Shown piece after piece: positions 1 through 64,000 of a stretch of DNA of 64,000 bases. How positions within the stretch are numbered: position 1 is the stretch's first letter; every line of letters starts with the position of its first letter. The notes under the pieces were generated by a model. It made no database searches and was not told the DNA's origin. It saw only the letters and a list, made by a program, of their open reading frames with translations. Made by a program: the position numbers and the translations under genes. The stretch comes from Sedimentisphaerales bacterium (GTDB lineage: Bacteria > Planctomycetota > Phycisphaerae > Sedimentisphaerales > UBA12454), in NCBI GenBank assembly GCA_049518795.1, contig JBEKRK010000001.1, forward strand, positions 583,506 to 647,505, in the 5' to 3' direction.

Positions 1-461
1 CAAGCCGCAGTTGCCGTTGCCGGCAATTTCCGAACAATCTCATCTGCTATCGTCGGCCCAGATAATACAACAACCCTGATATTTTTATTTATTACATCCG
101 CCAGTATCTCGCTTGGCCGAAGTAGTGTCCCGTTTTCAATACCTTTAGCTACAGATACTATCGGCACTGAAGTATTGACGTAATTTTTCAATCTTTGCCA
201 GATGCTTCGGATATATTGGCACGGCACAGCAGAAATGATTAAATCGGCGCCTTTTAAAATTTCGGAATCATTCGACTGGAAAACTAAATTGTCCGGCAGT
301 TTATATCCCGGCAGGAATTTGAAATTCTCCCTCTTCTTCTCAATCTGCGCAAGTTGTTTCTCGTCATAACCCCACATTTTGACATTGAAGCCCTTTTCGC
401 AGAGCAGGATAGCGCAAACGCTACTCATCGCCCCATCGCCTATGATTGAGATATTCTTCAT
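1..461 (-). CDS. gpsA: NAD(P)H-dependent glycerol-3-phosphate dehydrogenase, 5' part (runs off window start)
   Basis: Translated by hand from ATG at 461: MKNISIIGDGAMSSVCAILL...ADLIISAVP...IVSVAKGIE...VVLSGPTIADE. Rossmann motif plus the SxAKGIE and LSGP motifs of GpsA. Not in the ORF track. Confidence 0.92.
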   Translation of the reverse strand, partial: MKNISIIGDGAMSSVCAILLCEKGFNVKMWGYDEKQLAQIEKKRENFKFLPGYKLPDNLVFQSNDSEILKGADLIISAVPCQYIRSIWQRLKNYVNTSVPIVSVAKGIENGTLLRPSEILADVINKNIRVVVLSGPTIADEIVRKLPATATAA

Positions 462-598
462 AATGTTTATTTAACCAGAGAAATGTCTTTTTTCAATAAA
501 ATTTATAATTCGACCCCCCAAAAAATTATTCTGGGGGTTGCTTAGATAATATGTAGGTTACTCGATCTGTGCCGTGGGCAGACGCCGCTTGCGGTGTT

Positions 599-2224
599 TC
601 ATCCGGATTTTCGAAACAAAGCACCTGCTATGTTTCTATTAAATTGCACTTCAGCCTTGTCATTATAGTAAACCATGTTGAGCCGGTTATCTGATTGGAG
701 TTCTTTCAATTCGTTATCAGTGGCGACAATCCAGTCGCCTTTATCATAATATTGATAAATTATATTTTTATCTTTTATTTCAGGGATTTCTCTTCCAAAA
801 TAATGAACCACTCTCTTTGAGACAGAGTTATATGCCACCAGGTTATCTGTTAATGGTATTCTTTCCGATATTTCCAAGGCAAATTTTTTGGTATAATTGT
901 TATTATCAAATGGGGCTGACAGACTAACAAAACAGATTGTAAGCAAACAATAACCTCCAAAGATTAATCCACAGCCAAGAGTTGTTTTACTTTTTGCAAA
1001 CGATGCCAGAATTCCTACTATTGTTATAATTGCTATTATTCCAAGAATCAGCACTTCAGAAAGAAGGCAGGGGTAAGTGATAGCGAAGTAGATCATGCCT
1101 GCAATTACGGAGAGAGCGATAATTATCATATGATAAATGAGAAAATTTTTTGCAAATTTTTCCGTAAAGGCTTTTCGAATGAAAATCATATCTTCTAAAA
1201 CAATCCCAATTAAAATGGCAATGGTGGGCATTATAGGCAGCATATAATGCTTGCGTTTGCCGCCTGATATAGTTAGAAAAATCAAGTCTGTTACAAAACA
1301 AAGCCACAGAAACAGCATAACTTTTTGCTTTTTTTCCCAAATCTTATAGAAAGGTGATATTAAAGCGACGGGAACAAAAGCAACCCATGGAGCAATGAAC
1401 GCAAAGGTATAAAGTATGTATAAATAAAATGGGTAATTACCCGGGGCATAATCGCCGAAGAAACGGTCAAAAAAGTTTTGTTTCCATACGATTAAATTCC
1501 AGTTTACTTTGTAACCAACAGCAAGCGGCCACGGCAATACTATAACAAGAAAGATAATTACGCCTGCAATGGGCAGCAGTTTGGGTAATATTTTCCATTG
1601 CCTAAATATGACAACGCAGAAAAACAGCGGGATTAAGACTATTGGAAGCGGGACCGGGCCTTTAGCAAGCATTGCCAGGCCAAAACTTATCCAGAAGACA
1701 AGCATATATATAATTTGCTTTTTGCGAACTTGTTCGATAACAGCAGAGTAGAAAGCAAGAAAGCATAAAGTTACGAAAAATGTAAGAGCCATTTCCGGCC
1801 TTGCGTTATGAGCATAATTGATATAACCGAATGATGTTGCCCAGACCAGAACAGATATTATTGCAACCCGAAGAGCCAACCATTGTTTCACAAAATATAA
1901 AATAGCTAACGCAGATAAAAACGCAAATAAGGCACTCGGAAATCTTGCGGTAAAGTCGCCAATTTTGCCTGTTATTTCCCCCAAGGAGGCTACAAGCCAG
2001 TAAGAAAGCGGCGTTTTTTCAAGTCGAAGCTGTCCGTTGCAGGCAGGCATAACCCAATCATGGTTCTGGAGCATTTCACGTGCTGTAATGGAGACAAAAC
2101 ACTCATGGTTTTCCATTGCTTTACCTGAGATGCCCCAAATCGCAGTTAGTGCAGGGAGGAACAATGATAAAATCAGAATTATATTTTTATTTTTCAGAAC
2201 CTCTTTAGTATTCAGGCCGTTCAT
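599..2224 (-). CDS. ArnT/PMT-family (GT-C fold) lipid-linked glycosyltransferase
   Basis: Multi-TM protein with AREMLQNHDW...LRLEKTPLSYWL, ARPEMALTFF, LAKGPVP and KRKHYMLP motifs typical of ArnT-like proteins. Confidence 0.85.
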   Translation of the reverse strand: MNGLNTKEVLKNKNIILILSLFLPALTAIWGISGKAMENHECFVSITAREMLQNHDWVMPACNGQLRLEKTPLSYWLVASLGEITGKIGDFTARFPSALFAFLSALAILYFVKQWLALRVAIISVLVWATSFGYINYAHNARPEMALTFFVTLCFLAFYSAVIEQVRKKQIIYMLVFWISFGLAMLAKGPVPLPIVLIPLFFCVVIFRQWKILPKLLPIAGVIIFLVIVLPWPLAVGYKVNWNLIVWKQNFFDRFFGDYAPGNYPFYLYILYTFAFIAPWVAFVPVALISPFYKIWEKKQKVMLFLWLCFVTDLIFLTISGGKRKHYMLPIMPTIAILIGIVLEDMIFIRKAFTEKFAKNFLIYHMIIIALSVIAGMIYFAITYPCLLSEVLILGIIAIITIVGILASFAKSKTTLGCGLIFGGYCLLTICFVSLSAPFDNNNYTKKFALEISERIPLTDNLVAYNSVSKRVVHYFGREIPEIKDKNIIYQYYDKGDWIVATDNELKELQSDNRLNMVYYNDKAEVQFNRNIAGALFRKSG

Positions 2225-2244
2225 ATCACTTATTATTTTAAAGA

Positions 2245-2916
2245 TTATTTGTAATTAGTCAAAGTGATTTGCGGCAGCGGATTTGGAATTTTATCGATAA
2301 CTCCCTTTTGTTTAAGCAGAGAAGCCAATTCTTCCATATTGCTATTAAGATAGGGCAACAGATTAGGATTATTTTCAGGGTTCCAGCCATAATTCCTCAT
2401 TTCATTAAGAACAAAAGGCACATCTTTTTTTTCAATAAGTAAGCGGTAAGCTGCTATTACGCCGCCTGCGCGTTGGGCTCCTGCGCCGCAATGCACCAAC
2501 ACACGTTTTCCTTCTTTCCGAGCCAGGCATATTGCAGCGATTGCTTTGGTATAATTATTAATGTCTCCAACTCCATCACCTCCTAACGGGAACACCAGTC
2601 TTTCAATACCCAACTTCTTTGCTGTTTTTTCTTCCGTCTTTCTGTCGGAGGTTTTGGACTCACTACCTGTCAGGCTTACAATTACTTTTATATTGTATTT
2701 GTTCAAAGTTTTCCCAATTAACCATCCCGACAACTGGCCGCTGCGATAAATCAGACCCTCTTCTACTACGCCAAAGTTCTTGGGGATGAAATAGTTCTTT
2801 AGCAATCTCTGCCATAGACCAAAACTTACGATAAGACAAAGTGCAACTGCCGCAATTATGATTTGTCGCTTATGAACTTGCGTCATTTTCAGAACTTTAT
2901 GTCTATCAAAAGTCAT
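2245..2916 (-). CDS. Membrane-anchored dual-specificity/protein-tyrosine phosphatase family protein
   Basis: N-terminal TM helix; NFGVVEEGLIYRSGQ and VLVHCGAGAQRAG (HCxxGxxR) P-loop. Confidence 0.8.
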   Translation of the reverse strand: MTFDRHKVLKMTQVHKRQIIIAAVALCLIVSFGLWQRLLKNYFIPKNFGVVEEGLIYRSGQLSGWLIGKTLNKYNIKVIVSLTGSESKTSDRKTEEKTAKKLGIERLVFPLGGDGVGDINNYTKAIAAICLARKEGKRVLVHCGAGAQRAGGVIAAYRLLIEKKDVPFVLNEMRNYGWNPENNPNLLPYLNSNMEELASLLKQKGVIDKIPNPLPQITLTNYK

Positions 2917-3287
2917 TCGGGTAAGTTTCCCTTATGGGATCATGGCGACTTAAAATGCTATCGTATTATTTGACAAAATATAGATATTAAATGTTATATC
3001 AGCTTCGGTCGGTCAATCCTTGTCAATGCTGGAATACTATACAAACAATTATGAGAATATTATGAGAATTTATCGGTGGCCTCCGAATCGCTTAATACAC
3101 TACTGTTTGCCACAAGGAAAGGCACTGCTGCCAACAGACCCTGATGACAGGAAAAGGTGTTCAGTTTAGCGTAAATTAGGCAAATCCCTTTCGTTTAAGA
3201 GAATACTTTGCCTTCGCTGATAATTGATATATTCTTCACAGCATGGGTATCAAACCAGATTTTAGACTTTTTCAATGTAAAAAATGT

Positions 3288-4595
3288 CTATATTTGCTCT
3301 ATTTTGACAGGTTTAAATCTTTCCAGTTCCGTCAGATGGTTTTTGCCGAGCCGGACATCGAGAACAATAGTATTATCAATAAACTGCTGTCCAAGAATAA
3401 TTGCATTTGCCTTGATAAAGTTTTGAATTTTGCCGTCTGCCGCGTTTGCGGTTATCCTCAAAACGACCTGCCCGCCGGTATAAATCTCAAATACTTTATG
3501 CCTAAGCAATTCAAGATTCATACCTGTCTTTGCGGAAATACTCAGCGCATCAGGATAAATCGTCTGCAATAATTCAAATTGCGCAGAATTTCGGACAATA
3601 TCAGCCTTATTCAGCAGAACGATAGTTTTTTTATCCGAGCATCCGATTTCTTCAAGCACTTTTTTCGCATCTTCAGCCTGCCTTTCAGCGTCATCGCTTG
3701 AAACATCGACAATATGGAGCAGTAAATCTGCGTTGACCGCTTCTTCAAGGGTCGCCTTAAATGACGCCACAAGCAAATGCGGCAGATTCCTCACAAATCC
3801 GACCGTATCGCTAAGCAGGACTTTCTGGCCGCCCTGAAGCGTCCACTGTTTCGTCCGGGTATCGAGTGTCGCAAAAAGCCTGTCCGCCACATAGACATCC
3901 GCGTCTGTCAGGGCGTTCATCAGCGTGCTTTTGCCGGCGTTTGTATAACCGACAAGGCAAATTTGGAACATATCCTTTCTCGTCTCGATTTCTCTTAATT
4001 TTCTGCTGTCAATCTCGGCTATTTCTCTTTTCAGTTCCGTTATTTTTTTACTGACGAGTCTTCGGTCGATTTCAAGCTGTTTTTCGCCCGTTCCGCGAGT
4101 GCCGATTGCGCCAACGGCGCCTGCCGCCGGCCCGCCTGCCGCGCCGGTTACGGTATCCAAATGCGACCACATTCTTGTAAGTCTCGGATATGTATATTCG
4201 AGCTGAGCAAGCTCAACCTGTAATTGAGCCTGTTTGGTTTGTGCCCTCGTTGCGAAAATATCGAGAATCAATTCGCTGCGGTCGATAACTTTTACCTGTA
4301 TAATTTCCTCAAGGTTGCGAATCTGTCCCGGCGAAAGGTCATTATCGAAGATAATGACTTCAGCGCCGGTTTTTTTTGCCCTTTGTTGAATCATATCCGC
4401 TTTTCCGCTGCCGATATAGGTTGCCGGATGGATATGGTTGATTTTCTGCTGAAGTTTATCGACGATTATAGCCCCCGCCGACTCAGCCAGTGCCGCCAGT
4501 TCGGCGAGGTTATCCGCGTAGGTATTTTGGGCCAATGCCCCTACAAGAATGGCTTTTTCACGTCTGACCGCTATATTTTCCCGCATTTTGCCCAA
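3288..4595 (-). CDS. hflX: GTPase HflX
   Basis: LILDIFATRAQTKQAQLQVELAQLEY, GYTNAGKS (G1), LFATLD (G2), DTVGF (G3), NKAD (G4). Confidence 0.97.
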   Translation of the reverse strand: MGKMRENIAVRREKAILVGALAQNTYADNLAELAALAESAGAIIVDKLQQKINHIHPATYIGSGKADMIQQRAKKTGAEVIIFDNDLSPGQIRNLEEIIQVKVIDRSELILDIFATRAQTKQAQLQVELAQLEYTYPRLTRMWSHLDTVTGAAGGPAAGAVGAIGTRGTGEKQLEIDRRLVSKKITELKREIAEIDSRKLREIETRKDMFQICLVGYTNAGKSTLMNALTDADVYVADRLFATLDTRTKQWTLQGGQKVLLSDTVGFVRNLPHLLVASFKATLEEAVNADLLLHIVDVSSDDAERQAEDAKKVLEEIGCSDKKTIVLLNKADIVRNSAQFELLQTIYPDALSISAKTGMNLELLRHKVFEIYTGGQVVLRITANAADGKIQNFIKANAIILGQQFIDNTIVLDVRLGKNHLTELERFKPVKIEQI

Positions 4596-4728
4596 TTTTA
4601 GCCAGAATCTCCATAAAAATGTGTTATTGTTAATTATATCAAATATGATTCAGCAATTCAATTTTGCATTATTAATTCCTTATTTTTTTCTTCGCATTTC
4701 AGTGTCAAAAAAAAATTAAAAATCATTC

Positions 4729-4757
4729 TTGACAACAAAACATACATCAATTATAAT
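4729..4757 (+). promoter_or_regulatory. Perfect-consensus sigma70 promoter for the small CxxC protein
   Basis: TTGACA (4729-4734), 17-nt spacer, TATAAT (4752-4757). Confidence 0.8.
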
Positions 4758-4815
4758 TATTGTTTTGTTTATTTAATGTTTCTAAATATTTTTTAATCAA
4801 TTTTGGAGAACACAC

Positions 4816-4977
4816 GTGAGAGATTTTGGTAAAGGTCCCCGTAAGGATTTTGGACCACGTCAGATGTACAAAGCTACCTGCGCAGAGTGCGGACAGGAGT
4901 GCGAAGTGCCATTTCAGCCCAAAGAAGGCAGGCCGGTTTATTGTAAAGGATGCTATACCAAGAAGAGAAACGCCTGA
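4816..4977 (+). CDS. CxxC-x17-CxxC zinc-finger small protein (53 aa)
   Basis: GTG start after GGAGA; MRDFGKGPRKDFGPRQMYKATCAECGQECEVPFQPKEGRPVYCKGCYTKKRNA matches the CxxC-x17-CxxC family pattern. Below the ORF-track cutoff. Confidence 0.9.
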   Translation: MRDFGKGPRKDFGPRQMYKATCAECGQECEVPFQPKEGRPVYCKGCYTKKRNA

Positions 4978-5198
4978 TTTCCTGATTATCACGCAGTAAT
5001 CCCTGTTTTTTGGTGCCGTTCTTATATTACGGTTTCAGATGTTAATCCTGATGTGTAGATACTCTGTATAAACAGTATCAAATCATCGGCTTACTTTCTT
5101 GCCATATCTACATCGGATTGATATACTCTGCTCTTATCGTAGTAAAAAAAACGTCCGATTGACCCGATAAATGGAATTTGACAGGTGGAAATGGATTT

Positions 5199-6317
5199 AT
5201 GAAAATTGCGTATATCAGTTTTTCCGCGATTCCATCTCGTCAGGCCAACAGCATTGGCGTTATGAAGATGTGCCAGGCTTTCGCACAAGCTGGACATAGT
5301 GTAACCCTTGTTGTGCCGGATGTATCTGACATTGAGCCGGGCGTGTCCGACATGTATAGTTTTTATGGGGTTAAGCCGGTTTTCAAAATTCATAAAATAA
5401 AACTGCGATCATCGTGGGAATTCATTCAAAAATTTTTCTACGCCTTCGATTCTGCAAGATATGCTCAAAAAGAAAATTCTGAACTGGTTTACGGCCGGTT
5501 TATTCCCGGCTGCACATCAGCCGCTGCGGCCGGCCTGCCGGTAATCGGCGAACTGCACATCCCTTATGGTCCGGGCATAATAAAAGAATGGCTTTTTCGC
5601 CGATTCATTGGGACAAAAAGTTTCCGTCATATAGTTGTAATATCGGAATCGCTCAAGAGAGACATTCTGAATGTATATCCGCAACTTGAAGACAAAATTA
5701 TTGTCGTTCGCGATGGAGCAGAGGCGATTACTGAGGATTATAAACCTTCCCGCAGGACAAACCGTCTGCAGATTGGCTTTGTCGGGCATTTATACAAGGG
5801 CAGAGGTATTGAACTGATTCTGGAGCTGGCAGCCAGATGCCCAAATGCCGATTTTCACCTGGCAGGCGGTACCGAAGAAGACATAAACTATTGGAAAGCG
5901 GCGGCAATAGATTACAAAAACGTTAAATTTTATGGCTTTATGCCTCATCCCGAAACCGAAAAATTCCGATTAAAAATGGATATACTGCTCGCTCCCTATC
6001 AGAAAAAGGTCAGTGTTGCCGATAATGGTAATATGACTACTGAAAAATGGATGTCGCCGTTGAAATTGTTTGAATATATGGCTGCCGGCAAAGCTATCAT
6101 AAGCTCCGATATTCCTGTTTTAAGAGAAATCCTGGAGCATGAAAAGACAGCGATTTTTTGTCCGCCCGATGATGCCGATGCCTGGCAAATCGCAATTGAA
6201 CGGATGCGCGATGATATCGTATTAAGAGACCGCCTTGGCCGAGCGGCCAGAGAAATTTTTCTTAAGCATTATACCTGGAAAGCACGGGCAGAAAAGGTAT
6301 TGGCAGGAGTTTTATAA
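5199..6317 (+). CDS. Glycosyltransferase family 4 (GT-B)
   Basis: Likely ATG at 5199 (track ORF starts 5178); FVGHLYKGRG and SPLKLFEYMAAGKAIISSD motifs. Confidence 0.9.
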   Translation: MKIAYISFSAIPSRQANSIGVMKMCQAFAQAGHSVTLVVPDVSDIEPGVSDMYSFYGVKPVFKIHKIKLRSSWEFIQKFFYAFDSARYAQKENSELVYGRFIPGCTSAAAAGLPVIGELHIPYGPGIIKEWLFRRFIGTKSFRHIVVISESLKRDILNVYPQLEDKIIVVRDGAEAITEDYKPSRRTNRLQIGFVGHLYKGRGIELILELAARCPNADFHLAGGTEEDINYWKAAAIDYKNVKFYGFMPHPETEKFRLKMDILLAPYQKKVSVADNGNMTTEKWMSPLKLFEYMAAGKAIISSDIPVLREILEHEKTAIFCPPDDADAWQIAIERMRDDIVLRDRLGRAAREIFLKHYTWKARAEKVLAGVL

Positions 6318-7429
6318 TGATTCCATATTTCGCGGTATTCGGCATACTGGTCCTTCTTTCGATTTTTGAGATAATCGAAGCGGATAAAAAAATGAGGTTT
6401 TGGGCCGCTATAGCTGCCGTTATTTTGATTTTGTTATTTGCCGGCTTGAGAAGCCCCGACACAAGCGATGATGGGAAGTCATACATATCAGTTTTTTTAG
6501 AGGTGCCGGATGTTTTAACCTGGCTTGGCGGTCATTTTAAATATTCATATAATATATTGCAGATGGAACCTTTTTATATTCTGCTCTGTTCTGTCATTAA
6601 ACTTTTTACCTATAATTATATATGGCTGTTTTTGATAATGGCGGCAATCGCAGTCCTTGTTAATGCATATAATTACTTTAAATATTCGCCTTATGTGATT
6701 TTGACGCTCATTCTCTATTTCTCTCACCCATTTCTGTATAAAGAAATGGGCTCAATCAGAACCGGCCTTGCGTCGGCAATATTGCTTTTTTCTATAGGCT
6801 TCATATATAGAAAAAAACTTTTACAATTTTCCGCTGTAACAGCCGCGGCGTCTTTATTTCATTTTGCCGCTTTTCCTTTTTTTCTCAGTTATTTCGTTAA
6901 CCTTTTTGATTTTAAGAAAAAAACTCTTTATATAATTCTCGCAATAGCATTTCTTATAGGATTAATAGGCATCTCTTCCTGGATGATTCAATATTTGCCG
7001 CCAACAGGCGAGATATCCCAAAAGATACTGGCCTATTATGAAGCTGAACAATACAGCGCCTCGCTTGGAGTTTTCGATATTACCAACATAAAACTTCTTT
7101 TCTTTTCAATACTTTTAATTTATTTTAAGGACACGCTGCAAAGCCGCTATCCATTTTTCAAAGTAATGTTATACATTTATTTGACAGGGACGGTCTGGCG
7201 AATTGCATTTAACGATTTTGGCATTTTCGCCGCCAGAATCGCCACATTTTTTATTATTGTTGAGGTAATCCTGCTTCCGATGCTGGTTACGGTTATAAGG
7301 ACAAGATTCATAGCTTACCTTTCATTGGTGATTTACGCTTTTATCGCTTTATATCTTAATCTTTATGTAAAAGAAGCTCTTCATCCATACGGAATATCTA
7401 TAAATATTCTGCAATTATTGAAAATGTAA
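6317..7429 (+). CDS. EpsG/Wzy-like polysaccharide polymerase
   Basis: About 10 TM helices; FAGLR...D..SY, MEPFY, IRTGLASAI and SLFHFAA motifs; sits between two GT4 genes. Confidence 0.75.
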   Translation: MIPYFAVFGILVLLSIFEIIEADKKMRFWAAIAAVILILLFAGLRSPDTSDDGKSYISVFLEVPDVLTWLGGHFKYSYNILQMEPFYILLCSVIKLFTYNYIWLFLIMAAIAVLVNAYNYFKYSPYVILTLILYFSHPFLYKEMGSIRTGLASAILLFSIGFIYRKKLLQFSAVTAAASLFHFAAFPFFLSYFVNLFDFKKKTLYIILAIAFLIGLIGISSWMIQYLPPTGEISQKILAYYEAEQYSASLGVFDITNIKLLFFSILLIYFKDTLQSRYPFFKVMLYIYLTGTVWRIAFNDFGIFAARIATFFIIVEVILLPMLVTVIRTRFIAYLSLVIYAFIALYLNLYVKEALHPYGISINILQLLKM

Positions 7430-7432
7430 AAT

Positions 7433-8548
7433 ATGCCTGCCAGGACCGTTTTATATATCGTATCTACACTTCAAAAAGGCGGGCCGGTTCGGCAGTTATT
7501 TAATCTTATCAAATATCTCGACCGCTGGCAGTTCCTGCCGCACGTTTTAACCTTATCTGCGGAACCAAAGGATTCTTTGCTGGGCGAATTTATGCGTATA
7601 GATGTCCCGGTTTCCAGTTTAGGGCTGGGGCGACTTGCCGGTTTTATCCGAGCAAGACATCTCATTGCCGATTATATTGCCAAACTTGCTCCTGCCATTG
7701 TTCACAGCTGCGGTTTTCGTGCAGATTTATTTTCTGCCGGCCTTGACTATTCAGTTCATACGGTTGCGACTGTGCGAGCTCATCCTTTTGAGGATTATGT
7801 CTGCGAATATGGCTGCTTGGGCCGATTTATTATGGCTCCGCTTCATTTGAAAGCCCTGCGGAAAATTGAAAAACCGGTCTTTGTATCTCGCACTTTGAGC
7901 GAAAAACTTTCTAAAAAATATGGAATTGCCTTTGGTTGCATTCAAAATGGTGCCGACACAGAGATTTTCTTCCCCGCCGCAGACGAACAAAAACAGCAAA
8001 TTCGCAATCAATTGGGATTGCCTCTTAAACATCGGCTGTTTATAGCTGCCGGGAATCTGTCGCAGGGAAAAGACCCGCTTTGCGTCGCGCAGGGTTTTCT
8101 AAAAGCTGCGATTGGCGATGCGACAATGATTTTCGCCGGCGATGGTCCGCTTCGACAAAAGCTGAACCTTTTATGCAATTCTGGAAAAATAATTATAGCC
8201 GGTTATGTAAAAGACATTCGGCCCTGGCTTTGGGCTTCGGATTTTCTGGTATCCGGCTCTCATTCGGAAGGTCTGCCTAACGCAGTTCTGGAAGCAATGG
8301 CCTGCGGCCTTGGCTGTATTCTGTCGGATATCCCCCCGCATCGTGAAATTCTCGATTATAATCCTCAGGCAGGAACACTTTTTACCGCGGGCAACCCTGA
8401 ACATCTGGCCGAAGCAATCCGCAGGATAATGGAAACGCCTTATGATACCGGCAGGCAGGCCGCTTTAGGGATAATTAAAAATCATCTGAACGCTCAGCGT
8501 ATGTCAAGTCAATATCAGGCCTTATACAAAACTATTTTACATAGTTAG
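7433..8548 (+). CDS. Glycosyltransferase family 4 (GT-B)
   Basis: GGPVRQ, IQNGAD and SHSEGLPNAVLEAMACG (E-x7-E) motifs. Confidence 0.92.
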   Translation: MPARTVLYIVSTLQKGGPVRQLFNLIKYLDRWQFLPHVLTLSAEPKDSLLGEFMRIDVPVSSLGLGRLAGFIRARHLIADYIAKLAPAIVHSCGFRADLFSAGLDYSVHTVATVRAHPFEDYVCEYGCLGRFIMAPLHLKALRKIEKPVFVSRTLSEKLSKKYGIAFGCIQNGADTEIFFPAADEQKQQIRNQLGLPLKHRLFIAAGNLSQGKDPLCVAQGFLKAAIGDATMIFAGDGPLRQKLNLLCNSGKIIIAGYVKDIRPWLWASDFLVSGSHSEGLPNAVLEAMACGLGCILSDIPPHREILDYNPQAGTLFTAGNPEHLAEAIRRIMETPYDTGRQAALGIIKNHLNAQRMSSQYQALYKTILHS

Positions 8549-8630
8549 AGAGGATTTATACTCCCGTTTACTTCTTAGCCGTTTCTTTTTTCTTCACTTT
8601 TAGCCGTTTAATAGTATAATTTCACATAAT

Positions 8631-9818
8631 ATGAAACTTCTATCTTATATTGCGCTGATTACTGTATTTATGACGGTTTCATTAGCTGCCGCCGATACTT
8701 TTATCAGCGACACAAACAATCAATCCTATCACGGCTACGCTACCGGAAATGAAAGCGGAGGCTTATCAGAGGTTAATACCGTTGAAAAAGGTCTTATCAA
8801 TCTGAATTTAAACCAGTTCAAAGTAACACGCGACAGAATCGGCAGAAATAATACTGTTGCGATTTTGTCTATACCCGGTGAAATAATACTTGGAATGGAG
8901 ACTAATGCTTTTGAAAAGGCAATCAAAACTGCCGCTTCGAAGGGACCGCTTTTTATCCTTATCGAAATAGACAGCCCCGGCGGCAGAATCGATTTGGCAA
9001 TGAGAATCTGCTCGGCTATTACAAAAACGTCCAACTGCGATATTTACGCTTATACAAACGGCGGCAGTAACGGCGGTGCATATTCCGCGGCCGCTGCGGT
9101 GGCAATGGCCTGTAACAAAATCTATATGTCCGACGGCACCGCAATTGGCGCAGCTACAATGATTTCACAGGACAGTGAGGGCAACCCTGTCGATTTAAAG
9201 AAGGAGCTTGGTGAAAATTTAAGCGAAAAATTTCGCTCAGGATGGAGAAATTATCTCGCCTCGCTGGCTGAAAGGAATAATCGTCCCGGCATATTGGTAA
9301 AGGCGATGGAAAGCAAGGATATCGAAGTCGTCGAGGTCAACGACAACGGCAAAAGAGTTTTTATAGAATCCGTGAACAAAAAGCCCGGCCAGACTATAGT
9401 CAAAACCTGGTCGAAACACGATTCGCTGCTTACCCTGCCCGCGAAAGAGGCAGTAGATTGCGGCATAGCAGACAAAATTTACGATACCCGCCAGGACTTA
9501 TTGCAGGACCAGAACGCTCTTTCAGCACAGATAATTCCTGATGAATCGATGGCAAAGGCCAGAGAACTTTATCAGCGAATAGAAAAAAGTCTTAAAAGAT
9601 TAGATGCATCGATAGACCTCGGTATAAAACAGCTCAAGGCCACACAATCCCGGCCGCAGGCGCTGAAGGCTATGAGAAGTATTATAAACGACGCTCAGTT
9701 TGTTCTGGGCCTGAAGAAAAAATTCGGAGACGATGTGCCGGTCGATGAGCAAAGGGTTCAGAGCTTTTTGAATGCCGTCCAGGCCGAATATGATGCTCTA
9801 AGAACCGCTGACAAATAA
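8631..9818 (+). CDS. Secreted NfeD-type (ClpP/crotonase fold) serine protease domain protein with helical C-terminus
   Basis: Signal peptide; IEIDSPGGRID, AYSAAAAVAMACNKIYMSDGTAIGAA, EKFRS and LLTLPAKEAVDCGIAD match the NfeD N-terminal domain; no TM bundle or OB fold follows. Confidence 0.7.
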   Translation: MKLLSYIALITVFMTVSLAAADTFISDTNNQSYHGYATGNESGGLSEVNTVEKGLINLNLNQFKVTRDRIGRNNTVAILSIPGEIILGMETNAFEKAIKTAASKGPLFILIEIDSPGGRIDLAMRICSAITKTSNCDIYAYTNGGSNGGAYSAAAAVAMACNKIYMSDGTAIGAATMISQDSEGNPVDLKKELGENLSEKFRSGWRNYLASLAERNNRPGILVKAMESKDIEVVEVNDNGKRVFIESVNKKPGQTIVKTWSKHDSLLTLPAKEAVDCGIADKIYDTRQDLLQDQNALSAQIIPDESMAKARELYQRIEKSLKRLDASIDLGIKQLKATQSRPQALKAMRSIINDAQFVLGLKKKFGDDVPVDEQRVQSFLNAVQAEYDALRTADK

Positions 9819-9839
9819 ATTCAAATTATTCAAACGCAT

Positions 9840-11456
9840 TTACCAATTATTAGAAAATACCGTAAAGTCCCTGAAGTCAACAGTGCCGTCGCGATAAAGG
9901 TCGGCATCCCTGCAATTGAAGTTGAGCCAATCGCAGGAATTGAGCCATTCCTCAGCGAAAACGGATAAATCGTAAATGTCAACGCGACAATTGTGCGTCA
10001 AATCGCCAACAGGATAAGGTCTCTTTTGACAGCCGCAGGGATATTGACAATCCTGTTTTAACCAATCATTCGCAAGTAAAACAAAATCGCCCAAATCCAC
10101 CCTGCCGTTTTTATCAATATCTGCGCCATCGCAAAAACCATTGGCGTTATTGCAATCAGTCCGCAGCCAGTTTAGAGCGAATACCGACAAATCACCCGTA
10201 TCAACTCCGCAACGGCCGTCTAAATCAGTGAATTGACAAGTCGGCAGAGGATATTCGGGAGCTACATCAAAACCCAGCAGGCCTTTTTGTGTGTCAATTA
10301 CGATATTATCAAACGGTGTTGAGCTTATGTCCCAGGTCGTCGTATCTATCGAGGCACAAATGAAGTTGTCGCCAAAAATACCGTCAAGAACAACAAAATC
10401 GCCGATGTCTTCGTCCCAAATGGTAACATCAGCGACACAAACCCTTGCGTTGATGAAAACAAGATTAAAACCTGAAAGAGTCGGGACAGATAATTTATCC
10501 AATGTATAGCCCGGCAGGTCAATTTCGCCGCCGATACCGCCAATCGGCACATAAAAATCAGGCTCCACTATAGGGTCTCCATTTTCATCGACAAGTCCAA
10601 GAGCCATTGCCTGGTCATTCGAAATAACGCTTACCGAGCCGCCGGTGTCGAAGAGCCAATTGCCTTTGGAACTGATGCCGCCGTATTCAACGGTAATATT
10701 GTCTATCAGGGGATTATATGCCAGAACCGGCAAAGGAGGCAGATTGAGCGGATTGGACAGGCTGATGAATTTTTCAAATCTCAGCGCAACCTGAAAATCG
10801 GTCTGCGGAATGTTGGGGTCGTTTGGGTCTTTAATGTCCGCGGTGAAGACTGGTAAATCCCAATCATCTCCGCCATCGTCATCCCCGGAATCATCAAAAT
10901 CAATGCCGCCAATATTATAATCTCTTACCGGCTTAAGCACAATAGTTCTGCCAGCCATAACGGGAATGCCGAGCACATCTAACGGTTCCCCAAGCAGCGA
11001 GTCTGCATACTCTTTGCTGACCTGAAAATGCCAGGGACCGTGAAGATAGTAAATATCAGGGTCGTCAGGATTGGCGGCATTGTAATCAGCGGTGCCGATA
11101 TAGAGCGGCTCGGAGACGTTGAAATATTCGTCGCCGGCAATGCCGGTATCGACAAATTGCGCGTTGGCGTCAATCGCGATTTCCATATCTTCAGCCGTTT
11201 CACGCGAGAACAGTATTCCTGAAGCGCCAGTATCCAGATAGGCGTAATTAACCGCAAACCCTCCTTCAGAGGAGGAGGGAATTGGCGGCTCATTGGGCGA
11301 ATATTTGAGCAGGAACAATATCTTCGGCAGGTCCACAGACCCTTCGTAAGTGCCGTCAATCTCGAAATCCTCACAGGCGGCCAGAACAACGGCCGATAAA
11401 GACAGACTTATAGCGATACAGGCTATGAAATAGTATGACTGCTTTGTGATAATCAT
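9840..11456 (-). CDS. Secreted two-domain aspartic protease with C-terminal dockerin-like/EF-hand repeats
   Basis: Signal peptide; two DTG motifs (AYLDTGASG, WLFDTGGS), each followed by a hydrophobic-hydrophobic-Gly motif (VLGIP, IFGDN); four EF-hand-like xDxxxxxxVDxxDxxxxxxxW repeats at the C-terminus. Confidence 0.75.
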   Translation of the reverse strand: MIITKQSYYFIACIAISLSLSAVVLAACEDFEIDGTYEGSVDLPKILFLLKYSPNEPPIPSSSEGGFAVNYAYLDTGASGILFSRETAEDMEIAIDANAQFVDTGIAGDEYFNVSEPLYIGTADYNAANPDDPDIYYLHGPWHFQVSKEYADSLLGEPLDVLGIPVMAGRTIVLKPVRDYNIGGIDFDDSGDDDGGDDWDLPVFTADIKDPNDPNIPQTDFQVALRFEKFISLSNPLNLPPLPVLAYNPLIDNITVEYGGISSKGNWLFDTGGSVSVISNDQAMALGLVDENGDPIVEPDFYVPIGGIGGEIDLPGYTLDKLSVPTLSGFNLVFINARVCVADVTIWDEDIGDFVVLDGIFGDNFICASIDTTTWDISSTPFDNIVIDTQKGLLGFDVAPEYPLPTCQFTDLDGRCGVDTGDLSVFALNWLRTDCNNANGFCDGADIDKNGRVDLGDFVLLANDWLKQDCQYPCGCQKRPYPVGDLTHNCRVDIYDLSVFAEEWLNSCDWLNFNCRDADLYRDGTVDFRDFTVFSNNW

Positions 11457-11632
11457 TTACCACCCTACTTCCAAAAGCATTATAGCATATCGGACGGCTT
11501 TTTACAAGTTTATGTCAAAGTTTTTGCCATTTTAAGCTGGAGACCAATTTGTAATATCTCGGAAAAATCTGTATAATGTGTATAATATATGAACAAAAGA
11601 ATATCTTTTTACTCTATTGATGAGGTTGGGAA

Positions 11633-12721
11633 TTGATAATCCCGTGGAAAGTTGATGTTCCTCAGGACCGCCTGCCTTTGACAAACTGGCTTTTAATCGC
11701 ATCAATCATAGTCGTTTTTATATGGGAAATGCCTCAAATTCAAACATATAATAAAGCTATACAAAAAAAGCAGATGGAGCTGCTCCTCGCATATAAAGAC
11801 CCAAATACTAAAGACCTAAAATATATAGAGAGCGAATTCAAAAAAATAAAAAATCCCTTAAACGAATATATGCTGAACGGCTGGACAGGCAAAGGACTGT
11901 TCACGCATATGTGGCTGCACGGCGGCTGGATACACCTGATTGGAAATATGCTCTTTTTGTGGATATTCGGAAATGCGGTTTGCGCTAAAATCGGCAATAT
12001 TCTCTACGCACCAATCTACATAATTGCAGGCCTGTCGGCAGCTATTACATATTTATTTTTTTCAAATCATCCGATGCTCGGAGCCAGCGGAGCAATCAAC
12101 GGCATCGTGGGAATATATCTTGTGTTCTTTCCAATCAACTCGATTACCTGCTATTGGTCTCTGAATTTGTTATATTGGAAAGAATTCGAAGCACCCAGCT
12201 ATGCAATAATTCTGTTATGGCTTGCCTATGATATATTCGGAGCTTTTATAGGAGGCAGTAACATAGCTTATTTTGCTCATTTTGGAGGATTTGCGTCAGG
12301 CTTTGTGATTGCGATTATCCTGCTGAAAACCAGACTTATCAAAATGACGGAATATGAAAAATCGCTGCTCGATATTATCTTCGAAAAGCAGGTAAAGCCG
12401 CAACCAAAGGAATCATATTTCAACCGCGATTTGCTGACAAAAGTTCCTGATAGTCAGGCGTCAGCGGCTGAAGAAATTCCTGCCGGAACAATCGGCGAAA
12501 AAAAACAAGCTCCGCAGTCTGTTTTATCGGCAGAAGATTTCTTCAGACAACCCACTGCCGAACCTCCGCCGCCGACACAGTTGAAAGCCAATATTGGCGA
12601 TGGTTTTATCCGTTTTTTCTGCATCTGCGGCAAGCGGATTAAAGTCGCTGAGCAGTTCGCCGGCAGGACCGGCAAATGCCCGCAATGCAAACGGTCGATT
12701 AAGATACCGAAACCGGATTAA
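11633..12721 (+). CDS. Rhomboid intramembrane serine protease with C-terminal Zn ribbon
   Basis: LFTHMWLHGGWIHLIGNMLFL, GASGA (Ser) and FAHFGG (His); C-terminal CICG...CPQC. Confidence 0.9.
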   Translation: MIIPWKVDVPQDRLPLTNWLLIASIIVVFIWEMPQIQTYNKAIQKKQMELLLAYKDPNTKDLKYIESEFKKIKNPLNEYMLNGWTGKGLFTHMWLHGGWIHLIGNMLFLWIFGNAVCAKIGNILYAPIYIIAGLSAAITYLFFSNHPMLGASGAINGIVGIYLVFFPINSITCYWSLNLLYWKEFEAPSYAIILLWLAYDIFGAFIGGSNIAYFAHFGGFASGFVIAIILLKTRLIKMTEYEKSLLDIIFEKQVKPQPKESYFNRDLLTKVPDSQASAAEEIPAGTIGEKKQAPQSVLSAEDFFRQPTAEPPPPTQLKANIGDGFIRFFCICGKRIKVAEQFAGRTGKCPQCKRSIKIPKPD

Positions 12722-12730
12722 AACCGATTC

Positions 12731-13282
12731 TTATTTTCGCCTGTATTTGCCCATTAATGAGCCTTCGGCGAGAATATGACCCTTCATAGCGACAATTAAA
12801 TCCTGCTTTGTGGAGCTATCCGGCAAATCAAGCATCGTGTCTAAGGCATAAATTTTGAAATAATACCGATGCGTGCCGCTCGGCGGACAGGGGCCGCCAT
12901 AACCGGGCTTGCGAAAATCGCTAATGCCCTGCTTTGAGCCGTCAGGAAGCTGGGGCGATGCCGGCACAGCTTCCGGCAATCTATTCGCCTCGGCAGGAAT
13001 GTTCCACATTACCCAGTGAACCCAATTTCCGACAGGAGCATCAGGGTCATCGCAAATTAAGGCGATGCTTTTGACGCCCTGCGGCGTCTGCTGCCATTTT
13101 AATGACGGCGAAATATTCAGACCATCGCAGGTGTATTTCGCGGGTATCATACCGCCCTCGTTAAATGCCGAAGATGTAACTTTAATTGACATTTTTTTGT
13201 CTCCTTTTTCTGCTATACTATTTTGACCAAAACCGCACAACAAAATCAATAATACAAACAAAACAAAATAATTCTTATTCAT
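12731..13282 (-). CDS. YbhB/YbcL-family PEBP (Raf kinase inhibitor-like) protein
   Basis: DDPDAP, WVHW and GYGGPCPPSGTHRYYF motifs; N-terminal signal peptide. Confidence 0.93.
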   Translation of the reverse strand: MNKNYFVLFVLLILLCGFGQNSIAEKGDKKMSIKVTSSAFNEGGMIPAKYTCDGLNISPSLKWQQTPQGVKSIALICDDPDAPVGNWVHWVMWNIPAEANRLPEAVPASPQLPDGSKQGISDFRKPGYGGPCPPSGTHRYYFKIYALDTMLDLPDSSTKQDLIVAMKGHILAEGSLMGKYRRK

Positions 13283-13299
13283 AAATCTGTCTCCTAAAA

Positions 13300-13473
13300 T
13301 TATTTTTTATGCTTTTTACAGCGTTTTTTTGATTTTGTTTTCAGACATAAACTGCATCGCTCGTCGCTGCACATCTGGCAGAAAAAGCAGTCTTTGCAAT
13401 TATGCTTTTTGGGGCCTCTACCGTCCGGCACATAAATCAAGCCCGGCAGACCGCGAATTCTTTTTAACGCCAT
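13300..13473 (-). CDS. Small Cys-rich basic protein (57 aa)
   Basis: Hand translation: MALKRIRGLPGLIYVPDGRGPKKHNCKDCFFCQMCSDERCSLCLKTKSKKRCKKHKK. Fills the gap between co-oriented genes; below the track cutoff. Confidence 0.75.
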   Translation of the reverse strand: MALKRIRGLPGLIYVPDGRGPKKHNCKDCFFCQMCSDERCSLCLKTKSKKRCKKHKK

Positions 13474-13481
13474 ATAAAAAT

Positions 13482-13967
13482 TTAAATTTTATCAGAAACT
13501 TTCGGCAGTTTTTCCCTTGTTAAAAGCCACGCACCTAAAATTGCAAAACCGAACAAAAATAAGGTTTTTAGAATCAATTCCAATATCAAATATATTTTAT
13601 AAAATAGGGATACCTGAAAATAAAAAATTAACTCAACCATCATACCAACAGAAAAAATGGATACAAAGATAATAACATATATTATTGGGCTTATATTTTT
13701 TCTTCTTGAAATAGAAATTACAATAAAACTCATTAAAAAACCAGAAACACCATAAGCTAAACTTTCTGCTATCGCATTTTCTGAATAAACTAATAATAAC
13801 GGAAATTTACCAGCAACGTGTGGTAATGGAATTAGCAATGTAACCGATAGAAAAATTGCTAAAAAGAAAGGGATGGAATAAACGCAAAATATCGCACCGC
13901 AAATTATACTAAATGCTTTTAATAAAGCATATTTATCAGGTTCAAATATTTTATGATAAATTTTCAA
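13482..13967 (-). CDS. Hypothetical AT-rich membrane protein (about 4 TM)
   Basis: Hydrophobic ORF overlapping the ispG stop; no family recognised. Confidence 0.55.
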   Translation of the reverse strand: MKIYHKIFEPDKYALLKAFSIICGAIFCVYSIPFFLAIFLSVTLLIPLPHVAGKFPLLLVYSENAIAESLAYGVSGFLMSFIVISISRRKNISPIIYVIIFVSIFSVGMMVELIFYFQVSLFYKIYLILELILKTLFLFGFAILGAWLLTREKLPKVSDKI

Positions 13968-15009
13968 TCTCCTTCTTTAAGACAGTAAAAAGCTTAGCCT
14001 GTTTAACGACGGTGATTTTTTTGCCTTTTTTATAAATAAAACCTCTGTCGGCGGCGGCGCAGACGGCAATATCAGCATCGGCGGCTTCGCCGGGGCCGTT
14101 GACTATACAGCCCATAACAGCAACTCTTATAGGTTTGTGAATTTCCGCAAGAAGTTTCTTAACCCGCTGCGCGAATGTGATTAAGTCCCACTGAACCCTG
14201 CCGCAGGTCGGGCAGACTATCAACTGCGGTTCTCTGCTTTTATAAATGCCGAGAGATTCGAGAATTTTTTTTGCGATTTCGACTTCCTGAATCGGGTCGC
14301 CCGCGATACTGATTCTAATCGTATCGCCGATACCCCTTTGCAAAAGAGTCCCCATCGCGACAGAGGCGGGAATAACCGCATCTTCAGCAAGGCCGGCGTG
14401 AGTAAGACCTAAATGTATCGGATAATCGAATTTCTCGGCGATTGCGCAATTGGATTCAATCGTCCTTTCGACATCGGAGCTTTTGACGCTTAAAACAATA
14501 TTGTTAAAGCCTCGTTTTTCAAACAGCCGAACGTAACTTTGCATTTCCTTAATCATCAGGTCTGTTCGCCTTTTATATGGCGTATCTCGCAGCAGATTTC
14601 TGATACTTGCCTCGTTTATGCCGATGCGGACAGCAATTTTGTGAGCCTTAGCGCAATCTATTATCCTGTTTATATCGTTTTTGTCTTCAATATTGCCGGG
14701 GTTAAGGCGGATTTTCGCTGCGCCTGCCTCGACAGCCTCAATCGCCCTTTCAGCGGAAAAGTGAATATCGGCAATCAGGGGAATTTTGACCTTTTGGACG
14801 ATTTTCGCAAAGGCGATACCGTCTTTGGCGGTCGGGATGGCAAGTCTGACGAGCTTCGCGCCTGCCGCAGCGAGGGCATTTATCTGCCTGACGCAGCCTG
14901 TAATATCGGTCGTGGGCAATTTAGTCATAGACTGAACCACAATTGGGTATTTTGAGCCGATTTTGATGGGGCCTGCCTCGACAATAGTTGTTTTTCTTCT
15001 ATTTATCAT
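13951..15009 (-). CDS. ispG: (E)-4-hydroxy-3-methylbut-2-enyl-diphosphate synthase
   Basis: IVVQSMT, PLIADIHF, RLNPGN, PIHLGLTHAG, GIGDTIRIS, CPTCGR and MGCIVNGPGEA. Confidence 0.97.
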   Translation of the reverse strand: MINRRKTTIVEAGPIKIGSKYPIVVQSMTKLPTTDITGCVRQINALAAAGAKLVRLAIPTAKDGIAFAKIVQKVKIPLIADIHFSAERAIEAVEAGAAKIRLNPGNIEDKNDINRIIDCAKAHKIAVRIGINEASIRNLLRDTPYKRRTDLMIKEMQSYVRLFEKRGFNNIVLSVKSSDVERTIESNCAIAEKFDYPIHLGLTHAGLAEDAVIPASVAMGTLLQRGIGDTIRISIAGDPIQEVEIAKKILESLGIYKSREPQLIVCPTCGRVQWDLITFAQRVKKLLAEIHKPIRVAVMGCIVNGPGEAADADIAVCAAADRGFIYKKGKKITVVKQAKLFTVLKKEIENLS

Positions 15010-15061
15010 AGTGATAAATTCTATCTTGTTTTATGACACTGGGCAAATTAAAATATGACGA

Positions 15062-15913
15062 ATGTTACTATCGATTATCTTATTATTGTTTATAGCGTAT
15101 TTCGGGCTGGGAATAACGCTATATTTTATGCAGCCGGCACTGACCTTCAGCCCGACCAGAGAAGTGCCATACACCCCCGGCGATATAGGTCTGGACTATG
15201 AAAAGGTGCAATTTAAAACAGCCGACAATTTGACCCTTTCGGGCTGGTATATCCCGGCAAAGAATGCTCACTTTACCCTGCTTTTATGCCACGGCAACGG
15301 CGGAAATATTGCTTATGCGCTCGATTCCATATACATTTTCTACGAATTGGGTTTTAACTGTCTTATTTTCGATTATCGCGGATATGGACATAGTCAGGGC
15401 GAGCCAACCGAGGAAGGGACGTATCTCGATGCGCAGGGAGCTTATGACTGGCTTATAAAAGTGAAAAAACTCAAGCCTGACAATATAATACTCTGCGGCA
15501 AATCGCTGGGCGCCAGTATCGCGGCACATCTTGCCGCCAATGTCAGCATAAAAGGACTAATTATCGAAAGCGGATTTACTTCGTATGCCGATATCGGCCA
15601 GAAATTTTATCCGTATATGATGGTAAGGCCGTTTGCCCGGTATAACTTTAATACAAGCGATTATCTCAAACAGGCCGATTGTCCGGTGCTCATCATCCAC
15701 AGCAGGAATGACGAAATTGTGCCGTTTGAGTTCGGCCTGCGGCTTTACGAAGAGGCGGCAAAAGAACCGAAAGAGTTTATTGAAATCTTCGGCAATCATA
15801 ATGACGGTTTTCTTTATTCGGGACAGATTTATCGCGAAGGATTGACTAACTGGGCGAAATTTCTTAAAAATTATCAAAAGCAATCGGGCGCAAAAATAAA
15901 ATTGATTTCATAA
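15062..15913 (+). CDS. Alpha/beta hydrolase (ABHD13/BEM46-like), N-terminal membrane anchor
   Basis: CHGNGGN, FDYRGYG, GKSLG nucleophile elbow, HSRNDEIVP and GNHND. Confidence 0.88.
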   Translation: MLLSIILLLFIAYFGLGITLYFMQPALTFSPTREVPYTPGDIGLDYEKVQFKTADNLTLSGWYIPAKNAHFTLLLCHGNGGNIAYALDSIYIFYELGFNCLIFDYRGYGHSQGEPTEEGTYLDAQGAYDWLIKVKKLKPDNIILCGKSLGASIAAHLAANVSIKGLIIESGFTSYADIGQKFYPYMMVRPFARYNFNTSDYLKQADCPVLIIHSRNDEIVPFEFGLRLYEEAAKEPKEFIEIFGNHNDGFLYSGQIYREGLTNWAKFLKNYQKQSGAKIKLIS

Positions 15914-15926
15914 AGCATACAACCTA

Positions 15927-16889
15927 ATGAAAAAGACTCGGATTGATACTGTTGAACAGGCAACAAAGCTGAAACAAACAGCACAAATAATTTTTCTTCT
16001 GATAACACTCTCGATAGCGATTTTTTTGATATATCTTGGTATAACTGCAAACCAGCCCGGGAAAACTGGCTGGATTGGGCCAAAATCTTATACGAGGATT
16101 ATTTCCCTTGCTCCGAGCACGACAGAAATACTTTTTGCGCTCGGGCTTGGCGATAATGTAATCGGCGTTTCGCAATTTTGCAATTATCCCGAACAGGCAA
16201 AGGAACTGCCGCGAATGGGCGGACTAATGAATCCTAATTACGAGGCAATCGTTGCGGCAAAGCCGGATTTAGTCATTATCTTCGATGATATGCAGGAAGC
16301 CGAAAATAAATTCAAGGCTCTTGAAATAGAAACCCTCGTTGTAAAACACGATACTATAAACGACATCCTTGATGCGATTCATACAATTGGCGAACGAACA
16401 GGCAAAGCGGAACAAGCCCGGCTGATTGTTGACGATATTGTGAATAAAATTCATATAACTCAGGGGCAAAATCAATCTGCCAATCCGCCAAAAGTGCTTG
16501 TATGCATCGGGCACGACTATTCGCAGGACCCGTCGGCAAAACTGCAAAACATTTACATAGCCGGCAATGACGGCTTTTACAGCGAGATGATTAAGCTTGC
16601 AGGCGGACAAAATGCTTATACCGGCAGCATAGCTAATCCGGCAGTCAGCTTCGAATCCATCATAGCAATGAACCCGCAGATTATTATCGATATTCTGCCG
16701 CCGGCAAACGTTAATATCGATACCGAAATTATCAAAAAACAATGGCAGAATTTTAGCGATATCGACGCTGTAAAAAACAACAGAATTTACCTTTTCATGG
16801 AAGATTATATGTCAATACCCGGCCCGAGATTCATAAATATAATCGAAAAATTTGCCCAGGTAATCAATCAGCCGGCTCAAACGCAATGA
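15927..16889 (+). CDS. Cobalamin/Fe-siderophore ABC transporter substrate-binding protein (BtuF-like)
   Basis: RIISLAPSTTEILFALGLG, PNYEAIVAAKPDLV, AVKNNRIY and PGPR. Confidence 0.88.
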   Translation: MKKTRIDTVEQATKLKQTAQIIFLLITLSIAIFLIYLGITANQPGKTGWIGPKSYTRIISLAPSTTEILFALGLGDNVIGVSQFCNYPEQAKELPRMGGLMNPNYEAIVAAKPDLVIIFDDMQEAENKFKALEIETLVVKHDTINDILDAIHTIGERTGKAEQARLIVDDIVNKIHITQGQNQSANPPKVLVCIGHDYSQDPSAKLQNIYIAGNDGFYSEMIKLAGGQNAYTGSIANPAVSFESIIAMNPQIIIDILPPANVNIDTEIIKKQWQNFSDIDAVKNNRIYLFMEDYMSIPGPRFINIIEKFAQVINQPAQTQ

Positions 16890-16890
16890 G

Positions 16891-16989
16891 TCCCGTTAGA
16901 CCTTGTCAGATTTATATATGTGTTTTAATATACTGTAAAACAGAAATATTTTATACCGCTTTACGCCTATGAAACGAGGTCTAACGGGA
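16891..16989. mobile_element. 99-bp MITE-like insertion with 13-bp terminal inverted repeats and 4-bp direct repeats
   Basis: TCCCGTTAGACCT (16891-16903) and AGGTCTAACGGGA (16977-16989) are perfect reverse complements; TGAG flanks both sides (16887-90, 16990-93). Confidence 0.75.
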
Positions 16990-17777
16990 TGAGCGAAAAA
17001 GTAATTGAAGTTGAAAATTTAGGTTACGGCGTCCGGGCAAAACGGATTCTGGAGGGAATTAACTTTTCCGTATTTTCCGGCAGGCGTCTTTTTATTGTCG
17101 GGCCGAACGGCGCAGGCAAAACCACCCTGCTGCGATGTATGAGCAGAATCATTACCGATTATGCCGGCATAATCAGGGTCAAAAATAAAAACATTGAAAA
17201 TTATTCACATAAAAATCTCGCGAAAATTCTGGTTTATCTTCCGCAATCGCTGCCGACAGATATTCCTTTTACCGCACGGCAATTCGTTATGATGGCCAGG
17301 TTCCCGCATTTAAGCCCCTTTTCGATTATAAGCCCACAGGACGAGAAAATTGTAAATAATGCTCTGGATGTGACGCAAACCGCCGGCTTTGCCGACAGAG
17401 AGATGACGACCCTGAGCGGCGGAGAAAGACAGCAGGTCAGTATCGCCGCGGCTGTCGCACAGCAGGCCGAAATTCTGCTGCTCGACGAGCCTGTTACATA
17501 TCTCGATTACAAACACCAAAGAGACATCCATATACTCCTGGCAAAAATAAATAAAACAAATAATACGACTATCGTTTGCGTTACTCACGATTTGAACTCT
17601 GCCGTGTTAAACGCCGATTCGATTATCGCACTTAAAGAAGGTAAAATTGCTTTTGAGGGAATGCCCCGGAATATAATGAATGAAGATACGCTCGAAGAAA
17701 TCTATTCGAAAAAATTTAATTTTACAGACCATCCGTTAACAGGCCAGAAAATAATTATTCCGGACATAATACAATGA
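16989..17777 (+). CDS. Cobalamin/Fe-siderophore ABC transporter ATP-binding protein
   Basis: GPNGAGKT, LSGGERQ, LLLDEP and H-loop VTHDLN. Confidence 0.92.
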   Translation: MSEKVIEVENLGYGVRAKRILEGINFSVFSGRRLFIVGPNGAGKTTLLRCMSRIITDYAGIIRVKNKNIENYSHKNLAKILVYLPQSLPTDIPFTARQFVMMARFPHLSPFSIISPQDEKIVNNALDVTQTAGFADREMTTLSGGERQQVSIAAAVAQQAEILLLDEPVTYLDYKHQRDIHILLAKINKTNNTTIVCVTHDLNSAVLNADSIIALKEGKIAFEGMPRNIMNEDTLEEIYSKKFNFTDHPLTGQKIIIPDIIQ

Positions 17778-18760
17778 GAAAAAACGCCGCACTGATATTG
17801 ATAATTCTATTCGCACTACTTGTTTTAGCGGCTGCTCCATTTGCAGGTCCGACAAAAATACCGTTTTCAATATTAAAAAACATCTCTGCCGACAGCACGG
17901 AGGCGAGGATTTTTTACTCTTTACGGCTGCCGAGGGTTTTTACAGCCTTTCTGGCAGGAGCCGCCCTTGCCTGCTGCGGAGTAGCTTTGCAGGCGATGTT
18001 TAGAAATCCGCTTGCAGCGCCTTTTACTTTAGGCATCTCAGGCGGAGCAGCCTTTGGAGCTGCAATATACGTTTTATTCTCAGCTTTTTTACAGATTTAC
18101 TGCGGTTCAATATTGTTTTCATTCGCTGGGGCTTTGGCTGCAATACTTTTAGTCTATGGACTTACAAAAATTAAAAAAGGCTTCTCCGCAGAAACAATGC
18201 TGCTGGCCGGCATTGCTGTTAACTTCTTTTTCTCAAGCCTGATACTTCTGCTGCAATATATAAGTGATTTTACCCAGTCTTTTATGGTTATTCGCTGGCT
18301 GATGGGCAGTATTGATGTTACAGGATATTTTACACCTGTTCTTATGCTTATTTTTACAATAATCGGTGTTGCAGTTATTAGTTTTCATAGTTTAAATCTT
18401 AACCTGATGAGTATCAGCGATGAAATTGCGATTACGCGGGGCGTCAACGTCCAGCAGACAAGAAAAATTATCTTTCTGGCAACATCTGTTATGGTTGCGG
18501 CGGTGGTAGCATTTTGCGGGCCTATTGGTTTTGTCGGTTTGATGGCTCCTCATATATGCAGATTGCTTGTCGGCTATGACCATAAAATTTTAACGCCTGC
18601 ATCAGTCCTGTTCGGCGGGGCATTTCTTGCCCTTTGCGATACGGTTGCAAGGACACTGATTGCACCAGCCGAGATTCCGGTCGGCGTAATAACCGCCCTT
18701 TTAGGCGGGCCCTTCTTCATCTGGCTGCTGCTGAAAGACAGCGTTAAATCAGGCGTATAA
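17774..18760 (+). CDS. FecCD/BtuC-family ABC permease
   Basis: LRLPRV, QAMFRNPLA, GPIGFVGLMAPHI and EIPVGVITALLGGPFF. Confidence 0.93.
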   Translation: MRKNAALILIILFALLVLAAAPFAGPTKIPFSILKNISADSTEARIFYSLRLPRVFTAFLAGAALACCGVALQAMFRNPLAAPFTLGISGGAAFGAAIYVLFSAFLQIYCGSILFSFAGALAAILLVYGLTKIKKGFSAETMLLAGIAVNFFFSSLILLLQYISDFTQSFMVIRWLMGSIDVTGYFTPVLMLIFTIIGVAVISFHSLNLNLMSISDEIAITRGVNVQQTRKIIFLATSVMVAAVVAFCGPIGFVGLMAPHICRLLVGYDHKILTPASVLFGGAFLALCDTVARTLIAPAEIPVGVITALLGGPFFIWLLLKDSVKSGV

Positions 18761-18840
18761 ACAATCCAATGGCAACAAGCCCTTAGCAACAAAGCAAATA
18801 CAAGCATCCACTGCTACCCCCCAAATACACCACATTTTAC

Positions 18841-18868
18841 TTGACAAACGTCTGTTAAGTGGTAGTAT
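18841..18868 (+). promoter_or_regulatory. Sigma70 promoter upstream of GLUG protein
   Basis: TTGACA (18841-46), 16-nt spacer ending TGG, TAGTAT (18863-68). Confidence 0.55.
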
Positions 18869-19003
18869 GTCTTTTTAATTAATTGAGGCATTTAGTATGG
18901 AGAACTGGAGAAGGGAAAGAAGAGATGTGCGTTTCATATCTCCAAAACAAATCGTAGAGATGGTATGTTCAAATAATGTCCAATTTTAATAAGGAGGAAA
19001 AAG

Positions 19004-20869
19004 ATGAAAAAACCAATTTTATTTTTAGTGATGTGGGCAACTTTGCTTATTCCAACAGGAAACACCCTCGCCTTTAGCGGCTCCGGTTCAGGAACAGAAA
19101 CAAACCCATATATAATTACCAACGTTACTCAACTGCAGGAGATGCGATATTCCCTGTATGCGTGGTATCGGTTAGGTAATGACATCGATGCTTCTGAAAC
19201 TCAAGGCTGGAACAGCGGTGAAGGTTTCCTTCCGGTCGGAGATGGAGCCCATCCTTTTGCGGGTCACTTGCAGGGAAATGGCTTTAAAATTTCCGGTCTT
19301 TATATATACCGGGTAAGCACCGACTATGTCGGCTTGTTCGGAAAGGTAGCCGGCAACGCTACAATTGAAGACGTTACACTGACTGAACCTAATATGATAG
19401 CCCGAAACTACTGCGGAGCTTTGGCCGGATATACTGACGCTGCTCCTGTCGCTTGTCAATCCCTGAATAGCTATATTATCGGCAATGACTACGTCGGAGG
19501 ACTGCTCGGCCAAGTTACCGTTGATATGAATAATTGCAGTTCATCGCTTGTTGAAGTTCAGGGACACGACAGAGTCGGCGGACTTGTCGGTCAGAGCCGT
19601 TCCTTAATCAGCTGCAACTCCTCAGGACTCATACGCGGAAACTCTTATGTTGGTGGGTTGGCTGGAGGCGTCGATATTTTAGGTCCGATGGAAAACTGTA
19701 ATTCTTCAGCAGACATTACAGCAACCGGAGGAAGTGTTGGCGGATTAGTTGGCGACAGAGAGGGTAATAGCGGTATCACTATCACAAATAGCTATGCCAC
19801 CGGCTCCGTCAGAGGCACAGGCGAAAATATCGGAGGTTTAATCGGATTCAATTACTATTCTATAAGTTTTTGTTATTCTACAGGAAGTGTTGTAAGTTCT
19901 TCGAGAAATGTGGGCGGTTTAATTGGTTATGCATATAGTTCAGGAAACATAAGCAATTGTTATTCCACAGGTAACGTTACAAGTTATGGAACTTACAGCG
20001 CAGATGACCCGGCACCAGTAGGAGGACTAATCGGGTTCTGCTACGGATGGTGTTGCAACATTATTGACTGCCACGCCTCTGGCAATATTTACACCAATGG
20101 ATGTTCAGGTGTCGGGGGATTGATTGGCAGGTTTTATTACTGCGGGAGCATACAACGATGTTATTCTGCTGCACAGACTGTAACTGGTGCATCGCGGGTA
20201 GGTGGTTTAATAGGAAACAATGACGGCGGCGCGCAAATATCTCAATGCTTTTCTGTCAGCGATGTCAACGGCCAAGGCCATTACATCGGCGGACTCATCG
20301 GTTATAACATCGGCTCTATCTCAGTTTGTTATGTGGAGGGTAATATAATCGGTGAAGAGTATGATATCGGTGGACTGGTTGGCTACAACAGCAGCTCTAT
20401 CACAGACTGCTATGTGCGAGGCAGCGTAACCGGCGAGGAGTTCGTCGGCGGTTTTGTCGGCGAGAATGCTTCCAGCGGCAACATATTGAGGTGTTATTCA
20501 ACCGGAGCGGTGAATGGTCTTTATAATTCAGGCGGTTTTGCCGCCTGGAACAGCGGCGGCTGCAGCTATAACTACTGGGACACTGAAACCTCCGGCTGGC
20601 CAATCAGCGCCTGCGGGAACGGCAGGACAACGACACAAATGATGCAGCAGAGCACTTATGAGCCGGAATGGGATTTCGAGGCGGTTTGGGGCATCGACGA
20701 AGGCCACGACTATCCGGTCCTGATTATATTATTTTTTGAACCGGCCTGCGGCGACCCCTGGCATCCGTATCCGGTAGGCGATTTCAATCACGACTGCAAA
20801 GTTGATTTTGCAGACTTCGCCACATTCAGCTTGCACTGGCTCGAATGCACCGCCCCGGTATGCGATTGA
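19004..20869 (+). CDS. Secreted GLUG-motif repeat protein with C-terminal dockerin-like tail
   Basis: Signal peptide; GSGTETNPYII cap, many VGGL(I/V)G repeats, YWDTETSG end motif; tail PYPVGDFNHDCKVDFADFATFSLHWL. RBS AAGGAGG. Confidence 0.88.
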   Translation: MKKPILFLVMWATLLIPTGNTLAFSGSGSGTETNPYIITNVTQLQEMRYSLYAWYRLGNDIDASETQGWNSGEGFLPVGDGAHPFAGHLQGNGFKISGLYIYRVSTDYVGLFGKVAGNATIEDVTLTEPNMIARNYCGALAGYTDAAPVACQSLNSYIIGNDYVGGLLGQVTVDMNNCSSSLVEVQGHDRVGGLVGQSRSLISCNSSGLIRGNSYVGGLAGGVDILGPMENCNSSADITATGGSVGGLVGDREGNSGITITNSYATGSVRGTGENIGGLIGFNYYSISFCYSTGSVVSSSRNVGGLIGYAYSSGNISNCYSTGNVTSYGTYSADDPAPVGGLIGFCYGWCCNIIDCHASGNIYTNGCSGVGGLIGRFYYCGSIQRCYSAAQTVTGASRVGGLIGNNDGGAQISQCFSVSDVNGQGHYIGGLIGYNIGSISVCYVEGNIIGEEYDIGGLVGYNSSSITDCYVRGSVTGEEFVGGFVGENASSGNILRCYSTGAVNGLYNSGGFAAWNSGGCSYNYWDTETSGWPISACGNGRTTTQMMQQSTYEPEWDFEAVWGIDEGHDYPVLIILFFEPACGDPWHPYPVGDFNHDCKVDFADFATFSLHWLECTAPVCD

Positions 20870-20908
20870 GCAAAAAACAGTAAAACGAGTGAAATTTTCA
20901 GATTTTAC

Positions 20909-20942
20909 AAGAGCCGACTTCAAACAGAGTCGGCTCTTTTTT
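20909..20942 (+). terminator. Intrinsic terminator
   Basis: AAGAGCCGACT / AGTCGGCTCTT 11-bp stem, 8-nt loop, T-run. Confidence 0.85.
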
Positions 20943-20973
20943 GGATGATTTTATTCCTCTCTGCTTTATCTTA

Positions 20974-21002
20974 TTGACATAAATTGGCAAAGAATCTACA
21001 CT
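20974..21002 (+). promoter_or_regulatory. Sigma70 promoter for DAHP synthase
   Basis: TTGACA (20974-79), 17 nt, TACACT (20997-21002). Confidence 0.6.
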
Positions 21003-21013
21003 AACTGAACAAT

Positions 21014-22057
21014 ATGGAAATCACAGACAATCTAAATATTGTGCAGTTTAAGTCGCTGATAACGCCTGAGCAGCTTAAGGAGAAATACCCGCCGACGGAC
21101 GAAACCTCGCATCTGGCGGCACAGGCCCGCAGGGATATACAGGCAATCCTGACAAACAGAGACAAAAGACGCATCGTCATCGCAGGCCCCTGTTCACTGC
21201 ACGACAGTAAAGCCTCATTCGATTACGCCGCCCGGCTGAAAAAACTTCAGGACAAATTTCAGCAAAAGCTCCTGATTATAATGCGGACGTATTTTGAAAA
21301 GCCGCGAACATCTATCGGCTGGAAAGGAATGATTTACGACCCGTTCCTTGACGGCTCGTATGATATTGAAGAAGGTCTTACACGTGCTCGTGATATTTTG
21401 CTTGAAATAAGCAAAACCGGCCTGCCCTGCGCGACTGAATTTCTGGACCCAATTGTGCCTCAGTATCTTGCCGATTTGATTTCTTGGGCCGCTATCGGGG
21501 CAAGAACAACTGAATCGCAAATACATCGTCAAATGGCCAGCGGCCTGTCAATGCCGATAGGTTTTAAAAACTCAACTGATGGAAATCTCATCTCTGCCGT
21601 TGATGCGGTTAAAGCTGCCGCAAGTCCTCATTCGTTTCTGGGCATCAGCCGAACCGGCCAGGTTATTATCGCTGAAACACGCGGCAATAAATATGGCCAT
21701 TTGGTTATGAGAGGCGGAATGGACTGCCCAAATTATGCCGCCGAATATGTCGCCTTCGCAGGCGTTCTGCTGCAAAAAGCAGGTATCGGCAATGGTCTTA
21801 TCATTGATTGCAGTCACGCCAATTCTGATAAGAACTATCGTCTTCAGCGAAAAGCTTTTATTGATGTGGCTGGGCAAGTTAAATCCGGAACAACACTGAT
21901 TGCCGGCGTAATGCTCGAAAGTTTTATAGTCGCAGGAAACCAAAAGCCCGCAAAACCGCAGACACTTACTTACGGCCAGTCTGTCACAGACGGTTGTATC
22001 GGCTGGGAAGAAACGGAAGAGCTAATCGACATATTTGCCGATGCGGTAAGATTATAA
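21014..22057 (+). CDS. 3-deoxy-7-phosphoheptulonate (DAHP) synthase, class I-alpha (AroF/G/H type)
   Basis: GPCSLHD, YFEKPRT.IGWKG, IGARTTESQ.HR, GFKN, DCSHANS and YGQSVTDGCI. Confidence 0.95.
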   Translation: MEITDNLNIVQFKSLITPEQLKEKYPPTDETSHLAAQARRDIQAILTNRDKRRIVIAGPCSLHDSKASFDYAARLKKLQDKFQQKLLIIMRTYFEKPRTSIGWKGMIYDPFLDGSYDIEEGLTRARDILLEISKTGLPCATEFLDPIVPQYLADLISWAAIGARTTESQIHRQMASGLSMPIGFKNSTDGNLISAVDAVKAAASPHSFLGISRTGQVIIAETRGNKYGHLVMRGGMDCPNYAAEYVAFAGVLLQKAGIGNGLIIDCSHANSDKNYRLQRKAFIDVAGQVKSGTTLIAGVMLESFIVAGNQKPAKPQTLTYGQSVTDGCIGWEETEELIDIFADAVRL

Positions 22058-22945
22058 CAATGCAGTGCTGAAATATCTTTCAGCCCTGTCGGGCAGAACG
22101 GTTGCGATATTACCTTTGTATTTTTTAGCGAGCTGACGGGCTGCCCAGATATTGGCGCCGGAAGAAATCCCGACAAGCAAACCAAAAGAGCTGCCTAATT
22201 GCCTTGTCGTATCAATCGCATCCTCATCAGTAACTTCAATAACCTCATCCACAAGCGAGACATCCAGCACGGCGGGGATAAAGCCATCGCCGATGCCCTG
22301 AATCTGATGCAGACCCGGCTCGTGGCCTAAAAGAGCGCTTACATTTTTCGGTTCTACCGCAACTATTTTTGTTTCCTTTTTATGTTCCTTGAGAAATTTC
22401 CCAACGCCTTGCAGTGTTCCGCCGCTGCCGACGCCGGCGACAAAACAGGTAATATCGCCGCTCATCTGCCGCCATAGCTCCACAGCCGTTTGTTCGTAGT
22501 GGCAACGAGGATTATCTGGATTTTCAAACTGCTGCGGCACAAAAATTCGCTTATCTTCAGCGGCCATTTGTTTTACCTTTTCAACTGCCCCGCCGATACC
22601 TTTTTCACCTTCAGTCAAAATCAATTCGGCTCCGAGAGCTTTGATGAGCTTTTTTCTTTCCTCGCTCATACTTTCCGGCATTACAATTTTGACTTTATAG
22701 CCTTTGAGCCTGCCGACGAGTGCAACGCCGATGCCTGTATTTCCGCTGGTCGGCTCCATAATTATCGAATCGGGTTTTAATCTGCCGTCGCGTTCGGCGC
22801 CTTCGAGCATAGCGAGGGCTACCCTGTCTTTAATGCTTCCGCCGGGGTTAAGAAACTCGGCCTTGGCGTAAACGCTTTCCCCTCTTAGCCTTATAAGCGG
22901 TGTGTTGCCTATCAAATCAAGAATGTTATCTGTAAGCATAGTCAT
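22052..22945 (-). CDS. cysK: Cysteine synthase A
   Basis: KAEFLNPGGSIKDR (PLP Lys), EPTSGNTG, QFENPDN, GVGSGGT and IQGIG. Confidence 0.9.
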   Translation of the reverse strand: MTMLTDNILDLIGNTPLIRLRGESVYAKAEFLNPGGSIKDRVALAMLEGAERDGRLKPDSIIMEPTSGNTGIGVALVGRLKGYKVKIVMPESMSEERKKLIKALGAELILTEGEKGIGGAVEKVKQMAAEDKRIFVPQQFENPDNPRCHYEQTAVELWRQMSGDITCFVAGVGSGGTLQGVGKFLKEHKKETKIVAVEPKNVSALLGHEPGLHQIQGIGDGFIPAVLDVSLVDEVIEVTDEDAIDTTRQLGSSFGLLVGISSGANIWAARQLAKKYKGNIATVLPDRAERYFSTALL

Positions 22946-23076
22946 TACCTCAACTTAAGGCTGACAGAATACTGATTTTTTCATGGTTCGTCAAATACTT
23001 TCAGCCCACCAGGCAATTCTTGCAGTAAAGCTTAATAGAAGTTATACTTACACCCTTTAATATAAAGGATTTGTAA

Positions 23077-24582
23077 ATGTTAGACGATACAAAAGCCACA
23101 AGACACACAACGGCAGAGTCAATCGCAAATACTTTTGAATGGCTCATCACCGCCTTTATTCTCGCGTTTGTATTCAGGGCGTTTATTCTCGAAGCCTTTC
23201 GCATACCGACCGGCAGTATGGCTGATACGCTGATGGGCGACCATTTCAGAATCTGCTGCACACAATGCGGCTACAGCTACGAATACAATTTCAATCCTTA
23301 TATACAGAAAAATTACCAGGTCCGCACCGACCCAGGCCTTTACCAATTGATGCCTTCGCCAAGATGCCCAAGCTGCGGCTATTACGAAAATCCCAACACG
23401 CTTGTTCCCAAGTCCAACGGCGACAGGATTCTCGTTTTTAAAAGTCTCTACCAGTTTACTGAGCCAAAAAGATGGGACGTAATCGTCTTCAAAAATCCCA
23501 TTGACCCCAGGGAAAACTACATAAAGAGACTTATCGCAAAGCCCGGCGAAACGCTCGAAATAATCGACGGCGATATATATATAAATAATGTTCTTCAAAG
23601 AAAACCGCCGAAGGTGCAGCAGGAAATGTGGATGTGTATTTACAATAATGATTATCAGCCGATACGTCCAACGGAAGGCAGATTCAACAATCATCAATGG
23701 CAGCAGCCGTTCACAAATGATAAAGATTCTCAATGGAAATATAATCCCTCAAAGCCGACGGAATTTACACTCGAAAGCAGCTCTGAAAAACCTCAAATAA
23801 TGTTTTATAACACGTCAAAGGGCAATAACTTTAGAGCGGTCTATGCTTATGGCGACCCGCGATTTTATCGCGATATACCCTTCTGCAGCGACCTGATGAT
23901 GAACTATTACGCAAAATTCAAAGGCGATAACGATACAGTTGGTATCGGTCTAACTAAATATGAAACGCTATATAAGGCTCAGGTAAATTCACTTGGCATA
24001 ATGATAATTGAAAAGGTTGATTCAGCCGGCAAGTCAGTTGAGCTTGCCCGCAGAGAAATTTTACCGCCGGGGCAAAACAAAAGTTTTTTTGTCCAATTTG
24101 CTAATGTTGACCATCAGCTTATTTTTGAAATTGACGGCCAAAAGCTTACTTGCGACCTCGGCACCGGCAAAGATGATGCCGGTCAGCGGCGAAGCGAGAT
24201 AGAGCCAAAGGCTTTTATTTTCGGTGCAGGCAATTTATCACTGCTGCACGTTGCCTTATACCGCGATATACATTATCTTGGAATTCGGCCTGATTCTCAT
24301 CAACCAGTCGACCGGGCAGGCGAAAATAATCCTTTTACACTCGGAAAAGATGAGTTTTTCGCTATGGGCGATAACAGTCCTGACAGCCTCGACTCACGCC
24401 TGTGGAGTACCGAAGGCATCGGAAATAACGGCTATACTTACAGGATGGGCATAGTTCCACGTGATTATCTCGTCGGCAAAGCCTTTTTTGTCTATTGGCC
24501 AAGCGGTTTTCGTGTGGACGCATCCAGATTAGCTCTTGTTCCAAATGTAGGCCGGATGAGATTCATTTACGGGGGAATATAA
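23077..24582 (+). CDS. lepB: Signal peptidase I with large insertions
   Basis: FRIPTGSMADTL (Ser), YIKRLI (Lys), MGDNSPDSLDSR (box E); Cys-pair insert CTQCG...CPSCG. Confidence 0.9.
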   Translation: MLDDTKATRHTTAESIANTFEWLITAFILAFVFRAFILEAFRIPTGSMADTLMGDHFRICCTQCGYSYEYNFNPYIQKNYQVRTDPGLYQLMPSPRCPSCGYYENPNTLVPKSNGDRILVFKSLYQFTEPKRWDVIVFKNPIDPRENYIKRLIAKPGETLEIIDGDIYINNVLQRKPPKVQQEMWMCIYNNDYQPIRPTEGRFNNHQWQQPFTNDKDSQWKYNPSKPTEFTLESSSEKPQIMFYNTSKGNNFRAVYAYGDPRFYRDIPFCSDLMMNYYAKFKGDNDTVGIGLTKYETLYKAQVNSLGIMIIEKVDSAGKSVELARREILPPGQNKSFFVQFANVDHQLIFEIDGQKLTCDLGTGKDDAGQRRSEIEPKAFIFGAGNLSLLHVALYRDIHYLGIRPDSHQPVDRAGENNPFTLGKDEFFAMGDNSPDSLDSRLWSTEGIGNNGYTYRMGIVPRDYLVGKAFFVYWPSGFRVDASRLALVPNVGRMRFIYGGI

Positions 24583-24611
24583 GAGGTATTGATTTTGAAG
24601 TTTCGCTTTTG

Positions 24612-26246
24612 TTAAGCTGAAACCGGTGTCAGATGACGGCTTATAACCTTAACAAGATTATTTTTGTCAGTTGTTTTTGAGATATATTCGTCACAGCCGG
24701 CGGAAAGGCTTTGCTTCCTTTCGTCCTCTTCTATATCGGAAGTTATCACTATTATTGGTGTTTCCACTCTAAAGCTTCGCAACCTTTTCACAGCGGCAAA
24801 GTCGTTCATCTCCGGCATCTGCACATCCATAAAAATCAATTCAAAATGCTGCTTTTTAACTGCTTCGATTGCTTCGAGCCCATTGGCTGCAAGCGTTACG
24901 ACAAAGCCCAATTCTTCAAGTAGCGTCTTTATCGATGCCTGGCTCGGCCGGCAGTCTTCAGCAACAAGCACTCTACCGGAAAACTCGACCCGCAGATTAT
25001 CCTGTCCGGCCGCAAGCTCTTCATCAGATATTTCGTTTTGTTCGTTTTCGACCGTATTCAGCGGTATGGTAAGTCTGAATATTGAGCCTTTTGACAGTTC
25101 GCTCTCGACGCTTATATCTCCTCCCATCAGAACTGCGATTTGTTTTGTTATTGTCAATCCCAGTCCTGTCCCGCCATATTTGCGCGTCATACTGCCGTCC
25201 GCCTGAGTAAACGCCTCAAAAATAGCATTGAGTTTTTCTGCCGGTATTCCAATACCCGTATCAAAAACTGCAAATTCTAAAAACGGTTTGCCGTCCTTTT
25301 CTATTTGCTGAGCTGTAACTTTAACATATCCCTGTTCAGTGAATTTTAAGGCATTACTTACAAGATTAAAGAGACACTGCCGCAGTTTCACGAGGTCTGT
25401 AATGATCATATGCGGCACATTGTCTGCACACTCAACTATGAACTGGAGCTGTTTATTTCTCGCGGTAGGCATCATCAGCGATTCGACATTAGCCAATACA
25501 GCCCTTATGTTACATTCAATATTCTCTGTCTCCATCTGGCCGGCCTCGATTTTTGAAAAATCAAGAATATCGTTAATCAGTTGCAGCAGATGTTTGCCGC
25601 TGTCAAGAATCATTTTTATGTATTCTTTTTGCTGCAGCGCCAACGGTTCTGCTGTAAGGACTTCGCTGAAGCCGATGATGGCATTCATAGGTGTTCTTAT
25701 TTCATGACTTATATTGGCCAGGAACTGACTTTTAGCAGCATTGGCTCTTTCAGCCTCGGCGGCCATTTCTTTTGCGGTTGTTGTAGCCTTAATCAGTCTT
25801 GCGTTTATATGTTCAAGCTCATTTTTCGTTTCAATGAGGCCGGCTTTTGTTTTTCTCCTTTCAATAGCATATCTTATTGTCCGCACTAAGGTATATTCAA
25901 GTCCCTCACCTTTTATCAGGTAATCTTCAGCGCCGTTGCGTATGGCCTCAAGACCCATATTCTCGTCGTTAAGCCCTGTAAGCACGACGATAGGAATATC
26001 AGGAACAGCATCGAAAACCCTTTGTACGGTTTCCATTCCCCTGCTGTCGGGAAGATTTAAATCGAGAAGAATAACGTCATATTTATTATTGGCAAGTTTT
26101 TCAAGAGATTCTGTAATTGTCTGCGCAGAATCTCCTTTGAACTTTACCAGATTAGCCGCCTTTGTCAGGACAATATCGACAAGCTTTCTGTCCAGTTCGT
26201 CATCGTCAACTACTAATACATTTACTGACTTGTCTGTCTGGCTCAT
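24612..26246 (-). CDS. Cytoplasmic hybrid histidine kinase (REC-HisKA-HATPase-REC)
   Basis: N-terminal receiver (LLDLNLPD), FLANISHEIRTPMN, NLVSNALKFT, DTGIGI, GGTGLGL; C-terminal receiver (FMDVQMP). Confidence 0.93.
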   Translation of the reverse strand: MSQTDKSVNVLVVDDDELDRKLVDIVLTKAANLVKFKGDSAQTITESLEKLANNKYDVILLDLNLPDSRGMETVQRVFDAVPDIPIVVLTGLNDENMGLEAIRNGAEDYLIKGEGLEYTLVRTIRYAIERRKTKAGLIETKNELEHINARLIKATTTAKEMAAEAERANAAKSQFLANISHEIRTPMNAIIGFSEVLTAEPLALQQKEYIKMILDSGKHLLQLINDILDFSKIEAGQMETENIECNIRAVLANVESLMMPTARNKQLQFIVECADNVPHMIITDLVKLRQCLFNLVSNALKFTEQGYVKVTAQQIEKDGKPFLEFAVFDTGIGIPAEKLNAIFEAFTQADGSMTRKYGGTGLGLTITKQIAVLMGGDISVESELSKGSIFRLTIPLNTVENEQNEISDEELAAGQDNLRVEFSGRVLVAEDCRPSQASIKTLLEELGFVVTLAANGLEAIEAVKKQHFELIFMDVQMPEMNDFAAVKRLRSFRVETPIIVITSDIEEDERKQSLSAGCDEYISKTTDKNNLVKVISRHLTPVSA

Positions 26247-26682
26247 AACTTGAACGCCTGCAAATGGTAAACCAATAATCTGTTAAGGTTTGCATTACTT
26301 CCTGAAAATCGGTGAGACTTACAGGTTTTTTGATATATCCGGCGGCCTGTAATCTGAAACTTTCGAGAATGTCCTTATCGGAATCGCTCGTAGTGAGGAT
26401 AACGACAGGTATTGCCTCAAATTGCGGGTCGGCTTTTATCTGTCTGAGGAATTCCTTGCCTCCCATACCGGGCATATTCAAATCAAGCAGAATAAGGTCC
26501 GGCAGAATATCCTTATTTTCCGGCGTCTTATTCTTTTTGAGGTAGCATAGAGCTTCTTCAGCACTGGATAATACCACAGGAATATTGGAAAGTCTTTGTT
26601 CCTTAAGCGACATTCTTATAAGTTTTTGGTCACCAAGGTCATCCTCTATCAGCATTATCGTAACCGGTTTATAGATATCCAT
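26206..26682 (-). CDS. Single-domain response regulator (Rcp1-like)
   Basis: IEDD, LILLDLNMPGMGG, VILTTSDS, AAGYIKKP. ATG at 26682 chosen from its GGGGA RBS (track start 26727). Confidence 0.9.
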   Translation of the reverse strand: MDIYKPVTIMLIEDDLGDQKLIRMSLKEQRLSNIPVVLSSAEEALCYLKKNKTPENKDILPDLILLDLNMPGMGGKEFLRQIKADPQFEAIPVVILTTSDSDKDILESFRLQAAGYIKKPVSLTDFQEVMQTLTDYWFTICRRSSYEPDRQVSKCISS

Positions 26683-26723
26683 TTTAAGTTCCCCATCAAA
26701 TTGATAAACTTCATTGCCGCCAA

Positions 26724-27167
26724 TCAAACTTTCACTACCGCTGAAGCTAAAAACCAGTAGCGGGTCATTTTTTTAACCACCTCATTAAACTCTTCCGGCA
26801 CAGCGGACTTCTGTATATATCCCGCTGCCTGTAAACGATAGCAGTCCTGGACATCGGTTTCCGAATCTGAGGTTGTAACCACAACAACTGGAATAGCACA
26901 CAATTCGTCATCTGCCTTGATTTCCCTTAAGAATTCCTTGCCGCCCATTCCCGGCATATTCAAATCAAGAAGTATTAAACAAGGCTTTTGATATTGTTCC
27001 GGAGCTTCTTTGCACATTTGAAGATAACTCATTGCTGCTTCTCCGGCAGGTGAAATCATTAGTTTCACACCATATTCCTGGTTCATAATTGCCGCTTTAA
27101 TCAGCTTTTGATCTCCAGGGTCATCCTCAATAATGAGAATCAGCAGTTCTTTTTTATCGCTTACCAT
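26724..27167 (-). CDS. Single-domain response regulator (Rcp1-like)
   Basis: IEDD, LILLDLNMPGMGG, VVTTSDS, AAGYIQKS. ATG at 27167 chosen from its AAGGGGG RBS (track start 27206). Confidence 0.9.
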   Translation of the reverse strand: MVSDKKELLILIIEDDPGDQKLIKAAIMNQEYGVKLMISPAGEAAMSYLQMCKEAPEQYQKPCLILLDLNMPGMGGKEFLREIKADDELCAIPVVVVTTSDSETDVQDCYRLQAAGYIQKSAVPEEFNEVVKKMTRYWFLASAVVKV

Positions 27168-27405
27168 ATCAGCCCCCTTATTCTCACAAATCTTTAACTT
27201 CTCCATAGCTGTGATTGCAGTCCATCCGTCGCCGGTTCAGTTTTAACCGACACCGTAAATAAAAATTGGACTTCTGTTGGGACTCAGATATTAAAACTAT
27301 TATCATTTTCACTTATTATTATCGAAAAATTCCGCACATTACTGAACATTCCCCAAACTTGTCTTATAAATTGTCCAATATTGCACGATTAACCCTATTT
27401 ACTTT

Positions 27406-29739
27406 TTAAAAATATTTATTACCGGACTTGTCTGCTACCCCATCCTTATTCTCTGCCGCAGCAACAGCTGATTTTTCTGCGATGGGCATTGTGAACCAGA
27501 ACGTAGAGCCTTTATCCGGCTGAGATTCGACACCGATTTTCCCGCCGTGACGCTCCACTATTTTCTTGCATACTGCAAGACCAATGCCTGTTCCCTCATA
27601 TTCATCACGCGAATGCAGGCGTTTGAACATTGTAAATATCGCACCCTGAAATTCCGGCTTAATACCTATACCATTATCTGTAACTTCTATCCTGACCATA
27701 CCATCAGACGCGGGCTTGCTTGTTATGATTATACGTGGAATATTGCCCTTCTTCTGATACTTGACGCCGTTTGCGATAAGGTTCTGCATAAGCTGTCTAA
27801 TCTGGGCAGGGTCAGCCTCAACACAGGGCAGCGATTGTGACTCGATAGTTACCTGTTTCTCTTCAATCAGCACGGCAAGTTCGAGCTGCTGCAGTTGTGT
27901 GACTATCTCATTAAGATCGACACCTTGCGAAGGGTGCGCCTGTGTGCTTACTCTCGAATAAACAAGAAGTCCTTCTATCATCTTTGTCATTCGCTGCGCG
28001 CCATCTATCATAAACTTAAGATTTTCAGCATCATCACCTGCAAGTTTGCCTTTGAGCGAGCTTCCCAGCATAGCGCCAAAAGCGGTAATCTTCCGCAATG
28101 GCTCACGCAAATCATGCGATGCTATATAGACAAAATTCTTCATCTCCTTATTGGTCTCTTCAAGCTCTGCTACGGTGTTTTCAAGGTCCCGATTGAGCCT
28201 CTTCATCATTTCTTCTGCCTCTTTCTGGCGGGTAATATCTATATCTGAGCCTCTGTAGCCGACAAGATTACCATCAATATCAAGTATAGGCACTCCGCTT
28301 GTTATCAACCATACAATCCGGCCGTCTTTGTGCACATTCGCATTCAGAAACCCCTTGAAAGACTGTTTTTCTGCAAACGCTGCGAATGCTGATTTTTTTA
28401 ATTCGTCTCTCTCTTTATCTGTAAACAGGTCGTAGAAATATTTTTTGCCGACAATTTCCTCCGGCCTATAGCCGAGCAGGTCTATAACGATAGAACTTGA
28501 ATAAGTATATAATCCATTCGCGTCAACTTCCCATACCCATTCGGAAGCATTGCTGACAATTTCCTGGAACCTTTTTTCGCTCTCCCTAAGATTGCCCTCT
28601 ATCTTCTTGCGCTCGCCAATTTCATTAATTAAGGAATTACGCGAAACTGTTGTTCTGTTTAAGTTCTCAACCATCTGATTGAAACTCGCAGCCAACTGCC
28701 CTATTTCACTCCGTGATTCAACTTCTATTCTTGTATCCATCCTGCCTTCGCCAATCTTTATGGCAGCGTCTCGTAAATCTATTATCGGTTTTGTCAGTCT
28801 TTTTGACAGATAAACGCCGGCTATGATAGCTAAGGTAAAACTCAGAAGTATCGTAAATGCCGTCAGTTTAATCGCCGTAATGACAGGTTGGTATGCCTCA
28901 CGGACTGGCAGCTCAACCACAACCGCCCAGTCAGGCATACCAAGCGGCGCATAACTGCTTACCACATAATTACCCTGAATACCCTTTGCTATACCGGCCT
29001 CATCGGAGACAGGAGATTTGTCGCTGCCTGTAAATTCAGACACCTCCCCTATATAGGCTAAATTCTCTCCCTTCAAAATGCGGCTGATATCGTCAAAAGC
29101 TATTAAATCCCCCTGTCTGTCAACCACATAAGCCAGGCCTGTTTTGCCAACTTTTATTGAACCCACTAAATCCCACATAAATTTCAGGTTCACCTCGGCC
29201 AGCAACACACCTCTAAAGTCGCGGAAAACATCCATAATCGGAACAGCCATTATTACCATAGGCTCGCTTGTTATTTCATCTATATATACCGAGCTGATAT
29301 ACATTTTGCCCTGATTTGTTTGAGAAAACAGTTCACTCTTTTTTTGCCCTGTTAATTTAATTGACAGTAAACTTGATAAACGAGAATCTCTCATCAATTC
29401 CTGTTCCTGCGAGTCAAACATAACCAGCTGGCGAAAGGCCGGTTCCAAACCCAGCAATTTTTCCAGAACTAATTTTTGCTCCTGCCCTGAAAAAGCTGTC
29501 AGATTGCCAAGGCCGGCCGCCGTTCTTAACATGTCAAATTCCCTCTGAATAAAACTCTTTACAGTATTGGCCGCCTCCTTGGCAACAAGCTGCTGCTGAC
29601 TGGCAATAATATGACGTTGGGTCTTGAAGTTAAAATATATCTGCAGGCTATTAGCAATCAGCAGGACTACCGCACTCAAAGCTAAAAAAGCAATGGCTAA
29701 TGTAACGGTCAAACTACGAAATTTTTTTATTTTTACCAT
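27406..29739 (-). CDS. Membrane sensor histidine kinase (Cache-HAMP-PAS-HisKA-HATPase)
   Basis: Two TM helices around a Cache-like region (YISSVY..., [14 protein letters not shown]), HAMP ([13 protein letters not shown]), PAS ([11 protein letters not shown]...DIT), [11 protein letters not shown] and GTGIGLA. Confidence 0.92.
27488..28179. repeat. 692-bp near-identical duplicated kinase core, copy 1
   Basis: Matches 34511-35202 with one synonymous mismatch seen (27541 C vs 34564 T). Confidence 0.95.
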
Positions 29740-29754
29740 TCCGAATCTCGATAC

Positions 29755-30771
29755 TTAACGAATTATTTCACCTGCCCTGCTTAATAAACCTTCAGGCACA
29801 TTCAGCCCCAGTTTCTGGGCCGCTTTGTAATTGAACTGGAAGAAACCTTCGGATGAGACAACCGGGATTGTGCCAGCTGATATACCTTTTAATATTTTGT
29901 CAGCCAGAAACGCAGCCTGTCTGCCTACAGGAATGTTTTGAGGCGTCAATCCAAAAACAGATTCATATCCTCCCACTGACATTAAGGCGCCGCCAATCGG
30001 AATCTTATGTTCATCCGCAAATTTACCCAGCACCACAAAATTTTCAGGCGTCACACCAAGAGGCTCAACCATTATCAGGATAGCATCTGTGTCATTGACA
30101 CCGACTGATTTAGCCCGCTCCTGCAATTCAGCCTCAAGTTCTGTCGCATTATTGGCGGGAACTTCTAACAGCGTTATACCTGAGGATGCAGCCATCGGGC
30201 GCAATATCTCTAACTGGCTGGCTACAATAGGATAACCTCGCTGATAGGGTAGCCACATTCGCTTGGTCTGCGGCACCAACTCGTGCATAATCTCAAAACG
30301 CTTGGCCGCAAGGTCCGGGCCAGGCCAGCGCACACCGGTGATATTCCCGCCCGGATGGCGCACAGTCTCGATCAGATTGGTACCCTCTATATTCGCAATC
30401 GCAAAAACCACTGGGATGTCTGTTCCTTGTGTGGCCGCCTTTGCCTCCTGGGACGCCTCGGTGGGAAACACAAAAATTAAATCAACCTTATCAGCCACAA
30501 ATTTCTTGAGGATGTTCTTGTAGGCAACCAAGTCAATGTTTGTTTTCTGCAGGTCATAGACGACATTTTTGCCCTTGACATAGCCTAACTCGGTCATCCT
30601 GGCTTTGAAGCCGTCCGCTGCACTGGCAAAAAAATCCAGGCCGGACAGAATGCCCACCCGATATACCTTCTGCTGCGGCGCTTTTTTACCACAACTGTTC
30701 AGAAACACACAAAACACAACTAAAAAGGTTGCAAACAGCGTGAGCCATTTGAAACAAATTTTCCTGCACAT
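29755..30771 (-). CDS. ABC_sub_bind (COG2984/TrpX-like) periplasmic binding lipoprotein 1
   Basis: Lipobox FLNSC; VDLIFVFPT, PVVFA, HPGGNITGV and NYKAAQKLGLNVP. Confidence 0.88.
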   Translation of the reverse strand: MCRKICFKWLTLFATFLVVFCVFLNSCGKKAPQQKVYRVGILSGLDFFASAADGFKARMTELGYVKGKNVVYDLQKTNIDLVAYKNILKKFVADKVDLIFVFPTEASQEAKAATQGTDIPVVFAIANIEGTNLIETVRHPGGNITGVRWPGPDLAAKRFEIMHELVPQTKRMWLPYQRGYPIVASQLEILRPMAASSGITLLEVPANNATELEAELQERAKSVGVNDTDAILIMVEPLGVTPENFVVLGKFADEHKIPIGGALMSVGGYESVFGLTPQNIPVGRQAAFLADKILKGISAGTIPVVSSEGFFQFNYKAAQKLGLNVPEGLLSRAGEIIR

Positions 30772-30801
30772 AATTATCTATTACCTTTCTTTCAATAACG
30801 T

Positions 30802-31809
30802 CTAACGAATTATTTCATCTGCCTTGCTTAATAAACCTTCAGGAACATTCAATCCCAGTTCCTGAATTACCTTGTAGTTCAGCCGCAGATGAGCTTCAGG
30901 TGTAACCACCGGGATTGTACCGGCAGGCATACCCTTGAGAATTTTGTCAACCAGAGACGCCGCCAGCTTACCCTGTTCAACATTGTCAGGAACAAAACTA
31001 AACATAGCCCCCAAGTCCGCGGTAAAGTCCATTCCGCCGCCGATTGGGATTTTGTGCTTGGCCGCAAAATCGTGAATTGCCCCAAAACCGTCAGGTGAAT
31101 TATTAAGAATATCCGGCATAATCAATATTGCATCAATACCTATATCGTTTGCTTCGTCACGTTTTTTCAAAGCCGCACGAAGCTCATCCAAATTATTTAC
31201 AGGCTCTTCCACCAGCGTGATATTCGCAGCCGAGGCCGCTGAATGCAATCCCTCAAGTGCGCTTGACGCATTAGGATAATTCCGGTCGTATGCCAATAAA
31301 ACTCGTTTTGTTTGAGGCACCAGCTCACACAAGAACTCAAAACGCTTAACCGTCAACTCCGGCCCAGGAAAGCGAACACCGGTAATATTTCCACCCGGCT
31401 GGCGCACGGTATTTATGAGGTTATTTCCTTCTATTCCGGCCATAGCAAAAACTACTGGAATATTAGTCCCCTCAGCAATTGCCTTGGCTGTTACGGCCGT
31501 CTCGGTTGGAAATGCGAAAATTAAATCAACTTTATCTTTAACAAATTCCTTAACGACTCGTTTTTCCTCCTCAGGGTTTGCGTTCACTTTCTGAAAGTCA
31601 TAAACAATGTTTTTACCCTCTATATAGCCTAATTCAGCCATTTTGGTTTTGAGGCCGTCTGCTATATTGGCAAAAGGTTCTGCTCCGGATACGATGCCCA
31701 CGTGACAAATTTTCGGCCTTTTGCTGCAGTTAGTCAAAAATATACAAGACATAATTAACATTGTCAGGGATACTATTTGCAAAAATTTAATTTTTTTGCA
31801 TATCTTCAT
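30802..31809 (-). CDS. ABC_sub_bind periplasmic binding lipoprotein 2
   Basis: Lipobox-like FLTNC; VDLIFAFPT, QPGGNITGV and LNYKVIQELGLNVP. Confidence 0.88.
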   Translation of the reverse strand: MKICKKIKFLQIVSLTMLIMSCIFLTNCSKRPKICHVGIVSGAEPFANIADGLKTKMAELGYIEGKNIVYDFQKVNANPEEEKRVVKEFVKDKVDLIFAFPTETAVTAKAIAEGTNIPVVFAMAGIEGNNLINTVRQPGGNITGVRFPGPELTVKRFEFLCELVPQTKRVLLAYDRNYPNASSALEGLHSAASAANITLVEEPVNNLDELRAALKKRDEANDIGIDAILIMPDILNNSPDGFGAIHDFAAKHKIPIGGGMDFTADLGAMFSFVPDNVEQGKLAASLVDKILKGMPAGTIPVVTPEAHLRLNYKVIQELGLNVPEGLLSKADEIIR

Positions 31810-31824
31810 CTTAATGTCTTTCTT

Positions 31825-32823
31825 TTAACGAATAATTTCATCTGCCCTGCTTAATAAGCCTTCAGGCACATTCAGTCCCAGTTTCTGGGCCGCTTTGTAA
31901 TTGAACTGGAAGAAACCTTCGGATGAGACAACAGGAATTGTGCCTGCCGGAATACCTTTCAGGATTTTGTCAGCAAGAATCGCAGCCTGCCTGCCTGTGC
32001 TGTCAAGATTAACATTTATGCCAAAAACAGAGTCATAACCATCTACCGACATTAAGGCGCCGCCGACGAGAATTTTATGTTCAGCGGCAAATTTACCGAA
32101 CACCGCAAAAGCGTCAGCTGTCACGCCAAGAGGTTCGGCAATTATCAGCATAGCATCTATACCGATGTCAGCCGATTTAGCTCTTGCCTGCAAATCAGCC
32201 TGAACTTCTGCTGCATTGGAGGCGGGGCATTCTACCAAAGTTACACCTGCAGCCTCGGCCATCGGATACAACACTCTCAACTGGCTGGATACAATAGGGT
32301 AACCTCGCTGATAGGGTATCCATATTCGCTTAATCTGCGGTGCTAACTCACGCATAATCTCAAATCGCTTGGCCGCAAGGTCGGGGCCGGGGTAACGAAC
32401 GCCGGTGATATTGCCGCCCGGCCGGCGAATACTCTCAACCAGATTAGTGTCTTCTATGTTGGCAAAAGCAAAAAGCACAGGAATGTTTGTCCCCTGCGCG
32501 GCCTTCTTGGCAGCCATTGATACCTCGGTGGGAAACGTAAAAATAAGGTCAACTTTGTCTTTTACGAATTGCTTAAGGATTTGTTCTTCCCTGGCAGGTT
32601 CAAAGTTCGTCCTCTGTATGTCATAAACGATGTTTTTCCCCTCAATGTAACTTAAGTCGGTCATCCTGGCTTTGAAACTATCCGGTATAGCGGCAATATA
32701 ATCCAGCCCGCATAGAATACCCACTCGATATACCTTCTGCTGTGTCGCTTTTTTGCCGCAGCTGCTTAAAAGCAGACAAAATATAATTAAATAGAACGCA
32801 ATATTTTTTATTTTTGTTTTCAT
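31825..32823 (-). CDS. ABC_sub_bind periplasmic binding lipoprotein 3
   Basis: Lipobox LLSSC; VDLIFTFPT, RPGGNITGV and NYKAAQKLGLNVP. Confidence 0.88.
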   Translation of the reverse strand: MKTKIKNIAFYLIIFCLLLSSCGKKATQQKVYRVGILCGLDYIAAIPDSFKARMTDLSYIEGKNIVYDIQRTNFEPAREEQILKQFVKDKVDLIFTFPTEVSMAAKKAAQGTNIPVLFAFANIEDTNLVESIRRPGGNITGVRYPGPDLAAKRFEIMRELAPQIKRIWIPYQRGYPIVSSQLRVLYPMAEAAGVTLVECPASNAAEVQADLQARAKSADIGIDAMLIIAEPLGVTADAFAVFGKFAAEHKILVGGALMSVDGYDSVFGINVNLDSTGRQAAILADKILKGIPAGTIPVVSSEGFFQFNYKAAQKLGLNVPEGLLSRADEIIR

Positions 32824-32835
32824 AACGGTATTCCC

Positions 32836-34269
32836 TTAAAAGGTATATTCGATTGAAATTTGACTAAAATAAGCCGGGTCTCTGTCCGGTTCGGCATAAT
32901 AATTGCCCGGCACAAAATATTCGAACTGATAATAAGCTAAAAGATTCTTTGTAACGTTATATTTAAGTAATAACGAGAATAATTGGCCTCTGAATTTTCC
33001 GCCGCTCGACCAGCTCGGCCCGCCTGGATTAGTGGTTCCGCCAAGAGGATTTTCATTGGCAAACAGCAGGTGATAATCTGTGCTAATCTGGATTTTATCG
33101 GTGGGACAGAAAGAATGGCCCAGATTCAATCTTGCAAGGTTTGTGCTTGCCCCGGGTCCATTCTCATACCAATAAGCATAAGTATTTATCACACTCCATT
33201 GCGGCCACTTCCCCCAGAGGTTATCGAACCCTTCGTTTCTGCCTGAGCCGGGCTTGTCTCCGGAAAGGTATTCGAAAGTTCCGTGAAGCACATTTTTGTA
33301 TTTATCGTTGAAATGATATTCAAGCGTGTCTATGGTTCCGAACGCCCGCAGGCTGTGGCCATCTTTATTGCCGGTCTGCACTGCGCCTTCGGCCCTGTAT
33401 TTCCAGTGCTCGCTCTTGAAAAGCGGGCCTGAAAGTGCCCCGCCTAATGTATAAATTTCATCTCCTACGGAACCAGATGCGACAGGAGTATCGTGTTTAT
33501 AAATAAAATAACCTTCGAGCTGCAGATTGGGACGGGATTTATCCGTATAATAAACTATTGCTCCTGTCTGGTCTGTATTATTTACAAGTTTATGTCCATC
33601 TGAAAACGGCCTTAGCCACGCCGAAGAATCGGCCTTCTGGTCTATAAAAATCAAATCGAGCGTTTTATCTTTTTGCAATTCATAGGTAAAACGCAGTGCG
33701 TCGAAAAATATTGTTCTTCCTTCGTCATTATTTGTTCCTTCAAGAACAAGCCAGCCTGTTCCGAAGATGATGTCCTGGCGGCCCACAACCATCGTCAGGG
33801 GCATACCGCCGAGATTTCGGACGGTAAGATTAAACCTGTCCCAAACGATTTCATCGAAATCAACCTCTTTTTGGCGGCTGTCAGGCCCATCCCAGGTTCT
33901 GAATTCCCAAACCCATCTGTGATTAAATTCGATGTCATCTGTGATTTTCGTTTTGGTTCCCCATCTGAACCTGTTTAGAGTGTAATTCCAATTGCTCAAT
34001 CCTGAATCGTCGTTGAACCTGTCAATGTTCCATGCGTTGAACCACTGCCATTTCAAGTCAGCCTCCATACTAAGCCAGGGAGTCGGATTATGGAACCAGT
34101 CGATAAATTTATCCATTCCATTTTTATTTTCTCCGGCGGGCTGAGACGATATTAACTGTTCTACTTTTTGTGATGCCTGCTGTGTAGCTTCCTGAGCAGC
34201 AGCAATTGCCGCAAAAAGTATCACAGCCGATGCAATAAACACATAAATTTTCGGCATATTATGCACCAT
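32836..34269 (-). CDS. Alginate-export (AlgE-like) outer-membrane beta-barrel porin
   Basis: Signal peptide, alternating beta-strand pattern, VGRQDIIFGTGWLV, FEYLSGD and terminal Phe (IEYTF). Confidence 0.75.
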   Translation of the reverse strand: MVHNMPKIYVFIASAVILFAAIAAAQEATQQASQKVEQLISSQPAGENKNGMDKFIDWFHNPTPWLSMEADLKWQWFNAWNIDRFNDDSGLSNWNYTLNRFRWGTKTKITDDIEFNHRWVWEFRTWDGPDSRQKEVDFDEIVWDRFNLTVRNLGGMPLTMVVGRQDIIFGTGWLVLEGTNNDEGRTIFFDALRFTYELQKDKTLDLIFIDQKADSSAWLRPFSDGHKLVNNTDQTGAIVYYTDKSRPNLQLEGYFIYKHDTPVASGSVGDEIYTLGGALSGPLFKSEHWKYRAEGAVQTGNKDGHSLRAFGTIDTLEYHFNDKYKNVLHGTFEYLSGDKPGSGRNEGFDNLWGKWPQWSVINTYAYWYENGPGASTNLARLNLGHSFCPTDKIQISTDYHLLFANENPLGGTTNPGGPSWSSGGKFRGQLFSLLLKYNVTKNLLAYYQFEYFVPGNYYAEPDRDPAYFSQISIEYTF

Positions 34270-34449
34270 TGTTTCTCCTATTTTTTAATCCGTTAAAATA
34301 GGATGCTTTTTGCGCAAATCTACTTGCATACATTCTTTAGGAATAATCGACATAAATAAAATGGGGATTGATTCAACAGTATCTATACACACAAAAACAA
34401 TTGGAATTGAAGCCAGATTAAATATTATCGGTCGTTTTTGACGGTCAAT

Positions 34450-37400
34450 TTATGAACTATATGAAGTTTGAACTATATTCTTATCAGCTGTTACTGCTTT
34501 AGTTTCCGGTATTGTGAACCAGAACGTAGAGCCTTTATCCGGCTGAGATTCGACACCGATTTTTCCGCCGTGACGCTCCACTATTTTCTTGCATACTGCA
34601 AGACCAATGCCTGTTCCCTCATATTCATCACGCGAATGCAGGCGTTTGAACATTGTAAATATCGCACCCTGAAATTCCGGCTTAATACCTATACCATTAT
34701 CTGTAACTTCTATCCTGACCATACCATCAGACGCGGGCTTGCTTGTTATGATTATACGTGGAATATTGCCCTTCTTCTGATACTTGACGCCGTTTGCGAT
34801 AAGGTTCTGCATAAGCTGTCTAATCTGGGCAGGGTCAGCCTCAACACAGGGCAGCGATTGTGACTCGATAGTTACCTGTTTCTCTTCAATCAGCACGGCA
34901 AGTTCGAGCTGCTGCAGTTGTGTGACTATCTCATTAAGATCGACACCTTGCGAAGGGTGCGCCTGTGTGCTTACTCTCGAATAAACAAGAAGTCCTTCTA
35001 TCATCTTTGTCATTCGCTGCGCGCCATCTATCATAAACTTAAGATTTTCAGCATCATCACCTGCAAGTTTGCCTTTGAGCGAGCTTCCCAGCATAGCGCC
35101 AAAAGCGGTAATCTTCCGCAATGGCTCACGCAAATCATGCGATGCTATATAGACAAAATTCTTCATCTCCTTATTGGTCTCTTCAAGCTCTGCTACGGTG
35201 TTCCGCATCTCTTCGTTGAGTTTTTTCAGTTTCTCCTCTGCCTTCTTGCGATCGGTGACGTTGCGGAATATCCCCATCACATATTCGGTTTGGTTGATAG
35301 TCACCGTACTTGCGTTTATGCTCACGGATATTACCTGGCCGTCCTTCCTTACGCACGGCAGGTCCGCGGTTATCTTGGTCCCTGAGGCTTGAGCCTCGAA
35401 CTCGGCGATCACCTGCTCGAGCGCCTCTTTCGGGTGGATATCGGCCACGCTCATCCGCGTAAGTTCCTCCTCGCTGTAGCCCAGCATCCTGCATATCGCC
35501 GGGTTGGCGTATCTGAACTTCTTTGTCGTGACATCGGCTATGAGTATCCCATCAATGTTCGCCTTAAACAGACTCTTGTATCGCTCCTCGCTCTCCCGCA
35601 GCGCCTCTTCCGCCCGCTTGCGCTCGGTGATGTCCTGGCCTTGGGCAATGATGGCCACAGCAGTTTTGCCGTCTGGCGCGAAGATCGTGGCAGAGTTCCA
35701 GAGGACGGTACTGACAGAGCCGTCGATATGCAGGATGCTGATCTCTACGGCCTTCCATCGTTCGCCGGTCAGTGTCTTCCGGATGATATTCATCGTGTTT
35801 TCCACGAGGGCCGGCGGGAAGAGAAGATCGAGAGGCTTGCCGATAACATCGCCGGCCTTTCTTCCGGTGAGGGACTCGAAGGCATGGTTGAACTGGCTGA
35901 TCCGGAATTGCGGATCCCAGACGATAATGGGGGCATTCGCATAGGTGATGAGGTTCTGGAGGTACGCGGTGGTCTCCCGCAATGCCTCCTCCGCCTGCTT
36001 GCGCTCAGTGATGTCGCGGAATATCCCCATCATACATTCGGTTTGGCCTATTGTCATCGTACCTGCGTTTATGCTCACGAATATCACCTGGCCGTCCTTC
36101 CTTACGCACGGCAAGTCCTTTGAGGTTATCTTGGCCCCGGAAACTCGGGCTTCGAAATCGGCGGACGCCTGCTCGAGCGACTCTTTCGGGTGGATGTCGG
36201 CCAAGCCCAACCGCGTAAATTCCTCCTCGCTGTAGCCCAGCATCCTGCACATCGCCGGGTTGGCGTACCTGAACTTCTTTGTCGTGGGATCGGCTATGAG
36301 TATCCCGTCAATGTTCGCCTTAAACAGACTCTTGTATCGCTCCTCGCTCTCCCGCAGCGCCTCTTCCGCTCTCTTGCTCTCGGTGATGTCGCGGAAAATT
36401 CCCATCGTTCCTGCTGGATTGTCTTTGTCATCTTTAACAATAGAGACAGTTAATAAAACAGTAAATTTTTCCTTATTTTTCCTAATACAGATTGTTTCTC
36501 CCGACCATTTGCCTTTATTTTTTACCTCCTCTACAATATTATTTGCATCTTTTGGATCTGCTGTAAATTGAGATACTTTTAATTTTAGTATCTCCTCGTG
36601 CGAATAACCAAAGACCTTAATAGAAGACTCATTGGCATTAGTAACATTGCCGTTTATATCAGTCAGTATAAAGCTATCGTAAGCATTTTGAACAGCGTTT
36701 GAGAATATTTTTATCTTCTCCTCCGTCTCCTTGCGCTCGGTGATGTCTATAAATATACCGTTTGCATATTTTATGCCGTTCTCTTCATAAACCGACATTG
36801 CTCTATCGCGCAGCCAAATCCACTTTCCATCTTTTCTCTTGATCCGATATTCAATGTCAAACAAATCTTCTTTTTCGAATAATGCTGTAAAACTCTTTTT
36901 CGTCCTTTCTATGTCATCAGGATGAATCCTGCCAAACCAAATTTCATTTCCGCCTTCAAATATTTCCTCAGGCGTATATCCATAAATTTTCTTTACATTT
37001 TGACTTATAAAGACGGTTCTGCCCTTTAGGTCAGTCGTCCAAACCACATCTGGAATATTTTGCACCAAGGAACGATATTTTCCCTCTGATTCTTTTAAGA
37101 TCGCCTCCATCTTCTTGCGTTCGGTGATGTCCCAGAAAATGCCTAATATTCCTATGACGTTTCCTTGCTCATCTTTGATAGGTGTCTTGACTGTTTGGAC
37201 AATAAATTCCTTTCCTTCCCGAATATATTTCTCCTCGACTTCTTCTGCTTTTCCGGATTCCATAATTCTTTTGTCGTCAGCTTTGTATTTCTCAGCCAAT
37301 TCCGTTGGGTAAAATTCGTAGTCTGTTTTTCCAACGATTTCCTCGGCCTTAATCTTTAAAGCTCTGGCGTAATTCTCATTGCAGGAAAGGTAAACAGAGT

Positions 37401-37485
37401 TTCCATCTTTAAGAAATATGTTCTGAGGCAGGTTATCAAGTAGCGTTCTGTATATATTTTCATCACCCCGCAACTTCTGTATCAT
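34450..37485 (-). CDS. Cytoplasmic multi-PAS sensor histidine kinase
   Basis: About six PAS/PAC units ending in DIT(E/D)R-like motifs, then the same [11 protein letters not shown]...GTGIGLA core as 27406-29739. Confidence 0.93.
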   Translation of the reverse strand: MIQKLRGDENIYRTLLDNLPQNIFLKDGNSVYLSCNENYARALKIKAEEIVGKTDYEFYPTELAEKYKADDKRIMESGKAEEVEEKYIREGKEFIVQTVKTPIKDEQGNVIGILGIFWDITERKKMEAILKESEGKYRSLVQNIPDVVWTTDLKGRTVFISQNVKKIYGYTPEEIFEGGNEIWFGRIHPDDIERTKKSFTALFEKEDLFDIEYRIKRKDGKWIWLRDRAMSVYEENGIKYANGIFIDITERKETEEKIKIFSNAVQNAYDSFILTDINGNVTNANESSIKVFGYSHEEILKLKVSQFTADPKDANNIVEEVKNKGKWSGETICIRKNKEKFTVLLTVSIVKDDKDNPAGTMGIFRDITESKRAEEALRESEERYKSLFKANIDGILIADPTTKKFRYANPAMCRMLGYSEEEFTRLGLADIHPKESLEQASADFEARVSGAKITSKDLPCVRKDGQVIFVSINAGTMTIGQTECMMGIFRDITERKQAEEALRETTAYLQNLITYANAPIIVWDPQFRISQFNHAFESLTGRKAGDVIGKPLDLLFPPALVENTMNIIRKTLTGERWKAVEISILHIDGSVSTVLWNSATIFAPDGKTAVAIIAQGQDITERKRAEEALRESEERYKSLFKANIDGILIADVTTKKFRYANPAICRMLGYSEEELTRMSVADIHPKEALEQVIAEFEAQASGTKITADLPCVRKDGQVISVSINASTVTINQTEYVMGIFRNVTDRKKAEEKLKKLNEEMRNTVAELEETNKEMKNFVYIASHDLREPLRKITAFGAMLGSSLKGKLAGDDAENLKFMIDGAQRMTKMIEGLLVYSRVSTQAHPSQGVDLNEIVTQLQQLELAVLIEEKQVTIESQSLPCVEADPAQIRQLMQNLIANGVKYQKKGNIPRIIITSKPASDGMVRIEVTDNGIGIKPEFQGAIFTMFKRLHSRDEYEGTGIGLAVCKKIVERHGGKIGVESQPDKGSTFWFTIPETKAVTADKNIVQTSYSS
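34511..35202. repeat. 692-bp near-identical duplicated kinase core, copy 2
   Basis: Matches 27488-28179 at an offset of 7023. Confidence 0.95.
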
Positions 37486-37728
37486 TTTAATTCCCTTTAA
37501 TCATTAAACTCATTCATGAATTCCACTTGGAAGCAGCTCTCTCGACTGTATCTATGAAAATCGGCAGAAATAAGTCGGTAATTGAAGAAATAGTACTTTT
37601 TCAAAAAAAATGACCCGAAATCGACATCCGTCAAATAATTATCGGTCGTTAGCAAACGTGTTTACAAAGATGGGATTTTTTTGCACAAACCTCTTGCCAG
37701 ATTGATTTGCCGGATTATATTGGAATCT

Positions 37729-38874
37729 ATGCTTACCACTGCAAAACCAGACACGTTTGAAAAGCTCGAAATTCTAAGCCGTGATTCGCAGTATGACCTT
37801 ACCTGCGCCTGCGGCACCGATAAATCCGGACATCGGACACGGGGAAACAACGGCAAATGGATTTATCCGGTAACTCTTCCCAACGGCGGCAGCACTATTC
37901 TGTTCAAAACGCTTATTTCAAATGTCTGTTCGAGCGATTGCAAATACTGTCCCCTTCGACAGGATGCCGACGTTTCGCGATGCACGCTTAATTGTGAAGA
38001 AACTGTCAGGACATTTATGGATTATTACAACAGAGGCGAGGTCTTCGGCCTGTTTCTTTCCAGCAGCGTCCTCGGCTCGGCTGATGCAACAATGGAAAAA
38101 TTGATTGCTCCCGCTGAAGTCCTTCGTAAAAAGTATGGATTCAGGGGCTATATTCACCTGAAAGTCCTGCCAGGCTCAAGCCCTGCCGCTATAGAAAAAG
38201 CAGTTTCAGTTGCCAATGCCGTTTCGCTGAATATCGAAACGCCGGGAAAGGAATTTCTCAAAAAATTGTCGAATAAAAAAGATTTTTTAAAGGATATTGT
38301 CGAGCCTATGAAACTTATCAGCCGGCTTACCAGCCAGAGTTGCCGAAGAGTTAAACAAACCACCCAGTTTATCGTTGGTGCCGCCAGCGAAACCGACAGG
38401 CAAATTGTCGATTACACAGCCGCACTTTATAACAGGCTCAACCTAAGCAGGGTTTATTTTTCAGCCTACCAGCACCCCAATCCGGAAGTAAACATCGATT
38501 CCCAGCAATCATTTATTCGGGAACACAGGTTATATCAGGTTGATTTTCTGCTCCGTAAATATGGATTTGAGCAGTCTGATATTGTATGCGACAGTTTAGG
38601 TCTCCTTTCAACAGAAAAAGACCCAAAAGAAGTCTGGGCTATAAATCATCCGGAATGTTTCCCTATAAGTGTAAACACAGCAACTAAATACAAGCTGTTA
38701 CGCGTGCCGGGGCTTGGCCCTAAAGCAGTTGAAACTATACTAAATAAGAGAAAATTAGCAAAAATTAATTCAATTGACGATATTGATAAAGTAACGAAAA
38801 ACCTGCTAAAAGCCGTAAAATACCTCGATTTTGGCGGCATCACTAAAAATAAGAGATATTTGTTCAATTTTTAA
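37729..38874 (+). CDS. Putative DNA modification/repair radical SAM protein with HhH motif (TIGR03916-like)
   Basis: NVCSSDCKYC (CX3CX2C), GLFLSSSV, GYIHLKVLPG, RVYFSAY, REHRLYQVDFLLRKYGF and LLRVPGLG. Likely ATG at 37729 (track start TTG 37681). Confidence 0.88.
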   Translation: MLTTAKPDTFEKLEILSRDSQYDLTCACGTDKSGHRTRGNNGKWIYPVTLPNGGSTILFKTLISNVCSSDCKYCPLRQDADVSRCTLNCEETVRTFMDYYNRGEVFGLFLSSSVLGSADATMEKLIAPAEVLRKKYGFRGYIHLKVLPGSSPAAIEKAVSVANAVSLNIETPGKEFLKKLSNKKDFLKDIVEPMKLISRLTSQSCRRVKQTTQFIVGAASETDRQIVDYTAALYNRLNLSRVYFSAYQHPNPEVNIDSQQSFIREHRLYQVDFLLRKYGFEQSDIVCDSLGLLSTEKDPKEVWAINHPECFPISVNTATKYKLLRVPGLGPKAVETILNKRKLAKINSIDDIDKVTKNLLKAVKYLDFGGITKNKRYLFNF

Positions 38875-38961
38875 CTTGAAAAAAGCCGCCAAACTCATAT
38901 TATTTGGGTCTTTGTTTTCCAGTATAAATCGTATTTTAGACAAGAAAGGTATTGTTATTTT

Positions 38962-39150
38962 ATGATTAAGGTTAAAGCCCGTCTCGGCGAATCAGTCGAA
39001 CAGATGGTCAAACGCTTCAAGAAAATGTGCGAAAAGGAAGGCGTTATTCGCGATATGAAGCGCGTCAGCTATTATGAAAAGCCATCTGAAAGGAACCGCC
39101 GAAGAAGGCGAAAGGCAGCAAGGTCAGCAAAATTCTCAACAAGATACTAA
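38962..39150 (+). CDS. rpsU: 30S ribosomal protein S21
   Basis: RFKKMCEKEGVIRDMKRVSYYEKPSERNRRR. Confidence 0.95.
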   Translation: MIKVKARLGESVEQMVKRFKKMCEKEGVIRDMKRVSYYEKPSERNRRRRRKAARSAKFSTRY

Positions 39151-39175
39151 AAAAATCAGTTTTTGCAAAAATTAC

Positions 39176-39207
39176 AAAACCGGGTGCATTTTCACCCGGT
39201 TTTTTTT
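39176..39207 (+). terminator. Intrinsic terminator after rpsU
   Basis: AAAACCGGGTG / CACCCGGTTTT stem, 6-nt loop, T-run. Confidence 0.85.
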
Positions 39208-39217
39208 ATGCCCGTTG

Positions 39218-39246
39218 TTGACAAACATCTTTCCGGTCAATATTAT
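39218..39246 (+). promoter_or_regulatory. Sigma70 promoter for kdsB-pyrG
   Basis: TTGACA (39218-23), 17 nt, TATTAT (39241-46). Confidence 0.65.
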
Positions 39247-39323
39247 GAACGGGCAGTGGTTTGGAAATTAAAAATAATTTTAAACTTGTCCCCGCGAAGG
39301 CGGGGAATCGCTGCGGTAAATTT

Positions 39324-40079
39324 GTGAAAATCATAGCTGTTATACCTGCCCGCTACGAATCAACAAGATTTCCCGGTAAAGTTCTCGCTAAAGAAACCGG
39401 CAAATATCTCATTCAGCACGTCTGGGAACAAGTCCGCAAAGCAAAACTTGTTGAAAAAGTTATCATCGCCACTGACAGCGAAAAAGTTATGTCGGCCTGC
39501 AAATCCTTTGATGCAGATTGCGTAATGACTGCCTCCACTCACAAGAGCGGCACAGACCGAATCGCCCAGGTTGTTGAAAAAATTGATACCGATATTGTCA
39601 TAAATATTCAGGCTGATGAACCCGAAATCGAGCCGGCCAATATAGATTTGCTCGCTCAATTAATGATTGACAATCCGCAGACAAAAACGGCTACGCTTGT
39701 GGCTAAGTTTGAAAACAAAGAGCAGATTGCAAACCCGAACATTGTTAAGGTTGTTATCGATAAAAGCAGATTCGCAAAATATTTTTCAAGGTCTGTAATA
39801 CCATATTGCAGAACTAACGGCCCTGTCGGCAGTATTATTGACTATTACAGGCATCTTGGCGTTTATGCCTATACAAAAGATTTTCTTTTATGTATAACAA
39901 AGCTGCCGGTTGGAAAATTAGAACAAATCGAGCAGCTTGAGCAGCTTCGCGTCCTCGAATATGGCTATAATATACTTACCGGCCTTGTCCGCCGCGCTGC
40001 AGACGGCATAGACACCCCGCAGCAGTATGCGGAATTTGTAAAAAGATATAAAATTTCAAGTAAGGTTGGAAATGACTGA
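39324..40079 (+). CDS. kdsB: 3-deoxy-manno-octulosonate cytidylyltransferase
   Basis: IPARYESTRFPGK, SGTDRI, INIQADEP, RHLGVYAY and LEQLRVLE. Likely GTG at 39324 (track start 39261). Confidence 0.95.
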   Translation: MKIIAVIPARYESTRFPGKVLAKETGKYLIQHVWEQVRKAKLVEKVIIATDSEKVMSACKSFDADCVMTASTHKSGTDRIAQVVEKIDTDIVINIQADEPEIEPANIDLLAQLMIDNPQTKTATLVAKFENKEQIANPNIVKVVIDKSRFAKYFSRSVIPYCRTNGPVGSIIDYYRHLGVYAYTKDFLLCITKLPVGKLEQIEQLEQLRVLEYGYNILTGLVRRAADGIDTPQQYAEFVKRYKISSKVGND

Positions 40080-41838
40080 CAAAAACGATTTACTTGCAGG
40101 CGTAAGCGAGGCCTCGGTTGAAAGCGAATTCTTTTCGCCGATACCGGCAGGTTACAAAAAAGGCAAGACAAAATACGTAATTGTAATGGGAACCGTAATG
40201 AGTGGCCTGGGCAAAGGAATCTTCTCATCCTGCCTGGCAAAACTTATGCAGGACAAGGGGCTTAAGGTTTCCCCGATAAAACTCGAAGGCTATTTGAATA
40301 TCGACTCAGGCACATTAAATCCATTTCGCCACGGTGAGGTCTTCGTCCTTGATGACGGTATGGAATGCGATATGGATTTAGGTACTTATGAGCGGATGCT
40401 CGATAAGGATTTAAGCAAAGACAATTTTTCAACCAGCGGCCAGATTTACCGCGATATTCTGGAAAAAGAACGTCACGGCGATTATTTAGGCAGAGATGTT
40501 CAAATGATTCCGCACGTTACGGGAGAAGTTAAGCTCAGGCTGCGGACGCTGGCGATGAAATCCAATGCGGATATCGTATTCGTCGAAATCGGCGGCACGG
40601 CAGGCGATCTCGAAAACGCTTTCTATATCGAAGCGATGAGAGAGCTTGCCTATGAGGAAGGCACTTATAGTTGCTGTTTTGTAGCGTTGACATATATCCT
40701 TGAGCCGAGAACGCTTGGCGAGCAAAAATCAAAAGCAGCCCAGCTTGGCATAAAACAGCTTATGCAGTCCGGCATTCAGCCGGATATTATTGCCTGCCGA
40801 GCGGCAAGTGCCGTCAGCGATAAGGTCCGCCAGAAAATCAGCGTTTACAGCAATGTGCCGATCAGCAGGGTCGTAAGCCTTGCAGATTCAGCGAGCATAT
40901 ATCAGATACCGGCAATGCTGCGGGACTGCGGGATGGATTTTGAAGTTCTAAGGCTTTTGCACATTGAGGACAGGATTGATTTGCGCAGGGAGCGGATTGA
41001 ATGGGCAAAATGGTGTGATTTTACAGATAAAATCGACAAAGAAAAACAGGAAATTACAATCGGCATTACCGGCAAATATACCTCCGTCCGGGACAGCTAC
41101 GCATCAATCATAAACGCGCTTGAGCATTCGGGAATTGCACTCGGCTGCAAGGTTAAAATTGACTGGATAGATACAAGCGCTATAACCGATAAAAATGCCG
41201 CTCAGCATTTGAAAGTAGTCGACGGCATAATCGTTCCCGGCGGTTTTGGTGTCCGAGGCACCGAAGGCAAGATAGCCTGTATAAAATACGCCAGAACCAA
41301 TAATCTGCCGTTTCTTGGGATTTGTTTCGGTTTCCAGATGGCAGTTATCGAATTTGCAAGGAATGTTTGCAGCCTAAAAAAAGCAAACAGCACTGAAATA
41401 GAGCCGGCCTGTTCGGAACCAGTTATTGACATTTTGCCGGAGCAGAAAAAAATTGAAGGTCTCGGCGGTAATATGCGCCTTGGCGGCCAAGACATAGAAA
41501 TAAAACCGGACACGATGGCTTTTAAGCTCTTCGGCAATAGTTCAGCTGTCCGGATGAGGTTCAGGCATCGCTATGAAGTTGACCCGCGTTATATCGAAAC
41601 GATTGAAAAAGCGGGCTTGGTTTTCTCCGGCAAGGCTCCAAACCAGCCGATTATGCAGATGCTTGAATTGCCCGGCCACCCGTATTTTATCGCGACGCAA
41701 GCCCATCCTTGTTTGACTTCTCGGCCGTTGCATCCTCAGCCGATGTTCGTTGGTCTTGTTGCAGCGGCAATAGCTTCACGCTCAAATAATAAGGACAATG
41801 CCGCAGTTTGTCGGGCAGTAGAGAAGGTATGCGGCTGA
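40072..41838 (+). CDS. pyrG: CTP synthase
   Basis: GTVMSGLGKG, HGEVFVLDDG.ECDMDLG, VPGGFG, LGICFG, FRHRYE and QAHP. Confidence 0.97.
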   Translation: MTDKNDLLAGVSEASVESEFFSPIPAGYKKGKTKYVIVMGTVMSGLGKGIFSSCLAKLMQDKGLKVSPIKLEGYLNIDSGTLNPFRHGEVFVLDDGMECDMDLGTYERMLDKDLSKDNFSTSGQIYRDILEKERHGDYLGRDVQMIPHVTGEVKLRLRTLAMKSNADIVFVEIGGTAGDLENAFYIEAMRELAYEEGTYSCCFVALTYILEPRTLGEQKSKAAQLGIKQLMQSGIQPDIIACRAASAVSDKVRQKISVYSNVPISRVVSLADSASIYQIPAMLRDCGMDFEVLRLLHIEDRIDLRRERIEWAKWCDFTDKIDKEKQEITIGITGKYTSVRDSYASIINALEHSGIALGCKVKIDWIDTSAITDKNAAQHLKVVDGIIVPGGFGVRGTEGKIACIKYARTNNLPFLGICFGFQMAVIEFARNVCSLKKANSTEIEPACSEPVIDILPEQKKIEGLGGNMRLGGQDIEIKPDTMAFKLFGNSSAVRMRFRHRYEVDPRYIETIEKAGLVFSGKAPNQPIMQMLELPGHPYFIATQAHPCLTSRPLHPQPMFVGLVAAAIASRSNNKDNAAVCRAVEKVCG

Positions 41839-41850
41839 TTTAAGAAGTAT

Positions 41851-42237
41851 TTATTTCTGCTGCTGTTGCTGCTGAGTTTTATATTGCCCCAATTCTCTTT
41901 CAAGGTCTGCGATTCTTGACAACAGATATGCGTTCTCTTCTGAAAGTTTCGAGGCATCATCCAGCAGGTCTTTGGGCAGTTCGTCCATAAGCCATTTGAT
42001 ATTTTCATTGCACTGCTGGTCTGCCTTTTCCTTTTCATCCTCGCACTGGCGGACAAGACTTTTTTGTTTTTCTATTTCTTCCTGACAGCTCTTCAACTCA
42101 TTTTTAAGGTTCAGGTTTTCATTGCCTACGAGCCTGTCTTTCCTTGAAATCTCAGTAGTTTGTTTCTCCTGCGACTGCTGACAGCCCGCTAAAATAACTA
42201 CTAGTATTACCGATAAAATAAAGCTTAATCTTTTCAT
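41851..42237 (-). CDS. Hypothetical coiled-coil lipoprotein
   Basis: MKRLSFILSVILVVILAGC lipobox, then a heptad-rich polar region. ATG at 42237 (track start 42267). Confidence 0.75.
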   Translation of the reverse strand: MKRLSFILSVILVVILAGCQQSQEKQTTEISRKDRLVGNENLNLKNELKSCQEEIEKQKSLVRQCEDEKEKADQQCNENIKWLMDELPKDLLDDASKLSEENAYLLSRIADLERELGQYKTQQQQQQK

Positions 42238-42332
42238 AACCTGCCCTTTAATAAGAAGTTCTGTCATTTAAGACCTGCAATTATATCGGCTTTTCTTTAC
42301 CGGTCAACAATAATTAAATAAGGTAAAATTGC

Positions 42333-42374
42333 AAAAAAACGGAAGATTCTGTCGTAGCGTTAGAATCTTCCGTT
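42333..42374 (-). terminator. Strong intrinsic terminator (minus strand)
   Basis: 13-bp perfect stem AACGGAAGATTCT (42338-50) / AGAATCTTCCGTT (42362-74); A7 run at 42333-39 reads as a U-tract on the minus strand. Confidence 0.85.
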
Positions 42375-42484
42375 AGCCTTGTGAGCTGAAGTCAAAATTT
42401 TGAGTTACGGCTCACGGTTTTAATTAGTCGTCGCAAGAATTAACCGTGGCGAAACCTACTGCTGCGACGACATTTTACTAAAAA

Positions 42485-42523
42485 CTATTTTTTCTTTTTT
42501 GCTGCTTTTTTCTTCTTAGCCAT
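42485..42523 (-). CDS. Candidate 12-aa Lys-rich micropeptide MAKKKKAAKKKK
   Basis: ATG GCT AAG AAG AAA AAA GCA GCA AAA AAG AAA AAA TAG, preceded at 7 nt by AAAGGAGGTG (42531-40), a near-perfect Shine-Dalgarno. Confidence 0.6.
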   Translation of the reverse strand: MAKKKKAAKKKK

Positions 42524-43118
42524 TATTGTTCACCTCCTTTCAACAAAAAGGATTTACTGAACAATACTTTTTTACACTTCTTTGTAATTCTGTCAACAAA
42601 TTTTTGTCATAAGTTCACGTGCTCAACATATTTATCGTCAAATAAGTGGAAATTTCTTCACAATTTTCTTAATAATTTCTCTTTTATCGCTTCATTGATT
42701 CATTGAATGGCACAAGTAAATTATAAATCGGAAAATATGCTGCGAATGTTTTTATGCACTAATAGCATCATCATAAAACCATCTAAAATGGTTCGATATT
42801 AAGCGAAAATCAACGATTTTCCTGATTTTGAAATATTGTTTGTAATTTTCTCTTGCGCAATAAAAAATGTGAGAAATCGAAAAATTAAAATTACTAATTT
42901 GAATGAAAACTATCTGACAAGAATTTTTTTTTGAAATTTTAAAAAAATAGTGAAAATCCGTATTTTAAAGGATTTTTTGAGATAAATTTTTGAATTTATA
43001 CCAAAATATGCAACAGTTTATTTGTGAAATTTTTTGCTTAAAAGTTGTTTTTGCCTTTGCTGATATAGTTTTTTATAATATTAAGTCTGGTTTTTTAACT
43101 TATTAAAGGTTACTGCGA

Positions 43119-43742
43119 ATGTCGGACAAGATAATTTTATTTGGCGGAACTTATGACCCCGTTCATATTGGTCATATAGATGTTGCGGCTTCGGCGGCCC
43201 GGATAATCGGCGCATCGACAGTTTTCCTGATACCCGCCAGGCGTTCACCGCACAAGCAAAACAGGCCTTTGGCTGCAGATGATGACCGGATTGCAATGTT
43301 GAAACTTGCCATTGCGGGTAAAAGCCTTTTCCAGATAAGTCCTGTGGAGCTGAACAGGGCTGAACCCAGCTACACAATTGACACCATCATATATTTCAGG
43401 CAGAAATTTGGACCGGCCTGTCAGCTTTATTGGCTCATCGGCGCCGATATGCTAAAGGATTTGCCGAAGTGGTTCAAGATTGATGAACTGATGAATGAAT
43501 GCACAATTTGTGTTATGAACCGCGGCGGCTTTGACAGGCCTGATTTCAAAGATTTAGCGGGCAAATTGGGCGAGAAAAACATTGAAAAGTTGCGCCAAAA
43601 TTCGATTGAAACTCCTCTAATTGATATTAGCAGCACTGAAATACGTCAGAAATTATCACAAAGCGAAGATGTTAGCAAATTTCTGCATCCAGCCGTTTTG
43701 AATTATATCAAAACCTACAGACTATACACCGCTGCTGATTAA
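43119..43742 (+). CDS. nadD: Nicotinate-nucleotide adenylyltransferase
   Basis: FGGTYDPVHIGH, SYTIDT, LIGAD and ISSTEIR. Confidence 0.95.
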   Translation: MSDKIILFGGTYDPVHIGHIDVAASAARIIGASTVFLIPARRSPHKQNRPLAADDDRIAMLKLAIAGKSLFQISPVELNRAEPSYTIDTIIYFRQKFGPACQLYWLIGADMLKDLPKWFKIDELMNECTICVMNRGGFDRPDFKDLAGKLGEKNIEKLRQNSIETPLIDISSTEIRQKLSQSEDVSKFLHPAVLNYIKTYRLYTAAD

Positions 43743-45295
43743 CCGGGAAAAATCATCGCTGATGCGAATTCATCCTGAAAATCACTATCAGCTGATAGTT
43801 CTATATGTTTTGTCTGATTAGCAAGATTTTCTGCCTTTTCTCTTGCCTTAATTGAAAGCAGCGCAAGTTTTACCCCTGCAAGCGATGTATTGCCAACAAA
43901 AGAAATTTTTTCGTGGCCGATTTCCATCGGCAATAGTCCTATCCGCTGAGCATGATTTCTTCTGATGAAACTTCCGAACCCCCCTGCTATAAACACTTTT
44001 TTCAGGTCGACAGGTCTAAGGTCTGACTGCTTAAGAATTATATTTATTCCTGCCCTGATTGCCCCGACAGCAAGCTGAATCTGCCGAATATCCTTTTGCG
44101 TAATTTTAACTTTATCGGCAATAACAAATTCAGGCTGCTTCATTCTACCTGATGAATCAATGATACCTGCGTTAAGAAGTCCCGCTGTAACATCAATAAG
44201 CCCGCTGCCGCAAATACCCATTGGCTTTACATTTCCAATAACATTATAGATACATTCATTGTTGAACTTCACTTTTTCAATCGCACCGATTGTTGCCCTC
44301 ATTCCGCAGGATATTCTCGCTCCTTCAAACGCAGGACCTGCTGCGGTTGATGCCGCCATTATTTTATTATTATTTACCAGCACAATTTCGCCATTAGTGC
44401 CGATATCAATCATTAACGCAGGCTGCGGCTGGTTGAGTAAGTCCAAAGCCAGCATTCCCGCAGAAATATCGCCGCCGACAAAACCTCCAATAATCGGAAA
44501 TATATAAACGATGCCTTTTGAATTTATTTCAATCTTCAATTCAGACGCGTTTATCACCTTTGCTCCTCGCCAAACCGGTTCAAAAGGCAGCTGCCCCAAA
44601 GGCGAAGGGTCTATCCCGCAAACAAGATGCTCCATTGTTGTATTGCCTGCGATGGCAACCTCATAAATATTTTCTCTACCAACTCCGCCCTGTTTACAAA
44701 GCTGGTTTATAATTGCATTTATTTGTCTGATAACTGTCTTTTGCAATTCGGCAAGGCCGTTTTTGTCCGCAGCGTGCTTTATCCTGCTGATAACATCGTC
44801 GCCAAAGGAAATCTGCGGATTTACCTCGCCTATAACGGCAATTTCATTTCCATTTTTAAGATTGACAAGTGAGGCTGCCAGCGTCGTTGTGCCGACATCG
44901 ACTGCGACGCCAAAATACTTGTCGCCTTTGATTTGCCGCTCGTCAGGAATAAGCGTCTGAATGATATCAGACTCAATAACAATTTTTTCAATGCCTGACA
45001 GGAGCGATTCTTTAGGCACTTCGATTACCATATCTTCAGTAATTGTATTTTGACAGGCCAATCGCCAGCCTTGTTTTAGTTCTTCCTCGCTGAAGATTTT
45101 CTCATCAGCCGGTGTCGGTTCACTTTTAGGCGATATAATTTTTACTCTGCATTTTCCGCAGCCCCCTGTTGCCCCGCAGGGCGTATTTATAATGATTCCG
45201 ACAGCACCGGCAGCCTCAATTATCTTTGTGCCGCTCAGCACATAAACCGACCTGCCCTGCGGCTGGAATGTAACTTTCATCTGCCGTTCATTCAT
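43739..45295 (-). CDS. ASKHA-domain [2Fe-2S] reductive activator of corrinoid proteins (RACo/DUF4445-like), compact form
   Basis: CGATGGCGKC...RLACQ ferredoxin; AVDVGTTT, GGFVGGD, IDIGTNGE, STAAGPAFEG, GICGSG and IAGGFG. Confidence 0.88.
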   Translation of the reverse strand: MNERQMKVTFQPQGRSVYVLSGTKIIEAAGAVGIIINTPCGATGGCGKCRVKIISPKSEPTPADEKIFSEEELKQGWRLACQNTITEDMVIEVPKESLLSGIEKIVIESDIIQTLIPDERQIKGDKYFGVAVDVGTTTLAASLVNLKNGNEIAVIGEVNPQISFGDDVISRIKHAADKNGLAELQKTVIRQINAIINQLCKQGGVGRENIYEVAIAGNTTMEHLVCGIDPSPLGQLPFEPVWRGAKVINASELKIEINSKGIVYIFPIIGGFVGGDISAGMLALDLLNQPQPALMIDIGTNGEIVLVNNNKIMAASTAAGPAFEGARISCGMRATIGAIEKVKFNNECIYNVIGNVKPMGICGSGLIDVTAGLLNAGIIDSSGRMKQPEFVIADKVKITQKDIRQIQLAVGAIRAGINIILKQSDLRPVDLKKVFIAGGFGSFIRRNHAQRIGLLPMEIGHEKISFVGNTSLAGVKLALLSIKAREKAENLANQTKHIELSADSDFQDEFASAMIFPG

Positions 45296-46218
45296 ATAAT
45301 CACTTTATAATAAATATCGCTGTCCTGCTTTACAGCCTTGATTCTGCCCGATTTAATCAATTCATCGATATGTTTTAGAGTTTCTATCTTTGATATTTTC
45401 AGTCCTGCTGCTATATCATCCGCCGAGCAGGGTCTTCTTTTAAGCATTTCGATAATATCATCGTTTTTGATTTTAAAGTCGCCCGCTTTATCACCGCCCT
45501 TAAAATCAGCGATAACTTCGGCATTTTTATAAATTCTTTTCGCAATCTGCCGCATTCTTTCTCTGCTGACTGCCTTTACATTTTCAGCCGGCGGCCGGCT
45601 CACGGTATTAAGCTGAACTTTGTCGGGTTGGATTTTCTCAATGCAGGCTGCAATTTTATCAATCTGCTCATCACTGTCGTTCAAACCGGTAATCAGAAAA
45701 ACCTCAAGCCAGTATTTGCCTTTAAATTCCCTGCGAAAATCAATCAAGCCCTTAAGCATTTTATCAAATGTTATTTCAGGAACGGGGCGGTTTATTTCTT
45801 TAAAAGTTACTTCGTCGCCGGCAACAAGGGTCGGCATAACAACATCAGCTTCCAATAAATCCTGACGAACTTCCCTATTAAAAAGCAGCGAACCATTAGT
45901 TATAACCGCGATAGGTATATTGGTAATCTGTTTGATTTTATTTATTAGCTGTCCGCAATCGCTGCACAGCGTCGGCTCACCTGAACCGGAAAGCGTGATA
46001 AAATCGGGCTTCGTTGAAAGTTTTTCTTTTAGCTCTTCAATAACCTCATCTATATTTACCCAGCTTTTCCTTATAATTGTTTTTTGTGTTGTGCGTCCTA
46101 CCTGGCAATATACGCAATCATAAGTGCAGGTTTTATAAGGAATTAGGTCAATACCGAGCGAGCGCCCAAGCCTTCTCGACGGCACCGGCCCGAAAATATG
46201 TTTTTTCGGTTCTTTCAA
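45292..46218 (-). CDS. Radical SAM protein (COG0731-like) with C-terminal HTH-like tail
   Basis: FGPVPSRRLGRSLGID, CTYDCVYC, LSGSGEPTL and VQLNTVSRPP. Confidence 0.88.
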   Translation of the reverse strand: MKEPKKHIFGPVPSRRLGRSLGIDLIPYKTCTYDCVYCQVGRTTQKTIIRKSWVNIDEVIEELKEKLSTKPDFITLSGSGEPTLCSDCGQLINKIKQITNIPIAVITNGSLLFNREVRQDLLEADVVMPTLVAGDEVTFKEINRPVPEITFDKMLKGLIDFRREFKGKYWLEVFLITGLNDSDEQIDKIAACIEKIQPDKVQLNTVSRPPAENVKAVSRERMRQIAKRIYKNAEVIADFKGGDKAGDFKIKNDDIIEMLKRRPCSADDIAAGLKISKIETLKHIDELIKSGRIKAVKQDSDIYYKVII

Positions 46219-46258
46219 ATTGCAAATCTCTTCCTTGTTCTGTTTTTAACTTCCAAAT

Positions 46259-47119
46259 TCAATATTCTACTATTGTTCCCGCCGAACATATAAAACATTT
46301 TCTGGGAAATGCTTGTCTTATTTCAAGCGTTGCCTTAAGTCCTGTGCAGTGAGCAGGCCCGATTTTTTGCAGATTTAGCGATTTCAAACGGTTTATGACC
46401 TTCTGTATCCTTTCTTTTTTAGCGCCGATCAGGTGCATACCGCCTATAATCGCATAGATTTTGTCCGTACGGCTGATTTTCGTAACGTAATCAAGGGTGT
46501 TTATTAGCCCCGCATGAGCGCAGCCGAATATAACTACCAGCCCGTTTGCCGTATTGAAAAAAACCGACTGGTCGTCAGCCAATATATCAGGCTTTTTTGC
46601 TTTCTCATCGAGAAAGAATTCGTTCTCATCGATTTCAAAATCATTGGTTCTGGGCACTTCTCCCGTAACAAACAAGCCCGGAAAAATTTCCGTCGGCCCT
46701 TTTGTCCACACGACCTTATTTGTTTGCGAATGAGATTCGATAATGCTCTTTATTCCATGTGCCACTCCGATAAATCTGCTCGTCCCGCCGGTAAAACTGT
46801 ATTTTTTATCAAGCGCATCCGGATGAAGGTATAGCTTTGCTTTTTTTGCTTGATTCAGCACCGGCTCAAGCCCGCCTGTATGGTCATAATGCCCGTGGCT
46901 TATGACAATAGCGTCCGCCTGCGCCAAATCAATTCCGAGTATTTCGGCATTTTTGACTACGATTCCAGTTTGTCCTGTATCAAACAGGAGTTTGCTGTCT
47001 CCATACTCAATCCAGAAACTAACCCCATGCTCGGCGTGCAGGCCGTTTCCTTCGGCAGTATCTTCCACAAGTGTTGTTATTTTTATATTTTTATTCATTT
47101 TTTCACGCTTTATATTCAA
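46259..47119 (-). CDS. MBL-fold metallo-hydrolase (MJ0448/COG1237-like)
   Basis: EHGVSFWIE, LLFDTG, SHGHYDHTGG, DDQS, GCAHAG, GGMHL and HCTG. Confidence 0.88.
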   Translation of the reverse strand: MNIKREKMNKNIKITTLVEDTAEGNGLHAEHGVSFWIEYGDSKLLFDTGQTGIVVKNAEILGIDLAQADAIVISHGHYDHTGGLEPVLNQAKKAKLYLHPDALDKKYSFTGGTSRFIGVAHGIKSIIESHSQTNKVVWTKGPTEIFPGLFVTGEVPRTNDFEIDENEFFLDEKAKKPDILADDQSVFFNTANGLVVIFGCAHAGLINTLDYVTKISRTDKIYAIIGGMHLIGAKKERIQKVINRLKSLNLQKIGPAHCTGLKATLEIRQAFPRKCFICSAGTIVEY

Positions 47120-47155
47120 ATCACAAGTTTTTTGTTTCCAAGAACTTATATCACT

Positions 47156-48073
47156 TTACCAATTAAAATAGCAGCCAAAATGCCTATAAAATAAGCCTAT
47201 TATTCTCATTACAAAGACCCCTAATATTTGTACAGCCAGCACTGCCGCAAGGTTCAATAATACTGTTGTATTGGCAACATCGCCATAGTTTCGAGTCATA
47301 AATTGAAGCCAGCATAAAATGGCAAATAATATCGCAATAAATAAATAATGCCGAAAGGCATTTTTTATCGGCACAAAAAAATAGTCCGGCCTGAAAAGCA
47401 TTGTCAGGTCTCGCCCTATACTTACCGTCAGCACAGCCATAGGAAACAGAAATCCTCCGATTGCGGCTAAAAGAAAAATCAGCCAGTGGAGTTCAAAACC
47501 GATGAGATAGAATATAAATTTTGTGATAATCACTGGCAGAAAAACTACCACTAATGCGACAAAAAAAGAATACAACGCTCCAAGAGCTGAAAACAGATAA
47601 CCGAATCCGCCGCCGAAAGTTATTTGCGGCAATGATTCAATATCAAAAGCTGTCGAATAGATAATTTCAGCATAGCACCATAAAATCCCGCCCCATACAA
47701 GGATGGCAATTGCTGAACCTATCGGCAGCAGGATTGCTATCGTGCCGCCGCCTCGGCAGGGTATTGTAAAGGAATAATTAAGGTGCGCAACAAAAAATTT
47801 TAGAGTAGTTACAACAAATATGAAAACAAGCATCGGCAGACTCTGTTCACTGAAGATGGCAGCTAATGATTTTTTGAAAACCGCTTCATAAAACCCCGGC
47901 AATGGCTCATCAAATTCTTTCGGCTGCTTAATTTTTTTTGGCGAATCGCCATCTTTATCTGGAATTATAAATATTTGATTGCATTGCAGGCATCTTGCAC
48001 GTCTGCCTTTGTAAATATCCCTAAATGCACATAACGCCTTGCAATTAGGACAGTTAAATGTAATTGAAGCCAT
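47156..48073 (-). CDS. Membrane protein with N-terminal Zn ribbon
   Basis: CPNC...CLQC followed by about 6 TM helices; no named family recognised. Confidence 0.7.
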   Translation of the reverse strand: MASITFNCPNCKALCAFRDIYKGRRARCLQCNQIFIIPDKDGDSPKKIKQPKEFDEPLPGFYEAVFKKSLAAIFSEQSLPMLVFIFVVTTLKFFVAHLNYSFTIPCRGGGTIAILLPIGSAIAILVWGGILWCYAEIIYSTAFDIESLPQITFGGGFGYLFSALGALYSFFVALVVVFLPVIITKFIFYLIGFELHWLIFLLAAIGGFLFPMAVLTVSIGRDLTMLFRPDYFFVPIKNAFRHYLFIAILFAILCWLQFMTRNYGDVANTTVLLNLAAVLAVQILGVFVMRIIGLFYRHFGCYFNW

Positions 48074-48079
48074 TTCTCT

Positions 48080-49222
48080 CTACATTGTCACAGAGTTCAT
48101 TGCATCCATAAAGCACTGATTATCGTTGACCCATTTTTGGGCTTCGAGCAGGTCGATTTTGCCGGTCTTGACCAATTTTGCAAGGTGATGTTCGAACGTC
48201 ACCATTTTTTCTTCGGGCCTGTTTTTTGTTTTGATTTGGAGCTGCGAATAAAGCTGTTCGATTTTTCCTGTCCTGATGATATTCGCACAGGCATAATTAT
48301 TGTTCAGAATTTCCATACAGACTACTCTTCCTGTTCCGTCTTTTTTTGGAATTAGTTTCTGGCAGATAACATAAGCAAGTCCCAGCGATAGCTGATTTCC
48401 TATCTCATCCTGCCTGACGGCCGGAAAATAATCCAATATTCTTGTTATAGTTCCTGTAACATCGCGTGTATGCAGAGTCGAAAAAACCAAATGGCCTGTC
48501 TCGGCAGCCATCAGCGTCATCGCGATTGTCTCCGCGTCTCTCATTTCGCCGACAAAAATTATATCAGGGTCTTCTCGCATCATCGCTTTCAAACCATCAG
48601 TGAATGTAGGAACGTCCCTGCCTGCCTCACGTTGCGATATGACGGAGTTTTTCTGCTTAAGGATGTATTCGATTGGGTCTTCGATTGAAATTATCCGGCA
48701 GGCTCTTGTTTCGCTTATCCTGTCAATTAAGGATGCGATAGTGGTTGATTTTCCTGCGCCGGTAATACCCGTAAGCAGGACAAGCCCATTTTGCAATTTG
48801 ATAATATCCTTGTAAACATCATTTGGAAATCCGATATCTTCGAGTTTGGGCACATCGAGTCCCAATGCCCTGATAGCCGCTGCCGGTCCGTCATTATCCA
48901 CAAACACATTGATTCTGAACTGCAAATCGGAGTAGTGATATGAGCAGTCAACATTGCTTTTATCTTTGAATTCAGCTATCTTTTTTTCACCTAACAGCGG
49001 GAAAATCAGCCCCTCGGCAATTTCCTTTGTTACAATCTGGCCTCTGAGTTTCATCAAATCCCCATCAACGCGGAATGTCGGCTGGACACCGACCTTTATG
49101 TGCAAATCGGAGACCCTCATTGCCCCGTGTTTTTTGAAATAAGCCAGCATATCCTCGATGCTCCAGTCGCCGGAGTCGGCGGTCTTGTAAACCTTTGCAT
49201 TTACGGAATACTCTTGTGCCAT
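48080..49222 (-). CDS. PilT/PilU-family type IV pilus ATPase
   Basis: SDLHIKVG, FRINVF, GITGAGKST, EDPIEY, REDPDIIFVGEMRD and STLHT. Confidence 0.9.
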   Translation of the reverse strand: MAQEYSVNAKVYKTADSGDWSIEDMLAYFKKHGAMRVSDLHIKVGVQPTFRVDGDLMKLRGQIVTKEIAEGLIFPLLGEKKIAEFKDKSNVDCSYHYSDLQFRINVFVDNDGPAAAIRALGLDVPKLEDIGFPNDVYKDIIKLQNGLVLLTGITGAGKSTTIASLIDRISETRACRIISIEDPIEYILKQKNSVISQREAGRDVPTFTDGLKAMMREDPDIIFVGEMRDAETIAMTLMAAETGHLVFSTLHTRDVTGTITRILDYFPAVRQDEIGNQLSLGLAYVICQKLIPKKDGTGRVVCMEILNNNYACANIIRTGKIEQLYSQLQIKTKNRPEEKMVTFEHHLAKLVKTGKIDLLEAQKWVNDNQCFMDAMNSVTM

Positions 49223-49316
49223 ATTTCACCTGTCTTGTAATTTCTACGCTAACGAACATAATTATACAAATTTATACCATAAATCAAAAGAAATAGTTAC
49301 AATACAATTATTCATT

Positions 49317-50048
49317 ATGGACGAAAAAAAAGAGCAAAATTTCGTTGAAATGACCCTTGGCGACCATCTTGAAGAGTTGCGGTTAAGGATTATTTTCGCC
49401 CTGCTTGGAATCGGCGTCGGCCTAGCAATTTGTTTATTCTACGCAGGCTTTTTCCTTTCGCTCCTGGCAAAACCATATCTTGAGCAGGCAGGTTCAGCCG
49501 CGACGCTTCAGGCAATTACACTATCGGAAAAATTCTTTGTTTATATGAAGACGGCTCTTCTTTTCGGCATTATCCTTTCTTCGCCGTGGGTCTTTTATCA
49601 ATTATGGAAATTCGTCTCGGCAGGTCTATACAAAAACGAAAAAAAGTTTATTTACATAATAGCGCCTGTCTGCGCCTTACTGTTTATAATCGGGGCATTG
49701 TTTTTCCTGTTTGTTATGGCACCGGTTATGATAAAATTTTTCATCGATTTCGACCCCGGCATAAAATCGATTAAGACACAGGTTACGCTTTCCAGCTATA
49801 TTGATTTTATGCTGGTTATGATGTTGATTTTCGGCGCCTGTTTTCAATTGCCCGTCGCTATCGTCGCGGCCAACAGGATAGGAATCCTCCCAGTTGAAAC
49901 TCTCAAAAAAGCCCGAAGGTATGTCTTGCTTGCGATATTTATCATAGCCGCAATTGTTACGCCTACTACTGATGTAGTAACTCAGACCGCATTAGCTGTG
50001 CCGATGTATATATTATATGAGTTAGGAATCCTCTTCTGCCGCAGATAG
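49317..50048 (+). CDS. tatC: Twin-arginine translocase subunit TatC
   Basis: MTLGDHLEELRLRI, YQLWKFVSAGLY..EKK, ARRY and TPTTD...LAVPMYILYELGI. Confidence 0.95.
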   Translation: MDEKKEQNFVEMTLGDHLEELRLRIIFALLGIGVGLAICLFYAGFFLSLLAKPYLEQAGSAATLQAITLSEKFFVYMKTALLFGIILSSPWVFYQLWKFVSAGLYKNEKKFIYIIAPVCALLFIIGALFFLFVMAPVMIKFFIDFDPGIKSIKTQVTLSSYIDFMLVMMLIFGACFQLPVAIVAANRIGILPVETLKKARRYVLLAIFIIAAIVTPTTDVVTQTALAVPMYILYELGILFCRR

Positions 50049-50071
50049 AGACTGTCATTTACACAAGAACT

Positions 50072-51193
50072 TTAATCCGTCTTATGCTTTTTAGTTTCAA
50101 TCGCTTCCGTATAAATTTTCAGCAGATTTTCGACCATTGAGCTTACGGAATGGCTTGTGCGGAGATAATTCTGCGCGGCAGAGGCAAGAGATTTTGCCTT
50201 TTCACGGTCGTCAAGAAGTTTTTGAAGTGCTGAACAAATGCTTAATTCATCTCTTTTATCAAAAAGAATGGCTGTTATGTTATCCTGCAGCAAACCGTCC
50301 GCATTCCCCTTATCGGCGGCAATTGCTGCTCCTGCACCGGCTGCTTCGAATATTGCAGGGTCAAACCTTTCTAAAACATTGGGCTGGACGAAAACATCAA
50401 CATTGCGGAACACTGCACGCAATTGTCCTATCTGAGATGAAATATTTACGACATCAGACAAACCCACACTTTGAACAAATTTACGAACTTCGCACTGAGC
50501 AGGGCCTTCGCCCATTAAAACAACAAGAAATTCATAACCGTTAATTGAAAGATGCCTGATGGCATTTAAAAATGGCTCCAAATCGCCAAAACGCAAAAAA
50601 TCCGAAACTGCAATCAGACTGGGAATCCTGCCCGGCTGCGAAAAACAAACACAGGTCTCATCAACGAATATGCCGGTATTAACCTGTTTAACACGCTCTG
50701 CTATGTGAGAATTGCGTTTCTTAAATAACTCGGCAATTCTCTCCGTAGGTGCAATAACAGCGGAAAAACCCTTGCGTATCGTCCAGCGTCTCCAAAAACT
50801 TTGTCTTGCAGAATTGACCGTCAAAACAACAGGAATATTAAAAGAACGACTGACAGCTCTGGCAAGCAGCATTCTGCCGGTGCCAAGACAATGTATCATC
50901 GTGGGTTGAAATTTGTCAATCTGTGAAATGAGCCGATAGCGATTCTGTCTGTAAAATAAGGGGAATTGCCACGAAGGATATTCTATTATTTCTATACCCG
51001 GCCAAAGAAAAGATTCAATTCTGCTGTCAGGAGGAACTACGACACAGCAATGAATATCCTGAGCCTCAAAACCAAAAAGCAAATGACGCAGCGGCTCATA
51101 AAACTGCTGAACTGTTTGGCTGTCTGCAATAAACAGCAGACGAATAACGCCTGTCTGTGGCTCTTTCGGAATTGTTAATTCATTTTGCTCCAT
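50072..51193 (-). CDS. Glycosyltransferase family 4-like (divergent)
   Basis: GT-B-like C-terminal half: GEGP, VFVQPNVLERFDPAIFEAAGAG (E-x7-E) and DGLLQDNITAILF. Confidence 0.7.
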   Translation of the reverse strand: MEQNELTIPKEPQTGVIRLLFIADSQTVQQFYEPLRHLLFGFEAQDIHCCVVVPPDSRIESFLWPGIEIIEYPSWQFPLFYRQNRYRLISQIDKFQPTMIHCLGTGRMLLARAVSRSFNIPVVLTVNSARQSFWRRWTIRKGFSAVIAPTERIAELFKKRNSHIAERVKQVNTGIFVDETCVCFSQPGRIPSLIAVSDFLRFGDLEPFLNAIRHLSINGYEFLVVLMGEGPAQCEVRKFVQSVGLSDVVNISSQIGQLRAVFRNVDVFVQPNVLERFDPAIFEAAGAGAAIAADKGNADGLLQDNITAILFDKRDELSICSALQKLLDDREKAKSLASAAQNYLRTSHSVSSMVENLLKIYTEAIETKKHKTD

Positions 51194-51196
51194 CAG

Positions 51197-52024
51197 TTAT
51201 CTCGTAAGTTTTTCAAGTTTTTCATATTCGCCGGCCTTAATATGGTAACAGTGAGCGTCGTCAGGGAAAGAACCCTGTCTAACCTGCTCTGCATACAAAG
51301 TAATCGCTTCGATATATGCTTTTCCAATATCTGCAAAACTTTTGGAAAATTTCGGCTTATGGCCGTCGTCAAGATTCAAAATATCTGGCAGAACTAATAC
51401 CTGCCCATCACAGTCAGGACCGCTGCCGCAGCTTATGACCGGTATAGGCAATCTTTGCGTAATGATTTTAGCGACTTCCCTCGCCGTGCCTTCGAGCAAA
51501 AGCATCTTTGCACCGGCCCGGCACATCTCATCAGCAAGTTTTATAAGCTCCGCCGCATCATCGGCAGTCGTTCCTCTTGCTTTGTATTGAAGGGTTTGCG
51601 GCCTTATGCCCAAATGAGGCATTACAGCAATCCCTACATCCACAATCGCTTTTATTATCTCAATCTGTATGTCATTTGCCTCAATCTTTACAATATCGGC
51701 ATTACATTCTTTAACGAATCTTTGAGAATCTTTTATTATCCGCTCTGTGCCGGCCTGAAAAGACTCATAAGGTAAATCTGCGACAATCAGCTTGTCAGGA
51801 GCAGCCTTTTTAACTGCAGAAGTTATGGCAGCCATAAAGTCCATAGTTGCCGGCAGGGTTGAGTCGAAACCAAGCATTAACTGCGCAGCAGAATCGCCTA
51901 TAAACAGAACCTCCACGCCGGCAGCGGCAACGAGCTTCGCACTTGTATAATCGTAACAGCTCACCGCGACAAATTTTCGCTTTTCAGCTTTTGCCTGACA
52001 TAATATCGCAATTGTAATTTTCAT
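51197..52024 (-). CDS. panB: 3-methyl-2-oxobutanoate hydroxymethyltransferase
   Basis: CYDYTSA, FIGDS, VADLPY, VKIE, MPHLG, LLLEG and CDGQVLV. Confidence 0.95.
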   Translation of the reverse strand: MKITIAILCQAKAEKRKFVAVSCYDYTSAKLVAAAGVEVLFIGDSAAQLMLGFDSTLPATMDFMAAITSAVKKAAPDKLIVADLPYESFQAGTERIIKDSQRFVKECNADIVKIEANDIQIEIIKAIVDVGIAVMPHLGIRPQTLQYKARGTTADDAAELIKLADEMCRAGAKMLLLEGTAREVAKIITQRLPIPVISCGSGPDCDGQVLVLPDILNLDDGHKPKFSKSFADIGKAYIEAITLYAEQVRQGSFPDDAHCYHIKAGEYEKLEKLTR

Positions 52025-52456
52025 ATCTGGCTGTTAGAAATAAGGATATGTAAGAATTGACCAATTGGCAAGCAGATTCTCGCGGCCTTACAATTCCAAA
52101 CAGGCTCTCAATAAACTGCCTATTCATCTAAAACAACTACAAGAAAATACTTGATTTCCCTACTTAAATTGCAATAATTGACTATGGAGAATCACAGCAA
52201 AATAGTCTTAGTTATTTGGTATATTGATCTTTTCATCACCCTCCTCCGAAGCCAGATTCTCTATATCTTAGAGGTCTGGCTTTCTTGATAAATTCTAATG
52301 TTAGTTTAGAAAACACAGGTATTTAAGGCAATTATCATCTATCAATTTGCAACTAATAAAAGACAATAAAAATCTTTAATCAATAATTTTTTTTAAAACA
52401 ATATTGTAATTTATTGTTTTTTGGCTACAATTTCGTATATTTTTAAAGGAAAAGAT

Positions 52457-53986
52457 ATGGCCGTAAAATTCTCCAAAGAAGTGCAATTATTAGGCGATAT
52501 GGCAAGGGCATTTGCCGAGTCACTCGACCTTGAGCTGACCCTCAAGGCCATCCTGAAATCTCTGGACACCCATGTCAAACTGCAAAAAGGGACTGTTACT
52601 TTACTCGACCCTGCAACAGAAACCATTAATATCAAAGTAGCTCACGGCCTGAGTGAAAAGTCAAAACAATTGGGCAGCTATAAAATTGGCGAAGGCATCA
52701 CCGGCACGGTCGTTCAAACAGGCAGGGAAATTGTCGTGCCGGATATTTCCAAAGACAGCAGATTCCTTCATAGAACACGTTCCAGAAAAGAAACACAGGG
52801 CAGACAAATTGCCTTTTACTGTGTGCCGATAAAACTCGAAGGCGCAACAATCGGTGCACTGAGCGTTGACAGGCAGGTTCAGAAAGGCGACGATGCAGAG
52901 GCATATCTAAGTCTTCTGAATATTATCGCGACAATGGTCGCACAGGCCGTAAAATTGAACAAGCTTGTCGAATCCGACAAAAGACAGCTCTCCGAAGAAA
53001 ATCTGAGGTTAAGACAGGAGCTAAAAGCACATTTCAATATAAACAATATGGTAGGCACAAGCAATGCAATGAAACAGGTTTATCGGCTTATTGAACAAGT
53101 GGCCGACAGTAATGCTACCGTGCTGATTCGAGGCGAAAGCGGCACAGGTAAAGATCTTGTTGCCCACGCGATACACTATAACAGCAGCAGAGCGAACAAA
53201 CCCTTTGTAAAAGTAAACTGCACCGCCCTGCCGGAAACCCTGCTCGAAAGTGAGCTTTTCGGCCACGAAAAAGGGTCTTTTACAGGCGCAACAGAAAGAA
53301 AAATTGGCAGATTTGAAAGAGCCAACGGCGGCACCATTTTCCTCGATGAGATAGGCGATTTTTCCATAAATCTCCAGATCAAGCTGCTGAGAATTATCCA
53401 GTTCAGAGAATTCGAACGGGTTGGCGGGACAGAAACCATAAAAGCAAATGTCCGAATCATCGTCGCTACGAATAAAAATCTTGAAGAGCAAATCAAGGAA
53501 AAACTCTTTAGAGAAGACCTTTATTACAGGATAAATGTTTTTCCGATTTACCTGCCGCCGCTGAGGGAGCGAAAAGACGATATTATGCTTCTGGCAGATT
53601 ATTTTCTCGAACAATTTTCAAGAGAAAATAACAAAAGAATTACACGCATTTCAACGCCGGCAATTGAAATGCTTACGAGCTATCACTGGCCCGGAAATGT
53701 CCGAGAGCTTGAAAACTGTATCGAACGGGCTGTTCTTCTATGTAATGACGAAGTCGTGCGTTCAGAACATCTGCCCCCATCATTGCAAATGATTAAAAAA
53801 AGTGATATGCCCTTAGGTCGGTCGCTTACCGAAATTATCGAAAACAAGGAAAAAGAAATCATTATCGATTCTCTTAAAAAACATAGCGGCCAGCAAAGAA
53901 AAGCAGCAAACGAGCTTGGTATTACGGAACGTATTCTCGGATACAAAATTAAAAAATACGGCATCTTTCCCAAAATGCTCTCGTAA
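52457..53986 (+). CDS. NifA-family sigma54-dependent activator (GAF-AAA+-Fis HTH)
   Basis: GAF (YKIGEGITG...[11 protein letters not shown]), [40 protein letters not shown] and C-terminal HTH. ATG at 52457 after AAGGA (track start 52421). Confidence 0.93.
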
Positions 53987-53994
53987 ATTTTAAA

Positions 53995-54036
53995 TACGAA
54001 AATGTCCACAAAAAACCATACTTATACATTATTGTA
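53995..54036. promoter_or_regulatory. Paired TACA-N4-TGTA boxes (candidate activator enhancer) upstream of the TorF operon
   Basis: TACGAAAATGTC (53995-54006) and TACATTATTGTA (54025-36), 30 bp apart. Confidence 0.65.
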
Positions 54037-54127
54037 TAAAATTAAAAAAGCGTTCATATCGTAGCCATCTCATCATAACATCTTCTTTTGCAAACATTTA
54101 TATCAAATTTATAAATTTTTAATTATC

Positions 54128-54143
54128 TGGCACGGATATTGCT
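54128..54143 (+). promoter_or_regulatory. Sigma54 (-24/-12) promoter
   Basis: TGGCAC-GGATA-TTGCT. Confidence 0.9.
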
Positions 54144-54214
54144 TTATATTATATGAGATTTATGATTTCTGTATTTAAATAAAGGATTTGTCATTTTTTT
54201 ACTGGAGGCAAAAA

Positions 54215-54997
54215 ATGAAAAAGTTCGTCATTGTATTTATGGGTTCTTTTATGATTTACTCAACTGTCCTGGCCGACGCCAATTCAGTCGTCCCGGACGA
54301 AGCAAAGGACAAAATCGCTTTCACCATTACCAGTGATTTTTACAGTAGGTATATATGGCGAGGTCAGGTGATTACTAATGGCGCTGTTTTTCAGCCGAGC
54401 ATCGGCGCCAGCTACAAGGGATGGACTGCCAATATCTGGGGTAATGTGGATATGACAGATTATCGCAATCAAAGCGGCGAATTTACCGAATACGACCTGA
54501 CACTCGATTACAGCAACAAACTCACCGAAAAAGTTGGCTATTCTATTGGAACGATTCATTATCACTTCCCGAGTTTCTCCTATACGGATACAACTGAAAT
54601 ATACTGGGGATTCAATTTTGACTTGCCGCTAAGTCCTGCCATTAAAGTATATCACGGGCTTGGTAATGAAAATGGAACTTATGTAAATTTCAGTATAGGA
54701 CATACAATCGAAAAAGTTATGACATTTACCGAAAACTGTTACTGTAATTTGCAATGGGGTGCATCGCTCGGCTGGGGTAACGGGACATATAATAGGGATT
54801 ATTGGGGCGTGAATGGGTCCCATCTGAATGATTTGGCATTTACCCTCGGTTTGCCTATATGTTTCCCGGGCGGATGGACTGTGAGTCCAAGCATTAATTA
54901 TGTAACGCTGGTTGATGGAGCGATTCGCAGCTCCGATGTTTATGCCAGGTCAAGCGACTATTTCTTTACAGGCATCCGCATCAGCAAAAGTTTTTAA
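54215..54997 (+). CDS. TorF-family putative porin (type commonly found next to glnK-amtB)
   Basis: Signal peptide; SDFYSRYIWRG, FQPSI, EYDLTLDY and terminal F. ATG at 54215 after GGAGG (track start 54188). Confidence 0.8.
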   Translation: MKKFVIVFMGSFMIYSTVLADANSVVPDEAKDKIAFTITSDFYSRYIWRGQVITNGAVFQPSIGASYKGWTANIWGNVDMTDYRNQSGEFTEYDLTLDYSNKLTEKVGYSIGTIHYHFPSFSYTDTTEIYWGFNFDLPLSPAIKVYHGLGNENGTYVNFSIGHTIEKVMTFTENCYCNLQWGASLGWGNGTYNRDYWGVNGSHLNDLAFTLGLPICFPGGWTVSPSINYVTLVDGAIRSSDVYARSSDYFFTGIRISKSF

Positions 54998-55064
54998 ATG
55001 TCTTAAACGAAAATTTGGTGAAAAAATCCAAACAAAGAAAAAATAAAAATTTGGAGAAATTATT

Positions 55065-56942
55065 ATGCCGTCTGAAAATAAAATAATCGAACCACAAATA
55101 AAGGCTACGTTAGGCCTGTTTGGCGCTACCGCAAACGCTATGGCACTGATTGCGCCCGGGGCATTCCTGTGGATTACTTATCAACTGCAAGCTGCTGCCA
55201 CATCTCCGAGCGGGGCATCGGTTTCAAGCGATATCTGGGCGGGAATCGTTGTTGCATTGGCTATCTGTTTCCTTACCGCCATTTCCTACTCGGAACTTGC
55301 AAAATTATATCCGCAAGCGGGATTTGCAAGCGTCACATATTTTGCAGAAAAAGCCTTTCTCGACAGCAAAGGTGTAAAAAGAGGAACGCCTACCTCTTTA
55401 GCCCGTATGGCGAAAATAGTTACAGGATGGGCCGCCCACCTTTTCTACTGGGTCTATCCGGGAGTTATGGTGGCTATGATGGCCAACCTTATCAGCTATC
55501 TCTACACAGCATTCACCGGACATACCTTAACAACGGTGATGCTGGTTGTGGTCAGCACTCTATTCGCGGGCATCATAGGATTCGTAGCCTATCGCGGTGT
55601 AACCGGCTCGACAAAGACCTCAATCTGGATTAACGTGATTCAGCTTGTTACGCTGGTTGTATTTACCGTTCTTGCAATCTGGTATCGCACTTCTAACCCT
55701 CAAGGTGCGACAAACTGGACATTCACCGGCGGCTGGGATGTAATCCGTCCGCATTCGCTCAACGGCATCCTGATTCAATCTACCCTTGCCATCCTGATAT
55801 TGGTTGGCTTTGAAAGCTGCACCGCCCTTGCCGCCGAGACAAAAGACCCAAAAACAACGATTCCCAAGGCCATCATTTTGTCCCTGGTGATTCAAGGATT
55901 GTTCGCGTATCTGCTGGAGTATTTCGGTGCCGGCTTTATGATTAACGATAAACTGGCCGGCACGGCCGCCGGACAACCGGTAACCGGAATGGCCGCCGCA
56001 GCCGCTTCAAGTGCACCTATCGGAGACCTTGCTCAGCTTATCGGCAACAGCATCGTGCCGGGACTTGGCTTTGGTTTGATGATAACTATGGCAATCACTG
56101 TGGCAATTGCCGTAATCGGCACAACCTTAAGCTGTATGAACACCGCTGTGCGGGTAACCTGCGGTATGGCGGAAGACCTTGAATTGCCGAAATACCTGAG
56201 TTTCATAAGCTCACACAGCACGCCTCATACGGCATTGTGGACGCTGGTAATCATTACTTCCATAATCGGCGCCATAGGCGTTCAATCCGTAGTAGGTCTT
56301 ACAGGCATCACGCTTGCCTCGAACTTCGGAACCTTTGTGCTCTACGGCCTAACCTGCGTGTGGACCATTATCGCTTTCAGGAAACGGCTTGACTTCAGCA
56401 TCTTCAAACACGGAATTATTCCGGTGCTGGGAGTAATTACCAACGTCATTATGCTTATAGCGATTATTTATCTGTATGCTATCGGAAACGCAGATTCGAA
56501 AAGAGAAGCAACGATTTGTTTCTATATCTGCGGCGGATGGGCCATTATGAGTTTCCTGTATGTCGCTGTCAGCACGGTGAGCAAAACTTATGATTTAAAG
56601 ATGATTTCAGTTGTCATTCGCCCCGAAAGACTCAACATCCTGACCGAGGTTCTTAAAGACGAAGAGCTTCTTATGGGAATGACTGTAACAAAAGTAAAAG
56701 GATTTGGCAGACAAAGAGGCCACATAGATTCGGACGACTCAAAGCCTGTATCCGATATGACATATTTTATTCCCAAAATGCGGGTTGACGTCCTGGTAAG
56801 GAGCTGGGATGTTCCGTATGCAATGGGTATTATGAGAGAAGTCTTATATACCGGCGAAGCCGGGGACGGAAAGATTTTTGTGGTTGACGCGTCAGAAGCA
56901 ATGCGAATACGCACTGGAGAAAAAGGCGTTGCCGCTATCTAA
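55065..56942 (+). CDS. APC-superfamily amino acid permease fused to a C-terminal P-II domain
   Basis: About 12 TM helices (ALIAPGA, GFESCTALAAETKDPKTTIPKA), then from about 56595 KMISVVIRPE...KGFGRQRG...PKMRVDV...TGEAGDGKIFV...MRIRTGE. Confidence 0.9.
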   Translation: MPSENKIIEPQIKATLGLFGATANAMALIAPGAFLWITYQLQAAATSPSGASVSSDIWAGIVVALAICFLTAISYSELAKLYPQAGFASVTYFAEKAFLDSKGVKRGTPTSLARMAKIVTGWAAHLFYWVYPGVMVAMMANLISYLYTAFTGHTLTTVMLVVVSTLFAGIIGFVAYRGVTGSTKTSIWINVIQLVTLVVFTVLAIWYRTSNPQGATNWTFTGGWDVIRPHSLNGILIQSTLAILILVGFESCTALAAETKDPKTTIPKAIILSLVIQGLFAYLLEYFGAGFMINDKLAGTAAGQPVTGMAAAAASSAPIGDLAQLIGNSIVPGLGFGLMITMAITVAIAVIGTTLSCMNTAVRVTCGMAEDLELPKYLSFISSHSTPHTALWTLVIITSIIGAIGVQSVVGLTGITLASNFGTFVLYGLTCVWTIIAFRKRLDFSIFKHGIIPVLGVITNVIMLIAIIYLYAIGNADSKREATICFYICGGWAIMSFLYVAVSTVSKTYDLKMISVVIRPERLNILTEVLKDEELLMGMTVTKVKGFGRQRGHIDSDDSKPVSDMTYFIPKMRVDVLVRSWDVPYAMGIMREVLYTGEAGDGKIFVVDASEAMRIRTGEKGVAAI

Positions 56943-56971
56943 ATCCGAAAGAATCGTGAAAGGAAATAAAA

Positions 56972-57313
56972 ATGAAAAAAATTGAAGCTATTGTTCGACC
57001 CGGCAAGGTCGCCAGTGTGTGTGCCGTTTTGGAAGAAATCGACTATCCCGGCCTTACAATCACCGAAGTTGAAGGACATGGAAAGCAAAAAGGTCTCGAA
57101 CAACAGGTGCGAGGCAAAACTTACAAAGTGGGTCTGCTTACCAAGGCAAGGATTGAAATAGTGGTCAAAGACAGCGATGTTGACAAGGTAATCAATGCCA
57201 TACGAGAAACAGCTTTCACCGGCAAGGTCGGCGATGGTAAGATTTTTGTTTATCCCGTTGAAAATGCGGTGAGGATACGCACCAATGAACGAAGCGAGGC
57301 AGCATTAGTATGA
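56972..57313 (+). CDS. P-II family nitrogen regulator (retains Tyr51)
   Basis: MKKIEAIVRP, GHGKQKG, RGKTY51, TGKVGDGKIFV and VRIRTNE. Confidence 0.95.
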   Translation: MKKIEAIVRPGKVASVCAVLEEIDYPGLTITEVEGHGKQKGLEQQVRGKTYKVGLLTKARIEIVVKDSDVDKVINAIRETAFTGKVGDGKIFVYPVENAVRIRTNERSEAALV

Positions 57314-57416
57314 CCAGCTCAGAACCGGCAGCATCAATACAAGAATAGCTTAAACTTATGGAATAAGATAACAAAACTACCGGATAACACAGATATAAAC
57401 AGTCGTCAGTATAGAC

Positions 57417-57476
57417 GGCACCACTTCCAAAAGTGCCTTGAGATCAGGGGCCCGATTTTTCGGGTCCCTGATTCTC
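57417..57476 (+). ncRNA. Candidate 3'-UTR sRNA / structured element, copy 1
   Basis: GGCAC-CACTTCCAAAA-GTGCC hairpin plus a roughly 15-bp hairpin; repeated at 61612-61671; first 12 nt are complementary to the amtB RBS regions. Confidence 0.6.
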
Positions 57477-57655
57477 TAATATAAATCTCAAAAATACATC
57501 AGACAAAAAACGCTAAATCAAAGCAAATCAAAACTGTTGCATTGCAGACAGGATTTTTGTATTATTACGGTTTTGAATAAACGTATAAAACAGGTGGTTT
57601 TGTTTTATGGGCAATCTTTGTCTATTCCCTGTATGTTCTCCGAAAAGAAAAAAGG

Positions 57656-59647
57656 ATGAAATCGGATTCTGATAGCAAATTAACTTTTACTGAAACAGTT
57701 ACCAGAAAAATATTTGGCGCTCCTCGCGACATTCAGGACCCTCGCATTTTCCACAAATTATCTCTTATCCCCCTGCTTGCCTGGATAGGATTAGGCGCAG
57801 ACGGACTTTCCTCGTCATCTTATGGCCCGGAAGAAGCGTTCAGAGCATTGGGTTCTCATGTGTATTTATCTTTATTTCTTGCCATAGCGACTGCCCTGAC
57901 CGTAGCGATAATTTCTTACGCATATTCAAGAATTATTGAGCATTTTCCGCACGGGGGCGGCGGCTATATAGTTGCAACCCACATGCTCGGTAAAAAAGCA
58001 GGCGTAGTCTCCGGATGCGCATTAATTGTCGATTATATATTGACTATTACCGTTTCAATAACCTCGTGCGTTGATGCATTGTTCAGCTATCTGCCGATGG
58101 AATTCCACAGGTTTAAGATTTTGACCGCATCCGGTTTAATTATATTGCTGATAATTTTTAATATCAGAGGGGTTAAAGAATCCATAATGATGCTTGCGCC
58201 CATCTTTATTACTTTCATAATCACACATATATTGATGCTCGGCTATGGCATATTAAGCCACACTGACAGGATAATGCCGGTCGTGAATAATTTTCATAGT
58301 AGTTTTGCCAGGGACATTTCCACAATAGGCGGTATGGGCATTTTTCTTCTCTTTTTGCGTGCCTATTCACTCGGCGGCGGAACATATACCGGAATAGAGG
58401 CTGTTTCCAACGGCCTGCAAATTATGAGAGAGCCGAAAGTGCAAACCGGCAAACGAACTATGTTGTATATGGCGACATCCCTCGCCCTGACAGCAGGAGG
58501 ACTTTTTCTATGTTACCTGATTTGGGAAGTTCGGCCTCTTTCTGGAAGAACACTTAATGCAATCCTTGCCGATAGCCTTTTCGCAAATTGGCGGCTGGGT
58601 CACTGGATAGCGTTTATAACTATTTTCTCAGAAGGTGCACTTCTTCTGGTTGCCGCCCAGACAGGATTTGTTGACGCCCCGCGTGTTATGGCAAATATGG
58701 CAGTTGATTCCTGGCTGCCGCACCGATTCGCGTCTTTTTCGGAACGTCTGACAATGCGCAACGGCGTTTTAATGATAGGAATATCAGCCATTGCCATACT
58801 GTTCTATACACACGGCTCGATATCAGCGCTTGTGGTTATGTATTCGATAAACGTATTTCTTACGTTCTCGCTTTCAGAGTTCGGAATGTCGCGGTTCTTT
58901 ATAAAAAACCACAGGACAGAGGCCAAATGGAAACAGCATCTTAGCGTTCACCTTACCGGCCTTATTCTCTGTTTGACAATTCTGGTAATAACAACCTTTG
59001 AAAAATTCAGCGAAGGTGGCTGGATGACGCTTGTTATAACGTCATTCCTGATAATGCTCTGCTACCTGATTAACAGCCATTATTCAAAGGTAAAAAACGA
59101 ATTAATGCGGCTGGACAAACTGCTTGCGAGAATGCCGATATCAGGTTCGCCTAATACCGAGCCGATTAACAAAGAAAATATGACCGCAATACAGCTTGTC
59201 AGCACATACAACGGTTTTGGGGTTCATACGCTGTTTACAATTATTCGTTCCTTTCCGGGGTTATATAAAAACTTTGTGTTTGTTTCTGTTGTCGTCATAG
59301 ACCAGGGCGCATTTAAAGGCAAAGAAGGATTAGAGGATTTGAAGAAATCCACGAAGGAATCTCTCAGGAAATACGTTGAACTTGCCCGGACACTCGGGTT
59401 CCCCGCCGAATACAGAATGGCGACTGGAACTGACCTTGTGGAAACGGCAACTGAATTGGTTAAGGAAGTCTCAGAGGAATTTAACAAATCCACGATTAAA
59501 TCCACAGTTTTTTCAGGACAGCTTTCTTTCCAGCTTGAGAAATCTTATCATAGACTGCTTCACAACGAGGCGGCATTTGCCATTCAGCGGCGGCTGCAAT
59601 GGAACGGCATCGCAAATGTTATATTGCCCATAAGACTGGAAATGTAA
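57656..59647 (+). CDS. APC-family permease (YdaO/KimA-like) with cytoplasmic C-terminal domain
   Basis: GADGLSSSSYGPEEAF, FPHGGGGYIVA, YTGIEAVSNG, QTGFVDAPRV and YSINVFLTFSLS. Confidence 0.8.
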   Translation: MKSDSDSKLTFTETVTRKIFGAPRDIQDPRIFHKLSLIPLLAWIGLGADGLSSSSYGPEEAFRALGSHVYLSLFLAIATALTVAIISYAYSRIIEHFPHGGGGYIVATHMLGKKAGVVSGCALIVDYILTITVSITSCVDALFSYLPMEFHRFKILTASGLIILLIIFNIRGVKESIMMLAPIFITFIITHILMLGYGILSHTDRIMPVVNNFHSSFARDISTIGGMGIFLLFLRAYSLGGGTYTGIEAVSNGLQIMREPKVQTGKRTMLYMATSLALTAGGLFLCYLIWEVRPLSGRTLNAILADSLFANWRLGHWIAFITIFSEGALLLVAAQTGFVDAPRVMANMAVDSWLPHRFASFSERLTMRNGVLMIGISAIAILFYTHGSISALVVMYSINVFLTFSLSEFGMSRFFIKNHRTEAKWKQHLSVHLTGLILCLTILVITTFEKFSEGGWMTLVITSFLIMLCYLINSHYSKVKNELMRLDKLLARMPISGSPNTEPINKENMTAIQLVSTYNGFGVHTLFTIIRSFPGLYKNFVFVSVVVIDQGAFKGKEGLEDLKKSTKESLRKYVELARTLGFPAEYRMATGTDLVETATELVKEVSEEFNKSTIKSTVFSGQLSFQLEKSYHRLLHNEAAFAIQRRLQWNGIANVILPIRLEM

Positions 59648-59689
59648 AAAATCAATTGTTTCAATTCATTTTTACATACCCAAAATAAA

Positions 59690-59730
59690 TACAAAAATGT
59701 ATATTTTAAAGCAATATATACAAAATTGTA
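59690..59730. promoter_or_regulatory. Paired TACA-N4-TGTA boxes upstream of amtB1
   Basis: TACAAAAATGTA (59690-701) and TACAAAATTGTA (59719-30). Confidence 0.72.
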
Positions 59731-59821
59731 AAATATTAATAAATAAATTTTTAAATTCTTTCCTTCCTTAACTTCCTTTAAAAACAACAGGTTATAACGA
59801 TTTTTTAAAAAATAAATAAAT

Positions 59822-59837
59822 TGGCACAACTATTGCA
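59822..59837 (+). promoter_or_regulatory. Sigma54 promoter for amtB1-glnK1
   Basis: TGGCAC-AACTA-TTGCA. Confidence 0.92.
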
Positions 59838-59902
59838 TATAACAACAATGAATAAATTACCAACGAAAACATTTGCATATAAATTGAAAGGAAGTGGTGC
59901 TA

Positions 59903-61228
59903 ATGAAGGTTAGTTTACACAAATTGATATTCTGTATAGTATTTCTGTCTTTCACAGCCAGTCTCTGTCTTGCAGCAGATTCACCCGCCATACCTAATAA
60001 AATAGACAGCGGCGATACTGCCTGGGTGCTTATCTCAACAGCTTTGGTTATGATAATGACGCCTGGGCTGGCATTCTTCTATGGCGGCCTTGTCAGGCGA
60101 AAAAATTATCTCAGCATTCTTATGCAATGTTTCATCGCTCTTGCGGCGTTAAGCATTCAATGGGTATTGATTGGTTATAGTCTATCATTTGCACCGTCAA
60201 ACGGATTCTGGGGCGGTTTTAAATGGTTCGGACTTAATGGAGTCGGATTCGAACCTTACGCCAGCTATAGCGCTACTATTCCGCACCAGGCATTTATGAT
60301 ATTCCAGGCTATGTTCGCAATAATCACGCCCGCCCTTATTATAGGTGCGTTCGCAGAACGAATGAAATTCTCGGCATTTCTGGTCTTTTTACTGCTGTGG
60401 GCGACCTTCGTTTATGACCCGATAGCTCATTGGGTTTGGGGCGTCGGAGGTTGGCTTAGGAATCTTGGAGTACTGGATTTCGCGGGCGGGACGGTGGTTC
60501 ATATAAATGCCGGTATCGCGGCATTAGTTACGGCGTTAATAATAGGCAAAAGGTCGTGCCACGATAAATACGCGGTTGCACCGCATAATCTGCCTTTCAG
60601 CGTTCTGGGGGCAGCGATGCTTTGGTTCGGCTGGTTCGGCTTCAACGCCGGTTCAGCTCTGGGCGCTAATGGTTTAGCTGTCAATGCCTTTGTCGTTACC
60701 AATACCGCGGCGGCAGCGGCTGCCCTGACTTGGGCAATAATCGACTGGATGCTAAACGGCAGTCCGACAATGCTCGGCACTATTTCCGGAGCGGTCGCAG
60801 GACTGGTAGCCATAACGCCTGCCGCAGGGTTTGTCGGTATAGGCGGCGCAATTGGAATTGGTGTAATTGTAAGTATATTGTGCTTCATTGCGGTCAGCTT
60901 TATAAAGCATAAATTCCATTACGACGATTCGCTTGATGCATTTGGAGTTCACGGCATAGGAGGTATGTGGGGTGCAATCGCAACCGGAATATTCGCTACA
61001 AAAGCAGTAAATTCTGCCAGCGCTAATGGTTTGCTCGCAGGCAATCCAAAACAGCTGCTCATCCAACTGGCGGCAACAGCTGCCACTGTTATTTACAGCT
61101 TAATAGCGACATATATCATCTATAAACTCGTTGATATAATAATCGGAGTTAGAGTAACCGATAACGATGAAGCTGTAGGCCTTGACCTGACTCAACATAA
61201 CGAACGTGCCTATACAATGCTCGAATAA
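59903..61228 (+). CDS. amtB: Ammonium transporter 1
   Basis: [48 protein letters not shown] and DAFGVHG. ATG at 59903 (track start GTG 59894). Confidence 0.97.
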   Translation: MKVSLHKLIFCIVFLSFTASLCLAADSPAIPNKIDSGDTAWVLISTALVMIMTPGLAFFYGGLVRRKNYLSILMQCFIALAALSIQWVLIGYSLSFAPSNGFWGGFKWFGLNGVGFEPYASYSATIPHQAFMIFQAMFAIITPALIIGAFAERMKFSAFLVFLLLWATFVYDPIAHWVWGVGGWLRNLGVLDFAGGTVVHINAGIAALVTALIIGKRSCHDKYAVAPHNLPFSVLGAAMLWFGWFGFNAGSALGANGLAVNAFVVTNTAAAAAALTWAIIDWMLNGSPTMLGTISGAVAGLVAITPAAGFVGIGGAIGIGVIVSILCFIAVSFIKHKFHYDDSLDAFGVHGIGGMWGAIATGIFATKAVNSASANGLLAGNPKQLLIQLAATAATVIYSLIATYIIYKLVDIIIGVRVTDNDEAVGLDLTQHNERAYTMLE

Positions 61229-61240
61229 AGGAAACCGAAT

Positions 61241-61582
61241 ATGAAACTGATAATCGCAATAATTCAGCCTCACAGGCTCGAACAAGTAAAAGAAGAGCTT
61301 TATAAAGAAGAAGTCAACCTCATTACCGTAAGCGAGGTTCTCGGCCACGGCAGACAAAAAGGTGTAACCGAAATTTACCGCGGCTCAAAAGAAACAGGTA
61401 ACCTGCTGCGGAAAGTCCGCCTCGAAATAGCGGTAAATGAGAACTTCGTCGAACGGACAATAAAGGCAATAATCGCCGGGGCGAAAACCGGCAATACCGG
61501 CGATGGAAAAATATTCGTTGTGGATCTTCCTGAATGTATCAGAATAAGGACGGAAGAACGCGGCGGTGAAGCAATAGGATAA
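61241..61582 (+). CDS. glnK: P-II protein GlnK1 (Ser49, no Tyr51)
   Basis: Directly follows amtB; [16 protein letters not shown] and [11 protein letters not shown]. Confidence 0.93.
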
Positions 61583-61611
61583 TACCGAACTAAACTGTTG
61601 TTCGTGTAAAA

Positions 61612-61671
61612 GGCACCACTTCCAAAAGTGCCGAGAGATTAGGGAGCCGATTTTTCGTGCCCCTAATTCTC
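61612..61671 (+). ncRNA. Candidate 3'-UTR sRNA / structured element, copy 2
   Basis: First 21 nt identical to copy 1; second hairpin conserved with a compensatory C-G to T-A pair. Confidence 0.6.
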
Positions 61672-61688
61672 TAAAATGTCGCTAAAAA

Positions 61689-61730
61689 TACAAAATTGTA
61701 ATTATCATACCTCTAAATTACAAAAATGTA
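61689..61730. promoter_or_regulatory. Paired TACA-N4-TGTA boxes upstream of amtB2
   Basis: TACAAAATTGTA (61689-700) and TACAAAAATGTA (61719-30). Confidence 0.72.
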
Positions 61731-61808
61731 GTAAGTTGTAGATTGTAAAATAAAACACTAATCACATAAGTATCTTAGTAACCATCACTTATAGTTAAAT
61801 ACGCAGGT

Positions 61809-61824
61809 TGGCATAACTATTGCA
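61809..61824 (+). promoter_or_regulatory. Sigma54 promoter for amtB2-glnK2
   Basis: TGGCAT-AACTA-TTGCA. Confidence 0.88.
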
Positions 61825-61894
61825 CCTAATAATTAAATAAATCTGAATTACTAACTAATACATTAGCATAAAAATAAGAAAGGAAGTGGTGCCA

Positions 61895-63217
61895 ATGAAG
61901 GTTAGTGTTCGCAAACTGGTATTTTGCGCGGTGTTGGTCTGCGCCGCCGTAAGCCTGTGCCCTGCCGAAGGAATATCAACAAACTCCAAAATAGACGGCG
62001 CCGATACCGCATGGGTGCTTATATCGGCTGCACTGGTTATGCTGATGACGCCGGGGCTGGCGTTTTTCTACGGCGGTCTTGTCAGGCGAAAAAATTATCT
62101 CAGCATCCTTATGCAATGCTTCATAGCCTTGGCCGCTCTTAGCATTCAGTGGATAATATTCGGATACAGTCTGTCTTTTTCTCCGGGTAATGGATTTATA
62201 GGCGGCTTACAATGGTTCGGACTTAGAGGAGTCGGACTCGAACCTTATGCTGTTTATAGCGCAACTATTCCGCATCAGGCGTTTATGATTTTCCAGGCAA
62301 TGTTCGCTATAATTACACCTGCACTTATTATTGGTGCGTTCGCAGAGCGGATGAAATTCTCGGCATATCTGATTTTTACGCTGCTTTGGGCGACATTTAT
62401 ATATGACCCGATAGCACACTGGGTCTGGGGCAGCGGCGGATGGCTTAAAAATATGGGTATTATGGATTTTGCAGGCGGCACGGTGGTTCATATAAACGCC
62501 GGCATTGCAGCGTTGGTTACCGCATTAGTAATAGGAAAAAGGTCCTGCTACAATAAATACGCGATTGCGCCGCATAATCTGCCGTTCAGTGTGTTGGGAG
62601 CGGCATTACTGTGGTTCGGCTGGTTTGGCTTTAACGCAGGCAGCGCATTAGCTGCAAACGGCATAGCGGTAAACGCATTTGTTGTTACAAATACCGCAGG
62701 AGCTGCAGCAGCATTAACATGGGCATTGATAGACTGGAAACTTAACGGCAATCCAACAATGCTTGGAACCATATCAGGAGCAATAGCGGGACTTGCGGCA
62801 ATTACGCCAGCGGCAGGATTTGTCGGGGTGGGTGCGGCATTGGTAATCGGTATTGCAGCCAGTATCTTTTGTTTCATTGCCGTCAGTTTTGTGAAACGCA
62901 CATTTCATTACGACGATTCGCTGGACGCATTCGGCGTTCACGGCATAAGCGGTTTCTGGGGAACTTTAGCAACAGGACTGTTCGCATCCAAGGCTATAAA
63001 CCCGGCCGGCGCCAACGGGCTGCTTGCGGGAAACAGCAGGCAATTTTTCATACAGCTTGTCGCGGCAGCAGCAACGGTAGCTTATGCGTTCATTGGCACG
63101 TTCATCATCTACAAAATTATCGATGCGGTCATCGGTGTCAGAGCTACTGAAGAGGAAGAAGCAATCGGGCTTGACCTGACTGAACACAATGAGCGGGCTT
63201 ATACGATGTTAGAGTAA
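61895..63217 (+). CDS. amtB: Ammonium transporter 2
   Basis: Paralog of 59903-61228 with the same motifs. ATG at 61895 (track start GTG 61886). Confidence 0.97.
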
Positions 63218-63234
63218 AAGAAAGGAAATCTGTT

Positions 63235-63576
63235 ATGAAACTGATTATAGCCATAATTCAGCCTCACAGGCTCGAACAAGTAAAAGAAGAGCTTTATAAG
63301 GAAGAAGTGAACCTCATTACTGTAAGTGAGGTTCTCGGCCACGGCAGACAAAAAGGCGTTACAGAGGTCTATCGCGGTATGAGAGAAACAGGCAACCTGC
63401 TGCGGAAAATCCGGCTCGAAATAGCGGTAAATGAGAACTACGTTGAACGGACAATAAAGGCAATAATCGCCGGGGCGAAAACGGGTAATACCGGCGATGG
63501 GAAAATATTCGTTGTTGACCTTCCTGAATGTATCAGAATCAGGACGGAAGAACGCGGCGGTGAAGCTATAGGTTGA
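63235..63576 (+). CDS. glnK: P-II protein GlnK2 (Met49, no Tyr51)
   Basis: Differs from GlnK1 at 5 of 113 residues. Confidence 0.93.
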
Positions 63577-63627
63577 AAAACTCAAAACTAACTAAATTGT
63601 ATTTTTTGCGGACAATTCCGTAATAAA

Positions 63628-63669
63628 TACAATAATGTAGATTTATATGTAAATATCTACAAAAATGTA
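63628..63669. promoter_or_regulatory. Paired TACA-N4-TGTA boxes upstream of glnA
   Basis: TACAATAATGTA (63628-39) and TACAAAAATGTA (63658-69). Confidence 0.72.
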
Positions 63670-63758
63670 TGAACGAAAATTTTTATATTGACTTTGTATG
63701 TATTCGTAATATCTTCTACAATAAGAACCTATGAAAATTTATATATCAAAAAGCTGAT

Positions 63759-63774
63759 TGGTATAGTTATTGCA
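63759..63774 (+). promoter_or_regulatory. Sigma54 promoter for glnA
   Basis: TGGTAT-AGTTA-TTGCA. Confidence 0.8.
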
Positions 63775-63852
63775 TATTAACTTTCAGTAAGTTGCTGTCT
63801 ATATAAAAAGTTATGAATAAAAAACAAGATATTGGTTGAAAGGAAATAAGAA

Positions 63853-64000
63853 ATGACCCCCAAAGAATTTTTTGATTTTTGCAAGAAAAACAATGCCGGG
63901 ATGGTCGATTTGAAATTCGTTGACCTTCTGGGCACCTGGCAGCATTGCACATTCCCGGTGGAATTCCTGGACGAAAAGGCTTTAAAGGAAGGTCTCGGTT
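63853..64000 (+). CDS. glnA: Glutamine synthetase type I, 5' part (runs off window end)
   Basis: Hand translation MTPKEFFDFCKKNNAGMVDLKFVDLLGTWQHCTFPVEFLDEKALKEGLG matches the GSI N-terminus (VDLKF.D..G.WQH). Confidence 0.92.
   Translation, partial: MTPKEFFDFCKKNNAGMVDLKFVDLLGTWQHCTFPVEFLDEKALKEGLG

What the first reader, a model, noticed from the sequence alone, without database searches (positions are those of the whole stretch)
16887..16993. 99-bp MITE-like insert landed in an ATGA stop/start overlap and rebuilt the downstream ATG
Seen: perfect 13-bp terminal inverted repeats flanked by TGAG direct repeats. Removing the element and one TGAG gives ...ACGCAATGAGCGAAAAA, where the binding-protein stop overlaps the ATPase start as ATGA, the same overlap used at the next junction (17774-77). 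The last A of the right repeat plus the duplicated TG recreates the ATG. The element also supplies GAGGT 9 nt upstream and a possible TTGTCA-17-TAATAT promoter (16903-31). Inference: a non-autonomous element that uncoupled translation and may add an internal promoter without breaking the operon.
Basis: partly seen in the sequence, partly recalled or inferred. Interest (0 to 1): 0.68.

Follow-up and report, generated by a model that had tools for sequence, protein, structure and literature searches.

The report
Start-codon MITE from tiny GIY-YIG element
The 99-bp insert is a real mobile-element copy: a gene-less remnant of a roughly 270-bp element whose only gene is a 91-residue GIY-YIG nuclease, from a family I could not find described in print that lands exactly on gene start codons and rebuilds them.

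Summary
Element 16891-16989 has perfect 13-bp inverted ends and TGAG/TGAG flanks, and its last A plus the duplicated TG rebuilds the ATPase ATG.

It is one of 35 copies in this genome (a Planctomycetota MAG) that share TCCCGTTAGA ends. Of these, 31 have perfect 4-bp target duplications and 24 sit on ATGNN (21 on ATGAA). By the ORF criterion, 16 of the 21 ATGAA copies lie on gene start codons.

Orthologous junctions in about 19 related genomes read ...ATGAAC or ...ATGAGC with no insert. A second copy, before an AcrB-like gene, also has clean empty sites in relatives.

The parent is not a transposase IS. The only coding relative is a 268-bp copy with the same ends. Its 91-aa GIY-YIG (Slx1/UPF0213-like) ORF starts at the host's ATG and stops at the duplicated TGA, overlapping the rebuilt ATG. 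The 99-bp copy keeps the first 25 or so codons and the 3' end of that gene.

The proposed promoter is no better than chance. In RNA the inverted ends would pair and bury the new SD and AUG, so a 28-codon relic ORF may relay translation rather than uncouple it (inference).

Orthologous short copies are much more conserved than synonymous sites, which is unexplained. No published description was found.

The parts
15927..16889 (+). Substrate-binding protein gene of a BtuF/IsdE/siderophore-type ABC importer. Its stop TGA is at 16887-16889.
   Evidence: ORF; NCBIfam BtuF/IsdE/TroA-like hits.
16886..16972 (+). Relic ORF. The original ATPase ATG (16886-88) now opens 28 codons, MSPVRPCQIYICVLIYCKTEIFYTALRL, followed by TGA at 16970-72. 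This is the remnant of the GIY-YIG N-terminus.
   Evidence: Translation. It is 48% identical over 25 residues to the N-terminus of the 91-aa nuclease (pairwise E 5e-6).
16887..16890 (+). Left copy of the 4-bp target-site duplication, TGAG.
16891..16989 (+). The 99-bp non-autonomous element, an internal-deletion derivative of the GIY-YIG element (subfamily with ends TCCCGTTAGACCT).
   Evidence: A profile of the short copies matches the 268-bp coding copy over profile positions 1-76 (E 2e-10) and again at the 3' end.
16891..16903 (+). Left terminal inverted repeat, TCCCGTTAGACCT.
   Evidence: Positions 1-10 are nearly invariant and positions 11-13 co-vary with the other arm across the 35 copies.
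16903..16931 (+). Promoter-like match TTGTCA-17-TAATAT. It is not supported as a promoter.
   Evidence: 9 of 12 matches; 8 such sites in 4 kb against 9.2 +/- 3.4 in shuffles. The match overlaps the relic GIY-motif codons.
16976..16980 (+). Shine-Dalgarno-like GAGGT supplied by the element, 9 nt before the rebuilt ATG. Most copies read GGAGGT here.
   Evidence: It is paired inside the terminal stem in the RNA fold.
16977..16989 (+). Right terminal inverted repeat, AGGTCTAACGGGA. Its last A is the A of the rebuilt ATG.
16990..16993 (+). Right copy of the target-site duplication, TGAG. Its TG completes the rebuilt ATG.
16989..17777 (+). ABC importer ATPase gene (FecE/heme/corrinoid type). Its N-terminus MSEKVIEV aligns from residue 1 with orthologues (MNQTVIEI, MSQTVIEI, MNEKAIEI).
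17774..18760 (+). Permease gene (BtuC/FecCD type), joined to the ATPase gene by an intact ATGA overlap at 17774-17777.

Best explanation
The 99-bp insert is a non-autonomous, internally deleted copy of a very small mobile element. The full form is about 268 bp. It consists of 13-bp inverted ends enclosing a single ORF for a 91-residue GIY-YIG nuclease of the Slx1/UPF0213 type.

Shown:
- The family inserts at A|TGAA-like sites and duplicates 4 bp (TGAG here).
- It always has the same orientation relative to the downstream gene.
- The full element uses the host gene's own ATG (and the signals upstream of it) as the start of its ORF.
- The duplicated TGA is that ORF's stop.
- The element's last base (A, or G/T in variants) plus the duplicated TG rebuilds a start codon for the host gene, overlapping that stop as ATGA.
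- A GGAGG-like SD lies 9 nt upstream, inside the element.
- The window copy landed in the ATGA overlap between the binding-protein and ATPase genes, on the lineage leading to this species.

Inferred:
- The GIY-YIG nuclease, supplied in trans by the one intact copy (G000 C1:105311-105578), or formerly by others, recognises the conserved outer 10 bp and the stem that the ends can form. It makes the cuts that move the element, and host repair or ligation finishes the job.
- In the mRNA the ends pair and bury the new SD and AUG.
- Ribosomes starting at the old ATG read the relic ORF, open the stem, and terminate at or just before the new ATG. The host gene would therefore stay translationally linked to its old signals.
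For: Anatomy of the window copy.

Family in the own genome:
- There are 35 copies with TCCCGTTAGA ends, and 31 of 35 have perfect 4-bp duplications.
- The target 5-mers are ATGAA x21, plus ATGAG, ATGCG and ATGGA once each.
- 16 of the 21 ATGAA copies sit on an ATG that opens at least 118 codons with at most 45 open codons upstream. Only 9% of all ATGAA sites do so (p = 3e-13).
- Against a null that allows only non-disruptive sites, the result is 16 of 17 versus 0.36-0.47 expected (p = 1e-6 to 6e-5).

Orientation and SD: the GGAGGTCTAACGGGA end always faces the gene.

Parent element:
- The 268-bp copy reads MNPVRP...GLTG* from the host ATG to the duplicated TGA.
- It matches Pfam GIY-YIG at E 2.7e-13 and PDB 1ZG2 (UPF0213) at E 1.5e-6.
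- The AlphaFold model has mean pLDDT 85.5, and its best fold hits are BH0048 and Slx1.
- Catalytic-type residues Y12, Y23, R33 and E57 are invariant in 26 homologues.
- The window relic peptide matches the nuclease N-terminus.
- No IS-sized pair of matching ends and no transposase was found.

Empty sites: about 19 orthologous junctions lack the insert. The AcrB-like copy also has empty sites in 3 species at 90-93% amino-acid identity.

Replication in relatives:
- 19 of 20 copies have 4-bp duplications; 15 are on ATGAA and 2 on GTGAA.
- Full-length copies lie at different genes in different species.
- One pair in G005 is 96% identical at two different genes.
- The same ATGAA/ATGAG/ATGA + CCCGTTAGA ... 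TCTAACGGG[A/G]TGA architecture occurs in 14 loci with a perfect 4-bp duplication (plus 2 with imperfect flanks), labelled Planctomycetota, Omnitrophota, Nitrospirota/Thermodesulfovibrionales, Actinomycetota, Saccharibacteria, Gammaproteobacteria and one unclassified MAG.

RNA stem: 17 pairs, MFE -42.7 kcal/mol, z = -4.85, with the SD and the A of the AUG paired.
Against:
- GIY-YIG enzymes are hydrolytic nucleases. None is known to carry out strand transfer, so how a 4-bp staggered integration is completed is unknown.
- Within this genome the copies are old. The best interior identity between copies is 79% and the median is 62%, so the family may no longer be active here.
- The excess at start codons could come from selection rather than targeting. 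No motif beyond A|TGAA is visible in the flanks.
- 11 of the 35 copies are not at ATG sites.
- The translation-relay idea rests only on folding and reading frames. In the window copy the relic ORF stops 16 nt before the ATG instead of overlapping it.
Confidence: 0.8

Rival explanations
1. It is an ordinary MITE from a DDE-type insertion sequence (for example an IS5- or IS701-like family with 4-bp duplications). A classical transposase encoded elsewhere moves it, and the GIY-YIG ORF is passenger cargo in one copy.
For: Terminal inverted repeats plus a 4-bp target duplication are the classical signature of DDE elements. GIY-YIG enzymes are not known to integrate DNA.
Against: No IS-sized unit or transposase with these ends exists in the genome. 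The short copies are homologous to the 5' and 3' parts of the nuclease ORF itself, not only to the ends. Across several phyla the same ends encode the N- and C-termini of the nuclease (MNPVRP...GLTG*), so gene and ends travel as one unit.
Confidence: 0.07
2. The element spreads by a homing-like route rather than by transposition. The nuclease cuts ATGAA sites, and the break is repaired by copying an element from another locus through the short ATGAA/TGAA homologies that flank every copy.
For: Known mobile GIY-YIG enzymes (I-TevI, the Seg proteins) act this way (established knowledge). Each insertion regenerates ATGAA on both sides, and tandem or nested copies occur.
Against: Copies at non-consensus sites carry the target's own 4 bp on both sides (TGAG here, also TGCG, TGGA, TACA, TTTA). 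That fits a staggered cut with fill-in. Copying the donor's flank would give TGAA on the right.
Confidence: 0.1
3. It is not mobile DNA. It is a native regulatory hairpin (a REP-like or attenuator-like spacer) that belongs to operon junctions in this lineage.
For: The RNA forms a strong stem that covers the SD and AUG. Orthologous copies are strongly conserved.
Against: Exact 4-bp duplications occur at 31 of 35 copies, at unrelated genes. Orthologous sites in relatives are empty. The distribution across species is patchy. The element is homologous to a nuclease gene.
Confidence: 0.02

Closest known systems
Ssn nucleases with NTS/SRM hairpin repeats (Chenal et al. 2025, Nat Commun, PMC11893778)
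   Same: Both are single-domain GIY-YIG proteins of about 90-95 aa whose genes are flanked on both sides by a repeated palindromic DNA motif. That motif is also scattered through the genome in many gene-less copies. SsnA cuts single-stranded DNA next to its hairpin. The authors remark that the repeat-gene-repeat layout looks like an insertion sequence.
   Different: Ssn repeats are compact hairpins of about 28 nt. The published SRM search pattern hits none of the 35 elements here. In this family the two arms are the element's ends, 70-240 bp apart, and they encode the protein's own termini. Target duplications, empty sites, start-codon insertion and borrowing of start and stop codons are not described in that paper (the terms are absent). 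Mobility is only hypothesised there.
Prokaryotic Slx1-like / UPF0213 stand-alone GIY-YIG proteins (BH0048, PDB 1ZG2; EF2693, PDB 1YWL; eukaryotic Slx1)
   Same: These are the best sequence and fold matches. They share the same minimal GIY-YIG core. Slx1 cuts branched and stem-loop DNA, which fits a nuclease acting at the base of a hairpin or cruciform.
   Different: These proteins were interpreted as vertically inherited repair enzymes (Dunin-Horkawicz et al. 2006, PMC1564403). They have not been described as the cargo of inverted-repeat elements.
Bacterial MITEs derived from DDE insertion sequences (e.g. Neisseria Correia elements, MITEAba12)
   Same: They are short and gene-less, bounded by inverted repeats, flanked by target duplications, present in many copies, and can supply expression signals to neighbouring genes.
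   Different: The parent here encodes no DDE transposase. The interior is a remnant of a nuclease ORF. Insertion is on start codons, in one orientation, and rebuilds the start codon.
IS200/IS605 and REP/RAYT systems (single-strand 'peel and paste' elements with hairpin ends)
   Same: Both are very small elements with a possible reliance on hairpins in single-stranded DNA, a short specific target, and gene-less palindromic derivatives scattered in the genome.
   Different: Those use HUH/Y1 transposases that form covalent intermediates. They make no target duplication and have sub-terminal hairpins rather than terminal inverted repeats.
Free-standing GIY-YIG homing endonuclease genes (T4 Seg proteins, I-TevI)
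   Same: Both are selfish genes built around a GIY-YIG nuclease.
   Different: Homing enzymes carry extra DNA-binding domains and move only into homologous alleles. They have no inverted ends or target duplications and are several times larger.

Membership tests
MITE (non-autonomous inverted-repeat element) | Short, no coding capacity for a mobility protein, terminal inverted repeats | tested here: met
   The element is 99 bp with 13/13 inverted ends. Its only ORF is a 28-codon relic.
MITE (non-autonomous inverted-repeat element) | Target-site duplication and an empty site in related genomes | tested here: met
   TGAG/TGAG flanks. About 19 orthologous junctions lack the insert.
MITE (non-autonomous inverted-repeat element) | Multiple copies, plus a longer coding element with the same ends | tested here: met
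   35 copies in the genome. One 268-bp coding copy has the same ends.
DDE-type IS families with 4-bp duplications (IS5, IS701 and similar) as parent | A transposase gene bounded by the same ends | tested here: not met
   No IS-sized pair of ends with a duplication was found. The one 1.3-kb candidate holds part of a repeat surface protein.
GIY-YIG nuclease superfamily (the parent element's protein) | Match to the GIY-YIG domain with the conserved Tyr, Tyr, Arg and Glu | tested here: met
   PF01541 at E 2.7e-13, above the cut-off. Y12, Y23, R33 and E57 are invariant. The predicted fold matches 1ZG2 and Slx1.
Ssn family with SRM repeats (Chenal et al. 2025) | Gene flanked by copies of the SRM hairpin motif HGTCWY..RNCYNB | tested here: not met
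   The SRM pattern has 13 matches in the genome, and none overlaps any of the 35 elements.
Ssn family with SRM repeats (Chenal et al. 2025) | Placement in the Ssn clade (cd10448) of the GIY-YIG tree | not tested
   No CDD models or SsnA sequence were at hand. NCBIfam gave no hit.
Ssn family with SRM repeats (Chenal et al. 2025) | Site-specific cleavage of single-stranded DNA only | not testable with these tools
   This needs biochemistry.
IS200/IS605-type single-strand elements | HUH/Y1 transposase, no target duplication, sub-terminal hairpins | tested here: not met
   A 4-bp duplication is present in 31 of 35 copies, the repeats are terminal, and the protein is GIY-YIG.
GIY-YIG homing endonuclease genes | Spread only into homologous alleles; extra DNA-binding domain | tested here: not met
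   Copies lie at unrelated genes, each with its own duplication. The protein is a bare 91-aa domain.

The most novel reading that the evidence does not exclude
The 91-residue Slx1-like GIY-YIG nuclease is itself the mobility enzyme of a new mechanistic class of prokaryotic transposable element. At about 270 bp this would be the smallest autonomous element known. It would recognise its own ends as a hairpin or cruciform and integrate at start codons. It would take over the host's translation start signals and hand back a start codon and ribosome-binding site. In addition, some of its gene-less remnants, possibly including this one, have been kept by the host as translation-relay leaders. That would explain why orthologous copies evolve as slowly as non-synonymous sites.
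Probability: 0.4. Interest if true: 0.92.

Novelty: categorically new. Interest (0 to 1): 0.78.

Why it matters
If the nuclease moves the element, this adds a new enzyme class (GIY-YIG) to the short list of ways DNA transposes (DDE, DEDD, HUH, serine, tyrosine, Cas1). It would also set a new lower size limit for an autonomous mobile element.

The family shows a way for selfish DNA to be almost harmless. It inserts exactly on a start codon, borrows the host's start signals, and returns a working SD and ATG, so it can sit inside operons, as it does here in an ABC-importer operon.

For annotation, it explains many small 'GIY-YIG nuclease family protein' genes and odd spacers of about 100 bp at operon junctions in uncultured phyla. 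It also warns that start codons next to such spacers are rebuilt ones.

The strong conservation of orthologous remnants suggests the host has taken them over, which reporter assays can test. A tiny nuclease that reads a defined DNA structure and sequence could also be useful as a tool, as was proposed for Ssn enzymes.

Tried and rejected
- **Transposase with the same ends.** I paired all TCCCGTTAGA-like ends at 450-6000 bp. The pairs were 1-mismatch chance hits without duplications. The one 1.3-kb candidate encodes part of a repeat surface protein. Rejected.
- **Internal promoter.** The match scores 9 of 12 and is not enriched over shuffles. Its -10 hexamer coincides with relic codons. Not supported.
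- **Conserved interior RNA structure.** RNAalifold on 27 copies finds only the terminal stem, with 1 of 13 pairs showing a double change. There is no shared interior helix.
- **SRM motif of the Ssn paper.** No overlap with the elements.
- **Extended target motif beyond A|TGAA.** None is visible in the 35 reconstructed sites.
- **Selection on the relic peptide.** The differences between orthologous surE-side copies are all non-synonymous. Rejected.
- **Literature.** Seven searches found no description of GIY-YIG elements that target start codons.
- **First pattern scan of relatives.** My gap of 40-70 nt caught the 63-bp subfamily, not the ~100-bp one. I repeated the scan with a 62-90 nt gap.
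Full report
**1. The observation**

The sequence reads ...CAATGAG|TCCCGTTAGACCT...AGGTCTAACGGGA|TGAGCG.... The two 13-nt ends (16891-16903 and 16977-16989) are perfectly complementary. TGAG flanks both sides (16887-90 and 16990-93). The binding-protein ORF ends with TGA at 16887-89 and the ATPase ORF starts at 16989. The ATPase and permease genes overlap as ATGA at 17774-77. The three genes are a BtuF/IsdE-like binding protein, a FecE/heme-type ATPase and a BtuC/FecCD-type permease. Removing the element and one TGAG restores ...ACGCAATGAGCG..., an ATGA overlap.

**2. It is one copy of a family**

- A search of the window's own genome (2.9 Mb, 8 contigs, 43.5% G+C) with the 107-bp stretch found 13 matches.
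- Pairing all TCCCGTTAGA-like ends gave 35 non-redundant copies of 59-145 bp and one of 268 bp.
- 31 of 35 have a perfect 4-bp direct repeat on both sides. The other four differ by one base.
- The reconstructed target 5-mers are ATGAA (21), ATGAG (this copy), ATGCG, ATGGA, and 11 others, mostly T/A-rich such as ATTTA.
- Positions 1-10 of the ends are nearly invariant. Positions 11-13 differ between subfamilies (GACC, GAAAT, GAGACA) but stay complementary between the two arms in 27-34 of 35 copies.

**3. Start codons are the rule**

- 16 of the 21 ATGAA copies sit on an ATG that opens at least 118 codons with at most 45 open codons upstream. Only 9% of the 9055 ATGAA sites in the genome do so (p = 3e-13).
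- I then allowed only sites that would not break a gene, using a crude gene map (89% coding, 876 intergenic ATGAA sites, 497-782 ATGAA starts). The result is still 16 of 17 against an expected 0.36-0.47 (p = 1e-6 to 6e-5).
- The downstream proteins begin with N-termini typical of their families. Examples are an AcrB-like MNFTSLFINRPI and a MacB-like MKVYRTIQIALRALRRNP. Family recognition here rests on my own knowledge.
- In every start-codon copy the end reading (G)GAGGTCTAACGGGA faces the gene, so an SD-like motif lies 9 nt before the rebuilt ATG.
- No motif beyond A|TGAA is visible in the flanks. Whether the excess at starts reflects targeting or selection is open.

**4. The parent is a tiny nuclease gene, not a transposase IS**

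- The 268-bp copy (G000 C1:105311-105578, minus strand) has the same ends and a TGAA duplication.
- From the host's ATG (ATGAA|TCCC...) it reads an open frame of 91 codons, MNPVRPIWFYTYVLMCEKKKTFYTGCTGNL...RLKRGLTG. The frame stops at the TGA of the right duplication, overlapping the rebuilt host ATG as ATGA.
- It matches the Pfam GIY-YIG domain (E 2.7e-13) and the UPF0213 protein BH0048 (PDB 1ZG2, E 1.5e-6).
- The predicted structure is confident (mean pLDDT 85.5). Its best fold matches are BH0048 and Slx1, a nuclease that cuts branched DNA.
- The residues encoded by the inverted ends are the least confidently modelled parts of the structure: block-mean pLDDT is 69 for residues 1-10 and 57 for residue 91, against 79-92 elsewhere.
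- Y12, Y23, R33, H37 and E57 are invariant in 26 homologues.
- The short copies align with the first 75 or so and the last 25 or so bases of this gene. They are in-frame deletion derivatives.
- The window copy's relic ORF, MSPVRPCQIYICVLIYCKTEIFYTALRL, matches the nuclease N-terminus (12 of 25 identical, E 5e-6).
- No IS-sized pair of ends and no transposase with these ends exists in the genome.

**5. Evidence of mobility**

- Orthologues of the ATPase were found in 40 of 41 related genomes. About 19 junctions could be read, and they show ...ATGAAC... or ...ATGAGC... (G018, G020) directly after the binding-protein gene, with no insert. This holds in all five other species of the genus.
- A second copy, before the AcrB-like gene (C4:140700), is likewise absent in three species whose protein is 90-93% identical. 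Their sequence aligns across the reconstructed empty site.
- In relatives, 19 of 20 copies of the same subfamily have perfect 4-bp duplications. Fifteen are on ATGAA and two on GTGAA, where insertion turned a GTG start into ATG. Seventeen open a frame of at least 77 codons, twelve of them open to the edge of the fetched DNA.
- Copy numbers are patchy: 16 in this genome, 0-10 in other species of the genus, and 0 in most other genera.
- Full-length copies lie before different genes in different species. In G005 two copies at different genes are 96% identical in their interiors. Tandem and nested copies occur, as expected because each insertion regenerates ATGAA on both sides.
- In this genome the family looks old. 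The best interior identity between copies is 79% and the median is 62%. The window copy's nearest relatives are 81% identical copies in other species at other sites.

**6. Breadth**

- The 91-aa protein has at least 500 close homologues in public data. Most are exactly 90-92 aa, beginning MNPVRP and ending GLTG.
- Record titles place the near relatives in Planctomycetota (Phycisphaerae, Sedimentisphaerales). One locus is identical to a contig of relative G001 and another to a contig of G013.
- The same layout, ATGAA or ATGAG (ATGA in two Gammaproteobacteria loci) + [T/C]CCCGTTAGA ... TCTAACGGG[A/G] + TGA followed by a long ORF, recurs in 14 loci with a perfect 4-bp duplication plus 2 whose flanks differ by one base. 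The records are labelled Planctomycetota, Omnitrophota, Nitrospirota/Thermodesulfovibrionales, Actinomycetota, Saccharibacteria, Gammaproteobacteria and one unclassified MAG. In some the rebuilt start is GTG.

**7. How it probably works**

The layout itself is shown: the host's start is borrowed, the stop comes from the duplication, and an SD and start codon are rebuilt. What follows is inferred.

- The nuclease is the only gene that travels with the ends across phyla, so it is most likely the enzyme that cuts the element and/or the target.
- Its Slx1-like fold, and the fact that the ends can form a 13-17-bp stem whose base is exactly the element boundary (DNA fold -19 kcal/mol, z = -4.25), suggest recognition of a hairpin or cruciform.
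- The target-specific duplications (TGAG, TGCG, TGGA, TACA) argue for a 4-nt staggered cut with fill-in. They argue against copying from a donor through flanking microhomology.
- GIY-YIG enzymes hydrolyse DNA and are not known to join it, so host ligation or repair must take part. This is the weakest link.

**8. Effect on the operon**

- The promoter-like TTGTCA-17-TAATAT scores 9 of 12, and such matches are no more frequent than in shuffled sequence (8 found against 9.2 +/- 3.4). Its TAATAT is the relic of GTT TTA ATR (V-L-M/I).
- As RNA, the ends form a 17-pair stem (MFE -42.7 kcal/mol, z = -4.85) that pairs the GAGG and the A of the AUG.
- The old ATG (16886) sits at the foot of that stem and opens the 28-codon relic ORF, which ends at 16972, 16 nt before the new ATG.
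- Ribosomes arriving from the binding-protein gene could therefore re-start at the old ATG, melt the stem and re-initiate at 16989. Coupling would be relayed rather than abolished. This is inference.
- In copies whose length is 97 or 100 bp, the relic frame runs to the duplicated TGA (34-35 codons) in six of them.
- In copies of 65, 95, 101 or 125 bp it runs in frame into the host protein. Where the last base has become T, a TTG is rebuilt.

**9. An unexplained point**

- Three short copies are orthologous between this genome and other species of the genus: before a surE-like gene, before a membrane protein (MRKFKEF...), and before a gene starting MKNRKITIL.
- For two of these pairs (the surE-like and MKNRKITIL copies) the interiors could be compared without gaps and are 90-93% identical. 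Four-fold degenerate sites of the adjoining genes are only 55-65% identical.
- The third pair (before MRKFKEF...) contains an indel. Its whole-element alignment gives 92-93% identity.
- The differences in the relic ORF are non-synonymous, and no interior RNA helix is shared between copies.
- Something constrains these remnants. I have no tested explanation.

**10. Comparison with what is known**

- The closest published system is the Ssn family. These are small GIY-YIG nucleases that cut single-stranded DNA beside a hairpin repeat, which flanks their gene and is scattered through the genome. The authors note the IS-like layout and only hypothesise past mobility (PMC11893778).
- Their SRM motif does not match these elements. 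Target duplications, empty sites and start-codon insertion are not reported there.
- Stand-alone Slx1-like proteins were earlier read as vertically inherited repair enzymes (PMC1564403).
- Seven literature searches found no description of this behaviour. The library lacks most subscription journals, so absence is not proof.
- Earlier notes of this scan describe the same kind of element in other phyla. I reached the reading before consulting them, and they are not independent evidence. They pointed me to the Ssn paper.

**11. Verdict**

- It is wrong or unsupported on three points: the parent is a GIY-YIG element rather than a transposase IS, the promoter is not supported, and uncoupling is doubtful.
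- As far as I could find, the family is undescribed.

Noticed in passing
L018:1391-1913 (G000 C2:721950-722472, contig end): A different small GIY-YIG gene (MITVYVLQGKNKRYVGITNNL...) starts about 30 nt after a tRNA-Glu. It is followed by a second copy of the tRNA 3' end and the start of a second identical gene copy. This looks like a tandem unit of tRNA 3' fragment plus nuclease gene, cut off by the contig end.
   Followed up: partly
L017:1501-1716 (G000 C1:375817-376032, minus strand): Another stand-alone GIY-YIG ORF (MYNVYILLNRVKTRTYTGVAANV...) lies between what look like two tRNA genes. It has no CCCGTTAGA ends.
   Followed up: no
L015:1501-1698 (G000 C1:227557-227754): A further GIY-YIG ORF is bracketed by a different 12-bp inverted repeat (CCCGCACCTTCT / AGAAGGTGCGGG). 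Its 3' end reads GGGATGAACC before the next gene. It looks like a second, related element family. The left flank shows no clear duplication.
   Followed up: no
G000 C1:334593-334693, C1:908388-908512, C2:602856-602920, C3:267452-267546: These copies are 101, 125, 65 and 95 bp long, so the borrowed ATG reads through the element in frame into the host ORF, adding 23-43 codons. In two of them the terminal base is T, so only TTG is rebuilt. Two of them (C1:908388 and C2:602856) seem to lie inside longer open frames rather than at their start.
   Followed up: partly
G000 C2:602857-602919, C3:225172-225234 and many sites in relatives G001/G002: A 63-65-bp subfamily has the same outer ends (CCCGTTAGAGACA...TGTCTCTAACGGG) and two internal G+C-rich hairpins. 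It has 28-29 copies in G001 and in G002, and only about six copies of this short size class (gap 40-70 nt) in this genome. No coding partner with these exact ends was seen here.
   Followed up: partly
G000 C1:309443-309651: Two elements of different subfamilies sit 15 bp apart before one gene. This is consistent with a new insertion into the ATGAA that a resident element regenerates.
   Followed up: no
Loci L026-L034 (relatives' binding-protein/ATPase junction): In most relatives the binding-protein ORF does not stop at the ATGA. It runs about 20 nt into the ATPase gene, to a TGA in AATTGAAAT. The 4-nt ATGA overlap reconstructed for this genome is therefore specific to this lineage.
   Followed up: partly

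Follow-up and report, generated by a model that had tools for sequence, protein, structure and literature searches.

Three solute-binding protein (SBP) genes in a putative operon of an uncultivated peat bacterium belong to a clade of the PF04392 family; the genome has no transporter for them, and their relatives are found next to a sensor with a dCache_1 domain and a HAMP domain. This SBP/sensor pairing is found in many phyla of bacteria and archaea, and we therefore consider it most likely, judging from sequence comparisons, that the three proteins are detachable ligand sensors for the neighbouring kinase and not nutrient carriers. The host is apparently a diderm of the Phycisphaerae (Planctomycetota), and its genome is 96.7% complete and not closed. 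The window analysed here is a stretch of 64,000 nucleotides of contig JBEKRK010000001.1, and the features of interest, listed in the direction of transcription, are as follows.

34450..37485, minus strand: cytoplasmic 6xPAS histidine kinase, 1011 aa (Pfam)
34511..35202, minus strand: copy A of a 692-bp direct repeat, kinase transmitter core (blastn)
34270..34449, minus strand: intergenic leader before the porin, 180 nt, with a sigma-70-like site (consensus match only)
32836..34269, minus strand: AlgE-family (Alginate_exp) outer-membrane beta-barrel porin, 477 aa (Pfam PF13372, E = 2e-17)
31825..32823, minus strand: SBP1, PF04392 lipoprotein of the Cache-associated clade, 332 aa (Pfam, tree)
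30802..31809, minus strand: SBP2, PF04392 lipoprotein, 335 aa (Pfam, tree)
29755..30771, minus strand: SBP3, PF04392 lipoprotein, 338 aa (Pfam, tree)
27406..29739, minus strand: sensor histidine kinase, TM-dCache_1-TM-HAMP-PAS-HisKA-HATPase_c, 777 aa (Pfam)
27488..28179, minus strand: copy B of the 692-bp direct repeat, kinase transmitter core (blastn)
26724..27206, minus strand: Rcp1-like single-domain response regulator, 160 aa (Pfam, PDB matches)
26206..26727, minus strand: second Rcp1-like single-domain response regulator, at most 173 aa (Pfam)
24612..26246, minus strand: REC-HisKA-HATPase_c-REC hybrid kinase, 544 aa (Pfam)

The initial annotation had described a porin, three binding lipoproteins and a Cache-HAMP-PAS kinase, co-oriented with gaps of 12–30 nt and followed by two Rcp1-like receivers and a REC-HK-REC hybrid, in a block with neither a transporter core nor a DNA-binding output domain. 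Coordinates, Pfam and PDB matches bear out this description: all eight genes lie on the minus strand, the five genes from porin to kinase are 12, 15, 30 and 15 nt apart, and the block encodes neither an ABC permease or ATPase nor a DNA-binding domain. The spacing is uneven: 180 nt precede the porin, and 199 nt separate the kinase from the first receiver. The leader ahead of the porin contains a promoter-like site, TTGACC-16-AATATT at 34448-34421, which is a match to the sigma-70 consensus only. An Rfam scan of positions 24000-38000, the leader included, yielded nothing above noise and no riboswitch or leader-RNA clue to the ligand, and a terminator scan found fewer sites than in shuffled sequences and none between genes. 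Transcripts of the stretch were sought among sequencing runs, and all runs that contain it are DNA.

The three SBPs match PF04392 with 112.7, 146.8 and 127.5 bits (cutoff 25.9; E = 3e-32 to 1e-42), compared to 306.7 bits for a canonical member, which identifies them as divergent members of the family. Each carries a lipobox-like Cys (LSSC, LTNC and LNSC, respectively). SBP2 and SBP3 are 52% and 69% identical to SBP1, and the nearest solved relatives of SBP2 are 3LKV, 3LFT and 6HNI (E = 3e-23 to 1.5e-14). With the NCBIfam model NF041285 (TrpX equivalog) the three score 83.6, 101.4 and 94.3 bits against a cutoff of 390, which leaves them outside TrpX. A phylogenetic tree separates the Cache-associated PF04392 clade (support 100) from an outgroup of 15 rows, ABC-linked PF04392 proteins among them. 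The clade comprises 143 rows, namely 125 with a Cache neighbour, the three window proteins, and 15 without a Cache or ABC match, some of which come from short or contig-end locus pieces; the lipobox Cys is retained in 90% of it.

A profile search of the genome found three PF04392 genes, all in this block. Canonical PF04392 genes branch separately in the tree, and their operons encode a PF02653 permease and a 269-aa ATPase. All five BPD_transp_2 (PF02653) permeases of the present genome each have their own binding protein beside them, of the Peripla_BP_4 or Peripla_BP_6 type, and a tblastn search of the genome with permeases from canonical PF04392 operons gave no match. By these searches, the three proteins do not qualify as permease/ATPase-partnered PF04392/COG2984 importers. 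A cognate COG4120/COG1101 permease and ATPase elsewhere in the genome was one of the two findings that, according to the initial annotation, would together speak against its proposal; none was found, and on this side the proposal stands. It is conceivable that the SBPs still serve an unlinked or non-cognate transporter, or one that the assembly lacks, with the kinase regulating or co-sensing uptake as in GltB-GtrS and BctC-BctE. As the genome is not closed, there is some room for this, and a review (PMC8050422) describes SBPs with dual roles in transport and signalling. We nevertheless consider it very improbable, given that every PF02653 permease is accounted for, that permeases of the cognate type have no tblastn match, that the clade stands phylogenetically apart from transporter-linked members, and that ABC parts occur within 10 kb of 0 of 62 related loci, whereas canonical PF04392 genes have them nearby.

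What the clade does have nearby is a sensor gene. A synteny survey, suggested by the initial annotation, covered the same 62 loci with a close SBP, and in 53 of them a homologous Cache-HAMP gene lies directly downstream, with most SBP-to-sensor gaps shorter than 100 nt. In four loci the sensor is adjacent in another orientation, three loci run off the contig, and two have no sensor. The SBP clade and the dCache-HAMP sensor are found together in 57 of the 59 evaluable loci from other organisms, and this consistency places the arrangement far beyond chance. The hosts belong to many phyla and include Planctomycetota, Spirochaetota, Chloroflexota, Bacillota, CPR bacteria and methanogens. In the reverse direction, all four homologues picked by sensor similarity have one to three PF04392 genes just upstream. 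Among 44 partner proteins, dCache_1 is present in all 44 and HAMP in 43, and the outputs are HATPase_c in 31, MCPsignal in five and no output domain in several others; since the dCache-HAMP part is constant and the outputs differ, the linkage is to the sensor and not to the output. The number of tandem clade SBP genes varies from one to eight per locus, with the sensor remaining single. The sensor family comprises 2638 representative clusters (50% identity) at E ≤ 1e-30, and we found no description of a PF04392-SBP/Cache-sensor pairing in the literature. In the present locus the SBP gene adjoins the kinase gene across 15 nt with no transporter genes, as is characteristic of SBP-dependent sensor kinases. 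The conserved adjacency and the absence of a transporter support the earlier proposal that binding-protein receptors signal through one kinase, where the contact between the SBPs and the Cache domain is what we infer. A possible Rosetta-stone fusion was rejected: the 226-aa N-terminal extension that precedes the sensor in P0371 shows no similarity to SBP2.

The sensor domain of the kinase is dCache_1 at aa 45-276 (Pfam). An AF2 model of aa 1-370 (pLDDT 84.9) consists of a TM helix, two PAS-like modules, a second TM helix and HAMP, and places the predicted ligand-binding domain outside the cytoplasm, flanked by the two TM helices, as in SBP-dependent receptors. The Foldseek neighbours of the modelled sensor are the amino-acid-binding domains of Mlp37, PctB, PctA and Mlp24, and residues of the membrane-distal module do not vary among 43 sensors drawn from many phyla; in the pocket region, R120, Y152, D154 and E182 are invariant or almost so. 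Both observations would fit a scenario in which the ligand is really sensed by the dCache domain and the lipoproteins are accessories (scavengers or buffers, chaperones, negative modulators) that present no ligand. The domain may indeed bind a ligand directly. The amino-acid motif of PctA, which we take to be Y121, R126, W128, Y129, Y144 and D173 (R-x-W, Y), is however only partly kept: R120, Y152 and D154 are present and the PctA Trp/Tyr positions read S122/S123 (R120-L-S122) in a by-eye mapping made without structural superposition. Moreover, the accessory scenario does not explain why a transporter-less SBP clade persists with the sensor across different outputs and domains of life, or why SBP copies vary from one to eight beside a single sensor. 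We therefore regard it as unlikely and favour the SBPs as co-receptors.

The tree also bears on the claim that the three lipoproteins are distinct, ligand-specific receptors. SBP1 groups with orthologues in G017/L015 and L026, SBP2 falls into a different subclade, and SBP3 shares a subclade with L023/G003, so that by their placement the three paralogues are members of three old subclades. They also differ, in an alignment mapping, at positions that set specificity in solved relatives. The separation of the subclades and the differences at these positions fit distinct ligands for the three SBPs, in agreement with the initial annotation, and the paralogues probably bind different ligands. The nature of the ligands is another matter. 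Aromatic amino acids, which the initial annotation named as ligands of COG2984 members, are not supported by the two known specificity positions: in the alignment, the equivalents of VC_1101 Ala246 are L, M and L in SBP1-3 and those of Tyr262 are L, N and N, that is, neither these residues nor their Glu/Gln variants are present. Both positions vary across the clade.

The porin exceeds the cutoff of the Alginate_exp model (63.5 bits against 25.2), which assigns it to the AlgE barrels, and it has a Sec signal peptide and the C-terminal sequence ...EYTF. It does not lie in an alginate or exopolysaccharide cluster; its neighbours are SBPs and kinases. Its 423 homologues come mostly from Phycisphaerae and Sedimentisphaerales. 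The initial annotation saw in it an outer-membrane channel that feeds the receptors, and this suggestion holds in part. The genome encodes a paralogue at the head of the pstSCAB-phoU operon, as would fit a dedicated entry channel, and since this paralogue lies directly before PstS, the design of a porin followed by an SBP recurs here. The order porin-SBP-...-Cache kinase is also found in the closest relative and in G003/L023, and in L090 the porin stands beside a lone PF04392 gene. Beyond the nearest relatives the link to the porin is not conserved. Most loci with the SBP-sensor module have no porin, homologues of the porin occur in other contexts (pst genes, a symporter, other SBPs), and the syntenic relative L089 retains the porin with a PAS kinase and a receiver cascade, without an SBP or Cache gene. 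It is quite possible, although we lean against it, that the porin is a neighbour by descent, a general channel at this locus in this lineage that is unrelated to sensing; the 12-nt gap to SBP1 on the same strand, the gene order kept in the relatives, L090 and the pst paralogue argue otherwise. By the comparison of loci, the porin is a lineage-specific addition outside the widely conserved core.

The transmitter (DHp+CA) of the Cache kinase is duplicated in the locus. BLASTP aligns aa 764-992 of the 6xPAS kinase with aa 523-751 of the Cache kinase at 100% identity, and the underlying 692-bp direct repeat copies A and B are 99.86% identical, with one mismatch (blastn). A misassembly at the repeat was judged unlikely: a Logan unitig consisting of exactly the repeat has a depth of 94 compared to 51 in the flanking sequence (about 2x), and the graph A-R-B-R-C allows a single linear path. 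A 7-kb circle, excised and present in equal copy number, may be a formal alternative to the linear order. With identical transmitters, the two kinases should address the same receivers, and the 6xPAS kinase should be a second input to the same pathway. Response regulators of bacteriophytochromes are among the best PDB matches of the receivers (E = 1e-18 to 1e-22), as are Rcp1, RcpA and RcpB (E = 1e-18 to 1e-20). The second receiver is at most 173 aa long, counted from a TTG start, and its true start may be an internal Met. The hybrid kinase has no Hpt domain, and the only two Hpt matches in the genome are on other contigs.

These results lead us to propose a mechanism that, taken as a whole, we consider rather probable. 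The PF04392 clade would have given up transport, and its ligand-loaded lipoproteins would act as co-receptors for a dedicated dCache_1-HAMP sensor, as in LuxP-LuxQ, TorT-TorS and HptA-HptS. In the present bacterium, three old paralogues would be co-produced with one kinase and converge on it, while the AlgE-family porin at the head of the putative operon would admit the ligands across the outer membrane, like its pst-heading paralogue. Through the Cph1-type transmitter common to both kinases, periplasmic and cytoplasmic inputs would phosphorylate the same two Rcp1-like receivers and perhaps also the N-terminal receiver of the REC-HK-REC hybrid, with the transcriptional or other output located outside the locus. 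In a broader form of the hypothesis, for which we see about equal reason for belief and doubt, the PF04392 branch would be wholly out of transport and would constitute, with one dCache-HAMP sensor, a horizontally mobile plug-in cassette in bacteria, CPR bacteria and archaea, in which one to eight interchangeable lipoprotein receptors compete or cooperate on a single transducer and provide combinatorial ligand integration; the diderm Phycisphaerae would then have added a matching pore. If true, this would be among the largest undescribed SBP-receptor families, judging from the 2638 sensor clusters.

SBP-mediated receptor activation is thought to be widespread, and to our knowledge it is documented in only about a dozen SBP families. 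The present analysis adds a large and cleanly delimited SBP/sensor family pair that is recognisable from sequence alone, and would correct the label "ABC transporter substrate-binding protein" that thousands of genes routinely receive. It also offers a natural system for the study of several binding proteins that would converge on one dCache receptor and concrete proteins with which to screen for ligands in phyla about which little is known (Phycisphaerae, CPR bacteria, methanogens), and the porin-SBP-sensor order suggests a way in which diderms may couple outer-membrane entry to periplasmic sensing.

Among known systems, the aromatic-amino-acid ABC importers TrpXYZ, CD0873, VC_1101 and SP1069 (PMC6816091, PMC9382623) share with the SBPs the Pfam family, the type-I PBP fold (by sequence) and the lipoprotein character. 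In contrast to these importers, the SBPs described here have no permease or ATPase, form a separate clade, score far under the TrpX cutoff and do not keep Ala246/Tyr262. The porin resembles the substrate-specific porins OprP and OprO in that the gene for an outer-membrane channel lies together with one for a periplasmic binding protein, but the barrel is Alginate_exp and not OprP, and the downstream partner is a sensor and not a transporter. The output side resembles Cph1-Rcp1 in its Rcp1-type single-domain receivers, and the ten-residue H-box of the kinase is one that we liken to the Cph1 H-box. The PAS-GAF-PHY photosensory core of Cph1 is absent, neither kinase having a GAF or PHY domain by Pfam, and the inputs are instead dCache with SBPs and PAS repeats. 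In Halobacterium salinarum, the lipoprotein SBPs BasB and CosB (Peripla_BP_6, OpuAC) work with the dCache-like chemoreceptors BasT and CosT, one SBP per transducer. As in these pairs, the gene for a membrane-anchored SBP neighbours that for a dCache-like transducer, archaea included, and five of the 44 partners are MCPs; the differences are the SBP family, PF04392, and the output, which in our locus is a kinase.

The closest parallels are LuxP-LuxQ of Vibrio, TorT-TorS, HptA-HptS and AioX-AioS, reviewed as dedicated binding proteins that activate sensor kinases (PMC8050422). PF04392 is not among the SBP-receptor pairs in the consulted parts of the review's table, and the name ABC_sub_bind appears nowhere in its text. 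As in the known pairs, the SBP gene adjoins the kinase gene with no transporter, and the ligand-binding domain of the kinase is periplasmic and either (d)Cache-like or helical, the presumed docking site of the SBP. The present system differs from them in its SBP family, in the number of paralogues per receptor (three here, one to eight elsewhere), in the outer-membrane porin gene within the same putative operon, and in that the binding is a prediction. On these comparisons, we place it with LuxP-LuxQ in a known kind of system, to which it adds a new pair of SBP family and sensor.

Eight co-oriented genes, all on the minus strand, form the block as read by ORF listing and Pfam scans of the window:

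32836-34269, minus strand, porin (Alginate_exp, 477 aa, signal peptide, C-terminal F)
31825-32823, minus strand, SBP1 (PF04392, lipobox-like Cys)
30802-31809, minus strand, SBP2 (PF04392, lipobox-like Cys)
29755-30771, minus strand, SBP3 (PF04392, lipobox-like Cys)
27406-29739, minus strand, Cache kinase, the sensor (dCache_1-HAMP-PAS-HisKA-HATPase_c)
26724-27206, minus strand, first receiver (single REC)
26206-26727, minus strand, second receiver (single REC)
24612-26246, minus strand, hybrid kinase (REC-HisKA-HATPase_c-REC)

The arrangement described in the initial annotation is borne out, with successive gaps of 12, 15, 30 and 15 nt from the porin through the Cache kinase. Because 180 nt containing a promoter-like site lie ahead of the porin and 199 nt separate the Cache kinase from the first receiver, the block may comprise two or three transcripts. 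SBP1 is 69% identical to SBP3 and 52% to SBP2. Among the solved structures most closely related to the first receiver are Rcp1, RcpA, RcpB and bacteriophytochrome regulators. Neither an Hpt nor a DNA-binding regulator was found near the block, and the genome's two Hpt matches sit on other contigs. A gene for DAHP synthase, the first step of aromatic amino-acid synthesis, is located 2.5 kb past the hybrid kinase (21014-22057), with a signal peptidase and a PALP enzyme in between; we found no evidence tying it to the sensor.

SBP2 has thousands of homologues, of which the best 120 are 59-70% identical and include proteins from Phycisphaerae, Sedimentisphaerales, Ratteibacteria, KSB1 and Fibrobacterota. 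In three contexts inspected directly, one or three SBPs stand right ahead of a dCache_1-HAMP protein. The synteny survey proposed in the initial annotation was run on 72 loci from a scan of species-representative genomes, in which ORFs were called and searched with the window proteins; together with four context loci (L013-L016) these yielded 62 close-SBP loci, two of them copies of one contig. The pairing recurs: a homologous Cache-HAMP gene lies directly downstream on the same strand in 53 of the 62 (E 1e-40 to 1e-170, gaps mostly <100 nt) and is adjacent in another orientation in 4, while 3 loci stop at a contig edge and 2 have no such gene. None of the 62 has an ABC permease or ATPase within 10 kb, whereas loci with an SBP only ~30% identical (L080, L082, L086, L088) carry a permease or ATPase in place of the Cache gene. 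In the reverse check, all four proteins picked solely by sensor-domain similarity have 1-3 PF04392 genes directly upstream. The number of SBP copies per locus is one in 39 loci, two in 8, three in 8, four, five and six in 2 each, and eight in 1. Bacterial hosts include Planctomycetota, Spirochaetota, Chloroflexota, Bacillota, Nitrospirota, Ignavibacteriota, Desulfobacterota and several CPR phyla, and archaeal hosts include Methanoregula, Methanolinea and Aenigmatarchaeota. At 50% identity and E<=1e-30 the sensor family forms 2638 clusters in a set of 1.84 billion representatives. A working partnership between the SBPs and the Cache sensor is, in our view, quite likely.

Several loci depart from the simple pair. 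In a Spirochaetota MAG (L051:9947-19381) a long run of PF04392 pieces in many short ORFs precedes the Cache kinase; the array may be degenerating into pseudogenes, or long-read assembly may have introduced false frameshifts. At archaeal and other loci (L016:10001-15292, L034:7901-14108, L117:2846-7293) the product encoded behind the PF04392 genes is a Cache-HAMP protein of ~430 aa that lacks an output domain and may signal via a neighbouring kinase; in L016 a second pair comes next, made up of an NMT1-family SBP and a dCache-HAMP kinase. The sensor-family protein P0371 has a 226-aa N-terminal extension (ALYRKDLWDEIGIKPDTWDEV...) that we take to resemble sugar-type binding proteins; the protein may be an artefact of gene calling, or a genuine fusion of the sensor to an SBP from a different family.

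The initial annotation had named use of these proteins by a cognate ABC permease/ATPase elsewhere, coupled with no binding protein-kinase interaction, as grounds for rejecting its proposal. The source genome (2.9 Mb, 96.7% complete, from a peat metagenome) contains exactly three PF04392 genes, every one inside this block. In other organisms, canonical PF04392 genes (L086, L082) have genes for a PF02653 permease and a 269-aa ABC ATPase behind them, so PF02653 is the right probe for a cognate permease. Of the genome's five PF02653 permeases, three belong to CUT2-type sugar operons alongside Peripla_BP_4 proteins and double ATPases of ~500 aa, and the other two are a Liv-type pair with a Peripla_BP_6 protein. 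By tblastn, the permeases of the canonical operons have no match in this genome and their ATPase has generic matches only (<=34% identity). With the permeases thus accounted for and the tblastn search negative, no cognate transporter was found, and these grounds for rejection do not arise.

A tree of 158 SBPs has two branches. One holds 143 sequences, namely 125 with a Cache neighbour, 15 without a Cache or ABC match in the stretch of locus covered (some of them short or contig-end pieces) and the three window proteins; the split from the 15-sequence branch that includes ABC-linked members has support of 100. SBP1-3 occupy three different subclades, with orthologues of each in other genomes. 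Five residues (F100, E127, P179, F248 and Y312 in SBP2 numbering) are near-invariant in the clade and absent from transporter-linked members, and the lipobox Cys is retained by 90% of the clade.

By sequence the SBPs are type-I PBPs, kin to VC_1101, SP1069 and CD0873, which bind Phe, Trp and Tyr, respectively, with side-chain specificity set by two positions, Ala246 and Tyr262 of VC_1101 (PMC6816091). The aligned residues in SBP1-3 are L/M/L and L/N/N, and both positions vary widely inside the clade. Given these differences and the clade-specific residues, we do not endorse aromatic amino acids as ligands, the class that the initial annotation cited for COG2984 members. Judged by their sequences, the three paralogues probably differ in ligand.

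All 44 full-length partners have dCache_1 and 43 have HAMP, whereas their outputs vary: 31 carry HATPase_c and 5 an MCP signalling domain, some add GAF, PAS or REC, and several are Cache-HAMP only. Domain shuffling has thus occurred after HAMP and not between SBP and sensor, a pattern expected if the two cooperate outside the membrane. Across phyla the sensor region keeps 36-73% identity and 21 invariant positions. An AF2 model of residues 1-370 of the Cache kinase (pLDDT 84.9) consists of TM1, a long helix, two PAS-like modules, TM2 and HAMP. Its Foldseek neighbours are the amino-acid-binding dCache domains Mlp37, PctB, PctA and Mlp24 (14-19% identity), and R120, Y152 and D154 are conserved, though the Trp/Tyr of the PctA amino-acid motif appear not to be; direct ligand binding by the Cache domain is a live alternative. 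Docking of ligand-loaded SBPs is the mechanism we favour, with fair but lesser confidence than the partnership itself. In the same-genus genome G003 (L023:11996-16094) the Cache-HAMP-PAS ORF ends at 556 aa without a kinase and is followed by a 180-aa ORF and a 578-aa PAS kinase whose core is 85% identical to the window's; either the kinase is split or frameshifted there, or the system exists as two proteins.

The porin has 423 homologues, mainly in Phycisphaerae and Sedimentisphaerales. The order porin-SBPs-Cache kinase is repeated in the closest relative (sensor 85%, porin 90% identical) and in L023; in L017 (G004) the porin comes behind the kinase, in L090 it adjoins a lone PF04392 gene, and another homologue lies beside a Peripla_BP_6 gene. 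Homologues with 46-50% identity (L091:602-8123, L092:5882-13151) have a small-subunit and SSF symporter pair on one side and, on the other, two PaaK-like AMP-binding ligases that each precede an ACT-domain protein. Such a cluster looks suited to taking up and activating an organic acid, which may be an aryl-acetate. The genome holds three porin paralogues. One (G000:C3:321983-323332; L115:6984-8333, minus strand), an Alginate_exp protein 42% identical, directly precedes pstS-pstC-pstA-pstB-phoU, with a second pstS also behind it and a PAS/HAMP kinase upstream, and is probably the organism's phosphate channel, drawn from the AlgE barrel family and not OprP. This organism thus places a porin ahead of a binding protein more than once, in favour of a role as entry channel; we lean slightly towards a dedicated channel. 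The module occurs without a porin in monoderms and archaea; the porin lies outside the pan-phylum core.

A 692-bp direct repeat with one mismatch, at 27488-28179 within the Cache kinase and at 34511-35202 within the 6xPAS kinase (a cytoplasmic histidine kinase upstream of the porin), gives the two an identical transmitter of ~229 aa. Read depth in the source sample is twice as high for the repeat unitig as for its flanks, which shows the duplication to be real. Identical DHp/CA modules confer identical partner specificity, and by analogy we infer that the two kinases share theirs. If the two copies recombined, the porin, all three SBP genes and the Cache sensor would be lost or released as a 7,023-bp circle. 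The flanks (radical SAM, KdsB and CTP synthase on one side, signal peptidase and the PALP enzyme on the other) are syntenic with L089, which has porin-PAS kinase-kinase-REC-REC-hybrid without an SBP or Cache gene. In the closest relative the PAS kinase is placed behind the Cache kinase rather than ahead of the porin, and only 7 of the lineage's 41 genomes, and 3 of the genus's 6, have the module. These gene orders and this distribution indicate that the SBP-Cache cassette is an accessory input plugged into an older network of kinase, Rcp1-like receivers and hybrid kinase.

A search of full-text literature found no signalling role for PF04392, COG2984 or ABC_sub_bind; the last name is absent from the text of a 2021 review (PMC8050422), and the passages of its table of SBP-receptor pairs that we consulted have no PF04392 entry. 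The SBP-Cache pair is probably of the same functional kind as LuxP-LuxQ, TorT-TorS, HptA-HptS and BasB-BasT. Notable in it are the arrays of paralogous SBPs, the pan-domain spread and the added porin.

Follow-up and report, generated by a model that had tools for sequence, protein, structure and literature searches.

Sensor kinases are thought to gain inputs by duplication and later swapping of their sensors, and the result is usually seen long afterwards. In the window considered here (the whole stretch of DNA analysed, 64,000 nt) from an uncultivated planctomycete of the class Phycisphaerae, two sensor kinase genes 7 kb apart join different sensors to nearly the same catalytic core. How did they come to share it, and would they act on the same partners? 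A first-pass annotation proposed recent domain shuffling or gene conversion, and the core identities found in relatives, a phylogenetic tree, a switch of nearest relative at the repeat border and a recombination hot spot all support that proposal well. We consider the probable answer to be that a complete transmitter of 692 bp (DHp plus CA) was copied very recently, and in one direction only, from one paralogous kinase gene into the other; the copied core would be of the Cache-kinase type, and the genes lie in a slot where sensor modules are shuffled.

The shared core and its surroundings

A base-by-base comparison at an offset of 7023 shows that positions 27488-28179 match 34511-35202, forming a 692-bp direct repeat with both genes on the minus strand. 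The copies agree at 691 of 692 positions (99.86%, a value that could be slightly too high if this is a short-read assembly in which interior differences were merged). The sole mismatch is C at 27541, 54 nt from the 3' border of the repeat, versus T at 34564. It gives GGG at Gly733 of the Cache kinase and GGA at Gly974 of the PAS kinase, and the change is synonymous because both codons encode glycine. The coordinates and the single silent change given by the first-pass annotation are thus reproduced. At the protein level, residues 521-750 of the Cache kinase (P0001) equal residues 762-991 of the PAS kinase (P0002). The shared segment starts 21 residues ahead of the phospho-acceptor His, ends with the last CA strand (...GSTFWFT) and takes in the whole DHp plus CA transmitter of both.

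Both borders are sharp, and beyond them ungapped identity falls to background within a few bases. Weak similarity (~58%) persists only over ~55 nt on the 5' (linker) side, and the 3' flanks cannot be aligned and have no detectable homology. Because the copy is so recent, each border can be placed to the exact base, at the points that are also used in protein engineering to attach foreign sensors to kinase cores. The core occurs exactly twice in the genome (8 contigs, 2.9 Mb), its next-best match being 73% over 301 nt, and in a self-BLAST the repeat is the most nearly identical one longer than 200 bp. Chance is not a possible explanation. Near-identity that extends to synonymous sites, flanked by diverged sequence, in two paralogs of one genome is the pattern by which gene conversion is recognised.

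Pfam gives the Cache kinase the domains dCache_1 (45-276), HAMP (311-361), PAS (390-503), HisKA (533-598) and HATPase_c (643-754), and the PAS kinase six PAS domains followed by HisKA (774-839) and HATPase_c (884-995). These architectures agree with the earlier description of a membrane Cache sensor and an unrelated cytoplasmic PAS array. HisKA (PF00512) scores 36.1 and 34.6 bits in the two proteins against a gathering threshold of 26.9, and HATPase_c (PF02518) scores 101.5 and 103.1 bits against 26.4. Both kinases have the H-box SHDLREPL with its phospho-acceptor His, and the N, G1, F and G2 box motifs of HATPase_c are legible in both. On their HisKA and HATPase_c domains, both genes are predicted to encode class I HisKA-type sensor histidine kinases. 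Both proteins are singletons in a collection of 5.8 billion proteins, and a metagenome scan with the PAS kinase returned only more distant loci.

The locus has a radical-SAM gene on one side and, on the other, a conserved block of two receivers and a hybrid kinase (Table 1). Between the kinases lie a porin-like gene and three genes for PF04392 proteins; these proteins are mosaic paralogs, and no ABC permease or ATPase is encoded close by. The operon around the kinases contains no output domain. A 13-nt motif, AACGACCGATAAT, occurs on either side of the PAS-kinase gene, and a promoter-like -10 ahead of the porin gene overlaps its downstream copy.

Table 1. Features of the locus, with positions counted in the window
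Feature	Position	Strand	Basis or remark
Output block, candidate shared phosphoryl acceptors	24612..27206	-	RR1, RR2, hybrid kinase; Pfam
Hybrid kinase, REC-HisKA-HATPase_c-REC	24612-26246	-	Pfam
RR2, single-domain receiver	26206-26727	-	Pfam
RR1, single-domain receiver	26724-27206	-	Pfam
Membrane sensor kinase P0001 (Cache kinase), 777 aa: TM, dCache_1, TM, HAMP, PAS, HisKA, HATPase_c	27406..29739	-	Pfam
Repeat copy 1, DHp+CA core of the dCache-HAMP-PAS kinase (aa 521-750, P0001), putative donor type	27488..28179	-	GC3 46.5%; P0122 match without break
Sole difference between copies	27541..27541	-	C vs T at 34564; Gly codons GGG/GGA, synonymous
Three tandem PF04392 (ABC_sub_bind) solute-binding proteins	29755..32823	-	31825-32823, 30802-31809, 29755-30771
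Outer-membrane porin-like protein (Alginate_exp)	32836..34269	-	Pfam; between the kinases, inside the 7-kb repeat-bounded unit
13-nt direct repeat AACGACCGATAAT (operon sense), downstream copy	34424..34436	-	13 nt past the P0002 stop codon
Soluble sensor kinase P0002 (PAS kinase), 1011 aa: six PAS, HisKA, HATPase_c	34450..37485	-	Pfam
Repeat copy 2, DHp+CA core of the six-PAS kinase (aa 762-991, P0002), putative recipient	34511..35202	-	Identity and GC3 drop at border
PAS4-PAS5-PAS6 block of P0002, foreign-looking composition	35203..36400	-	GC 55-57%, third-position GC 74-77%
P0002 PAS1 plus 100 nt upstream	37111..37585	-	98.1% nt identical to congener L038
13-nt direct repeat AACGACCGATAAT, upstream copy	37638..37650	-	Radical-SAM/P0002 intergenic region

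Comparison with relatives

The relatives compared are all metagenome-assembled genomes. In five comparisons from relatives, cores of this clade paired within the same genome are only 62-75% identical in amino acids, so near-identity of cores within a genome is not the normal state, and orthologous cores in congeners are 74-78.5% identical in nucleotides. In an IQ-TREE tree, both cores of this genome are sister to the core of P0122 (ENA ERZ1426815), the only full-length Cache-kinase ortholog found, and kinases with a first PAS domain of the P0002 type form a separate, well-supported clade. Compared with P0122, the Cache kinase is 92% identical in the core and 83.5% in the sensor, with no break at the border; the argument on direction leans partly on this protein comparison, and P0122 may simply come from the closest species.

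The PAS kinase behaves differently, switching its nearest relative at the border where the Cache kinase is unbroken. PAS1-type kinases are 94-96% identical to one another in PAS1 and 93-94% in the core, whereas the PAS kinase matches three of them (P0003, P0008 and P0016) at 93-97% in PAS1 and only 80-82% in the core. Its sensor groups with these three and its core with the Cache-kinase lineage. Its sensor DNA is 93-98% identical to that of a congener PAS kinase (P0003, locus L038), falling to ~77% near the repeat border. The change from ~93% to ~77% has a likelihood-ratio statistic of 57 and a 2-lnL interval of 35191-35309, inside which the border at 35202 falls. Third-position GC in the PAS kinase drops from 74% to 46% at 35202/35203, but in the Cache kinase it is continuous across the border (46.5% in the core, 44-45% in the rest of the gene). 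Taken together, these comparisons point to a copied core of the Cache-kinase type, with the PAS kinase as the recipient.

The PAS kinase is a compositional and phylogenetic mosaic in its other parts as well. A 475-nt stretch at PAS1 is 98.1% identical to L038 against a background of ~75%, which indicates a recent exchange between lineages. The PAS4-PAS5-PAS6 block is far richer in GC than the genome (43%); PAS4 and PAS6 are 87-91% identical, and each is 91-93% identical to the last PAS domain of P0003. The 20-residue tail of the PAS kinase has a GC content of 31% (10% at third positions), an AT-rich composition that resembles former non-coding DNA, and the 74 nt between its core and the 13-nt repeat had no match elsewhere in this genome or at the loci compared. 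The C-terminal tail of the Cache kinase resembles those of receiver-adjacent kinases in relatives.

Gene order around the kinases varies in the same way. The block of RR1, RR2 and hybrid kinase is syntenic in every relative examined, but the order from the receivers to the radical-SAM gene is different in each, and none of the relatives examined has both kinase genes in the same positions. One set of sensor modules (Cache-HAMP, several PAS types, GAF and an H-NOX partner) reappears in varied orders on a single core clade. The ENA relative (ERZ1426815) has the porin, three binding proteins, a Cache kinase and a PAS kinase in another order, the neighbour of P0122 being an 825-aa PAS kinase. In relative L053 the radical-SAM gene is followed by a PAS1-type kinase and then by RR1; the tail of that kinase is like that of our Cache kinase, and its radical-SAM to PAS1-type kinase junction is common to both genomes. 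On this comparative evidence, the slot is a genus-wide hot spot that recombines sensor modules onto one kinase core, and the congeners, with the same locus in different states, are a small natural series of such recombination.

Mechanism and competing explanations

In the reading we favour, the donor would be the resident core of the Cache-kinase type and the recipient the soluble PAS-array kinase, whose sensor part is pieced together from PAS cassettes, some recently exchanged with other species of the genus. The most likely route would be RecA-type ectopic gene conversion, with a tract reaching the limits of alignable homology; a less likely one is duplicative recombination that built the second gene. 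Identity before conversion would have been ~77% in nucleotides if the old core was like that of P0003, which is low for RecA-dependent conversion. Of the two tract ends, the 5' one has a homologous flank; at the 3' end, the flank in the PAS kinase matches no homolog and is composed like non-coding DNA. This 3' junction is more in keeping with illegitimate or duplicative recombination than with the end of a classical conversion tract.

The classic case of ectopic (interlocus) gene conversion between bacterial paralogs is tufA/tufB of Salmonella. The likeness lies in near-identity that includes synonymous sites, in diverged flanks, in partial concerted evolution and, probably, in a one-way copy between dispersed paralogs. 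Unlike in tufA/tufB, only the DHp plus CA module is homogenised here, the N-terminal parts being unrelated; the tract fills the whole alignable region and ends on its 3' side without flanking homology; and the probable identity before the event is lower (the ~77% given above, again for a P0003-like old core).

An unlikely alternative to conversion is a duplicative rearrangement, in which the second core arose when the two-gene arrangement was built. The 7-kb unit (porin, three binding proteins, Cache sensor and core) might have been integrated in Campbell fashion or duplicated in tandem via the core, or an imported PAS array might have been fused to a duplicated core by a crossover in the 5' linker and an illegitimate junction at the 3' end. 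The 3' border, next to non-coding-like sequence without kinase-tail homology, suits such an origin, but at least two events with precisely placed end points would be required. The AACGACCGATAAT repeats also suit it, since joining their outer flanks rebuilds the radical-SAM/porin intergenic region of relatives, where the motif occurs once; their spacing, however, is 3214 nt against 7023 nt for the cores. The arrangement in L053 is the exact product that core-core recombination in this genome would give, and the ENA relative's different order of the same genes also agrees with rearrangement. On the other hand, the junction shared with L053 is hence not new in this genome, and Campbell integration between cores that had already diverged would leave reciprocal chimeras instead of identical copies.

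Two simpler histories were considered. One simple tandem duplication was rejected because the spacings of 3214 and 7023 nt differ. A recent arrival of the PAS kinase by plain insertion between the radical-SAM and porin genes would agree with the rebuilt intergenic region, but L053 shares the junction with the PAS1-type kinase, and the change may have run in either direction.

An assembly artefact is more doubtful still, and we judge it very improbable. The genome could in truth hold two diverged cores or a single kinase, with a collapsed node threaded twice or strain variants joined. It is a metagenome-assembled genome, a de Bruijn assembler can cross a simple loop twice while merging interior differences, and the sole surviving difference is close enough to the border to be within k-mer reach of unique sequence. 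However, the contig enters and leaves the repeat by four distinct unique flanks, all in frame, and because four different flanks meet the repeat, two copies are required. Three of these flanks were matched in relatives, the 3' tail and flank of the PAS kinase matching nothing. An assembler would not have merged cores more than a few percent apart, P0122 independently joins a Cache sensor to this core type, and P0003 joins a PAS6-linker to a core at the same position. The assembly itself (8 contigs, the longest 930 kb, with 16S and 23S genes mid-contig) suggests long reads.

That these are old duplicates held identical by purifying selection, without recent copying, has a negligible chance of being true: the core is indeed the best conserved portion of these kinases (92% vs 83.5% amino-acid identity against P0122), but selection on protein cannot freeze ~230 third positions, and one difference in 692 nt, set against 74-78.5% nucleotide identity in congener orthologs and 62-75% amino-acid identity in paralog pairs, effectively refutes it at synonymous sites.

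Signalling partners and known systems

Both the choice of partner and the specificity of homodimers depend on DHp residues, which is the basis for expecting shared receivers and possible heterodimers. The two kinases should have identical partner-recognition and dimerisation surfaces and would therefore be expected to phosphorylate the same receiver domain or domains, of which RR1, RR2 or a REC of the hybrid kinase are the most plausible. They could also form heterodimers through the identical DHp. Any difference in specificity between the full-length kinases could come from localisation but not from the DHp. A periplasmic signal (via porin, binding proteins and Cache) and cytoplasmic PAS signals would then feed the same output.

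The first-pass annotation read this as an OR gate wired by the copying event. Its recent shuffling or conversion is well supported, but crediting the wiring to this event seems partly mistaken, as the DHp helix after the His is nearly invariant in the genus's core-clade kinases, whatever the sensor. Because of this invariance, convergence on the receiver-receiver-hybrid block is probably a general design of the locus, and the shared wiring of both kinases is probably older than the copy. The input logic need not be OR either, given possible heterodimers or phosphatase activity of an unstimulated kinase.

Many-to-one pathways, where several kinases supply one receiver or phosphotransfer protein, are well known, such as KinA-KinE to Spo0F in Bacillus subtilis and LuxN/LuxQ/CqsS to LuxU in Vibrio harveyi. 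As in those systems, kinases with different membrane or cytoplasmic PAS sensors are involved, and single-domain receivers adjoin them here. Those kinases have diverged cores and biochemically shown convergence, whereas here the cores are identical and convergence is predicted. The downstream partner also differs, being a REC-HisKA-HATPase-REC hybrid kinase in an operon with no output domain.

In work attributed to Skerker (2008), Ashenberg (2011) and Capra (2012), paralogous pathways are said to become insulated as the DHp residues for specificity and dimerisation diverge. Here the reverse is seen: none of the specificity residues differs, and across the clade the DHp helix is nearly invariant. 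If the shared wiring and heterodimers are real, these two kinases would be paralogs found in nature without insulation, a state for which most other known cases are reconstructions.

Alm, Huang and Arkin (2006) described lineage-specific expansion of histidine kinases with sensor-domain shuffling, in which only 29.1% of recent duplicates retain the same domain structure (PMC1630713). As in their survey, where the nearest paralogs have the kinase domain in common but usually differ in what precedes it, the two genes here combine one kinase domain with different sensors, a single expansion includes membrane as well as soluble members, and the PAS repeats are of mixed origin. Unlike their diverged paralogs, this event is seen at 99.86% nucleotide identity with borders legible to the base, and one locus can be traced through several congeners, with interspecies exchange (98% vs a 75% background). 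A literature search found this general survey of domain shuffling and no paper on conversion of a histidine-kinase core. Gene conversion, domain shuffling and many-to-one signalling are already established processes, and the pair is a clean example of a known route by which bacteria rebuild sensors.

A wider proposal combines three parts: that the core is the working part of a cassette system, that loss of the periplasmic block in this genome is reversible, and that membrane/soluble heterodimers integrate signals. We think it rather unlikely that all three hold together. The 'house' transmitter and conserved PAS linkers would serve as a homologous handle for swapping whole sensor modules (the 7-kb porin/binding-protein/Cache block, PAS arrays, and GAF and H-NOX-linked modules), which would be excised, exchanged between species and re-inserted before a fixed receiver-receiver-hybrid kinase output. 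Heterodimers with identical DHp would join outside and inside signals in one complex. The direct repeats in this genome would permit reversible loss of the periplasmic sensing block, and the predicted product of a core-core deletion has the architecture seen in L053.

Extent and ownership of the shared core

The Cache kinase P0001 (membrane-bound, dCache-HAMP-PAS) and the PAS kinase P0002 (soluble, six-PAS) share a 692-bp repeat that encodes their DHp and CA transmitter domains. On the minus strand the genes run from the PAS kinase through a porin-like protein, three solute-binding proteins and the Cache kinase to RR1, RR2 and a hybrid kinase (see table). Compared at an offset of 7023, the two copies differ at a single base (27541 C vs 34564 T), which is silent (GGG vs GGA, Gly733 of P0001 and Gly974 of P0002), and identity is lost a few bases beyond either border. 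Residues 521-750 of P0001 are therefore identical to residues 762-991 of P0002, a stretch whose first residue lies 21 before the phospho-acceptor His and which reaches as far as the final CA strand (GSTFWFT). The first-pass annotation, which reported a 692-bp core with these borders, one synonymous difference and unrelated sensors, was right in all of these details, as judged by sequence comparison, codons and Pfam.

Features of the two-kinase locus and its shared core
Feature	Positions	Strand	Domains or remarks
PAS kinase P0002, 1011 aa	34450-37485	minus	six PAS, HisKA, HATPase_c (Pfam)
Core repeat, PAS-kinase copy	34511-35202	minus	
Porin-like protein	32836-34269	minus	Alginate_exp
Solute-binding protein	31825-32823	minus	PF04392
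Solute-binding protein	30802-31809	minus	PF04392
Solute-binding protein	29755-30771	minus	PF04392
Cache kinase P0001, 777 aa	27406-29739	minus	dCache_1, HAMP, PAS, HisKA, HATPase_c (Pfam)
Core repeat, Cache-kinase copy	27488-28179	minus	
RR1	26724-27206	minus	single-domain receiver
RR2	26206-26727	minus	single-domain receiver
Hybrid kinase	24612-26246	minus	REC-HisKA-HATPase-REC
Radical-SAM gene	37681-38874	divergent from PAS kinase	

The repeat occurs exactly twice in the genome (8 contigs, 2.9 Mb, with the window inside one contig), where the next-best match to it is 73% identical over 301 nt. Self-BLAST places it highest in identity among all genomic repeats longer than 200 bp.

Four lines of sequence evidence point to the Cache kinase as the owner of the core. 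A maximum-likelihood tree built from 26 cores places both copies as sister to P0122, the one Cache-kinase ortholog of full length. P0122 matches P0001 at 92% across the core and 83.5% across the sensor, and no step in similarity marks the border; it may, however, simply come from the closest species. The kinases that carry the first PAS domain of P0002 (P0003, P0008, P0016 and P0024) form a separate, well-supported clade. Among themselves these PAS1-type kinases are 94-96% identical in PAS1 and 93-94% in the core, whereas P0002 matches them at 93-97% in PAS1 but only 80-82% in the core. The DNA of the relatives' locus L038, which encodes the four-PAS kinase P0003, behaves likewise: against a background identity of ~75%, PAS1 together with the 100 nt upstream of it (37111-37585) reaches 98.1%, and PAS4 and PAS6 of P0002 match the final PAS of P0003 at 91-93%, but past PAS6 identity falls to ~77%. 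The change point has a likelihood-ratio statistic of 57 and a 2-lnL interval of 35191-35309, which spans the repeat border at 35202. Finally, third-position GC stays at 44-46% along the whole Cache-kinase gene, while in the PAS kinase it is 74% over PAS4-6, drops to 46% once the border is crossed and is only 10% in the tail of 20 codons.

Mechanism and age of the copy

On the simplest reading, the cores became identical through ectopic gene conversion between paralogs that lie 7 kb apart in direct orientation, and the tract would have run as far as the two genes could be aligned. Such an event would be of the interlocus type, for which tufA/tufB is the classic case. A literature search turned up no paper in which a kinase core was itself converted. 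We regard the event as an unusually well-documented case of a known kind of process.

A duplicative origin of the second core is kept alive by two facts. The first is that the two copies cannot be aligned with each other beyond their 3' borders, and the PAS-kinase tail resembles former non-coding DNA (no match to the tail was found in this genome or the relatives' loci examined). The second is that a 13-nt direct repeat, AACGACCGATAAT (34424-34436 and 37638-37650), lies on both sides of the PAS-kinase gene; when the outer flanks of this gene are joined, they run colinear with the radical-SAM/porin intergenic region in L038 and in the relative G003. Simple insertion of the PAS kinase is opposed by another relative's locus, L053, where the radical-SAM gene adjoins a PAS1-type kinase at the same junction. 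The architecture of L053 is exactly the remainder expected after recombination between the two cores. On either view, conversion or duplication, it was the PAS kinase that acquired a copy of the resident core.

Both copies of the 13-nt repeat also overlap with minus-strand -10 elements that resemble those of promoters (TTGTAA-18-GATAAT, 37667-37638; TTGACC-16-AATATT, 34448-34421), and the motif is kept in the relatives' radical-SAM/porin intergenic region. It may be the operon promoter, present here in two copies.

An assembly artefact, the alternative raised in the first-pass annotation, is opposed by several points: four distinct, unique flanks, all in frame, demand two traversals of the repeat; both sensor-core junctions are seen independently in relatives; and the assembly has few contigs, with 16S and 23S genes mid-contig. 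The core identity of 99.86% is nevertheless an upper bound if a short-read assembler merged a few interior differences, as it could have.

Identity is not the normal state of such cores: in relatives, five pairs from this clade, each taken from a single genome, share 62-75% of their amino acids, and the congeners' orthologous cores are 74-78.5% identical to this one in nucleotides. Because ~230 third positions are identical here while those pairs and orthologs have diverged, recent copying is required and selection is ruled out as the cause. The repeat is a real, recent copy event.

The tandem PF04392 genes are mosaics too: SBP1 and SBP3 are 91% identical over their last 172 nt and 76-80% elsewhere, and SBP2 is more distant from them, which suggests that these three, too, underwent partial gene conversion. 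Neither an ABC permease nor an ATPase is encoded nearby.

The sensor slot in relatives

In all congeners found, the outer genes are syntenic, with DAHP synthase, a PALP enzyme, signal peptidase, the hybrid kinase, RR2 and RR1 on one side of the slot and the radical-SAM gene on the other. What lies between RR1 and the radical-SAM gene differs in each congener examined. In G001 it is one 668-aa kinase with three unrelated genes; in G004, two kinases, with a Cache kinase, binding proteins and porin elsewhere; on the metagenome contig of L038, a porin, P0003 and a 501-aa kinase; in L053, a PAS1-type kinase alone; and on the ENA contig carrying P0122 (ERZ1426815), a porin, three binding proteins, the Cache kinase (770 aa) and a PAS kinase (825 aa).

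The G003 slot (L017, G003:C9 9386-13484) holds a porin, two binding proteins, a 556-aa Cache-HAMP-PAS protein that has a coiled coil at its end and no kinase core, a 180-aa protein and a kinase of 578 aa with 85% core identity to ours. By eye, the 180-aa protein resembles an H-NOX protein, so the slot may also accommodate a gas-sensor-linked kinase.

Mapping of modules (PAS1, 'RESEERYKSLF' PAS, Cache-associated PAS, N-type PAS, GAF, Cache and HAMP) shows one kinase-core clade joined to the same sensor modules in many orders, which marks the locus as a hot spot where sensors are shuffled. The process at this locus fits the lineage-specific expansion and accompanying domain shuffling described for histidine kinases (PMC1630713). 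Together with the sensor/core mismatch and the contrast between the identical cores and the 62-75% pairs of relatives, the hot spot supports the earlier proposal of recent domain shuffling or gene conversion.

Probable shared wiring and possibly imported sensor modules

DHp residues set both partner choice and homodimer specificity. With identical DHp and CA domains, the two kinases would therefore have both properties in common; their targets should be the same receiver domain(s), the candidates being RR1, RR2 and the REC domains of the hybrid kinase, and they may heterodimerise. Such a circuit would be similar to the many-to-one pathway from KinA-E to Spo0F. Whether the circuit would work as the OR-gate suggested in the first-pass annotation would depend on heterodimer formation and on any phosphatase activity; the shared H-box, which bears on the latter, reads HDLRE rather than HDLRT. 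Regardless of the attached sensor, all kinases of the core clade have a nearly unchanged helix following the His, so their convergence on the conserved output block probably reflects how the locus is built in general and predates the copy event.

That block, i.e., both single-domain receivers and the hybrid kinase (24612-27206), has no output domain and lies beside variable kinases in every relative (L017, L018, L020, L022, L038 and L053). Across the syntenic loci RR1 is far more variable (55-65% aa identity) than RR2 (71-80%).

Within P0002, PAS4 and PAS6 (35233-35634 vs 35986-36390) are 87-91% identical in nucleotides, and the intervening PAS5 is unrelated. The whole PAS4-6 block looks imported, given its third-position GC of 74-77% vs ~45% for the genome. 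P0007, a 745-aa JGI metagenome protein, carries GC-rich PAS5- and PAS6-type modules (58% and 84% aa identity) on an unrelated core (38%), making this kinase a possible source family of the cassettes.
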